Origin: a virus
Taxonomy: Duplodnaviria; Caudoviricetes
Strand: one strand, 5' to 3'
DNA length: 42,692 bases
Virus record (IMG/VR): IMGVR_UViG_3300021082_000014
Span: 1-42,692 of that record
The translations under genes and the position numbers were made by a program. The stretch's first letter is position 1, and each line of letters begins with the position of its first letter. Of this stretch, positions 1 to 42,692 are shown one piece after another. Under the pieces are notes generated by a model that saw only the letters and a program-made list of their open reading frames with translations, was not told the origin of the DNA and ran no database searches.

Positions 1-127
1 CCTGTTCAACGCCGCCTACAAGGCCAGTGTCGCCCTCGGGCGCAAGTTCGAGGCCCGCGACCTGACGCCCGAGTTGCGCCAGGCCGCGCGGGCCTACGCC
101 GCCAGCTACGACGGCGACTTCGAGTAC
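1..127. repeat. Terminal direct repeat (copy 1), indicating a circular contig
   Basis: 1-127 is identical to 42566-42692 and lies inside a CDS. 127 nt is a common assembler k-mer overlap. Confidence 0.95.
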
Positions 128-886
128 ATGGTCGAGATGCGGGCCCAGGTCATCGCGGGCACGGGCGCCTTCCTGAGCGACAGCCAGAGCAAGGGTGTCC
201 TGAACTGCCTGGCCGCCGACGCCCGGCGCCGCCTGGCCGCCCGCGCCCCCAAGGTCGCCGCGATCACGGTCCCGCTGGGCACGTTCACCGTCGTCGCCCT
301 GGACGGCTCGCGCACGACGATCCGCCTGCAGGAGCCGCGGACCAAGGACGGCCGCGTCTTCGCCAGCTTCCTGACCGGTGCCGACAACGACGTCGACTTC
401 ACCTACTTCGCCACCCTCCGCGGCGGCGTCATGAGTGGCCAGGACGGCAGCTTCGCCGCCCAGCGCCAGGCCGTGCGGGCGATCCTGGCCCCCAGCGCCG
501 ACCTGCAGGCGATGGGCCTGGCCTACGCCCTGGAGAGCAGCAACTGCTGGCGCTGCGGCCGCACCCTGACCGTGCCGGCCAGCATTCACTCGGGCCTCGG
601 CCCCGACTGCGCCGCCAAGGTGGGGGCGATGTACAGCGAGCCCCCGGCCGAGGCGACGGCGGCCCAGCCCGGAACCGCCGCCGCCGACAAGGAGATCCCC
701 GCCGCACCCTCAGCGCCAGAGGCCGCGGCAGTGACGCCCGACAGTGTACGGAGGAGTGCCAATGGTCAGGCGATGAGCCGCTACGAGGCGGCCCAGGTCG
801 ACGGGGCCCCGCGTCCAGCCGGCGGCTGGACCTACGACGACATCTTCCCCAGCGAAGCCGACTGGGATGCCCGAGGAGTCCGCTAA
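1..886 (+). CDS. 3' part of an origin-spanning gene (true start 42540, about 303 aa); DUF6011-like zinc-finger protein
   Basis: In frame with ATG 42540 across the join. Motif CWRCGRTLTVPASIHSGLGPDCA (CxxCGRxL...GxGPxC). Confidence 0.8.
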   Translation, partial: LFNAAYKASVALGRKFEARDLTPELRQAARAYAASYDGDFEYMVEMRAQVIAGTGAFLSDSQSKGVLNCLAADARRRLAARAPKVAAITVPLGTFTVVALDGSRTTIRLQEPRTKDGRVFASFLTGADNDVDFTYFATLRGGVMSGQDGSFAAQRQAVRAILAPSADLQAMGLAYALESSNCWRCGRTLTVPASIHSGLGPDCAAKVGAMYSEPPAEATAAQPGTAAADKEIPAAPSAPEAAAVTPDSVRRSANGQAMSRYEAAQVDGAPRPAGGWTYDDIFPSEADWDARGVR

Positions 887-1107
887 TGATCGAACTCGTC
901 CGCCTGGATCGGGTGCTGTCCAGTGGCAGCACCATGCCGGTGTTCATCAATCCGGCGCAAGTGCTGTTCGTTCAGGGCAACTGGAGGCCCGGCGAAAGCA
1001 CGGTCTACTTCGCCTTTGACCAGACCGTCACGGTCAAGGGCTACACCTCTGACGTGGCCTATGCCCTCTCGGGCGACGCCGTCCGCGAGCCCGTCCTGCG
1101 GACCTAA
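886..1107 (+). CDS. Small protein resembling the FlbD/SwrD family
   Basis: MIELVRLD...PVFINPAQVLFVQ...STVYF...VTVK pattern; TAATG coupling at both ends. Confidence 0.6.
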   Translation: MIELVRLDRVLSSGSTMPVFINPAQVLFVQGNWRPGESTVYFAFDQTVTVKGYTSDVAYALSGDAVREPVLRT

Positions 1108-2048
1108 TGGCCAGCACGTCACACCGCCGCTGTCAGTACCAGGGTGAGGGGTGCACGGGCACCGCTCACGCCGGCCACGACCAGTGTGCGCACTGCTTCT
1201 TCCAGTACGTCAAGCCAGCCCTGGTGGCAGAAAGGCTCGAAGTGAAACGCCGCCGCGCGATCAAGAAGCAGCAGCTATCAGGCGCCAACCGCGCCCTGAT
1301 CAGCGAGGTCGACCTGAAGGAGCCGCAGATGCGGGATCAGGTCGCTGACGCGGTCACCGCGGAATTGCCCGTCCGCTGGATTCCGCCGGTGGTCCGCGAG
1401 CAGGTCGTGGCCATCGCCCAGACCCTAGCCGAGGCCGAGGAGGACATGGGCCCGGGGTTCGCCGCGGAGCTTGGGGCAGACATGCGCGATTTGGTCAAGA
1501 CGGGCGTGCTCAACTCCCTGGTCATACCTGTCGACCTCCCCAAGCCACTTGAGAAGGAGGGCGGACCGACGCCCTGGATTCCGACCCCCGGCGGTGCTAC
1601 TGGCCGCAGGGGCAAGCCGCCCATCACCGATGACATTCGCCTGGAGATCGCCCACGCCTACGAGGCCGGCGAGCCCGTGCTGACCATTGCCCGCCGGCAT
1701 GACGTCGCCCGCGGCACCGTGCTCAATATCGCCAAGGAGCTTGGCGTCAATCGTCACAGCCCGGCCACTGAATCAGTGGCACCACCCGAGGAGGTCCCCG
1801 AAGTGCCCATCAAGACCCGCACCACCATCGAGGTGCCGCACGACACGCCGCTGCCTGTCACTCAGCCGCGGGCGGTCATCACCGCTAATGGCATCGCCGG
1901 CGCGGTCGGCACATGGAAGGTGACGTTCACCGTCACCCGCACCGAGACCATCGAAATCAAGGCCGACAGCCTGACCAGCGCCGCTCGCGGGGCCCAGGTC
2001 AACCTGCCCGAAGGGTCCGAAGTGGTCAGCCTGGAGCGGGTTGGCTAA
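1107..2048 (+). CDS. Multidomain DNA-binding protein: N-terminal Cys cluster, central HTH, small C-terminal beta domain
   Basis: CQYQGEGC...CAHC; GKPPITDDIRLEIAHAYEAGEPVLTIARRHDVARGTVLNI (HTH); WKVTFTVTRTETIEIKADS. Confidence 0.7.
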   Translation: MASTSHRRCQYQGEGCTGTAHAGHDQCAHCFFQYVKPALVAERLEVKRRRAIKKQQLSGANRALISEVDLKEPQMRDQVADAVTAELPVRWIPPVVREQVVAIAQTLAEAEEDMGPGFAAELGADMRDLVKTGVLNSLVIPVDLPKPLEKEGGPTPWIPTPGGATGRRGKPPITDDIRLEIAHAYEAGEPVLTIARRHDVARGTVLNIAKELGVNRHSPATESVAPPEEVPEVPIKTRTTIEVPHDTPLPVTQPRAVITANGIAGAVGTWKVTFTVTRTETIEIKADSLTSAARGAQVNLPEGSEVVSLERVG

Positions 2049-2185
2049 TGGAGGCTCTCAACTGGGCCTTTGGCATTTCGATGATGGGGGTCTGCGCCCT
2101 CATCATCGCCGGGCCGTTCATTGTCGCCGGCCTGGCCATCTACCACGTCGGCAAAGAGGCCGGCCGCGCGGAGCGATTCAAGTGA
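2048..2185 (+). CDS. Small membrane protein (45 aa)
   Basis: ATG overlaps the upstream TAA; long hydrophobic stretch WAFGISMMGVCALIIAGPFIVAGLAIY. Confidence 0.65.
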   Translation: MEALNWAFGISMMGVCALIIAGPFIVAGLAIYHVGKEAGRAERFK

Positions 2186-2418
2186 GCTTTCTCGACAGCC
2201 TGCGGACGATGGACGAGGTGTGGGCCCTGGAGGCGGCCCACCACGGCCTCGACCCCGAGGCCCACACCCAGCTACACCACGCCTTCTACGCCGGCGCGGC
2301 AGCCCTGTTGATGCTGATCACCAACGCCGCGGACGACGGCGAGGACCCGAATGGCATCTTCGAGCGCCTGGCCAATGAACTGGCCGACTTTGGCCAGGCC
2401 AGCCGGCTGCCCGACTAG
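2182..2418 (+). CDS. Hypothetical phage protein (78 aa)
   Basis: GTGA overlap with the upstream stop; AFYAG motif; last gene of the plus arm. Confidence 0.7.
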   Translation: MSFLDSLRTMDEVWALEAAHHGLDPEAHTQLHHAFYAGAAALLMLITNAADDGEDPNGIFERLANELADFGQASRLPD

Positions 2419-2567
2419 AGCAGCCGCGCCAGCGCCACCAGGCCAATGGTCAGGGCCTGGGGCGCTGGCAACTGGTTGGTGAAGTAGAAGACGAACACGA
2501 GCAACAGTGCCACCAGTGCGATCAGCCAGCCGATAGTGATCACCGGCGCGCTCACGTTGAGATTCAT
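2415..2567 (-). CDS. Putative holin (two TM segments, 50 aa)
   Basis: SD GGGGAG before ATG 2567; two hydrophobic helices; downstream of the endolysin. Confidence 0.55.
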   Translation of the reverse strand: MNLNVSAPVITIGWLIALVALLLVFVFYFTNQLPAPQALTIGLVALARLL

Positions 2568-2575
2568 AGCTCCCC

Positions 2576-2716
2576 CTACTCGGTTGGCGGGTGTTTCCGC
2601 CGAATGATCTGCCAGCGCCAATGCACGACCATGACCAGGATGGCGCCGATCAGCCCCCCGATGAAGCCCTGCACCGCCGCGGGGTTGTCCGTCAGGTACA
2701 GCAGCAGGGCTTGCAT
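2576..2716 (-). CDS. Small membrane lysis protein (one TM segment, basic C-terminus)
   Basis: MQALLLYLTDNPAAVQGFIGGLIGAILVMVVHWRWQIIRRKH; lies within the lysis cassette. Confidence 0.55.
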   Translation of the reverse strand: MQALLLYLTDNPAAVQGFIGGLIGAILVMVVHWRWQIIRRKHPPTE

Positions 2717-2724
2717 AGGATGGT

Positions 2725-3264
2725 CTAGCGGATCAGCCAGACACAGGACATGCTGCCCAAGCTGGCCCACTGCTGGCGGTTGAGGGTGTCCCCGACCGAC
2801 TTGTAGCCAGGTGCGGAATTGGCGATCCAGAGCAGCCCGTCCCTGGTCACCCCGCGCACCCCGACCCAGTGATACCAGGCTGCCCCCGAGAGCATGCCGG
2901 GGACCTGGCGGTAGGTGTCGTAGGCGGTGTCGAAGTCCAGCCAGGCATGGCGACTGTCGATGCCGTACTCGCGCATCACCCGCTGCAACTGGGCCCCTGA
3001 TCCATCCATGAGGCCGTAGGTGCTGTTGATGTTGACCGGGTAGCCGATCTCGGCCACGGCGCTCCACTCGTCGGCCAGGATGTTGACCTGGGTCGCCCGC
3101 TCCAGCCAGGCCAGGCTGCAGGCGGAGCAGGTCCACCCGGCGGCCTGGTTGTACTGTGGCTCGTTGGGGTCATAGCTGTCCCACCAGCCCGTCGGATCGG
3201 GCGGTGGGGCCGGCGGCGCCTCGCGCGGGTAGACGGGCGCCCAGAGGCTACTCGTCGCTGGCAA
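2725..3264 (-). CDS. Putative endolysin, papain-like C39 peptidase domain (start uncertain: TTG 3264 or GTG 3285)
   Basis: Q...WTCSACS (Cys), YHWVGVRG (His), WIANSAPG (Asn); adjacent to holin-like genes. Confidence 0.7.
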   Translation of the reverse strand: MPATSSLWAPVYPREAPPAPPPDPTGWWDSYDPNEPQYNQAAGWTCSACSLAWLERATQVNILADEWSAVAEIGYPVNINSTYGLMDGSGAQLQRVMREYGIDSRHAWLDFDTAYDTYRQVPGMLSGAAWYHWVGVRGVTRDGLLWIANSAPGYKSVGDTLNRQQWASLGSMSCVWLIR

Positions 3265-3481
3265 CGTAGCTGCCCTGCTCAGCACTCCAGCCCAGGACCA
3301 TGCCGCTGCTGAAGGCCTGCTGGACCCCGACCGGCGTCTGGATCTCGGGCGTCACCGGCAGGCCGGTGTAGGTGCCCTCGGCGCGCAGCTTGCGCCACAG
3401 CTTGTAGATGGCGCTGTCCGGGTTGAACGGGACGTCCAGGGTGGCCGCCCAGGCCTGGTCGTCGATCCAGCTACCCGCCAT
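3248..3481 (-). CDS. Small protein resembling an LGFP-type cell-envelope-binding repeat
   Basis: AIYKLW...GLPVTPEI...VQQAFSSGMVLGW resembles the LGFP repeat. Confidence 0.55.
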   Translation of the reverse strand: MAGSWIDDQAWAATLDVPFNPDSAIYKLWRKLRAEGTYTGLPVTPEIQTPVGVQQAFSSGMVLGWSAEQGSYVASDE

Positions 3482-3701
3482 GGGTCGAGACGGTGACGCC
3501 GTTGGGCGTCTCGACCAGCGGGCCCGGGTCCAGTGGGCCGCCGTCGGGGATCTCCAGCACGCCCTGGTCGAGATTCAGGTTGACGCCCTGGACCTCGGCA
3601 TAGCCGAGGGCCTCGACGATGGTCTGGGCGGTCTCCTGAAAGGCCGCGTAGCGGGCCCGCAGGCGGGCCAGGGATGGGGCCGGGACGTGGACGGTACTCA
3701 T
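3471..3701 (-). CDS. Hypothetical protein (76 aa)
   Basis: ATGA-coupled ORF in the minus-strand operon. Confidence 0.7.
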   Translation of the reverse strand: MSTVHVPAPSLARLRARYAAFQETAQTIVEALGYAEVQGVNLNLDQGVLEIPDGGPLDPGPLVETPNGVTVSTHGG

Positions 3702-5065
3702 GCAGCCTCCAGGGCGTCGATGCGGCGCAGGGCCTCGCGCAGGGCCACCAGCAGCACCGGGATGACGCTGGTGTAGCTCATGCTCTGGACCTCGCCGCCC
3801 TCGTCATGTTGGACGATCTCGGGCAGCACGTCGGCCCACTCGTCCGCGATCAGGCCGACGTCGGGCCGATTGTCGGCCAGGTTGCTGGTGTAGCGGTAGG
3901 CGCCCAGGGCAGGATTCTGGACCAGGGCCACGGCCTCGCCCGGCGCCAGGGCCGCGGCGTTGCTCTTGTAGCGCGCGGCCGAGACCTGTTCCCAGCTACT
4001 GGTCCCGCCGGCGCTGCCGTTGACCCACAGGATCTTGCTGTGGCCCGCGGCCTCGTTGATGGCAAGCTGGGCCAGAGCGCTGCCCGGGGTGACGTTGATG
4101 AACGCGACGCACTCGCCCGAGACCGCCGTCAGGTAGGTGTTCGAGCCCGCCACGCGGTGCCGCAGGGCGTACACGTCGGGGGCGTTGATGATGCCCGCGG
4201 CGTCCAGGCGGCTGGCCCACAGGCCATTGCCGTAGGGCACCTCCAGGCGCGCCTGGCCCGGCACCCAGCGGACCATGACCTGATTGCTGGCCTCGAAGTA
4301 GACGATGCCGCCGTTGACGTTCAGGTTGCCCTGGGTGCCCGCGGCACCGTTGATGGTCAGCGTCCCGCCGATGGTCTGCGAGCCCGTCACGCCCAGGTTG
4401 CGGCCGACCGTCAGATCCAGGCCGATGCTCTGCGACTGGCCCACCGTCAGCGTCCCCGCCACGGCCATGCTGGCCACCGCGGTGGTCCCGCCCGTGACCG
4501 TCAGGGTGCCGTTGAGGGTCGTCCCGCCGTTGACCGTCAGACCAGCCAGGTAGGTCATGCCCGGGGTCACCGTCAGGCCCTGCATGCCGACCAACTGCTG
4601 CCCCAGGCCGTCGGCGCCGTAGCCGTAGATCAGGGCGCTGCCCGCGCCCAGCAGGATGTGCTGGGTGATGCGAACGCCGCCGTCGGCCTGGACCGTCAGC
4701 GCCGGGGCACCCCCGCGCTGCAGGGTGATGGTCTGGCCAACGATGACGACGTCCTTGTAGGCCGCCGCCGCACGGTCGTAGCCCTGGACGACGCCGCGGC
4801 CGGCGCCAGTGGTCTCGTAGTAGACCTCCAGGCCGGCGCCGTCGGTGAAGATGGGCGCCGCGCCGGTGGAGCGGAAGGCGCCCGGCAGGTCCAGCGGGGC
4901 AGTGATGCCCGTGCCCGAGACCTTGAGGCCCTTGCCGCTGCTGTGATCGTGGTTCTCGACGGCCAGGGCCAGGACCTGCACGTCGTCCTTGACGAAGGCG
5001 TCGTTCGGCGCCGTGGCGTAGGGGAAGTTGTTGGCGGTGTAGTTGATGCTGCTGAGTCGGGCCAT
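3698..5065 (-). CDS. Tail fibre/spike with C-terminal intramolecular chaperone (peptidase S74)
   Basis: G-x-L-T-V-x-G beta repeats; VSAARYKSN cleavage motif; GLIADE...PEIV...MSYTSVIPVLLVALRE coiled end. Confidence 0.85.
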   Translation of the reverse strand: MARLSSINYTANNFPYATAPNDAFVKDDVQVLALAVENHDHSSGKGLKVSGTGITAPLDLPGAFRSTGAAPIFTDGAGLEVYYETTGAGRGVVQGYDRAAAAYKDVVIVGQTITLQRGGAPALTVQADGGVRITQHILLGAGSALIYGYGADGLGQQLVGMQGLTVTPGMTYLAGLTVNGGTTLNGTLTVTGGTTAVASMAVAGTLTVGQSQSIGLDLTVGRNLGVTGSQTIGGTLTINGAAGTQGNLNVNGGIVYFEASNQVMVRWVPGQARLEVPYGNGLWASRLDAAGIINAPDVYALRHRVAGSNTYLTAVSGECVAFINVTPGSALAQLAINEAAGHSKILWVNGSAGGTSSWEQVSAARYKSNAAALAPGEAVALVQNPALGAYRYTSNLADNRPDVGLIADEWADVLPEIVQHDEGGEVQSMSYTSVIPVLLVALREALRRIDALEAA

Positions 5066-6996
5066 CAGGCCACCTCCGTCGTCCACTGCACGCCCTTGAC
5101 GCGCAGGCTGCCCCGCCACTGGCGGCCCACCTCATCGAAGGCCTGGCGCACCTGATAGTCGGTGAAGCTCAGGTCCTGCACCGTCTCGTCCGGCAGGACG
5201 CAGCGCACGGTGCCCTTGTTGTCGACAGCCGCCTCGACGACCCGCTGGATCTCTTTGCGGCCCATGCGGACGGGCACCCCATCTCGGCGTACCAGGCCGT
5301 CGGCGCACAGGATGTCGGCCTCGAAGGTCATGATCCGCTGCGGCCGCAGGGCGTGCCCAATGGCTACCGAGGAGACCAGCGGGCTGGTCGCCGGCGCGGC
5401 GTTGTGGAGGTGGACGCGGAAGCTGCCCAGGGTCGTGGTCGTGCCGTTAGGGAAGGGGAACTCCTCAATGACGGTCTGGTCGAAGTGGTTGCCCAACTCG
5501 ATGTAGGCCGCGTCCGCGGGGTCGACCTTGTACGCCAGGGTCAGGTAGTTCGAGACGTCCAGGCGCGGCCCGGTGACGGCCACGTGACGCAGTGTCTTCT
5601 GGCTGGCGTGGTAGCCGCCATGCCACAGCGGCAGGTCGATCCAGTCGTCGCCGGTGCTGAAGGCGTACAGATCGCATGACGCCGGGTTGGGCGTGCAGGG
5701 GTTCTGGAACCACAGGATGTCGCCGTTACTGCAGCCGATGTAGGTCCGCGTGTGGCCCGCGGCCGAGGCGCCGATCTCGCTAATGAACAGGCTGGTCCCG
5801 ACGCAGCCCATGAGGGCATGGCTCAAGCTGCCGTGCCAGGCGTCGACGCGGGTGGCCGCGGGCTCGTTGCCCTGGCCGGTCATGCCGCTGGTGACGAAGC
5901 CGCCGAACTTCAGCAGGTAGCTGTTGGCCGTGTCGGGGTTGTAGAGCATGGCGTAGGCGAACATCGTGCCCAGGCCGATGAAGGCGGTGATCTGGCCCTG
6001 CACCGGGCCGTCGTTGCTGATCAGGCGGTCGGTGCCGATGTCCTCCAGGGTCAGGTCGGCGCCCAAGCGGAAGAAGCTCTGGCCATAGCCGACGTACAGG
6101 TCGTTCTCGAACTGGCCCGTCACCCGTCCGTTGTCGCTGCGCACGGCGAACTTCAGGAACGGGTATAGCTGCTGGTCGGTGCCGGTCTGGTCCAGGGTGT
6201 AGATGCCGTCGGTCTTCAGGATCAGCATCTGGCCCGCCGCGGTCGCCACCAGATCGCTGATGACGCCGGCCTGGTCGCCCACGCGGAAGATGAGCGCGGT
6301 GTAGTTGGCCTCGACCGTCGGGTCGGCGTTCACGTCGCACTTGCGCAGGCGGTTGACGCTGTCGGCCCACCAGAACTCGCGGCCAATGGCCAGGAAGGCC
6401 AGGGCGGTGAAGGTGGCCATCGGGGTGTAGGTGGCGCCGTCCGCGGTGTGCTGGGCGACCGCCCCGAACAGGGCGATGAAGGCCCGCTTGACGCCGTCGA
6501 AGTTGCTGGTGAAGACCTCGACGTTGACGACGAAGACACCCGCCCCGAAGTCCTTCACGACGGCCCAGGTGTTGTCGGCCGCGCGCTTCAGGATGTACCG
6601 CCCGTTGGCCGCGAACAGGTTGCCGCCAAGCTCGAAGAAGCAGCGGATGCCGTTGACGGTGTCCCTGGTCGGGGGCGTGTACTCGATGATCTGCGGACCC
6701 TTGCACCACGGCCAGACGCTGGCGTCGACGCCCATCGCCTGGGCGTAGCGGAAGTCCTGCCACTTCTCCTGCAGCCGCAGGCCCATGCCCAGGGCCAGGC
6801 TCTCAAACGGCTCCTGGCGGTCGCTGAGCGGGCTGGTGCCGCCGTAGCTGTAATCGGGCGGCTGGACCTGGCTCAGGTCCTGGGACTTCGTCGAGACCAG
6901 GGCCGGCTGGTTGGGCCCGGGCGAGCCCAGCAGCAGGCCGACGCCGCCGACCTTGATGCTGAACGGGTAGGGCTCGCGCTTGACGTACAGGCTCAC
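5065..6996 (-). CDS. Putative podovirus tail nozzle / tail tubular protein B-like
   Basis: 643 aa, beta-propeller-like composition, positioned between the adaptor and the fibre. Confidence 0.6.
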   Translation of the reverse strand: MSLYVKREPYPFSIKVGGVGLLLGSPGPNQPALVSTKSQDLSQVQPPDYSYGGTSPLSDRQEPFESLALGMGLRLQEKWQDFRYAQAMGVDASVWPWCKGPQIIEYTPPTRDTVNGIRCFFELGGNLFAANGRYILKRAADNTWAVVKDFGAGVFVVNVEVFTSNFDGVKRAFIALFGAVAQHTADGATYTPMATFTALAFLAIGREFWWADSVNRLRKCDVNADPTVEANYTALIFRVGDQAGVISDLVATAAGQMLILKTDGIYTLDQTGTDQQLYPFLKFAVRSDNGRVTGQFENDLYVGYGQSFFRLGADLTLEDIGTDRLISNDGPVQGQITAFIGLGTMFAYAMLYNPDTANSYLLKFGGFVTSGMTGQGNEPAATRVDAWHGSLSHALMGCVGTSLFISEIGASAAGHTRTYIGCSNGDILWFQNPCTPNPASCDLYAFSTGDDWIDLPLWHGGYHASQKTLRHVAVTGPRLDVSNYLTLAYKVDPADAAYIELGNHFDQTVIEEFPFPNGTTTTLGSFRVHLHNAAPATSPLVSSVAIGHALRPQRIMTFEADILCADGLVRRDGVPVRMGRKEIQRVVEAAVDNKGTVRCVLPDETVQDLSFTDYQVRQAFDEVGRQWRGSLRVKGVQWTTEVA

Positions 6997-8012
6997 GAGC
7001 GGACCGCCGGGCCAAACATGCGTCGCGGCTTGAGCGTGTGACTCGGCAGCGGGGCCGTGAAGTGCTCGCGGCAGCGATCAGAGAACCAGGCCGCGGCCGC
7101 CTGCTGGTCCCGCACCAGGCGCTGGTTGGCCTGCGGCTCCAGCAGATGGGCGAAGCGCCGCCAGGCGATGACCAGGGCCGACGAGGCGACCCAGTCCCGC
7201 TCGACCGGGGCCTCGTCGGTCTCGAAGAATAAGCCGCTCTGGCCACCGTACTCGCCGCCCGCGGTGCGGCAGTGGTCGAAGGCCCGCTTCAGGCAGCGCA
7301 GATACAGCAGGTCGCCGGCCTGGAAGCTGCGCGTGCCTGTGTTCAGGAACATGCGCCCGGCGTCCTGCTCGACCTCGCCGCGGATGACGCGCTGGAAGGG
7401 GTCCTGCACGTTGCGGTCCTCGCCCGCCCCCAGCACCCCGACCTGCAGGATGTCGCTGGGGTCCTGCAGCCAGGGCGCGACCAGGCCCAGGTCGTGGCGG
7501 GTGGCGAACTGGGCCGGGATGGCGGCCACCTCGACGATCAGCCAGCACTGCTTCAGGCCGTCGTTGATCAACTGGTGCAGGGTCGGCACGTCGAACGGGC
7601 CGAGGACCTCGAAACGCTCCCCGACGCCATTGATGTCCAGGCCCTCAAGCTGCTCGTAGGTGAAGAACATCAGGTCGGCGTAGGTGTGCGCTTCCAACTC
7701 GGCGTAGGTCGTCGCGCCCTCGGTCGAGATGGGCGGGTTGGTCCAGATCAAGTCCGGCGTCAGCAGCCCCAGGGCGGGGTCGTAGGCCTGGATGTAGCGG
7801 TGCTTGTCCTCGAACAGGACCGCGTTGGGGCGGTACAGGGGGCGGTCGATGAGCATGTCCGTCTGCGGGATGCCCGACTGGATCGGGTAGACGTGGCAGG
7901 CCAGCACGGCCGTCGTCGAGCCACCCATGGCGCGCACGTTGTACTGTTCGGGCCCGATGTAGGGACCCGACTCCATGGCAACGGTGCGCCGGTACTCGGC
8001 CAGGGTCGGCAT
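6993..8012 (-). CDS. Putative head-tail adaptor
   Basis: Start MPTLAEYRR (typical TLxELR start); LHQLINDGL helix; directly upstream of the nozzle-like gene. Confidence 0.55.
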   Translation of the reverse strand: MPTLAEYRRTVAMESGPYIGPEQYNVRAMGGSTTAVLACHVYPIQSGIPQTDMLIDRPLYRPNAVLFEDKHRYIQAYDPALGLLTPDLIWTNPPISTEGATTYAELEAHTYADLMFFTYEQLEGLDINGVGERFEVLGPFDVPTLHQLINDGLKQCWLIVEVAAIPAQFATRHDLGLVAPWLQDPSDILQVGVLGAGEDRNVQDPFQRVIRGEVEQDAGRMFLNTGTRSFQAGDLLYLRCLKRAFDHCRTAGGEYGGQSGLFFETDEAPVERDWVASSALVIAWRRFAHLLEPQANQRLVRDQQAAAAWFSDRCREHFTAPLPSHTLKPRRMFGPAVRS

Positions 8013-8014
8013 GC

Positions 8015-8293
8015 CTACATCCCGGCAAGCTGGCTGATGAACGCCAGGGGAATGCCGTCGAAGCCCGTGTCGAGGTCGCCCACCCCAGACTTGATCGTGG
8101 CCTCCTGGCCCTCTGAGAAAAAGTACGGACTCGCCTTCAGGTCGGTGACGGCCAGCCACTCCTGGCTCTGGGTCACCCGCGAGCGCAAGGCCAGGTAGTC
8201 GCGCATCAGGGTGCCGACATCCGCGTTGACCTGGCTGGCGGTCTGGGGCGCCGCACCGATGGTGGCGGGCGGCTGGGGGGTCGGTTGGGTCAT
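8015..8293 (-). CDS. Hypothetical virion-associated protein (92 aa)
   Basis: SD GGGAG before ATG 8293. Confidence 0.7.
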   Translation of the reverse strand: MTQPTPQPPATIGAAPQTASQVNADVGTLMRDYLALRSRVTQSQEWLAVTDLKASPYFFSEGQEATIKSGVGDLDTGFDGIPLAFISQLAGM

Positions 8294-8303
8294 GTGCTCT
8301 CCC

Positions 8304-9593
8304 TTAGACGGCTCTGGCGGCAACCATCATCCCCGCGCCGCCATCGGAGATGAACATGTACGACTGGCCGTGCAGCACCGAGATCGAGGTCGGGGTCGTG
8401 CCGTCAGGCATGCCGATGACCTGACCGCCCTGGGTCGCCAGGACGATGGTGGTGAAGGACCAGTTCTTGACGACGACCCACTCGCCTGCGCGGCCGGCGC
8501 CGTCGGGCAAGTAGAACGTGCCGGCGATGCCGATGATGGCGAAGGTGGACCACGTCGGCACGCCTTGCCCCGCCACCGACGGGTTCCAGTAGCCCAGCTT
8601 GTGGTTGCCGGTGATCTTGCCTGCCACGGCGGCATTGCCTGCCAGCGCCAGGCTGCCGACCATGTCGATGCTGGCGATCTGGGCGAAGGCGGGCGCCACA
8701 CTCGCCCCCGCTGAGGGCGCGCCGTACAGGAGCAGCCCGCCACCGGTGAGTTGCAGGGTCACCGCGACCTCGGTCCCGATGCGCTTGAAGGCGTTTCCGT
8801 CCCACCAGGCGTTGTAGGACATCTGGGCCGCAAAGCCACCGGCGGAGCCGAGTTGCACCCCGCCGCTGAAGCTGATGATGTCGAAGCCTGGAATGGCCCC
8901 CTCGACGGTGTAGAGCGAGCCGCGCTGCGGGCTGCCGAGGGCCACCGACTGGTACAGCCAGGTCCCGCCCTCATTGATCAGGCCCCACTTGTTGGTGGCG
9001 CTGCTGCCCGGGGCGGCGATCTGCACCCCGATGTTCCAGACTGAGCCGTTGTTGATCGACTCGACCACCAGGCCGCGCGCGTTGTCGGGCATCTGGGTCC
9101 GCGCGCCAACCCCGCGCAGGCGAAACAGCGTGATGGTGCTGGGCTTGACGCTGGGCGGCCCGATGACCCCGAAGTCCATGCCGACGATGTCGCCCGTGGC
9201 CGCATCGTTCCCCCAGTACTCGGCGTACATCAGGGTCTGGTTTGAACCAGGCATAAGCGTGGTGCTGGGGGTGTTGATGCCCAGGCCGATCCAGGCCAGG
9301 CGGTCGACCCCGCCCGTGCCGCCAATGTTGATGCGCCCACCCAGGGCAGTCATGCCCTGGTTGATCAGGCTGGGCGTATCGGCACCCTCGTCCTGCAGAG
9401 TGGTGACGCCGGTGACAGTCAGGCTGCCGCTGATGGTGCCGCCGCTCAGCGGCAGGTACGCCCCGCCGGCGCTGATGGTGCCCCAGGCGTAGGCGTAGTC
9501 CGCGCCGCTCAGCTTAACCAGTGCCTGGCCGCTTGCCCCGCCCGCCGGGATGGGGTGCAGCAGCATCCGGTCAGGGACCTGCAGGCGGCTCAT
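8304..9593 (-). CDS. Tail fibre-like protein
   Basis: PAGGASGQALVKLSGADYAYAW and YLPLSGGTISGSLTV are common fibre motifs; Gly-rich. Confidence 0.75.
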   Translation of the reverse strand: MSRLQVPDRMLLHPIPAGGASGQALVKLSGADYAYAWGTISAGGAYLPLSGGTISGSLTVTGVTTLQDEGADTPSLINQGMTALGGRINIGGTGGVDRLAWIGLGINTPSTTLMPGSNQTLMYAEYWGNDAATGDIVGMDFGVIGPPSVKPSTITLFRLRGVGARTQMPDNARGLVVESINNGSVWNIGVQIAAPGSSATNKWGLINEGGTWLYQSVALGSPQRGSLYTVEGAIPGFDIISFSGGVQLGSAGGFAAQMSYNAWWDGNAFKRIGTEVAVTLQLTGGGLLLYGAPSAGASVAPAFAQIASIDMVGSLALAGNAAVAGKITGNHKLGYWNPSVAGQGVPTWSTFAIIGIAGTFYLPDGAGRAGEWVVVKNWSFTTIVLATQGGQVIGMPDGTTPTSISVLHGQSYMFISDGGAGMMVAARAV

Positions 9594-11632
9594 GTGTGGA
9601 ACTGGCCCGCGCTGTAGGTCACGTGTGGATCACCCGTTTCGGTCACGAATTGGTCACCTTCCCAGCGCAGCACGAGACTACCACTGGGCGCGAACAGCCC
9701 CTCGGGCGGGTCGTCCCAGTAGACAAGACCAGCCGCCACGACACTCAGGCTGGCGCTGGTGATGGCCCGGCCGGCACTGCTCGCACCCTGCAGCAGGCGC
9801 CGCCGCGCGGGCTGGCCCGTCGTCGTGGCCCGCCCGTCCGCGCGGCCGGTGAGGTTCTTGTAACCCTGGCGGTTGATAACGCCGCTGGTGGTCGCCAGGC
9901 CCGCGGACAGCCCGCTCAGGCGCCGCTGGCGGCTCAGGGTGGCCGATGTGACAGCCCGCCCGCCCGACGTCCCAGTGAGGTTCTGGGGCACGCCCAGGCT
10001 ATGTGCCTGAAAGTCCTGCCAGCCGTAGGTGGCAGCCTTGGCGGCATCAACCGTGTTGTCGTTCCACCAGTTGTGGCCGATGCCGGGGGTGCCGCCCGTC
10101 CAGGGCGCCCCGGCCCCGCCGTCGTCGACGCCGGTGGCGATCAGGACCCCGTTCTTGTAGGCCCGGATCGTATTGCCAATGATCGTCGCCTCGATCACGT
10201 CGCCGTTCACCACGTTGGGGCAGGGGACGTTGGCCAGGCCGTAGAAGTCACTGAAGTCGCCTGGGTCGGCTCGCGCCCCGCGCCAGCGGTTGATGGCGCA
10301 GTAGTCGTGGCCGCCACCCGTGGCGCCATCGGTGCTGAAGAAGACCTCGTAGCCGCGCGCGTAGTTGGCGTTGATCTCCCAGCGCAGGAGAAGCTCGACC
10401 TCGGGCCAGCCGCCGGTCGGCGCGCCGCTGGTGTAGACCGTGCCCCGCGCGTACTGGTTGTCCGCAAACGTGCCGACCAGGCAGGCGATGGAGTCGTCGA
10501 ACAACGGTGGGCCACTCGACGGCCCACCGTCCTGGGTGCCGACGGCGTTGCCGCCGGTCGTGCGGTAGTCCTTCCACAGCAGGCCGTGGGTCAGGCCGGT
10601 GCGCCAGATGCCGCCCTCGCTGAGCGGGTTCTCGGTCGTCGAGAAGGCCGTTGAGTAGGTGTGGACCGGGTAGGCGCCCTGCTTGCTGAGGGTGGCCGCC
10701 GTGGTCGCGCGCCCATCTGCGGTGCCAGTCAGCGCGCGGCGGCGGGTCGGGGTGCCCGTCGTGGTCGCCAGGCCGACGCTGGTGCCGGTCAGGTTCTTCA
10801 GGCCGACCTTGGCCAGGGTCGCCGTGGCGATGGCGCGGCCCGCACTCGACCCCGTCAGGCGCCGCTGGCGGGTGATCGCGCTGGCCGTGTTGGCCGCGCG
10901 ACCAGCGCTGGTGCCGGTCAGGTTCTTGTAGACCGGCCCGCCCGCCGTGGCCTTGAGGACGACGATGACGGCCGACGTTTCCCAGGGCGAGTAGCTGGGG
11001 GCGCTGGTGTTCCATGTGCACTCTTGCGTCCCCGTGGCAGCCAGCACTTTGAAGCTCAGCGCACACGGGTGCATGCTGCTGATCTCGTACTCGTAGTCGA
11101 TGTTCGCCCAGCCCGCCGCGGTGGTCACCGGGATCGGGTCGGGCGAGCCCGCGCCGCCGCCGACGTAGTCGTAGCCGAGAGCGGCCAGGGCGATGGCGTT
11201 GGCCTGGCTCGTCGCCGTCGTCACGCCCGAGGACGGGCTGAAGGTGAAGCCGGTGAACGATGCATCGCGGTCCTTGGGGCTGGTCGTAACGACCCCGCTC
11301 AACTCCGCGATGACCAGCGAGTTGTACGTCTCGCCCGTGTTGGTCTGGGTGAAAGTGACCAGGCACAGGCCGCCGTTCGAGGCGACGTTGAACGCCGCGA
11401 ACAGGGTCGTGACGACCTGATCGTTCTTGATGTGCTTCTGGACGGTATAGGTGTTGCCCTGGTTGTCGCTGACGGTGCCGCCCGCGTTGTCGGTGCTGTT
11501 GAACAGCGCCGACGACGAGGCCACGACCACACAGTTGCCCGGGGTGACCGGGCTGGGCAGCGAGATCCCATAGGACCCGCCGCCCGTGAAGTGGCCGTTT
11601 TCTTTGGCCGACTGGACAACCGCCGCGGCCAA
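9590..11632 (-). CDS. Virion structural or receptor-binding protein: two beta-sandwich-like domains and two blocks of ~21-aa repeats
   Basis: Thr/Gly-rich; L(T/S)GxSxGxAxxT-like repeat in two blocks of four. Confidence 0.7.
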   Translation of the reverse strand: MAAAVVQSAKENGHFTGGGSYGISLPSPVTPGNCVVVASSSALFNSTDNAGGTVSDNQGNTYTVQKHIKNDQVVTTLFAAFNVASNGGLCLVTFTQTNTGETYNSLVIAELSGVVTTSPKDRDASFTGFTFSPSSGVTTATSQANAIALAALGYDYVGGGAGSPDPIPVTTAAGWANIDYEYEISSMHPCALSFKVLAATGTQECTWNTSAPSYSPWETSAVIVVLKATAGGPVYKNLTGTSAGRAANTASAITRQRRLTGSSAGRAIATATLAKVGLKNLTGTSVGLATTTGTPTRRRALTGTADGRATTAATLSKQGAYPVHTYSTAFSTTENPLSEGGIWRTGLTHGLLWKDYRTTGGNAVGTQDGGPSSGPPLFDDSIACLVGTFADNQYARGTVYTSGAPTGGWPEVELLLRWEINANYARGYEVFFSTDGATGGGHDYCAINRWRGARADPGDFSDFYGLANVPCPNVVNGDVIEATIIGNTIRAYKNGVLIATGVDDGGAGAPWTGGTPGIGHNWWNDNTVDAAKAATYGWQDFQAHSLGVPQNLTGTSGGRAVTSATLSRQRRLSGLSAGLATTSGVINRQGYKNLTGRADGRATTTGQPARRRLLQGASSAGRAITSASLSVVAAGLVYWDDPPEGLFAPSGSLVLRWEGDQFVTETGDPHVTYSAGQFHT

Positions 11633-11636
11633 GTGG

Positions 11637-12047
11637 TCAGTCCTCGGTGATCACGATGGCGCCCGGCGCCCAGCGCGGGATGTCCCCGACGGCCATGGTG
11701 GTACTCGGGCAGTCGCCCCAGTACAGCGCCGTGCCGCCCGTCGCCGCCTCGAAGATGCCCCAGCCGACCACCGGGCCCGCATAGGCCGCGCCCACGGCGG
11801 TGTACAGCAACTCGTTGGCGTTGGTGACCTGGCCGCTGGTCAGCGTCCAGTCCGCCGGTGCGGTCTGCTTGCGGCCGTAGCCGGTGCCGCCCGTCGTCAG
11901 GACCTCGACGCCCGCGCTGGAGTCGCTGGGCACGGTCGTGAACAGGGCCACGTAGACGTTGGCCAGGGCGGCCAGGGTGGTGCCCGTGTTCTTGAAGATC
12001 AGGTTCAGGAGCCGCGTCTCAAAGGTGTCGGTCTTGCTGCCAGCCAT
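11637..12047 (-). CDS. Small tail-fibre-associated structural protein
   Basis: FETRLLNLIF...YVALFTTVPSD...EV...GYGRK...GIFEAATGGTALYWG pattern; SD GGAGG. Confidence 0.75.
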   Translation of the reverse strand: MAGSKTDTFETRLLNLIFKNTGTTLAALANVYVALFTTVPSDSSAGVEVLTTGGTGYGRKQTAPADWTLTSGQVTNANELLYTAVGAAYAGPVVGWGIFEAATGGTALYWGDCPSTTMAVGDIPRWAPGAIVITED

Positions 12048-12055
12048 GTGGCCTC

Positions 12056-12808
12056 CTAGGGCGTGGGTGAGGGTGGTCCGCTGGGGTCGATGATGGCCAT
12101 CACGTGCTGCAGGTAGGCCCGCAGTTCGTAGTCGACGGCGGCCGTGTCGATGTCGTCGCGCAGCACGGCCACCGGCGGGGGTGGGCCCGTCGGGTCGAGG
12201 AAGGACATCAGGTGGGCCACGTAGGCCCGCGCGTCGCTGTCGACGCTGGCCCCGACGGCCCCCGACAGGTAGCCGACGATGACCCGCTCGCTGCCCGTGA
12301 AGGCGTCGCTGAAGGTCAGCACGTCATCCGCTGCGCTGTAGTTGCCGCCAAGCTCCGACTGCACCACGCCGTCCCGCGCGACCACGATGATGGCGTCGGG
12401 CACGACCGCCAGGGTGATCGTGGTGGCGCTCGCCGCGGGGACAAACTCCTCCTGATAGCCCTGGCTGCCGCTGGCGCCCGGCACACCCATCGGCCCCATC
12501 GGGCCGGTCGCCCCCGCAGGCCCAGGGAGGCCCGTCGGCCCCGCGGGACCCGTTGTGCCAGGCGGGCCCGCGGGGCCAGGGACGATGCTGTCGGCCCCGG
12601 GTGGGCCAGCCGGCCCAGGTGGACCGGCTGCCCCAGGGGGGCCCGCGGCGCCAGGCGGACCTGGCGGCCCAGGCGGGCCCGACCAGGCGGGCGGCACCCC
12701 CGGGTTGAGCGGGGGCGCCGTGCCTGGCGGGTACGGCTGCAGGGGCGGGGCCGGGACTCGCCCGGGTGGCAGCAGGGGCGGCGCTGGCACCGGGGCGACC
12801 GGCTGCAT
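12056..12808 (-). CDS. Collagen-like virion protein
   Basis: Run of G-x-y triplets ([15 protein letters not shown]...) with one short interruption; Pro-rich N-terminus. Confidence 0.85.
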
Positions 12809-13242
12809 CAGACGTCCGTGACGCTGGCGCCTGGCCGCTTGATGATGACTGTCGCGCGGACCCCCGTCTGGATCGCGCGGTTGTCGCGGGCGTGCACCAT
12901 CGCCTCGACGTCCTTGTAGGCGCGCAGGTAGTCGGCCTCGCGGGTCAGTCCCAGGACACGCATCGCCTCGGGCTTGTCCATCGCCAGCCAGCGCGCCGCG
13001 TCGACCGCATCCGGTGTCCCAGCGTCATCTGGCGGACGATCCAGGCAACCGTCCCGCTGGACCTGCACTTCCTTCACGCGGCCGTCGAGCAGCTTGCACA
13101 ACAACTGCACTTCGCCCCAGTCCTGGCAAAAGCGGCGCTGGTCTTCCCAGCACACGCGGAACCAGCCTGGACCGAAGGCGCAGTCGTGGGCGTGCAGCGG
13201 CGTGACGGTCAGCGTCGGGATGCGGCCCAGCGGGTCGTCCAT
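12808..13242 (-). CDS. Hypothetical protein (144 aa, MDDPLGRIP...)
   Basis: TGATG coupling at both ends. Confidence 0.7.
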
Positions 13243-13430
13243 CAGGACTCTAGAGTCGCCAGGGTGTAGGCGCGGACGGCCTGTCCGACGGTCACCCAGG
13301 CTGTCTTGAACTGGTCCGCGTTGTTGTCCCAGGACGGCAGACTCTCGCCGGAGACCAGGCTGACGCCACCCGTAGCCGTCAGATAGGCCTCGTAGGCCGT
13401 GCGGCCGAGGTCCTCGTCGACCTGGGTCAT
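13242..13430 (-). CDS. Hypothetical protein (62 aa; alternative GTG start at 13439)
   Basis: GRTAYEAY...LPSWD...AW pattern of small phage proteins; coupled to neighbours. Confidence 0.7.
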   Translation of the reverse strand: MTQVDEDLGRTAYEAYLTATGGVSLVSGESLPSWDNNADQFKTAWVTVGQAVRAYTLATLES

Positions 13431-13435
13431 CAGGC

Positions 13436-13843
13436 TCACGGCCGGGTCCCGTTCGGGGGCACGGCCTGGAAGGCGTTCGCCGGCCAGGGGCCGGGTTTGG
13501 CCAGGCCCTCGTTGCCCCGCCAATCAACCGCGGTGTGGGTCCACAGGCCCATCGCCGCGCCCTGCTGGCTGCTGATCCAACTGGCGTCGTAGGGCGCGGT
13601 GGCCTGGATGTCGGGCGGGAAAACGCCCCAGCCGTCGACGGCGTTCTCCAGAAACTCGCCGGTAATCGACCAACCCAGGCGGGCCTTGCGGACAGCCTGA
13701 CTGCTGTGGATGCGCACCCGCCGCGTGGTCGTGCCCGGCGGCTTCATCTGGAACCACAGGTTCCCGGGCGGGTCGGCGTAGCGGGTCGTGACGCGGTCGT
13801 TGACGTAGCCGGTCTCGGTGCCAGGCGCGGTGTAGGCGGCCAC
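13436..13843 (-). CDS. Hypothetical protein, probably virion (135 aa)
   Basis: Fills the operon downstream of the capsid gene. Confidence 0.7.
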   Translation of the reverse strand: MAAYTAPGTETGYVNDRVTTRYADPPGNLWFQMKPPGTTTRRVRIHSSQAVRKARLGWSITGEFLENAVDGWGVFPPDIQATAPYDASWISSQQGAAMGLWTHTAVDWRGNEGLAKPGPWPANAFQAVPPNGTRP

Positions 13844-13845
13844 CG

Positions 13846-14250
13846 TCAGTGGGCCTTTGGCTCGCCCTGTTCGGGGTACTGCAGCGGCTCCAGGCTGGGG
13901 GCGGGGTTGTCCGCGGTCGGCAGATACTTGGGCGCGTCGCTGTGGTCCTTGGCCTTGGGCTCGACCCTGTTCTCGGGGTCCTGCTTGCCCTTCTCCTCGA
14001 CCCAGGCGACCCAGTCCTCGATGACCTCGTCACCGCTGACCTTGTAGCCCTTACGCTCGTAGTACTCGCGGCTGCTGTCGGGGGCCACAAAAGTGGTCCC
14101 GTCGGGCTTGGTGTAGGTGTGGTACAGGTTCGGGTCGACCTGCGCGTCGGGCCCGCTCTGGGCGCCCTTGAGGGTGTTGGCCTGGTAGACCGGGCCCTCC
14201 TGGGTGTCCAGCACGTCGTTCCGATGGTCGACCGTCTTCTTCTCAGCCAT
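13846..14250 (-). CDS. Hypothetical protein (134 aa)
   Basis: Coupled ORF with normal codon bias. Confidence 0.75.
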   Translation of the reverse strand: MAEKKTVDHRNDVLDTQEGPVYQANTLKGAQSGPDAQVDPNLYHTYTKPDGTTFVAPDSSREYYERKGYKVSGDEVIEDWVAWVEEKGKQDPENRVEPKAKDHSDAPKYLPTADNPAPSLEPLQYPEQGEPKAH

Positions 14251-14851
14251 GGGGAATCCTCTGCCGCACCTGGCGTGCCTGACCCTCGGCCTTGGCGGCC
14301 TGGTCGATGGGGTCGTAGCCGTGCTGGCTGTTCAGCTTGGCCTGGAGGCCCTCCAGGCTGGCCTGGTCGGCCGTCTCGACCCCGATCAGCAGGCGGTCTT
14401 CCGCGGGCTTGCTCTCGGGCACCAGCACCGGCTCGTAGGACCACGACGGCATGCCCGTCTTCTCCGAGACCTGGCGCAGGATGTCCTCGCACTGCTCCGC
14501 CGACCACTGCTCGAAGGGGTAGTCGGTGTTGACCGCGGGGTTGCGCTGACCGATAGCGCGGATGCGGTTGATGGCCTCCGCCTTGCGCCGCTGGGCGACC
14601 ACAATTTGCGGGTGGTACTCCCGCTCATAGCGCTGCCGCTCCGACAGGCCGCCGTCGGCTGGACGCGCCTCGCTGAGTTCAACGAAACCCTTGTCGCGGT
14701 AGTAGGCACGGTTCTGGGGGTCGCCCTGGAGGGCCACCACCATGCCGTCCGGGCGCATGAACAGGCGCAGCGGGTAGTTGTAGTTCAGCCCGCGCTGGGG
14801 CTGAACACCGGCGACCGTGCGCGCCTTCAACTCCTCGATCAGATCGGTCAT
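14243..14851 (-). CDS. Hypothetical protein downstream of the major capsid gene (202 aa)
   Basis: Contiguous ORF following the capsid gene. Confidence 0.75.
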   Translation of the reverse strand: MTDLIEELKARTVAGVQPQRGLNYNYPLRLFMRPDGMVVALQGDPQNRAYYRDKGFVELSEARPADGGLSERQRYEREYHPQIVVAQRRKAEAINRIRAIGQRNPAVNTDYPFEQWSAEQCEDILRQVSEKTGMPSWSYEPVLVPESKPAEDRLLIGVETADQASLEGLQAKLNSQHGYDPIDQAAKAEGQARQVRQRIPHG

Positions 14852-14860
14852 GCGAAGACT

Positions 14861-15715
14861 CTACGCTGCCCCGAGGACCAGCACACCGAACAGGTCGCGC
14901 ATCTCCTGATGGCCGTAGATGACCTCTGACGCGAGCTTCCAGGCGAAGAAATCGATGTCATAGAACAGGTGCATCTTGGGCGACCGCTGCACGATCAGGG
15001 CGATGGCGTCGCGGTGGAAGATGGCGTTGTTGGCCTGACCTGCAGCCGGCTTCACGAGGTTGGTCGTGACGGCCAGCGTGAGGCCGTACATGTCGCCCAG
15101 GCGGCCGTTCTTCACCGGCATATTGCTGTTGCCGATGTAGAGCGCGTTCGACCAGCGATCCAGCGCCAGCTTGGCCACCTTCTCGGCCGGGCTCATGACG
15201 AAGAAGCGGTCATCCTGCGGCACGTCGGCGTCGTCGAGGAGCTTGATCGCGGCCAACACGTTGGCGTCACTCGCGGCGGTGCCGAGGGTGCCCACGGTCT
15301 GGCTGAAGCCGCCCAGGTCGGCCGCCAGCTTGGTGTCGATGTCGCGCGCCAGGGCGTACCCCAGCTTGCGCTGGTACTCGCTCTGGACGTTCACGGCGGC
15401 CTGCACCTTGACAATGTCTTCGATGCCAAACGCGGCGTAGCTCCAGATGTTGAGCGTGATGGTGGTCGCGGTCTCGGCCACGGTCTCGTACAGGATGGCC
15501 GTGTTCTCGGTCTTGGGCCGCGCGGCGAGGTTGCCAATGCTGGCCACCTTGACGGTCTTGCCCACCGAGGCGTCGTCTTCAAAGCCGCGATTGACCATCG
15601 TGGCGAGCACCAAATTGCTCTCGGTCGCGCGGAGGACCTGTTTCGACCAGATATCTGGCGAGAAAATGCCGTCGGCAATCGTTTTGTCGACGAACTCAGC
15701 AGCCCCAGTGGCCAT
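14861..15715 (-). CDS. Major capsid protein (HK97 fold, P22-coat-like)
   Basis: FSPDIWS..VL; GKTVKV; LGYALARDID; LDDADVPQDDRFFVMSP; HRDAIAL; VIYG; SD GAGGTG; follows the scaffold. Confidence 0.9.
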   Translation of the reverse strand: MATGAAEFVDKTIADGIFSPDIWSKQVLRATESNLVLATMVNRGFEDDASVGKTVKVASIGNLAARPKTENTAILYETVAETATTITLNIWSYAAFGIEDIVKVQAAVNVQSEYQRKLGYALARDIDTKLAADLGGFSQTVGTLGTAASDANVLAAIKLLDDADVPQDDRFFVMSPAEKVAKLALDRWSNALYIGNSNMPVKNGRLGDMYGLTLAVTTNLVKPAAGQANNAIFHRDAIALIVQRSPKMHLFYDIDFFAWKLASEVIYGHQEMRDLFGVLVLGAA

Positions 15716-15737
15716 GCGTATTCACCTCAGAGTGAGA

Positions 15738-16661
15738 TCAGCGTCTGTTGATGGGTATCCCGCGGGTCAGACGCACCCGAGTGCCCGGTCGCGGTTGGCC
15801 GTTCGCGTCAAAGTAGGTCTCGTACTCGGTCAGGGACATGCGGTCGATCTGCTCATCCGTGATCTCGCGGACACTTGCAGCGGGGCCGCCATCCAATTCG
15901 GGTACTTGCTCCTGGCCAACGGTCTCCGAGAGCAAAGCCTTGCGTAAGGCTGGTTCGCGCTTCTTCAGTTCGGCCTCGACACTCTGGTTCAGTCTGTGGC
16001 TGGCCAGGGCCTGGACGGCCGCGTTCATGTACTCCTGTACGCCCTCGGCGTAGGTCTTACCGACGCCCCACTGCTTGCCCCCGATCTCGGCCTGCACCTC
16101 GGGCGGCAGGCTCTGTTGGAAGGCCACCACGCCCTCCATGAACGGGGTCGCGGACTGGGCCGCCTGGCGCTCCTGTTCGGCCTGGATGATCTCCGGGGCC
16201 GCCAGTTCGCCAAGCTGGTAGTAGTCGCCGCGCGCCAGGGCCTCGCGGCGGGCCTGTTCGGCCTGGTCCTTGGCCTGCTGCTCCAGCAGGGCCCGCGCGC
16301 GGCGCTGGGCCAGGTCGCCCAGCATGCCGGCCAGGGTCGGGTCCTTGGTGACCTCGTCCCGCGGCAGATGCTTGGTGAGCAGCGCGAGGGCCTCTTTCGG
16401 GTCCTCGGCGTCCCGCGCCTGCCGCCACCAGTCCACATCGGGGGCTGGCGCGGTTGGTGCATCTGGGGCGGGCTCAGGGGTTGGAGCCTCCGGCGCCGAT
16501 GACGCCGCCGACAGGAACCGCCCTCGCTCGTCCCGGCCACCCGGCGTCGTCTGGGGAGGCGACGTCTCGGTGGTCGTCGGGGAGGGTGGTGCGGCTGCCG
16601 TCTCGGTGGGCGGCGCGTCGTCGATGAGGTCCGGATGCTGACCCCGAGTTGATTCGGCCAT
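15738..16661 (-). CDS. Putative capsid scaffolding protein
   Basis: Pro/Thr-rich N-terminus with RDERGRF; helical body; C-terminal IDRMSLTEYETY; immediately upstream of the capsid gene. Confidence 0.7.
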   Translation of the reverse strand: MAESTRGQHPDLIDDAPPTETAAAPPSPTTTETSPPQTTPGGRDERGRFLSAASSAPEAPTPEPAPDAPTAPAPDVDWWRQARDAEDPKEALALLTKHLPRDEVTKDPTLAGMLGDLAQRRARALLEQQAKDQAEQARREALARGDYYQLGELAAPEIIQAEQERQAAQSATPFMEGVVAFQQSLPPEVQAEIGGKQWGVGKTYAEGVQEYMNAAVQALASHRLNQSVEAELKKREPALRKALLSETVGQEQVPELDGGPAASVREITDEQIDRMSLTEYETYFDANGQPRPGTRVRLTRGIPINRR

Positions 16662-17780
16662 TTAGCGCTTGACCTGCCCGAATGTAGCGGGTGACTGAAA
16701 CGACGGCAAGGTGTTGCGGATCTGCGACAGGGCATCGTTGGGGTCGATGCCGTACTTCTCCTGAATGCCCTGCAGGACCATCTGCTGGGTCGACTGGGGG
16801 CTCCTGAAGAAGTCCACCGAGTTGACCTTGTTGGGCGTCGGGATGGCGCCCAGGACGTCCTTCATGTTGGCGCTGTTGGCGTTCGGGTCGCGGATGTCGT
16901 CGATCATCTGCTGCAGGTAGCCCAGGCCGCCGCTTGCGCCGGTGCTGTTCTGGGTGCTCTGGGCCTGGTTGCCGACGGCGCCGAAGCCAGACACTGACTG
17001 ACCGCCCAGCAGCCGGCCCATCTGCCCCAGGGCCTGCTGCTGGCGGAACGGGTTGGCCTGTAGCTGGGCCGCTGTCTGGACCACGCTCAGGCCCTGGCCG
17101 AACTGCTGGGCCTGCGCCTGCTGGGTCTGGACCGGCGCGCCGTAGGTGCCCTGGGGGGCCGCCTGCTGCATGGCCAGGAACGTGTTGGGGTCACTGGCCG
17201 CCTGGAGCTTGGCCGTGTCGTCGGGCCCGCCCGCGGCCTTGTAGGCCTCCCAGTTGGGGAACATGACCAGCTTGCCGCCCTGCATCTGGCCGATCTGGGT
17301 GCCTGGCCCAACGGGCCCCGGGGCGCGGATGAACGTGCCGTCTGCGGGGCGGCTGAAGCTCTCCTGCGCCGCGGGCGTGTACGGCCGGTAGTAGCCCGTC
17401 AAGCCAGCTTCGCTGATGCCCAGGCCGACGTTGAACTGGCGGACCGACTCTTTGAACTTGTCCTGATCGAAGCCGAAGCTGACGTTGAACTGGCGGACGG
17501 CCTCGTCGAAGGCCTCCTTGTTGCCCGCGGCGATGGCCCCGATCAGGCTGTTGATCTGCTGACCCAGCTTCTGGGTATCGCCCTGATTGACCGTGCCCTG
17601 CGGGGTGCCCGGGGCCGCCGCCTGGCCCGTCGGGGTCGCCGCCCCGCCGCCGACGAGGACCGGCGTGCCGCCGGCGGCGTTGCCCTCGCCCTGGCTGGCG
17701 TTGATCGCGGCCGCCGTCGGATCGCTGGCGTTGACTCGCATCGAGCCACCGCCCTTGAGCGGAACGTCGTACTGAGGCAT
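16662..17780 (-). CDS. Putative internal virion (ejection) protein
   Basis: Gln/Gly/Ala-rich with no Cys; duplicated VRQFNV; coupled to the two larger upstream genes. Confidence 0.5.
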   Translation of the reverse strand: MPQYDVPLKGGGSMRVNASDPTAAAINASQGEGNAAGGTPVLVGGGAATPTGQAAAPGTPQGTVNQGDTQKLGQQINSLIGAIAAGNKEAFDEAVRQFNVSFGFDQDKFKESVRQFNVGLGISEAGLTGYYRPYTPAAQESFSRPADGTFIRAPGPVGPGTQIGQMQGGKLVMFPNWEAYKAAGGPDDTAKLQAASDPNTFLAMQQAAPQGTYGAPVQTQQAQAQQFGQGLSVVQTAAQLQANPFRQQQALGQMGRLLGGQSVSGFGAVGNQAQSTQNSTGASGGLGYLQQMIDDIRDPNANSANMKDVLGAIPTPNKVNSVDFFRSPQSTQQMVLQGIQEKYGIDPNDALSQIRNTLPSFQSPATFGQVKR

Positions 17781-19372
17781 CAGACCGTGATGGTTACCGT
17801 CCGTGGGGGTGGGCTGGCGAAGGCGGGGTTCTGCCAGGTCGTACCAGGCGCGGGGGTCTGGCCGCCGGCCCAGGGGTTGCCGACGCCCTCGGTGCCGCGC
17901 GAGGTCATGACCGGCGGCGGACTGGCGAAGGCCTGGGCCGGGACGGGCGCCGCGACCGCGGGGGCCGCTGCGGCACCACCCATGGCCGCCGCAGGCGCTG
18001 CGGCAGGCGGGCTGGCCACGCCCGTCGCGGGGGTCGTGGCCGCCGCCGCCCCAGCGGCCGCCGCCGCGGGGTGGTCCTGGCCCGTCAGGGCCTTGTAGCG
18101 CTCCAGCATCTGGCCCAGGACGCCGTAGGCCGCCTGGCCCTGGGGGCTCTGGATGTCGCCGCCGGCGCGCTTGACCATGTTCGCCGCGGCGTCATAAACC
18201 TGCTGCCCGCCGCCCAGGGCGGCGGTGTAGTCCCCGATGCCGCTCAGCATCTGGCTGGCGTCGAAGCCCGCGGGCATGGCGTGTAGGCCGCCGCCCAGGG
18301 GGCCGAACTTGCCGCTGCTGCTCTGGCCCTGGCCAGCCAGGCCCAGGACGTTGTTGAGCATGCCCTGCGCGGTCTGGACGCGCTGGTTGATCAGGGAGGC
18401 GCCGGTCGTACCCGCCTGGCTCTGGGCCGTCCGTTCGGCGCTGTAGACGCCGCTGGCGGCATTGATGGCGCTGGTCCGCTCCGCCGTCTCGGCCGTCTGC
18501 TTGGTCTCGGCCGCCCGCTGGGCGGCATCGGCCTTGGCCTGCTGCTCGCGGGCCTGGTTGGAACGCACCGTCTCGGCGCCACTCGCCTCGGTCGCCTTGA
18601 GTTGGCCTTGCTGGACGCCAAGCTGGCCCTGCTGGACCTCGTTGGTCTGCCGCTGGGTCAGGCCCTGCAGCGCAAGCTGGTCCGACGCAAGCTGGCGGTT
18701 GAGGTCGTCGCGCTCCTTGTCGTAGGCCAGTTGGGCCGCGCGCAGGTCGGCGTCGGAGGCGTTCTTGTTCTCGTCGAGCGACAGGCGAAGCTCAGCAATC
18801 TTGGCGTTGTGGGCCGCCGTCGACGCCGCGGTGGCGGCGTTCTGGGCGGCGATCTGGTTGCTGACGTTGGCCGTCTTGTTGTTGTCGCCGGCGATCTTGA
18901 GCGCGTTGTCGATCTGCTCTTTGGTCTGCCCCTGGTCGCGCAGCTTCGCGTCCATGGTGGCGATTTCTTCGTCGGTCAGGTACAGCCCGCGCTTGGCAAC
19001 GTTCCCCTGACGGTTGGCGTCGAGGTCCTGCAGGGCCTTCAGTTCCTGGCGCGATTTGGCCGCTGCCGCCTGGGCCTGCTCCGCCTGGCCCTGGTTGGCC
19101 GCCGCAACCGAGGGCGTCTCGCCGGCGGGCTTCTCGCCCTTGCCCGCGTCGATCAGGTTGAAGTCGATGACCCCGCCGGTCAGGGGACCCGCGTTGCCCT
19201 GCGACTCCAGGGTGATCGTGCGGCGCGTGCCGTCCGACTCCTCGATGACGGCCGTGTACTGGGTGCCGCCGGGCAGGGCCTGCCCGGTCAGTTCGTCCTT
19301 CTTGCTCGTCGGCTCCCCGATGAGCTTCGCGCCAGGGAACTTCTGGGCAATCAGATCATCAATGACGGGCAT
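17780..19372 (-). CDS. Putative internal virion (ejection) protein with long coiled coil
   Basis: Ala/Gln-rich heptads, Ala/Pro-rich tail, no Cys. Confidence 0.55.
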   Translation of the reverse strand: MPVIDDLIAQKFPGAKLIGEPTSKKDELTGQALPGGTQYTAVIEESDGTRRTITLESQGNAGPLTGGVIDFNLIDAGKGEKPAGETPSVAAANQGQAEQAQAAAAKSRQELKALQDLDANRQGNVAKRGLYLTDEEIATMDAKLRDQGQTKEQIDNALKIAGDNNKTANVSNQIAAQNAATAASTAAHNAKIAELRLSLDENKNASDADLRAAQLAYDKERDDLNRQLASDQLALQGLTQRQTNEVQQGQLGVQQGQLKATEASGAETVRSNQAREQQAKADAAQRAAETKQTAETAERTSAINAASGVYSAERTAQSQAGTTGASLINQRVQTAQGMLNNVLGLAGQGQSSSGKFGPLGGGLHAMPAGFDASQMLSGIGDYTAALGGGQQVYDAAANMVKRAGGDIQSPQGQAAYGVLGQMLERYKALTGQDHPAAAAAGAAAATTPATGVASPPAAAPAAAMGGAAAAPAVAAPVPAQAFASPPPVMTSRGTEGVGNPWAGGQTPAPGTTWQNPAFASPPPRTVTITV

Positions 19373-22300
19373 CAGCGGCTCCCGGTGGTCAGTGTAGGCG
19401 CCACCAGGCGGCCGGACTCGCGGCGGGCATTGGTCAGCCGCTCACCCCGCTCCTTATCACCCACCGACGCCGACCAGGCGGTGTAATTGCGGGTGTTGGC
19501 GCGGTCCAGCAGGCGCACCCAGTAGGCCGCCTTCTGGGCGTCGGTCATCTTCTGGTAGTTCTTGTCGTCGAGGATCTTGGCGTAGTCGCGCACCAGCAGG
19601 CCGCGGGCGGTCGCCACCTGGCGCTGCTCGCGCTCCGTCAACTGGATCTCGCGGCCGTCACGGCTGACCGTCTTGGGGTACTGGTCCCACTGCGGCACGT
19701 CGGTGTAGCCGCGCTGGCGCAGCTTGTTGATCTCGACCTCCAGCGGGCTGACGGTGCGGCTGTTCTGCTTGAGCAGCGCGCCGGCGAAACCTTGCTTCTC
19801 GCGCTCCTCCGGCGCACCGGTGTAGGGGTCGACCCGCGCGGGTAGCTGCTGGCTCAGGATCGGCGTGCGGCTCTGGAACTGCTCCCCGAAGGCGCCGGGT
19901 AGCTCGCGGCTGACGTCGCGCTGGACGGGGTCGATGCCCTGGGCCGCGCTGGCCAGCAGGGCCGGCGAGAAGCGGCTGGTGTAGCTGACGGCCGTCTTGG
20001 CCAGCGCGCCGGGACCGAGGCCCTCAGTGCCGATGGCGTGGGCCAGGTCGACAGCGCTGTTGAGGTAGCTGGCGTCCATCATCACCCGCAGGGTGGCGCT
20101 CAGGGCCGTCTGCTGGACCCGCGGATCGGACCAGTCGATGCCGCTCTTGCCCTGCTTGGCCGTGACGCCCGTGGCCGACTCGTAGATCGCTGCGGGGACC
20201 GCCAGCGGGATCTGGAACGGCCCCCAGCCCTTGTAGTCATACCACTGGCCGCCGATCTTGACGCTGCTGGGCCGCTCAGGGTTGTCGGGCCCGGTGATGT
20301 TGCCCGCGGCGACGTTGCTGATGATGGTCATCGAGACCATGCTCTGGACCAGCATCTCGGCCGCCTCGTGGCTGGCCGTGCGGGCGTCCCCCTTGGCCAG
20401 CCCGCGCGCCAGCTTCCAGCCGTGGATCGCCTCACTCAGCACCGGCGTGCGCTGCAGGCCCAGCTTCCAGATGGCGTCGGGCACCCCACTGAAGGGGACC
20501 AGGGCATCGACCGCGGCGCCCAGGAACTGCATGCCCGGGTTGGTCGAGTTGAGGAAGTTCTGCTTCCAGTCGCTGATCCGCTGGCCCAGCCCCTGGCCGC
20601 CCTCGCTGCTGAAGACGCTGGTCGCGCCGGCCTTCTTACCCGCCTCGAAGATGTCGTCGCTGTTGTGCATGATGACCGCGTCCATCTGCTGCTGGGTCAC
20701 CGCGCCGGCCTCGCGGATCAGCCGCTGGGCCTCCATGGTCGCGCCCATGTTGCCGGCGACGACGCGGAAGAAGTCGTCCGCGGCACCCAGGGCGAGCAGG
20801 AACGGGTGGGCCTTGAGCGTGCTGGGGGCACCCGGCGTGGTGCGGCTGGTGCGGCCGGTCTTGACCGCCTGACGCGCGGCCCGCCAGGCGTCGGGAATGC
20901 TGCCCCCGGCGGCGATCAGGCTCAGCAGAGCATCCTGCTCGCGGCCCTCTACTGCGGCCACCAGGGGCTGTTTCAACATCTCCGTCAACTGGCTGCCGAT
21001 GTTCATGACGTGCGTCCCGAGGGCCGACAGCATGAAGTCCTTGCTGGTGGCGATGAACTCGCCGCCGACGGTGCGACTGGTGTTGGTGCCCGGCTTGGGC
21101 GGGCCCATCTGGTGCGCGGCGAAGTCGAAGGTGGCCCGCAGTTGGGCCAGGTCGGGGCCAGCCCCGCGGGCCAGGCCCATGGCGCCCCGCACGGTGCCAG
21201 GGGCCACACTGCCCGCGAGGGCCCCCAGGATGTCACGGTTGACCCGCCCCAGGGTGTCCTGCTTCTCCTGCTCAGTCATGCTGAACTCGCTGGCGGCCGC
21301 GCCGGCCAGGCCGCCCGCCACCCGCGGCACGTTGCGCGCGAGCAGGCTGGCCAGGCCGCGATTACGCATCGCGCCGGGGGCCACCGCGCCAATGATCGCC
21401 GCCGCGCCCAGCTTCGACAGACGGTTGGGGTCGTTCTCGTCGGTCTCCGCGGCGCCCGCGGCGGCCCCGGCTGCGGCGCCGCCCAGGTACTGCGCGCCGG
21501 GCGCGCGCATGTAGTTATCGACGATCCGCTGACGACCCGGGGCGATGGGTGGCGCACCCTGCGCCCCGCCGATGGTCTCGGCCTCGGGCATCATCTTGGG
21601 CTGGGTCCGCACGATCTGGGTGCCGGCGATCTCGGGCGTCGGGTCGAGGTTGCGGACGGGGATGTCGTTGCCCGCCGCCTTGGCCCGCGCGGCGATCTCC
21701 TCGGCCACCCGCTGCACGCTCCAGCTATCGGGGTTGTCGCGGACCAGGCCCATCCGCTGGGTCAGCTTGCCCGGCGGCTGGTTGAGGTAGATCGCCTGGA
21801 TGTCCTCGACGCGCGGGTCCAGCACCAGCGCCTCGGTGCGGTTGCTCTGCTTGATGGCCGCCTGGTTGAGCGCCCTGGCCTCGCTGGGGTCAATCTTGTT
21901 GGCCGGCTTGCCGACGGTGCGGACGGGATTCATCACGTCGATGGCGGCCAGCCGCGCGGGCTGGATACGCGCGCTCTCGCCGCGCAGCAGGAGCGCGGCA
22001 ATGACGTCGGGGTCGGTCAGGCGGCCACCCTTGATGGCGTTCTGGATGGCCTGCGGCATACCCGCGATGAGCGTCGCCATGCGCATGTCCGCGGCGCCGC
22101 TGGCCCCCACCGCCAGGTCAGTGCTGGCGATCTTGCGACCATCACCGACGTCGACGCCCTCGGCTTCCCAGCCGACCTTGCGCGCGCCCAGCGGGCTGCC
22201 CACGTCGGTCGTGGTCGCCCCGACCAGGCTTTGCTCGCCCTCCCACATCATCTTGCGCAGGCCCTCGGGCGTGCCCTTGACGTGGGCCGGGTAGTCGGGC

Positions 22301-25300
22301 GCGAGCGGGCCGAAGTGGTGGTGGAAGGTCGCCACCATGGGTGTCTCAGGCTTCCACACGATGTACAGCGGCGCGGCCTGGGTCGACACCAGCGGCTCGC
22401 CCGCGCCGATGTAGCCGTACGTCCGCATCAGCGCCCCCGGGTCGACCTGGCCCGTCTGGGGATCGGCCATCTGGGTGCCGCCCGTGAAGGCCACGTCGCT
22501 GCCAGGGCCCTCGCGCAGGGTGAAGTCGCGCGCCCCGGGCATATCCAGCCGCGGCGGCTCGCCGGGCTTCTGGGCGTTGTTGACGATGGCCTGGCTGATG
22601 CGCGCCTGCTGCTCAAAGTCGCCCTGGGTGAACTTGCCCGTGAACTGCCCCCGCCGCGCCAGGGCCAGGCTGGCCAGGTCGCCCTGGCCCGAGATGACGG
22701 TCAGGGTGTCCTGCAACTGGTCCAGGCCGCTATGCCAGATGCGCAGGGCCAGCGCCTGGGCCTGCTGGTTGTCGAGCGCCCCGCCAGCCAGCTTCTGGCC
22801 GATGTAGCCCACCACGCGGCCCTGCAGGCTGGCGATGCGGTTGGGGGTGAGCGCCTCCATGACCTGATGCAGGCTCTCGCGGCTGTAGCGCTCGACGACT
22901 GGCGCCAGGGCCCGCTCCGGCTGATCGGTCGGGATCGCCCGCGCGGCCACACTGAGCGTGTTCTTGGCCGCCTGGATGATCTCGCGGCTGGGGCTAATGG
23001 GGGCCGTCTTGCCCGCCAACTCGGCCGCGGCGATGGCCGCCTGACGCGCCCCGCGCGGGCCCGCCATGAGACCGACCAGGCTGGCTGTTCCGATTTTCAG
23101 ACCACGATTGGGGTCGTTCTCGTCGACGGCAGCTTCTGCGCCAGCGGCCCCAGCGATGGGGCTGGTGAAGGCCGCGGGGCCGCCCTGGTAGGCGTTGCGG
23201 GCCTGGTCCAGCCCCTTCTGGAACAGGATACGAACGTCGTGCTCAACAGGCTGACCAGTGGTTGGGTCGACCATCGGCACCCGCTTGCCACCCTGGTGCT
23301 TGATGCCCGCGTAGCCCATCGCTTCGAGGACTTGATTGGCCTGCGCCTGGGGCGAGACGTCGTAGTTCGAGCCTGGGGCTGACCGCGCAAAAGTGCGCAT
23401 GTAGCCAACCAGGGCCTGCCACACCTTGTCGCCGTTCAGGTTGCCCAGGCCGCCATACGCCCCGGCCTGAGTGCGGACATTGGAAATGAAGCTCTGGGCA
23501 TCCAGCGGGTCACCCAGGAAGTCACCCACCGCCTGGCCAATGGCGTCCAACTGGTCGGGGTCGACCGGCGCATCCATGTCGAACAGCGCCTGGTTGCGCG
23601 GTACGTCCAGGGCGCGCACGTTGGGCCCGGCCGGAATGGCCTGGGTCATCTCGTCGATGTCTTGTTGCAAGTTGTCGATCTGGATCTGGTGCTTGTCGAT
23701 CTCGACGCGAGCGCCCTCGGCCACGCCAGGGTTATCCGGATGCTTGGCCGCCAGGTCGGTCCAGCCTTTCTGCCGCGCCTTCAGGTCATCAATCTGGCGA
23801 CCCTTTTCCGCGACATCGTTGAACTCGGTGGGCGCGCGGTTCTGGGCATAGCCAGGGGCCAGGACATCGCCGCCAGGCTGGTGGGGATACTGCGTCCGCA
23901 GCATCGTCGCCTGACGCTTGTCGCCCTTGGCCATCAAATCGTCGATCTGCTGCTGGATCTCGGGCGGGCGACGCGAGCCCATCTCACTGACCACGCCGCC
24001 CGCCACCCGCGGATCGCTGGTCGTGTACAGCCCGGGGCCGTAGATGTTCTGGCTGCTATCCCGCGCCAGGTCGGCCCGCTCGAAGGTGCTGGACCCGCCG
24101 TGGTACATGCGAACGATGTCCTGGGCCCGCTGCTTGAAGCCCTTGGCCACCTCGACCAGGCGGTCGACGTCAAGCTCACCGCTCTCGTCGACGAGAAAGC
24201 GGGCGATGGGCCCCTGCATGAGGTCCTTGGCGATCTCGCCAATGGGCGCCCGGGCCCACTCCTCGGCCCCGCGCTGGAAGCGTTCGGGGGTCCGCGCGAA
24301 GGCCTGCCCCAGCGGCGTGCGGGCCCAGTCGGCCAGGCCATTGCTGAGGATGCGCGCGGCCGCCGCGGCCGGCGGTTTGAGGTACTGGCCCAGGCCCTCC
24401 AGCGCCGGCGCAGGCATCTTCATGTTGACCAGCAGGCCGATCCAGTCGGCCATCTCGACGCCCGCAATCGGCTTGACGCCAACCAGGCCAGCACCCTTCA
24501 GGCCCGCACTGACGATGCCGCCCGCATCCATCTCGGCCGCCAGGCCCAGGCCGGGGCTGGTGCGGCGAATGACCTCGCCAATGGCGTCGTCGTAGCGGCC
24601 CTCGGCCACCGCGCGGGAGGCGTACTGGATCGCCGGCAGGACGCCACTGCCGGTCTGGGTATTGCGGCCGTATTCATTGATGGCGCGGATGGGGTCCTTG
24701 ACGGCCTCCTCGGGCGTCATCGTCGAGCCCGGCGTGATGCCCTGAAGCTGCTGTCCCAGCGCGCTCCCCGCGCCCTGCACCAGGCCGGCCGCACTGCGTC
24801 CCGCCAGGGCCAGGTTCTTGCCGACCTCGAACGGCGCCGAGGGCGCGTTGTACTGGGCCTGCTGCGGATTGGTCAGGTCGTCGCTGGGTGTGCCCTGGGC
24901 CGTGGACGGACTGCGGAAGCCGGCCTGGAACTGGTCCAGCGGGTTGTCGAAGCTCCTGGGCTTGGCGATGTTGGCGAAGATGTCCTCGCCCGTCTTGGTC
25001 ACCTTGCGGCTGATCTCGTCGGCCTGCTCCTGCAGCAGCATGCGGCGGGTCTCGGCCTCGCTGCGCTGCATGGCCGTCGTGCGGTCGGCATCGGCCTGCA
25101 TGCCGCGCAGCATGGTCTCGCTGTCGCGGAGCCGCTGGCCGGCCTGATCAGCCAGGGTGCGGCTGGTGCTGAGGACGTCATCGACGCCCTGCCGCGCGGC
25201 CGTGCCGACATTGCTCACGCCCTGCTCAATCTGCGGCGCGTAGCGGTCGACAATGCTCTGGATCTTGCCGACGTAGTTGGGGTCGGTCATGTAGCCGCCA

Positions 25301-26553
25301 GCCTTGAGCGCGCTGACGAAGCCCTCGACGGTCTGCTGGCCCTTGGCCGCGGCGTACCGCGGGGCGTTCATGACGAGGTCGGCAAAGTCCTGAAAGCTCT
25401 GGGTCAGGTTGTCGTAGGCGCGGAAGGCGTCACGGATCTGGACCGGGCCCTGGCCATAGTCTTCCCAGGTCCCCGCGTTGATGCTGCCCGCCGGGCCCTG
25501 GCCCTTGATGCCGAACAGGTTGTTGCCCTCAGCGAACTTGCCGAAGCCCGTCTCGTTGGCGGCCATGCCGATCATCGCCGCGGCCGGAATACCCGTGCGG
25601 TCGGCCACCGCCTGAGCAGCCGGCGCGATGCTGCGGATGAACGCCTCGGGGCTGCTGGTGTCCAGCTTGATGTCGGGCACCACACTCGGGTTGGCGCCCT
25701 TGGTCGGCACCGCGGGGTGGTCGGCAAACAGGGCGCCCTGGGCGGCACCCATGGTCCGCTCCATCTCCTGCGGACTCATCCACTCGCTGCCCGCCTTGAG
25801 GTCGCGGCCCGACTGCCCGACGTGGAACTTGCCCGAGGCCTGGTCATACGCATCGGCAAAAAAGTAGTGGCCAGGGGTGGAGATGGTGATCGGGTTGCCA
25901 CTGCTCGCTTCACGGGCGAAGTCATCCCAGCGCGCGCCAGCCACGACGTGGGTGTCGACGCCCATTTGCTTGAGTAGCTGCTGCTGACTGCTGATGCCGG
26001 CCATGCCGCTGTTGGGCGTCCAGCCGTATTGCTTGGCCAGGTCGGTCGCCTCGCGCAGGGTCGGATTGCGGCCGTACATCTGAGCCCACCGCACCGCGGC
26101 CGCGGGCCCGCAGGCCGAGTAGGCCTCCTCGGCTGTCAACTGGTCGTTGCCGAACTGGCTGATGTCCGAGTAAGCGCCCGCGGCAGCCTGGCCCAGTGGG
26201 CTCTGGGCCGCCTGCTGAGCCACGTTGCCGACGGTCTGCTTGGCCTGGTCGACGGCGGCGTTGGCGGTGCTACCAGCTTGCGCCTGGGCCTGGTTGACGT
26301 AGTCCATGAAGCGGTCGCCCATGGACTGCTGGGGAACCTGGGCTTGCTGCGGGGCCAGTTCAGCCTGGCGCTGGTTGACGTAGGCCTGGAACTGGTCGCC
26401 GTAGCTGGTCGCCGCCTGCTGAACGGGATTGACGGCCTGCTGCTGGCCCTGCTTGAGCAGCGCCTCGCCGGCTGACTGGCCCTGCTTGATGTAGTCGTCG
26501 AAGCGGCCCAGCAGGTCCTGCTTGGCGTCGTCTTGGAACAGCCAGCCAGGCAT
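19372..26553 (-). CDS. Giant polyvalent internal virion protein (2393 aa): C39-like peptidase, GH73 glucosaminidase, ADP-ribosyltransferase-like domain, unknown domain, helical C-terminus
   Basis: SACGPAA...GHYFFAD; ANETGFG...NNLFGIKG...FRAYD...GYMTDPNY; YHG...GPGLYTT...GYAGI. Confidence 0.85.
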   Translation of the reverse strand: MPGWLFQDDAKQDLLGRFDDYIKQGQSAGEALLKQGQQQAVNPVQQAATSYGDQFQAYVNQRQAELAPQQAQVPQQSMGDRFMDYVNQAQAQAGSTANAAVDQAKQTVGNVAQQAAQSPLGQAAAGAYSDISQFGNDQLTAEEAYSACGPAAAVRWAQMYGRNPTLREATDLAKQYGWTPNSGMAGISSQQQLLKQMGVDTHVVAGARWDDFAREASSGNPITISTPGHYFFADAYDQASGKFHVGQSGRDLKAGSEWMSPQEMERTMGAAQGALFADHPAVPTKGANPSVVPDIKLDTSSPEAFIRSIAPAAQAVADRTGIPAAAMIGMAANETGFGKFAEGNNLFGIKGQGPAGSINAGTWEDYGQGPVQIRDAFRAYDNLTQSFQDFADLVMNAPRYAAAKGQQTVEGFVSALKAGGYMTDPNYVGKIQSIVDRYAPQIEQGVSNVGTAARQGVDDVLSTSRTLADQAGQRLRDSETMLRGMQADADRTTAMQRSEAETRRMLLQEQADEISRKVTKTGEDIFANIAKPRSFDNPLDQFQAGFRSPSTAQGTPSDDLTNPQQAQYNAPSAPFEVGKNLALAGRSAAGLVQGAGSALGQQLQGITPGSTMTPEEAVKDPIRAINEYGRNTQTGSGVLPAIQYASRAVAEGRYDDAIGEVIRRTSPGLGLAAEMDAGGIVSAGLKGAGLVGVKPIAGVEMADWIGLLVNMKMPAPALEGLGQYLKPPAAAAARILSNGLADWARTPLGQAFARTPERFQRGAEEWARAPIGEIAKDLMQGPIARFLVDESGELDVDRLVEVAKGFKQRAQDIVRMYHGGSSTFERADLARDSSQNIYGPGLYTTSDPRVAGGVVSEMGSRRPPEIQQQIDDLMAKGDKRQATMLRTQYPHQPGGDVLAPGYAQNRAPTEFNDVAEKGRQIDDLKARQKGWTDLAAKHPDNPGVAEGARVEIDKHQIQIDNLQQDIDEMTQAIPAGPNVRALDVPRNQALFDMDAPVDPDQLDAIGQAVGDFLGDPLDAQSFISNVRTQAGAYGGLGNLNGDKVWQALVGYMRTFARSAPGSNYDVSPQAQANQVLEAMGYAGIKHQGGKRVPMVDPTTGQPVEHDVRILFQKGLDQARNAYQGGPAAFTSPIAGAAGAEAAVDENDPNRGLKIGTASLVGLMAGPRGARQAAIAAAELAGKTAPISPSREIIQAAKNTLSVAARAIPTDQPERALAPVVERYSRESLHQVMEALTPNRIASLQGRVVGYIGQKLAGGALDNQQAQALALRIWHSGLDQLQDTLTVISGQGDLASLALARRGQFTGKFTQGDFEQQARISQAIVNNAQKPGEPPRLDMPGARDFTLREGPGSDVAFTGGTQMADPQTGQVDPGALMRTYGYIGAGEPLVSTQAAPLYIVWKPETPMVATFHHHFGPLAPDYPAHVKGTPEGLRKMMWEGEQSLVGATTTDVGSPLGARKVGWEAEGVDVGDGRKIASTDLAVGASGAADMRMATLIAGMPQAIQNAIKGGRLTDPDVIAALLLRGESARIQPARLAAIDVMNPVRTVGKPANKIDPSEARALNQAAIKQSNRTEALVLDPRVEDIQAIYLNQPPGKLTQRMGLVRDNPDSWSVQRVAEEIAARAKAAGNDIPVRNLDPTPEIAGTQIVRTQPKMMPEAETIGGAQGAPPIAPGRQRIVDNYMRAPGAQYLGGAAAGAAAGAAETDENDPNRLSKLGAAAIIGAVAPGAMRNRGLASLLARNVPRVAGGLAGAAASEFSMTEQEKQDTLGRVNRDILGALAGSVAPGTVRGAMGLARGAGPDLAQLRATFDFAAHQMGPPKPGTNTSRTVGGEFIATSKDFMLSALGTHVMNIGSQLTEMLKQPLVAAVEGREQDALLSLIAAGGSIPDAWRAARQAVKTGRTSRTTPGAPSTLKAHPFLLALGAADDFFRVVAGNMGATMEAQRLIREAGAVTQQQMDAVIMHNSDDIFEAGKKAGATSVFSSEGGQGLGQRISDWKQNFLNSTNPGMQFLGAAVDALVPFSGVPDAIWKLGLQRTPVLSEAIHGWKLARGLAKGDARTASHEAAEMLVQSMVSMTIISNVAAGNITGPDNPERPSSVKIGGQWYDYKGWGPFQIPLAVPAAIYESATGVTAKQGKSGIDWSDPRVQQTALSATLRVMMDASYLNSAVDLAHAIGTEGLGPGALAKTAVSYTSRFSPALLASAAQGIDPVQRDVSRELPGAFGEQFQSRTPILSQQLPARVDPYTGAPEEREKQGFAGALLKQNSRTVSPLEVEINKLRQRGYTDVPQWDQYPKTVSRDGREIQLTEREQRQVATARGLLVRDYAKILDDKNYQKMTDAQKAAYWVRLLDRANTRNYTAWSASVGDKERGERLTNARRESGRLVAPTLTTGSR

Positions 26554-27005
26554 CAGACCATCTGCGGCACGGTCGGCACCGTGGGCGGTGGGGGCGCGGG
26601 CATCTCCGGTACGGCGGGCAGCGGTAGCTGGGCCGCGACCTGTGGCTGGGCCACGTCCAGCGCCTGCGGCAGCGGCCCCGGGGGCAACACGGACGGCGCC
26701 TGGATGGCGCTCGCGTCAGGCGGCGGGTGGATCTCCCCGGGGGTGCTGGTCTGGGGCAGGCTGACGCCGATCCGCTCAACCACCTTCAAGAACTGGTCAG
26801 GGTCGCGCTGGGCCTCCTGATGCAGCCACTGGCGGTCGCCGCTCTCGTACTTCTGGCGATAGATGCGGTCGAGAGTAGCGTTGTCGACGCGCGCCATGTC
26901 AGGCCCGCGCGTCGGAAAGATCTGCTTGGCCAACTCCTGGGCGTCGCCGTTGACCTCGCGGGTGACCTCATCCTGAAGCTGCAGGATGTCGTCGTCTTTG
27001 GGCAC
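26553..27005 (-). CDS. Hypothetical protein with Pro-rich C-terminus (150 aa)
   Basis: Coupled ORF between the portal region and the giant gene. Confidence 0.75.
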   Translation of the reverse strand: MPKDDDILQLQDEVTREVNGDAQELAKQIFPTRGPDMARVDNATLDRIYRQKYESGDRQWLHQEAQRDPDQFLKVVERIGVSLPQTSTPGEIHPPPDASAIQAPSVLPPGPLPQALDVAQPQVAAQLPLPAVPEMPAPPPPTVPTVPQMV

Positions 27006-27410
27006 TCAGGGCTCCAGGGCCGTCACCCGCGCGTCGAGGCTGTTGAGCGCCGTGTCCTGCTGGGTGTTCTTGGTCTCGATGGCGCTCAGGCGGTTGTTCT
27101 GGGTGATCTGCTCTGTTTGCAGGGCGGTGATGTTGGTCGCCTGGGTCGCATCGAGGGCCTGAATGGCGGTAATGGCCGTCGTGTTGCTGCCGATGCTGAC
27201 GTCCTGGGCAGTGTCCTTGGCGGCCAGGGTGAGGGCCGTCGCCTCCAGCGCCGTCAGCCGCATCTGGATGGCCCCCAGGTCGACCTGATTGGCCTTCAGG
27301 GCGGCGATGTCGGCCTGGATGGGCACCAGGCTGGCGTCGATCATGGCCTGCACGTCAGCCCCGCTCAGCGGCGCGCCGGCGCCACTCGGGACGTAGCTCT
27401 GCTCAGTCAT
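27006..27410 (-). CDS. Coiled-coil fibre-like protein (134 aa)
   Basis: Heptads with core Asn/Gln (NTTAITAIQ, NITALQ, NNRLSAIE, LDARVTALE). Confidence 0.7.
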   Translation of the reverse strand: MTEQSYVPSGAGAPLSGADVQAMIDASLVPIQADIAALKANQVDLGAIQMRLTALEATALTLAAKDTAQDVSIGSNTTAITAIQALDATQATNITALQTEQITQNNRLSAIETKNTQQDTALNSLDARVTALEP

Positions 27411-29341
27411 GCGCCTGGCCCTCCGACGACCTGCTGGTATGGTGGCGGAGCGACGCCAGCCCCATTTGGTGCCGCGGCGAGCGCGCCCAGGTCTGGCACG
27501 CCACCCATGCCTGGGCCGCCGCCTTCAAACACGCCAGGCTGGGGCGCCCCGGGTTGCCCACCTGCGGGTAGGCCAGGCTGGCCCTGGGCGTTGAGTTGGC
27601 CTTCGAGCGCAAGCTGTTCCGCCTGTTGGCCCTTGGCCAGCATGTCGCCACGGCCGGCCATCATGAAGACCTGGCTGTCCAGCCACTGCTGGTACTGCGG
27701 CGACTGGCGGATGCGGTCGCGGGCCTTGCTGCGGCGGATCTCGTCGGGGTTGTCGCCCAGGTACTCGACGGCTTCGTCCTGGCCCCACGTGCCGGCCGCC
27801 AGGCGCTCGTGGGCATAGCGAGCCTTGATCATGTCGTCGGTCGGCAGCGCCTGCTGCACTTCCCAGACGATGCGAACGGGCCGCTTGTTGTCCTCGGGAC
27901 CGATGCCGATGTAGCCGCTGGGGTTGTCCTCCGCGGTGTAGCCGACCCAGACCTTCTCCTTGACCTTGTACGTGATCAGGTCCCACAGCTTCTCGGTCTG
28001 GCCCTTCAGGAAGGCCGCCAGGCCGTTGCTGACCGGCGCCACGCGGGTGCGGGAGTAGCTGAGGACCTGGCTGATGGCGAAGCCGGCGCCCTCCATGCCG
28101 CTGAGCGTGGTGACCCTGGGGCTTTCAAGCTGGCTGATCGCGTTGTCGATCAACTGCATGTGCTTTTCCAGGGTCTGCGCATCGGGGTAGTCAATCCGCT
28201 GCAACTGCCGCCCCGGGGCCAGGTTGATCACCTCGCCAGGCAGCGGGCCAGGGTCGCGGTCACGCGGCTTGCCGTCGTTGCCGATGACCGGCGCGGCGCT
28301 GGACTCGCCGTAGTTGACCAGCGGCGACAGCAGGTCCCTCGCCACGTACTGGGCGTGCATCGCCCGCAGGTACTGGCGGTACTGGACCAGCCACAGCTTC
28401 GTCTGCGAGATGCCCCAGCCCACTTTGCGGTTCTTCCAGTGGTTCATCCACAGGCCCGGGGCGAAGTCATACGGCACGCCAAAGGGGTAGCCATGGCGAA
28501 ACTGTTTGACGATCTTGCTGGTCGGCGTCCCCGAGTAGTTGCTGCCTGAGACCGCCCAGCTACACCACAACTCGTCCCAGTGCTCGATCAGTTCGATGCT
28601 GCTGGGCAGGACCTTGGTGTTGTTCTCGCCCTGCGGCTGCCCAAGCTCCTCGGGTACGAGGTTGCCGTCGGCGTCCAGGCCCAGGCGGTAGCGGCGCAAG
28701 GTGGACCGCAGCGGGCGTTCGGTGACTTCGAGGACCTCGCACAGGCGCCCGCCCGACCACACCGGGTAGATCGTGCGGGCGTCGACCGCCATCCAGGCGA
28801 ATGGCGGGCCAGCCTGTTTCTTGGCGTCCTCGGTGCTCTGGTCGTAGTCGTCGTAGTCGCTGTCCTTGGCGTTTTTGCCTGGCGTGGGGATGCTGTAGCG
28901 GCGGTCCCAGGCATCGCGGTTGTAGAGGATCTTGCCCCAGCCGCCACCGTCGTTCAGGGCCGCGTCGGTGACCGCGTTCATCGTGTCCTGGCCGGGCTCC
29001 CTGGTGGCCAGTTCCCACAGCGTGCTGGTGGTGAACTTCTCGCGCAGGCTGGCGTTGGTCTGGGCGTTGTCGCTCTCGCCCGTCTTGAGCGCCAGGACCG
29101 GCCGCTCCAGGGTCATCATCGCCGTCTGCTGGAAGGCCTCCTCGGTGATGTCGGGGTCGCGTGGGTCGACGTTCACCAGGGTGTACTTGGCGTCCGCGCC
29201 ACTCATCGCCGGGACCTTCATCTCGCGCTGGTCGCGGTAGTTGTCAAGCTGGGTGTCGTCGTCGATGTACAGGTCGTGCAGTTCCGACTGCAGATGCTGC
29301 AAGTACTCTCGGCTGGGCGCCGCAACCTTCTTCTCAGCCAT
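27407..29341 (-). CDS. Portal protein
   Basis: 644 aa downstream of TerL; DAALNDGGGWGKI, VDARTIYP, IELIEHWD, HGYPFGVPY...GWGI; Gln/Pro/Gly-rich tail. Confidence 0.8.
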   Translation of the reverse strand: MAEKKVAAPSREYLQHLQSELHDLYIDDDTQLDNYRDQREMKVPAMSGADAKYTLVNVDPRDPDITEEAFQQTAMMTLERPVLALKTGESDNAQTNASLREKFTTSTLWELATREPGQDTMNAVTDAALNDGGGWGKILYNRDAWDRRYSIPTPGKNAKDSDYDDYDQSTEDAKKQAGPPFAWMAVDARTIYPVWSGGRLCEVLEVTERPLRSTLRRYRLGLDADGNLVPEELGQPQGENNTKVLPSSIELIEHWDELWCSWAVSGSNYSGTPTSKIVKQFRHGYPFGVPYDFAPGLWMNHWKNRKVGWGISQTKLWLVQYRQYLRAMHAQYVARDLLSPLVNYGESSAAPVIGNDGKPRDRDPGPLPGEVINLAPGRQLQRIDYPDAQTLEKHMQLIDNAISQLESPRVTTLSGMEGAGFAISQVLSYSRTRVAPVSNGLAAFLKGQTEKLWDLITYKVKEKVWVGYTAEDNPSGYIGIGPEDNKRPVRIVWEVQQALPTDDMIKARYAHERLAAGTWGQDEAVEYLGDNPDEIRRSKARDRIRQSPQYQQWLDSQVFMMAGRGDMLAKGQQAEQLALEGQLNAQGQPGLPAGGQPGAPQPGVFEGGGPGMGGVPDLGALAAAPNGAGVAPPPYQQVVGGPGA

Positions 29342-29963
29342 GCTGCAGCCAGGTCCGCCAGACGTGCATCAGGTCACTCTGCCGACTCATGGGCACCTCG
29401 TGCGGCCCGAAGCGTTGCCCGGTGACGCTCAGGAAGCGGTGGTGGTCGTACATCTCGACCCAGCCGCGGCGGCGCCGCCCCTCGGGCAAGTGGCCCTTGA
29501 CGAAGATGCGCACGCCATCACCCCCGGGGGACGTCTCGGTGTAGCTGTCCAGGCTGGCGATGATGCGGTCCGCCTCCGCCTGGTGCTGGCTCACGTGATC
29601 GAGATCAACGCCCACGAGGCCCCAGCGCGGGTCAACGCAGAAGCTGAGGCCGTCCCAGTCCTCGTCACCGCTGCTGAAGCTGTACGCCGCCCAGCAGTCG
29701 TCGAAGCTGGCCCACGTCGACTCGTCGCGGCCGTCCGCAGGCTCGCCGTTCGGCTGGCTGGGTGGCTTTGACCAGGCGCCCTTGGCGTCCTGGGCGTACT
29801 TCCAGACCGCCCACGCGCGCTGGTGGCGCAGGCTGGGCGGGATGTTCCAGCGATTGACCGGCAACACGCCGCCCTTGGGCGGACCCTTCCAGGGCCGCGG
29901 CTGCTCCGCGCCGGCGAGCGTCTGGAGCCACCTGGGGAGCGGTGGCCGGACCAGCGGGCTCAT
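29334..29963 (-). CDS. Stand-alone NrS-1-like primase-polymerase (AEP) catalytic domain
   Basis: IPPSLR..RAWAVW...KPP...DESTWASF...DGLSF...LVGVDLDH...SYTETSPGGDGVRIF...VEMYD..RFLSVTG. Confidence 0.85.
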   Translation of the reverse strand: MSPLVRPPLPRWLQTLAGAEQPRPWKGPPKGGVLPVNRWNIPPSLRHQRAWAVWKYAQDAKGAWSKPPSQPNGEPADGRDESTWASFDDCWAAYSFSSGDEDWDGLSFCVDPRWGLVGVDLDHVSQHQAEADRIIASLDSYTETSPGGDGVRIFVKGHLPEGRRRRGWVEMYDHHRFLSVTGQRFGPHEVPMSRQSDLMHVWRTWLQHG

Positions 29964-29980
29964 TGGGCGGGAGTGTACGC
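29964..29980 (-). promoter_or_regulatory. Possible -10 box (TACACT) for near-leaderless expression of the orphan primase-polymerase
   Basis: TACACT lies 8 nt before ATG 29963; the 17-nt gap has no SD. Confidence 0.3.
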
Positions 29981-31237
29981 CTAGCGCGAGAAGGCGTACT
30001 TCGTCGTGGTGCTGGCCGGCGCCTGAGCCGCCCCCAGGTTGGCCAGGTAGAGCGCCGTCACGGTGTCGTCGTGGAGCCCCTCGGGGGCGCCATACTTGAC
30101 CATGCCGGTCGGTGTGCGGCTGGACTCGTAGGCCTTCAGTTCCCCCGCCTGGACGGGCTCGTCCAGCAGGGTCACGTCACCGTTCTCGATGACGAGCACG
30201 AGGGCCTCGACGGCGGCGCCTTTGCTGGCGTTCGTCGCTGTCCAGCCGTAGACCGGCAACGCCGGCTGGGGCTTGCCGACCAGGGGCTGGTAGCCCCGCT
30301 GGAGACGCTCGACCAGCGGCCCGCCCATGCTGTTGGCCTCGGCCACGATCAGCCGCGGGCGGTACAGGCTGTACCAGCGATGCAGGCGGGAGACCTGCAG
30401 GTCGTAGCTGACCTCGGTCATGCGGTCCAGCGCCACCTGCTCCATGAGCGTCGCGTCCATGATGCTGAACACGGTGAAGTCGCCGCTGCGGGCCCAGTCG
30501 ACGCCCATGACGTAGCTGTGACCGGGGCGGGGCGGCTCAGGCTTGAGGCGAGCGACCGCATCGACACCCCGGAACACGCCCAGCCCGGTCAGGTTCAAGA
30601 ATAGGGCCAGGACCTCCTGGGCGAACTCCCGCTCGCTCATCGTGGCCCGCGTCGCCTCGATCTCGCTCTTGGCGATGTACGGGTTGGCCATGGTTGGCAT
30701 CTGCCAGGCCATCCAGTCCGGCGCCAGCGGATCGATGCCGCGCTGGTACAGCCCGTAGAAGTCGTTCAGGCCCTTGGGCGTGCTCAGGAACCAGGCGTCC
30801 CCGATCAGGTCCATCAGCGTCGGCCGCAGGGCCAGGTTCCATGTCGACAGCAGGCTGGGCACCATCGCCGCCTCGTCGACGATCAGCCGCGCGTACTTGC
30901 GCCCGCGGGCCGGATCGGGCCCATCCAGCGACCAGCACTCGACCGTGCCGCCGGTGATCAACTCCAGGCGGTACTCGGTCTCCAGCTTGCGCCGGGTGAC
31001 GGGCGCCAGGGTGTGCTGGATGGTCCGCCAGAACTCGCTCAGCAGGCGGTACGTGGGCGCCAGGTAGGCCGCCGGCTGGCCAGCCAGGCTGGTCTCGACC
31101 AGCAGGTGCTGGGCCAGCGTGCTCTTGCCCGTCCGCCGCCCCAGGTCGACGACGTTGAAGCGCCGCCGTTCGGCCAGGATCTGCTGCTGGGCCGCATGCG
31201 GCCGCGGCAGCTTGACGACGATCTCAGTGCTGGCCAT
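29981..31237 (-). CDS. terL: Terminase large subunit
   Basis: PHAAQ; Walker A GRRTGKS; Walker B LIVDEAA; LSTPKG; nuclease GVDWARSGDFT and HDDTVTAL. Confidence 0.95.
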   Translation of the reverse strand: MASTEIVVKLPRPHAAQQQILAERRRFNVVDLGRRTGKSTLAQHLLVETSLAGQPAAYLAPTYRLLSEFWRTIQHTLAPVTRRKLETEYRLELITGGTVECWSLDGPDPARGRKYARLIVDEAAMVPSLLSTWNLALRPTLMDLIGDAWFLSTPKGLNDFYGLYQRGIDPLAPDWMAWQMPTMANPYIAKSEIEATRATMSEREFAQEVLALFLNLTGLGVFRGVDAVARLKPEPPRPGHSYVMGVDWARSGDFTVFSIMDATLMEQVALDRMTEVSYDLQVSRLHRWYSLYRPRLIVAEANSMGGPLVERLQRGYQPLVGKPQPALPVYGWTATNASKGAAVEALVLVIENGDVTLLDEPVQAGELKAYESSRTPTGMVKYGAPEGLHDDTVTALYLANLGAAQAPASTTTKYAFSR

Positions 31238-31598
31238 TGGCGGGGACGTCAATCACCCGCGCGGCCGATAGCTCCGGGACCGTCTCGTACTCGACGCGGA
31301 CCAGCATCTGGCTCTCGCTCTTGATCACCTCGACGGCCTTGTAGCCGGTGCGGTCGAGGATGTCCTTGGCCGCCATCAGTGCCACGCCCGGCTGCTTGTG
31401 GCCGATTAAGCTGCCCATGCGGGTGATCGCCGGGTCAACCAGGGCGGCCAGTCGTTCCCGCGCGTTCTCTTTGACGTGTGGCGCTGAGCCGCCGTGCATG
31501 CGGCACACGGTCCCGCCGCGGATCGCCGGATTCTGACACGGCAGCTTGCTGTGCCTGTTATGGGCGCTGCACTTGCGGCGGGTGTGCGGCAGGCTCAC
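31224..31598 (-). CDS. Putative terminase small subunit with HGG-type Cys/His motif
   Basis: CSAH...PCQNPAIRGGTVCRMHGGS; AAKDILDRTG; overlaps terL. Confidence 0.75.
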   Translation of the reverse strand: MSLPHTRRKCSAHNRHSKLPCQNPAIRGGTVCRMHGGSAPHVKENARERLAALVDPAITRMGSLIGHKQPGVALMAAKDILDRTGYKAVEVIKSESQMLVRVEYETVPELSAARVIDVPANGQH

Positions 31599-31831
31599 GC
31601 GGCCTCTTTGTGCTTACGCACCTTCGCTTTAGCGGCTTTGGGCGGCTTGCGAAACCTTTGCAGACCACCCAGCTTCTCGACCAGGGCGCGCGCCTCAGCC
31701 TCCGCGCCAGCCAGGTTGCTGGCCCAGCCGTAGGCCGTGTGGTCGCACAGCCACAGTTGGTCGGTGATCTGGACCATCTCGCAGCCATGGGGGCAGGCGC
31801 TGTCGCGCTTGGTGCCGACGATTTGTCGCAT
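31595..31831 (-). CDS. Small basic Cys-containing protein (78 aa)
   Basis: SD GGAGG before ATG 31831; CPHGC...LWLCDH; Lys-rich tail. Confidence 0.65.
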   Translation of the reverse strand: MRQIVGTKRDSACPHGCEMVQITDQLWLCDHTAYGWASNLAGAEAEARALVEKLGGLQRFRKPPKAAKAKVRKHKEAA

Positions 31832-31847
31832 GCTGGCCTCCGCGAGC

Positions 31848-32663
31848 TTAGCCGACCCAGGGGTCGAACTCAGGCTGTTTGAGCCTGATGAACGGCGGCT
31901 TGTCGGTCGGACAGACGTGCTCGTGGCTCCACTTCGAGCCGCACTCATAGCACGCCGGGTGCTTGCCGTTGCACGTGAAACGCCCCGCGTAGGCCTCGAC
32001 GACGATGGGCCTGGCACGGTCCCAGAACGGCCCGAACGAGTTCTCCAGGGTCCGCGGGCTGTCGAAGACCTGCAGGCTGCCGAGGGCCCGATTCAGCACG
32101 ATGTACTGGAACCGCGCCGCGACCCCGAACTGGTGGTTGACGGCCCACAGGTAGATCGCCGGCTGCCACAGTTCCTTCGCCACGCGGTCTGGTCCCCAGG
32201 TCCCCAGGCTGGTCTTGAAGTCATAGACCACGGGGCCAGACGGGTGGTCCAGATCCAGCAAGTCGATGGCGCCGACGGTGGCCGCCCCCAGGCTGGCGTC
32301 GCTGGGGATGCTGAAGACCCATTCACTGCGGCCTTTCAGGCCCAGGTGCTGGACCTGCTCCAACAGGTCGATGGCGCCGCTGACGACGCCCGGCGGGATA
32401 GGTTGGCCCCACCAGGCGTACGCATGCTTCAAATGGCCTCTGAGAGCGCGCTCAGCGTCGTGGCCGGCGTACAGGTCCTCCAGGGCCAGGTGCATCGCTT
32501 GGCCATATGCCAGCGGCTCTGAGGGCTCAATTTCGCTATGCCGGACATAGCGGTCGGCAAAGACCCCGGGGCACTGGTCCCAGGCCATGAAGCGGGAGGC
32601 CGACCAGTGGGGATAGACCAGGCTGTCGGCCGGCTGGTCGAGGACGTTGACGGGCTGACTCAC
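31848..32663 (-). CDS. PD-(D/E)xK RecB/Cas4-like exonuclease
   Basis: WSASRF..WDQCP; GQAMHLALE; GAIDLL; VYDFKT; QPAIY; C-terminal Cys cluster; GTGA-coupled start. Confidence 0.85.
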   Translation of the reverse strand: MSQPVNVLDQPADSLVYPHWSASRFMAWDQCPGVFADRYVRHSEIEPSEPLAYGQAMHLALEDLYAGHDAERALRGHLKHAYAWWGQPIPPGVVSGAIDLLEQVQHLGLKGRSEWVFSIPSDASLGAATVGAIDLLDLDHPSGPVVYDFKTSLGTWGPDRVAKELWQPAIYLWAVNHQFGVAARFQYIVLNRALGSLQVFDSPRTLENSFGPFWDRARPIVVEAYAGRFTCNGKHPACYECGSKWSHEHVCPTDKPPFIRLKQPEFDPWVG

Positions 32664-32923
32664 TGCAGGGCCTCGCGGACGGTTTCCATCTGCGCCCGCA
32701 GGTGATCGCGCTCGACGCGCAGTTCCAACATGCTCGCATTGCAACGTTCATACGCGGCCAACTGCGCGTGATGCGCCTCCTTCCACTGCTCGATCTCGGC
32801 GCGCAGTGCCTCATAGGCGTCCGCGAGCGGCAGGGCGTACAGTCGCCCGCCTTCGTCATCGCACGTGTTGGCCCAGCGGCGAACCTCCCCGAGGGCCACA
32901 TCACCTAGTGGTTTGGTCGTCAT
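32660..32923 (-). CDS. Hypothetical coiled-coil protein (87 aa)
   Basis: Coupled ORF. Confidence 0.7.
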   Translation of the reverse strand: MTTKPLGDVALGEVRRWANTCDDEGGRLYALPLADAYEALRAEIEQWKEAHHAQLAAYERCNASMLELRVERDHLRAQMETVREALQ

Positions 32924-32932
32924 ATCAAACAG

Positions 32933-33055
32933 CTAGCTCCCCCAAAGCCGCCGAACCCAGCCTGGGAACAGGCGGGTCAGCACCGTGTGGATCAACGGCA
33001 CGCTGGCGTAGGCCAGTCCGACACCGAGCAGGAACGAATCCCAATCAACGCTCAT
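32933..33055 (-). CDS. Small membrane protein (40 aa)
   Basis: MSVDWDSFLLGVGLAYASVPLIHTVL; fills the gap between neighbours. Confidence 0.55.
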   Translation of the reverse strand: MSVDWDSFLLGVGLAYASVPLIHTVLTRLFPGWVRRLWGS

Positions 33056-33437
33056 GAGGTCGCTCAAGTGCCTCCTGTGCCCATCGGACGTACTGGTCGG
33101 CATGCGCCGAGTCATCTGCAATCAGAAACAGAACCGCCCGCAGCCGCTCCAGATGATCGCGCTCGACCTCAACGATGCCGAGCCGCGCGCGCAGGGCCTT
33201 GATCTCCAGATCCTTGTTGGCGTTGGACTGGGTCAGGTTCTCGACCGCCTGCTGATAGACCACCTCGCCCTGCACCGCCCGCTGCTGGCGCGCGTCGACG
33301 ATCTGCTGCTTCTGGTTGTCCAACCGGCGCAGGTCGGTCTGCAACAAGGTGATCGCCGCCGCCATCTCGTCGAGACGCTTGTAGATCCAGCGGATCGGCG
33401 GCGAGGCCTCGTGGTCGGGGATGTCCATGTCGGGCAT
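33045..33437 (-). CDS. Hypothetical coiled-coil protein (130 aa)
   Basis: TGATG-coupled start MPDMDIP. Confidence 0.7.
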   Translation of the reverse strand: MPDMDIPDHEASPPIRWIYKRLDEMAAAITLLQTDLRRLDNQKQQIVDARQQRAVQGEVVYQQAVENLTQSNANKDLEIKALRARLGIVEVERDHLERLRAVLFLIADDSAHADQYVRWAQEALERPHER

Positions 33438-33700
33438 CAGTCGTCGTCCTGGGCCGGGGCAGCTTCCGCGGCAGCCTTGACCTCGGCCGCCCACTTCGAG
33501 CGGTAGGCCGACTGGTTGCCGCGGGGGTCACCGATGCGGGCCCAGTAGTCGAACCGCTCCTGCATCGCGTGCTGGCGGTAGCCGGTCGGCGCGTCGTCCT
33601 TGTGGATGCTCAGCCACTCCCCCGTCTCGGGGTCCTGAATGTTGAGGTAGCCGAACTCTCTGGCCCAGCGGGCCCGCGGCGGGAAGGGGGCTTTGCTCAT
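33437..33700 (-). CDS. Hypothetical protein (87 aa, MSKAPFPP...)
   Basis: ATGA overlap with the upstream stop; GGAGG upstream. Confidence 0.7.
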   Translation of the reverse strand: MSKAPFPPRARWAREFGYLNIQDPETGEWLSIHKDDAPTGYRQHAMQERFDYWARIGDPRGNQSAYRSKWAAEVKAAAEAAPAQDDD

Positions 33701-34011
33701 GTCCCAGGCCCCTCCTCCATGGCCGGCCAGTCCGCGGGGATGTTGCCGGCACGCCGGATGTAGCGCCCCAGGCAACCAATGTGGTCCTCGATGCAGCACG
33801 GGAAGTTGCCCGGCTGCGTCAACAGATCGCGCACCAGGCCATACAGCAGCCGCTCCTCCGCCGCCACCGCCCGGGCCACCGCAGCTTCGAATAACCAGCC
33901 CTCTCCCGGCCCCTCCAGAATCTGCGCCTGGGCCGCCAGATACTCCTGCGCCGCGGGCACAACACGCTCCGTCCAATGGACCTCGTCGTTGTCCATGATG
34001 TCTATCGCCAC
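33697..34011 (-). CDS. Hypothetical protein (104 aa)
   Basis: Follows the primase-helicase gene. Confidence 0.65.
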   Translation of the reverse strand: MAIDIMDNDEVHWTERVVPAAQEYLAAQAQILEGPGEGWLFEAAVARAVAAEERLLYGLVRDLLTQPGNFPCCIEDHIGCLGRYIRRAGNIPADWPAMEEGPGT

Positions 34012-34015
34012 GGTC

Positions 34016-36097
34016 CTATTCTAGCTCCATTTCAGTCTGGTCTGTGCCCCGTCCCGGAACCCCGTCTAAGCCCTCCCCCTCCGGGGGGTTGGGGGAGCTA
34101 GACGAGGTTCGCAATCCGGAGGGCAGCCAGAACACCGTCGGGGGTGGCCCCGAGACACCGTTGCGGGGGCCGGGGCCTGTCTCGACCTGGCCCAGCGCGA
34201 CCCGATTCTTCAACTCCGCCCGGGTGGCCACGTCCTGGCCATGGATATGCCTGGCCAGGACCAGCAGCGTCACGCCGGTGTCGGCGTCATGACAACCCAG
34301 ATCCCACAGCGCGTCGGCAAGCTGGTCCCACAGCGGGCGGCGGTCGTGGCTGGGTGGTGTCACCGTGACCCGCGGGGCGTCGTCGCCGCGGGCCTGGTAG
34401 TCGCCCTCGCGCAGCGTCAGGCCCAACCAGGCGGGCGTCTCCGACAGGCGGCCCTTGCCCTTCAGGTCGCGCGCCGGTTGGGCGCCGTCGGGGTCGCCCT
34501 TGACGTAGTCGAGGTCGAGCAGGATGTCGGCCGCGCCGGCGTAGGCGCTGGAGCCGCGGCCGGCCTGGCCCACAGGTCCACCCGACTTGCGGCCGTGGCG
34601 CAGGTACAGCACGGCGTAGCCGTCGTTGGCCAGCTTGCGTAGCTCGCGCATGGCCTCCTGGGCATCGCCGGCGTCGTTCTCGTCGTCGATGCCGGCCAGC
34701 ATGCTCAGGGTGTCGATGACGATCAGATCGACCTGGCGCAGCTTGGCCCGCTGGCGCAGGGTGCGCACGATGGTCTTCCAGGGATAGGTCCCCAGCCTGG
34801 TCTGAGGGACCATGAAGAAGCTCTCGTCGAGGTCGATGACGCCCCATCGCTCCGCCGCCGCGCGGAAGCTGCCGACGCCCTCCTCGGTGACGTACAGGAT
34901 GGTCCCGGTGGTCATCTTCAGGCCGCAGAATTCGGCCGCGCCGGTGGCCATTGCGCGGCTCAAACACAGCGCCAGGCTGGTCTTGCCGACCTTGGGATAG
35001 GCCGTCAACTCCGTTACCAGTCCTTTACCGACGAGGCCATGGCAGACCCAGTCGATCTGCTCCGAGACCAGGCTCCGAAGCTCCGCCATGGTCATCTCTT
35101 GAAACAGGCTATCGGCCCCAACCGAACCCTGTCCGGCCGTTTCGGCCCCAGGGATTTGGGCTGACGAGGTTCCTGGACGGGGTTCTCCGTCACCATCCAG
35201 ACGTCCCGAGAGCTTCTCGTCGGGCGGGTTGATGGCGTATTTCGCGGCGCTGTGAGCGATCCGCAAGACGTCCGCGAGCGTTACCGGAGGTTTACAAAAC
35301 TCACTGTTGATGGCCTCCAGACGGAGGCCAATCTCGTACTCCTCCAGACCATCCTCGCCGCGCAGCCGACCCGCGATGGACATCAACGTGTTGTCCCGGG
35401 TGCCCTCTGGAATGTCGGTCATCGGCCGCCAGCCGTAGGTCCCCTGACCCGCCAGGCCAGCGATCCGCGCGACCGCGACCTCGCGCTCGCCACCCAGGTC
35501 AATGACCCAGTCGGGCAGCCGCGGCAGATCGGCCAGGCTCTCCTCGTCCAGCGGCCAGGCCCAGCGGTACGTCGCATGGCTGACGTGCTGACTGGGGGGC
35601 AGGATGACGTAGCCGCCCTGGCCGCGGAAGTCGATGCCGCTGCGCTTCGAGAACAGCGTCGGCGCCTCGGCCCGCCAGGCGAAGAAGCGGTGCTGGCCGC
35701 CCACCCGGCCGGTGTAGCTGAATGGCCCGGCCGGCAGTTCGCCCATGTCGTTGGCGGTCCGCACGGCCAGGTCACCATCAAGGTCGACGACCACCACGCC
35801 GGACACCTCGCCGCAGGCCAGACCGATGTTGGCACTGGGCCACTGCCGCCACCACTTCTCCACCTCGGCTTCAGTCGGGACGCGAGCCTGGTACTCGGCC
35901 CACGCCACCAGCGGCGTCTTGCCCATCTTGGTGCAGGTCACGCGCTGCCAGAAGACGCGCTCACCCTGGCGCGTGCGCTCCTGATGGGTGTGCGACACCA
36001 GGGCGGGGCAGACGGGGAAGATCGGCAGGCCCAGGCTGCGGTAGTAGAGGGCCCAATCCAGCAGCGTAACCGGCTGCGGGGTACTATCTGGTTGCAC
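34016..36097 (-). CDS. Bifunctional primase/polymerase + PriCT-1 + AAA_25/RepA-like helicase (693 aa)
   Basis: SD GAGGAG then GTG 36097; ALYY..LGLPIFP, GKTP, ANIGLACG...VVVDLD, TGRVGGQH, IDFRGQGGYVILPPS; IPEGTRDNTL; Walker A AYPKVGKT; LIVIDTL; RHGRK..GRGSSA. Confidence 0.9.
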   Translation of the reverse strand: MQPDSTPQPVTLLDWALYYRSLGLPIFPVCPALVSHTHQERTRQGERVFWQRVTCTKMGKTPLVAWAEYQARVPTEAEVEKWWRQWPSANIGLACGEVSGVVVVDLDGDLAVRTANDMGELPAGPFSYTGRVGGQHRFFAWRAEAPTLFSKRSGIDFRGQGGYVILPPSQHVSHATYRWAWPLDEESLADLPRLPDWVIDLGGEREVAVARIAGLAGQGTYGWRPMTDIPEGTRDNTLMSIAGRLRGEDGLEEYEIGLRLEAINSEFCKPPVTLADVLRIAHSAAKYAINPPDEKLSGRLDGDGEPRPGTSSAQIPGAETAGQGSVGADSLFQEMTMAELRSLVSEQIDWVCHGLVGKGLVTELTAYPKVGKTSLALCLSRAMATGAAEFCGLKMTTGTILYVTEEGVGSFRAAAERWGVIDLDESFFMVPQTRLGTYPWKTIVRTLRQRAKLRQVDLIVIDTLSMLAGIDDENDAGDAQEAMRELRKLANDGYAVLYLRHGRKSGGPVGQAGRGSSAYAGAADILLDLDYVKGDPDGAQPARDLKGKGRLSETPAWLGLTLREGDYQARGDDAPRVTVTPPSHDRRPLWDQLADALWDLGCHDADTGVTLLVLARHIHGQDVATRAELKNRVALGQVETGPGPRNGVSGPPPTVFWLPSGLRTSSSSPNPPEGEGLDGVPGRGTDQTEMELE

Positions 36098-36126
36098 TCT
36101 TTTCTCCTCTGGTTGGGGGAGTTGGG

Positions 36127-36157
36127 AAAGACCGCCCCCTGAACGGGCGGTCTTTTT
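36127..36157. terminator. Intrinsic terminator-like hairpin, possibly bidirectional
   Basis: AAAGACCGCCC-cctgaac-GGGCGGTCTTT followed by TT; intergenic, upstream of the primase gene. Confidence 0.7.
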
Positions 36158-36171
36158 CGTATCTGACGAGG

Positions 36172-36552
36172 TTAGCGGAGTGGTGAGGCCAGTTCGCGCA
36201 GGATGCGCACCTCGTCCCGTGGCCGCCAGATGTCGACGTCGAGCCCGGCCGACGCGAGCAGGGCGATCCAGTGCTTCTGGTGACGACTGGTTTGGCCGGT
36301 TTCGGCCTTCAGTTCGCGGAACATGACCTGGCCATCGCGGGCGAAGACCCAGTCTGGCCAGCCGTAGCCGCACGAGTGGTCCGCGCCGGTCTCGATGCGG
36401 TGGATGCCGCGCACGGCGGCCTCGCTGTAGCGCACGTGGAAGCCGCACCAGCCCCGCTCGCCGGCCCGCGCCAGGACCCAGGTCTCGAACTCGTCCTCGC
36501 CCGCGATCTCGTTCTTCAGGTTGCCGGGCAAATGGGGCCGTCGCGGCATCAA
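36172..36552 (-). CDS. VRR-NUC domain nuclease
   Basis: EDEFE...GWPDWVFAR...FRELKAETGQTSRHQKHW...VDIWRP. Confidence 0.85.
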   Translation of the reverse strand: MMPRRPHLPGNLKNEIAGEDEFETWVLARAGERGWCGFHVRYSEAAVRGIHRIETGADHSCGYGWPDWVFARDGQVMFRELKAETGQTSRHQKHWIALLASAGLDVDIWRPRDEVRILRELASPLR

Positions 36553-36827
36553 GACGGACGCTTGATCCTGACCGGCTCATCCGGGTGGCGAATAGCCAGG
36601 ACATTACCGCAGTCCCCGATCCACTCCATGACCAGGCGCCCCGCCGTCAGGCCGCCGTCCGGACTGCGGCGCTGCTCAAGGCGGGGGACGTGGGCCTCAT
36701 GCCACACCCGGCTGCAGCACCGGTCATCGCCAGGGCACAGTGGCTTGACCTCCCACCAGTCGCCAGTTTTGATCTCCCGCGCCGGGACGACGATAACTGC
36801 AACTTGTGGAATGCGAGCCCGCGGCAC
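36549..36827 (-). CDS. Hypothetical protein (92 aa)
   Basis: Coupled ORF; VPAREIKTGD start. Confidence 0.65.
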   Translation of the reverse strand: MPRARIPQVAVIVVPAREIKTGDWWEVKPLCPGDDRCCSRVWHEAHVPRLEQRRSPDGGLTAGRLVMEWIGDCGNVLAIRHPDEPVRIKRPS

Positions 36828-37028
36828 TTAGCTGGCCGCCAGCCAGCCGGCGTAGAAGGCGGCCAGGCAGTCGCGGTGGGCGGCCCGCGGTGGCTTGTCA
36901 TCGCTGAGCCACCAATCGACATAGGCCTGCTGCATGGCCAGGCTCATGCTCTCGAAGACGACGCGCTCGTTGTCGCTCAGCTTCAGGTCGATGGCCGTGC
37001 GCTGACGGCTAACAGTGCGGGTGGTCAT
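36828..37028 (-). CDS. Hypothetical protein (66 aa)
   Basis: TGATG coupling; AFYAGW motif. Confidence 0.7.
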   Translation of the reverse strand: MTTRTVSRQRTAIDLKLSDNERVVFESMSLAMQQAYVDWWLSDDKPPRAAHRDCLAAFYAGWLAAS

Positions 37029-38227
37029 CAGTTGCTCTCCTCGTGTAGATAGGCTGCCAGGCGCCCCCTGGCCAGGGCGACCATCTCGGGGTCGCGGTCG
37101 ATGCCGATCACGTTGCGGCCCAGCTTGACCGCCGCCAGGGCGGTCGTGCCGCTACCCAGGAACGGGTCCAGCACGGTGTCGCCCTGGAAGCTGTACAGCC
37201 GCACCAGGCGGTCGGCCAGGGCCTCGGGGAAGGCCGCCGGGTGGAGGCTCTGGCGCTCGCCCGGGATGCGCCAGACGCCGTTGGTCCAGTCCAGCCACTG
37301 CTCGTGGCTGAGGTTGTGGGCGTCACTGTTGCGGCCCAGGTTCCAGACGCCTTTGCTGAAGACCGCGATCATCTCCACCCGGGCGATGACGTGTGGCGCC
37401 GACGGGCTGTCGACGGAGCCGCGCGCGGTGGTCTTGGTGATCGTGTCCTCGGCCCAGACGATGGTGTGCTGGTAGACCAAGCCAGCGTTCTGCAGTTCCA
37501 GCACCCAGTCGGCGTACACCGCGCGGTGCTGGTCGGCACCGTCGTCGAAGGTGTCCAGCGGGACCACGATGGCCAGGCGGCCGCCCCAGGCCAGCACGCG
37601 GGCCATCTCGTTGGCCCAGGTGGCCACCAGGGGCATGTACTCATGCTCGTAGTCCAGGCGGTCGCTGGAGCCGCCGTAGGCCTTGCCCAGGTTGTAGGGC
37701 GGGCTGGTGACGATCAGGTCGACGCCCTGGTCGCTGACGAACAGCCTGGCGGCGTTGCCTTCGACGATGGCCAGGCTGTAGTCCGTGTCGCCGGTCAGCA
37801 CCGGCAGGTCGACGGCCTCACCGCGGGCGATCAACTCCTCCTTGCGCGCGGCCTTCTTTGCCTCGCGTCGCTCGTCGTCAAGAACCTTGGTCTCCTCGCG
37901 CATACTGAGGCCTGGTGGCAAATTACTCACACGTGAGTAATTTTTGGCCAGGTTCATGTACCGCGTGGCCTGAGCCCGCTCGATGGACAGCCGACCCTCG
38001 ACAAAGTCGAGCCAGCGCCGCTTCTTTTTCTTCTCGCGGGCCTTCAGTTCCATGAGCACGGCGCCAAACCGCAAGCGCAGACCGCGGGCATCGGTCTCCG
38101 CCGCCTCGATGCGGAGGGCCAGGTCGATGGCCTCCAGCTTCAGGTCGTCGGTCGTCGCGGTCTGGACATCAATCCACAGGTCGATCAGGGGCGTGCCTGG
38201 GGGCAGCCTAAGCATCCCAGACGCCAC
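37028..38227 (-). CDS. Beta-class amino-DNA methyltransferase (N4-C/N6-A) with N-terminal DUF3102-like helical domain
   Basis: VDLIVTSPPY precedes HPAAFP and VLDPFLGSGTT; N-terminal FGAVLMELKA...WLDFVE...IERAQATRYMNLA. Confidence 0.9.
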   Translation of the reverse strand: MASGMLRLPPGTPLIDLWIDVQTATTDDLKLEAIDLALRIEAAETDARGLRLRFGAVLMELKAREKKKKRRWLDFVEGRLSIERAQATRYMNLAKNYSRVSNLPPGLSMREETKVLDDERREAKKAARKEELIARGEAVDLPVLTGDTDYSLAIVEGNAARLFVSDQGVDLIVTSPPYNLGKAYGGSSDRLDYEHEYMPLVATWANEMARVLAWGGRLAIVVPLDTFDDGADQHRAVYADWVLELQNAGLVYQHTIVWAEDTITKTTARGSVDSPSAPHVIARVEMIAVFSKGVWNLGRNSDAHNLSHEQWLDWTNGVWRIPGERQSLHPAAFPEALADRLVRLYSFQGDTVLDPFLGSGTTALAAVKLGRNVIGIDRDPEMVALARGRLAAYLHEESN

Positions 38228-38549
38228 CCTGGTCGAGGTACATCTCGACCCACTTCACCAGGGGGCGGTTGCTCTCGACCAGGGAGATCAATTGATTGCA
38301 GCGAAAGCAGACCAGGCCGCGCGGAGCGCCAGTCTGGGGATCATGATCGACGACCAGGGCCAGCGGTCTGGCCCCTCCATCACCGTTGTCATGACAAATG
38401 ATGCAGCCATCCTGGGCAAGCTCCTGGGTCTCGATGTCGCCACGACGGATGTCCACCCCGCGCTGCCGCAGGGTGGACACAGATCGGGCGTACACCTTGA
38501 CCGGTCCCCAGGGCTTCTGGATGACTCCGATAACAAGGTGTCGTGCCAT
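38208..38549 (-). CDS. Endonuclease VII-like (beta-beta-alpha-Me) protein
   Basis: QDGCIIC...LVVDHDPQTGAPRGLVCFRCN...YL. Confidence 0.8.
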   Translation of the reverse strand: MARHLVIGVIQKPWGPVKVYARSVSTLRQRGVDIRRGDIETQELAQDGCIICHDNGDGGARPLALVVDHDPQTGAPRGLVCFRCNQLISLVESNRPLVKWVEMYLDQGGVWDA

Positions 38550-39119
38550 CTAGAAGGCGGGCTCCTCCTCCAGCGCGGCCATCTCGGCCTGGAGACGGGC
38601 GCGCTTCTCAGCCGCGGACTCCGCGGGGGCTGGCTCAGCGGCGGTGGCCTTGGTGACGAATGGGCGCAGCTTGATGACCTTGAGGCGGTCGTTGCCGTTG
38701 CGGTCGACCGTCCACTCCAGGGTCAGCAGGGCGCGGTGCCCGACCAGGCTCTCCTTCCAGCCGTGGCCGATCATCGTCTTGACCTCGTCGTCGTCGAGGA
38801 CCTTGCCCATCAGGGCGTTGGCCCGCTGACGGGCGCCGGCGATCCGCCAGTCCGGGTTCTGCGCCTTGGGGTTGTAGCGGGTGCTGTCGGACGTGATGTC
38901 CCACAACTCCGCGACCTCGTCCTCGGCATTGGTCCAGGCCGCGCCGGTCTCCAGATCGTGCAGGCTCCATTTGTGGATCAGCATCATCTGGTCGTCGCGT
39001 TTGCGGTACTGCGACGACGAAGGCTGCTCGTCGATGTCCATCAGGCGGCCGACCCAGTTCTTCGAGTCATCGAGACCATCGAAGTCGTTCGGGTAGGCAG
39101 CATCGGGTTGCTGTGGCAT
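38550..39119 (-). CDS. Putative single-stranded DNA-binding protein
   Basis: Beta-rich core, Ala/Pro linker and acidic C-terminus ending EEEPAF; in the replication cluster. Confidence 0.5.
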   Translation of the reverse strand: MPQQPDAAYPNDFDGLDDSKNWVGRLMDIDEQPSSSQYRKRDDQMMLIHKWSLHDLETGAAWTNAEDEVAELWDITSDSTRYNPKAQNPDWRIAGARQRANALMGKVLDDDEVKTMIGHGWKESLVGHRALLTLEWTVDRNGNDRLKVIKLRPFVTKATAAEPAPAESAAEKRARLQAEMAALEEEPAF

Positions 39120-39135
39120 ATGGGTGCTCGTGCCT

Positions 39136-39495
39136 TTACCGGGCGCATGTCCAGCGCCGAATGGTGACGGCCTCGGGAGCGAACTCCCCGGTCATCACGC
39201 GGGCCAGGTAGTCGAGGCTCTGGTAGGGATCGAAGGCGTCGTCGTACCCCCGTTTCTCGAAGTCCCAGTACAGGTTGCCCGGCAGCGTCGATAGCTGCAC
39301 GGCGCCCAGGCTGGTGCCATGGTCGCCCACGGACCGCGGATTGAAGGTGCCGCCGGTCTCGCAGGCCACGATAGCGCGCAGGCGGCCATAGCTGACGCCA
39401 TGGTTGGCGGCGGCGTCCCAGATGGCCTGGTGGGTGTCGTCGGGCGTGAACGGGCTGGCGGCCACCATGGCTGCCAGCACCAGGCCGAGGATCAA
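39136..39495 (-). CDS. Secreted lysozyme-fold / lytic transglycosylase-like protein (119 aa)
   Basis: TTGA-coupled start; signal-like MILGLVLAAMVAAS; IVACETGG.FNP...SLGAVQL...FDP...RWTC. Confidence 0.7.
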   Translation of the reverse strand: MILGLVLAAMVAASPFTPDDTHQAIWDAAANHGVSYGRLRAIVACETGGTFNPRSVGDHGTSLGAVQLSTLPGNLYWDFEKRGYDDAFDPYQSLDYLARVMTGEFAPEAVTIRRWTCAR

Positions 39496-40001
39496 GCCAG
39501 CACCAGATGGCGCGGGAGCATGTTCATGGTCGACGGCGACTGCTCGATCTCGTCGTCGATGTACGGCAGGTCGTCGAGGTCGGCCGCCACCCGGCGCGCC
39601 GTCGCCGCGGTCATCCAGGCGCAGGTCAGCATCTCCCAGATCATCTGCTGCTCCCTGGCCCGGCTGGCCGGGCCGTCGACCAGCTGCCAGGGGAAGTCGA
39701 AGCCGCACTCGGCCGGGTCGAAGGCCTCGTCCCAATCCCGCAGCAGGTCGACGGCCTCGGAATAATGTGGCCGCCCGGCGTCCTGATAGTCATCGAGGCT
39801 GTAGAACGCGGCCACCGACGTGTCCAGCGCCTCGAAGATGTGGGGTGCGGTCTGGCCCAGCAGGCACGCGCTCCCGTCGCGCAGGCGCAGGCTGCCCAGG
39901 TGCAACACGTCCGGCCAGCCTGGGGCGACCGCGTCGAGCAGCGTCGCGCCGCGGTCGACCAGTTCGGTCGCCATCGCGGCGGTGAACTGGTTAGTCATCA
40001 T
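39492..40001 (-). CDS. Hypothetical phage protein (169 aa)
   Basis: SD AGGAGGAG; VDRGATLLD...PGW...L.L....CLLGQ pattern. Confidence 0.75.
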   Translation of the reverse strand: MMTNQFTAAMATELVDRGATLLDAVAPGWPDVLHLGSLRLRDGSACLLGQTAPHIFEALDTSVAAFYSLDDYQDAGRPHYSEAVDLLRDWDEAFDPAECGFDFPWQLVDGPASRAREQQMIWEMLTCAWMTAATARRVAADLDDLPYIDDEIEQSPSTMNMLPRHLVLA

Positions 40002-40224
40002 GGGTCTCCTCCTTGGCCTCCAGCAGCGCCACCAGGCGTCGCATGACGTCGATGGTGCCGCCCATGGTGGCGGTCATGCGGACGAGCGCCCAGGCGCCGT
40101 CCTGATAGCCCTGGGCGTGGTACCGACGGGCCAGGTTGGCCTCGTCGGTGCCCAGGATCTTGCTGTCCAACGCCCTCCGCTTGAAGAACGCCTTGTCGAT
40201 CTCCTCGTCGTTCAAATTGGGCAC
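39991..40224 (-). CDS. Hypothetical protein (77 aa), probably leaderless
   Basis: GTG lies 6 nt downstream of a TAAGGT -10 box. Confidence 0.7.
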   Translation of the reverse strand: MPNLNDEEIDKAFFKRRALDSKILGTDEANLARRYHAQGYQDGAWALVRMTATMGGTIDVMRRLVALLEAKEETHDD

Positions 40225-40260
40225 ATATGAACCTTATACGTTACCTATAAGCAACGTCAA
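40225..40260 (-). promoter_or_regulatory. Sigma70-type promoter with embedded palindrome
   Basis: TTGACG-18nt-TAAGGT-6nt-GTG; CTTATA-N7-TATAAG at 40233-40251; AT-rich island. Confidence 0.65.
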
Positions 40261-40469
40261 GCCGGGACCGCGAGGGGCGGCCCCACAAGCTCCGCGGGCT
40301 CGACGTCCAGGGCTGCGGCCAGCTTCCGCGCGGTGCGCGGGTGGGCCTCGTCCTGGCCGCTTTCGAGGCGGCTGATGGTGTGGCGGTTCACGTCGGCCTT
40401 GGCGGCCAACTCGTTTTGCGACAGGAAGCTGGCCTCCCGAACCTGGCGCAGCTTGTTCAAACGTGGCAT
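40257..40469 (-). CDS. XRE/Cro-like HTH transcriptional regulator (70 aa)
   Basis: LRQVREASFLSQNELAAKADVNRHTISRLESG...TARKLAAALDVEPAEL. Confidence 0.92.
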   Translation of the reverse strand: MPRLNKLRQVREASFLSQNELAAKADVNRHTISRLESGQDEAHPRTARKLAAALDVEPAELVGPPLAVPA

Positions 40470-40488
40470 GTGCCCAGTATGGCACATG
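40467..40488 (-). promoter_or_regulatory. Operator-like palindrome over the -10 box and start codon of the HTH gene
   Basis: CATGTGCC-cagtat-GGCACATG; on the minus strand CATACT-6nt-ATG. Confidence 0.6.
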
Positions 40489-40523
40489 TATGTCCCATGT
40501 CCTTGCCGGCATGCGGGGATTCG

Positions 40524-40561
40524 ATGTTGCATACATGGTGCATATCGGGTATAAATAGGGC
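40524..40561 (+). promoter_or_regulatory. Repeated early promoter, copy 1
   Basis: TTGCAT-17nt-TATAAA-6nt-GTG 40562. Confidence 0.85.
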
Positions 40562-40954
40562 GTGCCGAAGAAAGTCACCGCCCAGACCCCCTGGGGCCCC
40601 GTCAGCCGCTCGACCGTCCGCACCTACACCCACGTCGTCGTCAGCTTCGAGCTTCAGCCCGGCGTCGCGGAGCGCTGGCTCGCGCGCGACATCAAGAACG
40701 TCGAGAGCAACATCGCCTACTACCAGTCGGTCCTCAAGACGGGCGAGACGGCCAGCAAGTACTGGACGCTTGAGCAGGTCCAGCGCGATCTGGACGATGC
40801 CGAGATGCGCCTGGCCAAGCTGACCCTGGACCGCGTCCATGGCCGCCAGCAGTTGATCGCGCACGGCTGGTGCGGCCGCCTGGACCTGGCCCAGAAGCTC
40901 CAGGCCAAGGCCTGCGCGGACGGCTACCTGGCCGAGATCTTCCCCCTCGACTGA
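40562..40954 (+). CDS. Hypothetical early protein (130 aa)
   Basis: Starts right after promoter copy 1; strong GC3 bias. Confidence 0.8.
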   Translation: MPKKVTAQTPWGPVSRSTVRTYTHVVVSFELQPGVAERWLARDIKNVESNIAYYQSVLKTGETASKYWTLEQVQRDLDDAEMRLAKLTLDRVHGRQQLIAHGWCGRLDLAQKLQAKACADGYLAEIFPLD

Positions 40955-40962
40955 GCCAGCGC

Positions 40963-41085
40963 CCTGGTCGCCGCTGTAACCCCGGCGGCCAGGACTTCTG
41001 GGCGCGGAACCCAGCGTCGTCAGTCTAGCTCTGACACTCGCCGCTCTCGGGCGGGCGGCGAGTGCCCCAGCTAGGGGACAAGGAG
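40963..41085 (+). ncRNA. Candidate structured RNA / 5' leader
   Basis: Five consecutive stems fill the largest intergenic gap; two loops are complementary. Confidence 0.4.
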
Positions 41086-41092
41086 AACCAGC

Positions 41093-41617
41093 GTGGCACT
41101 CATTGACAGCACGGCCCTGGAGGTCGTCATCGCGCGGATCAACGAGCGGCTCGAAGACATGGACGTCGACAGCTTCACCAGCCGGCTGGACGACATCGAG
41201 GAGAAGGTGCAGGACGTCAGCGACCTGACCGACCGCGTCGACACGCTCGAAAATCAGGACGGCGACCCAAACGACTTCGACTCCCGCATCGACGACCTCG
41301 AACGGGAGATGCGCGACAAGGTCGACGAGTCCGACGTGCCCGACTTCAGCGACTTCGAGACCCGCCTGGAGCAGGTCGAGGAGAACATCAGCGATCTTCA
41401 GAACGCCCCCAAGGCCGCAGTCGACCTGACCGACCTGCAGGCCGAGGTCAAAGCCATAAGCGAGCAGGTTGCCAGCATGGCGGTCTGGGTCGAGCATCTG
41501 AAGAACAGCCAGCGGACCGACCTGGCCCGCATCGAGACCCTGGAGAGCGCCAGCGCCAGGACGACCACCTTCTTCAACCACGCCCGCCGCGCGGTCGAGA
41601 TCCTCCTCGGCCGCTAG
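41093..41617 (+). CDS. Acidic coiled-coil repeat protein (174 aa)
   Basis: SD AAGGAG; repeated (D/S)(F/L)xxR(L/I/V)(D/E)x(L/I/V)E. Confidence 0.85.
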   Translation: MALIDSTALEVVIARINERLEDMDVDSFTSRLDDIEEKVQDVSDLTDRVDTLENQDGDPNDFDSRIDDLEREMRDKVDESDVPDFSDFETRLEQVEENISDLQNAPKAAVDLTDLQAEVKAISEQVASMAVWVEHLKNSQRTDLARIETLESASARTTTFFNHARRAVEILLGR

Positions 41618-41628
41618 GCCTCGTGACA

Positions 41629-41654
41629 CCCGCCGGCATCGGGCTGCCGGCGGG
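41629..41654 (+). terminator. GC-rich hairpin, probable terminator
   Basis: CCCGCCGGCA-tcgggc-TGCCGGCGGG between the stop at 41617 and promoter copy 2; weak U tail. Confidence 0.6.
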
Positions 41655-41661
41655 CCCTTGA

Positions 41662-41699
41662 ATGTTGCATTCATGGTGCAGATCGGGTATAAATAAGGC
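41662..41699 (+). promoter_or_regulatory. Repeated early promoter, copy 2
   Basis: TTGCAT-17nt-TATAAA-6nt-ATG 41700. Confidence 0.85.
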
Positions 41700-41990
41700 A
41701 TGCGCAGCACACGTACCGCCCGCCAGGCCCAGGCCGCCGTCGCCACCCCGATCTTCACCCAGGGCTTTCACGAGCCCGGCCAGGACGTCACCGTTCACGT
41801 CCAGAACATCGTCACCGTTCGCATCGACGTCAGTGGCCCCGGGCCCGACCGGACCATGGAGACGGCCATGTACATCCTGGGCCGTGCGCACGTCGAGGAG
41901 ATGATCGCCGCCCTCCAGGGCGCACGGGACGCCATGATCCGCCAGGAGAAGGCCCTCGAAGCCTTCTATGCCAAGAAGGACGCCGCCTGA
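41700..41990 (+). CDS. Hypothetical early protein (96 aa)
   Basis: Starts right after promoter copy 2. Confidence 0.8.
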   Translation: MRSTRTARQAQAAVATPIFTQGFHEPGQDVTVHVQNIVTVRIDVSGPGPDRTMETAMYILGRAHVEEMIAALQGARDAMIRQEKALEAFYAKKDAA

Positions 41991-42247
41991 TGACCGACCG
42001 CACGCTCAGCGCCCTCACCCTGGTCGCCCAGGGTGGGGTCATCGTCAACGAGCAAGGCCATGCCCTGGTCCCCAGCGCCGGTACCGAGGGCGCCTACTAC
42101 CGCACCAGCAGCGCCTCGTGCTCGTGCCCCGACCGCACGTACCGCGGTGTCGTCTGCAAGCACATGCTGGCGGTCCGCGTGATGCGCACCATCGCCCTGG
42201 CTGAACAGGAAACCCAGACCGCCCTGGCCGCCCCACAGGCGGCCTGA
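41990..42247 (+). CDS. SWIM zinc-finger protein
   Basis: VPS.....YY......CSCPD......CKHMLAV. Confidence 0.85.
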   Translation: MTDRTLSALTLVAQGGVIVNEQGHALVPSAGTEGAYYRTSSASCSCPDRTYRGVVCKHMLAVRVMRTIALAEQETQTALAAPQAA

Positions 42248-42257
42248 AAGGATCACC

Positions 42258-42479
42258 ATGCCCACTGGCCTGTCCCTGCTCAACGGCAAGGCCGTCTATA
42301 GCACCTTCGTCACTCGCGGGAACGAGATCCTCGATGTCGAGGTCATCCTCGACATCAATCACCCCCAGGTGCGGAAGATGATCGACCGCGCGGCCCGCCA
42401 GGCCAGGCACCAGTCCGTCGAGGCCGGTGGGGCCCTGGTCATCAAAGCCCGCGTCCACTACCGCGCCGGCGCCCAATAG
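42258..42479 (+). CDS. Hypothetical early protein (73 aa)
   Basis: SD AAAGGA before ATG. Confidence 0.75.
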   Translation: MPTGLSLLNGKAVYSTFVTRGNEILDVEVILDINHPQVRKMIDRAARQARHQSVEAGGALVIKARVHYRAGAQ

Positions 42480-42490
42480 GGGCGCCGGCG
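42464..42490 (+). terminator. GC-rich hairpin with the stop codon in its loop
   Basis: CGCCGGCGCCC-aatag-GGGCGCCGGCG just before promoter copy 3; no U tail. Confidence 0.5.
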
Positions 42491-42501
42491 GCTACCCAGT
42501 G

Positions 42502-42539
42502 ATGTTGCATTCATGGTGCATATCGGGTATAAATAGGGC
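42502..42539 (+). promoter_or_regulatory. Repeated early promoter, copy 3
   Basis: TTGCAT-17nt-TATAAA-6nt-ATG 42540. Confidence 0.85.
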
Positions 42540-42692
42540 ATGCAGAACGACAGCAGCGCGCGGGACCTGTTCAACGCCGCCTACAAGGCCAGTGTCGCCC
42601 TCGGGCGCAAGTTCGAGGCCCGCGACCTGACGCCCGAGTTGCGCCAGGCCGCGCGGGCCTACGCCGCCAGCTACGACGGCGACTTCGAGTAC
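42540..42692 (+). CDS. 5' part of the origin-spanning DUF6011-like gene (MQNDSSARDLFNAAYK...)
   Basis: ATG lies 6 nt after the -10 box of promoter copy 3 and reads in frame into 74..886. Confidence 0.85.
   Translation, partial: MQNDSSARDLFNAAYKASVALGRKFEARDLTPELRQAARAYAASYDGDFEY
42566..42692. repeat. Terminal direct repeat (copy 2)
   Basis: Identical to 1-127. Confidence 0.95.

Follow-up and report, generated by a model that had tools for sequence, protein, structure and literature searches.

The NrS-1-type members of the AEP superfamily are known as replicases. AEPs are defined in PMC5862659 by a motif I of the type hhhDhD, a motif II of the type sxH and an acidic residue in motif III; according to the same paper, some AEP families have Arg, Lys or Gln instead of the motif II His. 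The available sections of PMC8718748 describe an SPS loop and a Tyr/Phe sugar gate as features of NrS-1. They report that S108 is a key residue and that the effect of S110A is milder, that Y146F retains activity and dNTP preference, and that point mutations inactivating the helix-bundle domain (HBD) weaken priming, improve the extension of short primers and lower the processivity of N300. These sections deal with point mutants of the HBD and contain neither a deletion of the whole HBD nor a His-to-Arg variant. Here we describe a phage locus in which the core of such an enzyme stands without its priming and helicase parts and is under selection among virion genes.

The window, by which we mean the whole stretch analysed, is a complete virus record of 42.7 kb (42,692 nucleotides) with 68.5% GC; its relevant features are collected in Table 1. 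A preliminary description, made from the letters alone, had reported a 209-aa ORF with AEP motifs between a terminase and a portal gene. The translation, which starts at an ATG, contains these motifs exactly as reported, namely VDLD (D120, D122), SPGGDGVR (S145-R152) and EMYD..RFLSVTG (E170, R176, F177). The gene begins 17 nt after the stop of the terminase large subunit (TerL) gene and its 3' end overlaps the start of the next ORF by 8 nt, in agreement with the overlap already noted. Its GC3, 0.91, is like that of the neighbouring genes. The window sequence occurs in freshwater-sediment and soil runs. Since the whole stretch is found without difference in two runs (both of which may be the source) and an independent 151-nt contig from another study spans 29211-29361 without difference, the AEP stop is not an assembly error. 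Near the 5' end of the gene, at 29900-29902, two gaps of one base each appear in one contig from run X4; a strain indel or an artefact of the alignment may account for them. A promoter scan of 26500-32500 found none, and the runs listed for the window sequence include no RNA run. Elsewhere in the window, an AT-richer repeat of 47 nt is present three times (40523-40569, 41661-41707 and 42501-42547; copies 83-94% identical) upstream of small plus-strand genes and looks like a repeated early promoter or operator.

Table 1. Features of the window that bear on the AEP gene.
Feature	Position	Strand	Length	Evidence
Probable internal-virion/ejection protein	19372..26553	-	2393 aa	Pfam Glucosaminidase, Peptidase_C39_2
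Putative portal	27407..29341	-	644 aa	Position, universal presence, weak Atlas lead
Stand-alone NrS-1-type AEP (Prim/Pol) catalytic domain	29334..29963	-	209 aa	
Terminase large subunit	29981..31252	-	423 aa	Pfam Terminase_6N/6C, phrog_2
Probable terminase small subunit	31224..31598	-	124 aa	Weak phrog_2538 match, E 1.2e-4; position
Complete replicase, Prim-Pol + PriCT_1 + AAA_25	34016..36097	-		Domain matches

Of the two neighbours named in the preliminary description, TerL is confirmed by its Pfam and PHROG matches. The portal remains putative: searches of Pfam, PHROG, NCBIfam and PDB gave no named match, a scan with alignments matched 2 of 19 members to one unnamed PHROG, and the third-ranked ESM Atlas cluster, with SPP1_portal on 12% of its members, is a weak lead; the gene was found in 27 of 27 genomes. 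The nearest cultured relatives of TerL share 29-33% with it, so that the packaging strategy cannot be read from TerL, nor does the IMG/VR label 'direct terminal repeats' tell it. The ejection role of the 2393-aa protein is probable; its homologue in the related phage L029 has 1301 aa and an SLT domain, and the enzyme cargo of this protein thus varies. The second, complete Prim-Pol/PriCT/AAA gene mentioned earlier does have this domain architecture, with an open frame extending up to 36604. This replicase belongs to a different AEP family from the 209-aa protein.

PHROG primase families matched the 209-aa protein (best E 6.9e-32). Against PDB sequences it matched 7ola (E 1.7e-14 with the single sequence, 5.4e-27 with a profile) and NrS-1 chains (E ~1e-12), and no other solved structure. 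Its AF2 model (pLDDT 92.3, pTM 0.83) gave six Foldseek matches at E <= 0.001, all N-terminal fragments of NrS-1, the top one being 6jop, an N300 structure (E 9.1e-13, TM 0.66). As modelled, the protein is thus predicted to adopt the fold of the NrS-1 Prim/Pol catalytic domain, as had been supposed, with intact metal ligands. When aligned with NrS-1, S145 falls on S108, G147 on S110 and F177 on Y146, and R152 occupies the place of the motif II His. The predicted metal ligands are D120, D122 and E170, which we take to correspond to D78, D80 and E139 in NrS-1 numbering, the motif II His presumably being H115. The superfamily features are accordingly found in the fold (model and Foldseek), in motif I and in the acidic residue of motif III, while the sxH of motif II is not matched, Arg152 taking its place. 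The features of the NrS-1 type are present as an SPS-type loop instead of a zinc finger (S145-P146-G147) and as a sugar gate (F177); the third position of the loop is Ser in 22 and Gly in 16 members of the family. Particular to the family is an N-terminal PRW helix at about residues 10-20, the motif of which occurs in 13 of 1494 predicted ORFs, every one of them this AEP. There is also an added invariant GRRRR stretch.

The polypeptide contains no helix-bundle domain, its stop falling just after the catalytic domain, and no C-terminal helicase within its 209 aa. We considered the possibility of a split primase with a separate HBD gene. This was ruled out, because the NrS-1 HBD (PF22763) was found in none of 28 near-complete genomes. 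Judged by its predicted domain content, the protein falls outside the NrS-1 primase-polymerases proper, lacking both HBD and helicase; we regard it as a minimal, conserved NrS-1-type AEP in a packaging operon that is probably active.

A length-limited protein search gave 37 matches with lengths of 184-227 aa; they include a near copy of the window protein, and the rest are 44-77% identical to it. Database members already exist, some labelled 'primase-polymerase (primpol)-like protein', and ESM Atlas holds an unnamed 202-aa look-alike cluster. From a DNA scan the best 80 viral loci were kept, 38 of them close (46-74%) and 42 distant (31-41%). Among these, the frame stops no more than 35 codons past the match in 37/38 close loci, L007 being the exception, and continues for at least 335 residues in 41/42 distant ones. 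In a tree, nineteen short relatives (including P0043, which at 149 aa may be a fragment) lie on one side and 24 others on the other with moderate support (82/82); the same split appears in a quick tree of 84 rows (support 90). No member was found among 16 GTDB loci, the best of which reached 42% over the domain, or in cultured phages (top-ranked matches ~36%, all under 60%), and the phage group is an uncultured one from soil and sediment. A longer protein, P0039 (610 aa), has two tandem NrS-1-type AEP-like domains before its HBD, the first of which looks degenerate.

Conservation and selection argue for a functional protein. In an alignment of 38 sequences (the window and 37 loci, the partial L038 being left out), D120, D122, H123, E143, P146, G150, E170, R176, F177, T181 and G182 are invariant, and the position of S145 holds Ser in 35 and Thr in 3. 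The metal ligands are thus unchanged although the median pairwise identity is 59%. Estimates of dN/dS reaching 0.99 in distant pairs were set aside because synonymous sites are saturated there at ~0.9 GC3, and only pairs with at least 70% identity and dS > 0.03 were used. In these (71 of 703) dN/dS ranged from 0.06 to 0.45 with a median of 0.20, in 14 non-overlapping pairs from 0.08 to 0.36 (each p <= 1.1e-4), and between the window and L002 it was 0.33, all well below 1 as expected under purifying selection. The signs of decay named in the preliminary description, that is, an absence of relatives, a neutral dN/dS or homologues that are all full-length, were not found, and the predicted gene is best described as a member of a stand-alone family of ~200 aa rather than as a decaying insertion.

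The Arg in motif II had been pointed out as unusual, a view that does not survive comparison with longer relatives. This position holds Arg in 36 and His in 2 of the 38 aligned sequences. Among 103 representatives of at least 400 aa it holds Arg in 60, His in 33 and Lys in 10; as these were ranked by an Arg-type profile, 60/103 is not a family-wide rate. Since the position is R, H or K only in 147/147 representatives and, on trees, the Arg family contains a nested subgroup with His, a basic residue is kept there. Together with the families recorded in PMC5862659, the Arg-bearing long relatives indicate that Arg152 does not exclude the protein from the AEPs. The idea that Arg marks truncation or inactivation arose from a first set, in which all readable full-length viral loci had His, and was overturned by the broader representatives. 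Going by these alignments, we regard the Arg as a natural variant, probably inherited from a replicase ancestor.

The position of the gene was followed in the 38 close loci among the best 80, several of which are near-copies of one another. The AEP lies between terL and the putative portal gene in 31 of them, and two more fit this placement but are cut by contig ends. In three, which are near-copies, it follows the large putative ejection gene, still within the virion operon and on its strand, and two have it in other elements. The terL-AEP-portal order proposed at the outset therefore holds for most loci, but the gene also occurs at other sites of the late operon. One of the other elements, L036, is a different phage of 60.5 kb with a different terminase (TIGR01630) and the AEP directly after terL; its 762-aa protein showed no detectable relation to the putative portal. 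The other, L033 (14.4 kb), has an integrase-like gene, a DnaB-N/AAA_25 gene and the AEP, with terL and two genes on the opposite strand, so that the AEP shares the strand of the DnaB-like gene and faces the terL genes. This contig, to which CheckV assigns 35% completeness, gave no portal or capsid match and could be either a satellite or a fragment. In metagenome locus L132 the AEP stands before the large putative ejection gene (virion operon, same strand), and in L029 after it, the genes being 88% identical over 615 nt (L132:714-1352 versus L029:4683-5315). Because the shared block is exactly gene-sized and lies on opposite sides, we conclude that the AEP moves as a gene-sized unit.

The slot between terL and portal takes other cargo as well: a GT2 glycosyltransferase, DUF5131, ParB and unknown genes occur there with or without the AEP, so that the position of the latter may only record an old insertion. 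A GT2 gene of ~250 aa recurs in the gap of L008, L018, L084, L090, L091 and L106 (assigned by Pfam in L008), and in L135 a GT2 glycosyltransferase gene follows the AEP in the same slot. An apparent AEP-portal fusion in L007 (L007:1777-4446, an 889-aa frame) was rejected: compared by eye with L010, L013, L014 and L037, it retains the usual AEP C-terminus and stop in another frame, and is most likely a one-base frameshift or an assembly error. No true portal fusion was found in 26 matches of longer relatives, in 54 Pfam scans of representatives and longer matches, or in 7 long viral frames.

The gene is optional. It is present in 10 of 24 near-complete relatives and missing from 14, a proportion that may be too high because the capsid query came from carriers. 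Among records picked by portal it occurs in 4 of 29 (1 of 5 near-complete ones). Of those picked by capsid, 36 of 80 had contigs of at least 17 kb and were searched; 19 of these were at least 90% complete, and 9 of the 19 carry the AEP (12 of 22 when three records added for carrying it are counted in). Roughly four in ten complete genomes of the phage group therefore have it. On trees of 25-27 genomes its presence changes 3 times (portal), 4 times (capsid) or 6 times (TerL), against about 9 for shuffled labels (9.3 for the portal and 8.6 for the TerL tree), which points to clustered inheritance with losses or regains. Presence shows no link to TerL type, and in 24 loci the pairwise identity of the AEP correlates weakly with that of TerL (rho 0.29) and of the portal (rho 0.16, p 0.056). 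Of 13 carriers, 7 have a Prim-Pol replicase, as do 3 of 14 non-carriers, and RecT clusters occur with and without the AEP. No replication module or partner gene goes with the AEP among ~90 gene clusters in 27 genomes; the AEP cluster alone separates carriers from the rest. A serine integrase cluster (8/13 versus 1/14) was discarded as a partner, as its p of 0.004 is uncorrected among ~90 clusters and near-sister genomes are included. Most relatives have an integrase, and none of their integrase clusters matched the window. In the genomes G012-G067 a single virion lineage is combined with six or more integrase clusters and with various replication genes (Prim-Pol/AAA_25, DUF3987 and unnamed ones), a sign of strong module shuffling.

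Taken together, we favour the view, with a probability of roughly 0.4, that the AEP is an accessory DNA polymerase, expressed late and dependent on primers, whose task is to fill gaps in the phage DNA at about the time of packaging. A bare NrS-1-type catalytic domain would have been retained in the virion operon as an optional gene. Its active site is intact and selected in the absence of HBD and helicase, which suggests a primer-dependent polymerase for short fill-in. By analogy with the biochemistry of NrS-1, it would extend existing 3' ends, prefer dNTPs (Phe standing at the position of Y146), be unable to prime efficiently and make short products only; such an enzyme of low processivity is likely to fill short gaps or recessed ends at about the time of packaging. 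That it recurs among the genes of the virion operon points to late expression, and position alone would have it co-transcribed with terL and the putative portal gene. The least certain step is the substrate, which may be nicked or gapped concatemer DNA arising from recombination, resolvase cuts or primer removal. In T4, according to PMC10893049, packaging is hindered by nicks, gaps and branches in the DNA, and endonuclease VII is found in association with the portal, though long nicked DNA (500 bp) packages normally. The gene would have separated on one occasion from an Arg-type AEP-HBD-helicase replicase and since then have been passed on, lost and now and then relocated; that host repair enzymes can do the same job would explain its loss in many relatives. 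Counting against gap filling are the 14 near-complete relatives that lack the AEP, the cargo slot, the weak co-divergence and the orientation in L033. Packaging gap filling had been among the initial suggestions, and it stands here as the best guess; a required role in packaging is not supported.

Such a role, as a part of the packaging motor that might for instance duplicate terminal repeats, is suggested by the tight coupling to both window neighbours (17-nt gap, 8-nt overlap). It is nevertheless a remote prospect, largely refuted by the absence of the gene from complete sister genomes of carriers on the portal tree: an essential accessory of terminase or portal would be expected in all phages with the module, not in 10 of 24, and with 6 changes on the TerL tree (versus 8.6) no TerL type goes with the AEP. 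We also find it very improbable that the protein binds DNA without any catalytic activity or that it is a remnant in decay. The loss of HBD and helicase, the change of His to Arg and the added GRRRR stretch could be read in that sense, yet the metal ligands have stayed invariant despite sequence divergence, dN/dS is 0.08-0.36 and Arg is common in full-length relatives. Patchy, mobile and selected genes are typical of conflict genes. This pattern, including the gene-sized L029/L132 move, fits a nucleotidyltransferase for counter-defence or exclusion, which would tail ends without template or make a small nucleotide product. We hold this to be quite improbable, as the active site is the one expected of an ordinary dNTP polymerase that copies a template, the AEP has no accompanying partner gene, and the window neighbours are packaging genes; the marginal PADLOC match to the CRISPR-associated PrimPol model PDLC01618 (E ~1e-3, 2 of 4 proteins) is attributable to the shared fold. 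Nothing we found points to the nucleotide product that had been put forward.

Two other readings were considered. As an auxiliary enzyme of replication or recombination, serving restart or fill-in after annealing by RecT or exonuclease, it would owe its place in the late operon to chance; the cargo hotspot, the presence that follows the portal tree as linkage alone would give (3 changes versus 9.3) and the company of replication-strand genes in L033 are in keeping with this. It is rather improbable all the same, in view of the lack of a tie to any replication module (neither the Prim-Pol replicase nor RecT) and of the moves within the main lineage, which stayed inside the virion operon. Those same positions, all in the terL-portal slot or on the flanks of the 2393-aa putative ejection gene, would also suit a protein carried in the virion, bound to the portal or accompanying the ejection proteins, that repairs, fills or joins genome ends just after entry and so helps circularisation or shields the ends from host nucleases. 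The conserved PRW motif could serve for docking, portal or MuF proteins with fused enzyme domains have been read as carrying injected effectors (PMC5512222), and a PrimPol derived from a mobile element performs microhomology end joining (PMC11724360). This is unlikely, however, given that no true portal fusion was found among the longer relatives scanned, L007 looks like a frameshift, and PRW, found in no other phage protein, is not a general capsid tag. A broader version, in which a primase-derived core was re-purposed as a portal-docked or virion-carried enzyme of DNA-end repair that would seal gaps during packaging or fill and join ends on entry, we consider doubtful. Our preferred reading thus remains gap filling around packaging.

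A search of mainly open-access papers found none on a stand-alone NrS-1-type domain in a packaging operon; the domain tables of PMC5862659 might have a bearing on this. Its members are already in databases; the family itself is real and conserved, with a role that we infer, and is apparently undescribed. The nearest long relatives in trees are uncultured AEP-HBD-AAA_25 or D5 replicases (P0045, P0051, P0053), which share the motif II Arg but, unlike the phage AEP, retain HBD and helicase. The best sequence match among solved structures, covering the whole AEP domain, is the 'DNA primase' of 797 aa in PDB 7OLA/7OM0, which we take to be the SaPI PriRep1 primase-helicase; it differs in being a full primase-helicase replicase with a motif II His. 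Fill-in and end repair are carried out by repair-type AEPs such as LigD PolDom and Prim-PolC, which belong to other families and other contexts. AgaPP, as described in PMC11724360, likewise uses an AEP domain for fill-in and end repair, but in another family and context; none of these three was among the Foldseek matches of the AEP model at E <= 0.001.

The closest likeness is to NrS-1 N300 (6JOP, 6JON, 6A9W, 7RR3, 7RR4; PMC8718748 and PMC7102993), with which the phage protein shares the Prim/Pol fold (TM 0.62-0.66), the DxD and Glu metal ligands, the SP[SG] loop and the aromatic sugar gate. Unlike NrS-1, it has no HBD or helicase, and no HBD elsewhere in the genome, has Arg for the motif II His and an extra N-terminal PRW helix, and is encoded optionally in a virion operon. 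Whether or not it acts at packaging or entry, nature offers here a small AEP that is free of priming and has a motif II Arg, on which the function of the domain without its helix bundle and the use of Arg as a substitute for the catalytic His are directly testable. Should it act at packaging or entry, a role on which we found no paper, T4 endonuclease VII (gp49) would have in it a counterpart among polymerases. The T4 enzyme is a functional precedent only: according to PMC10893049, it is a DNA-repair enzyme that clears packaging substrates, but it is an essential nuclease of unrelated fold whose association with the portal has been shown.
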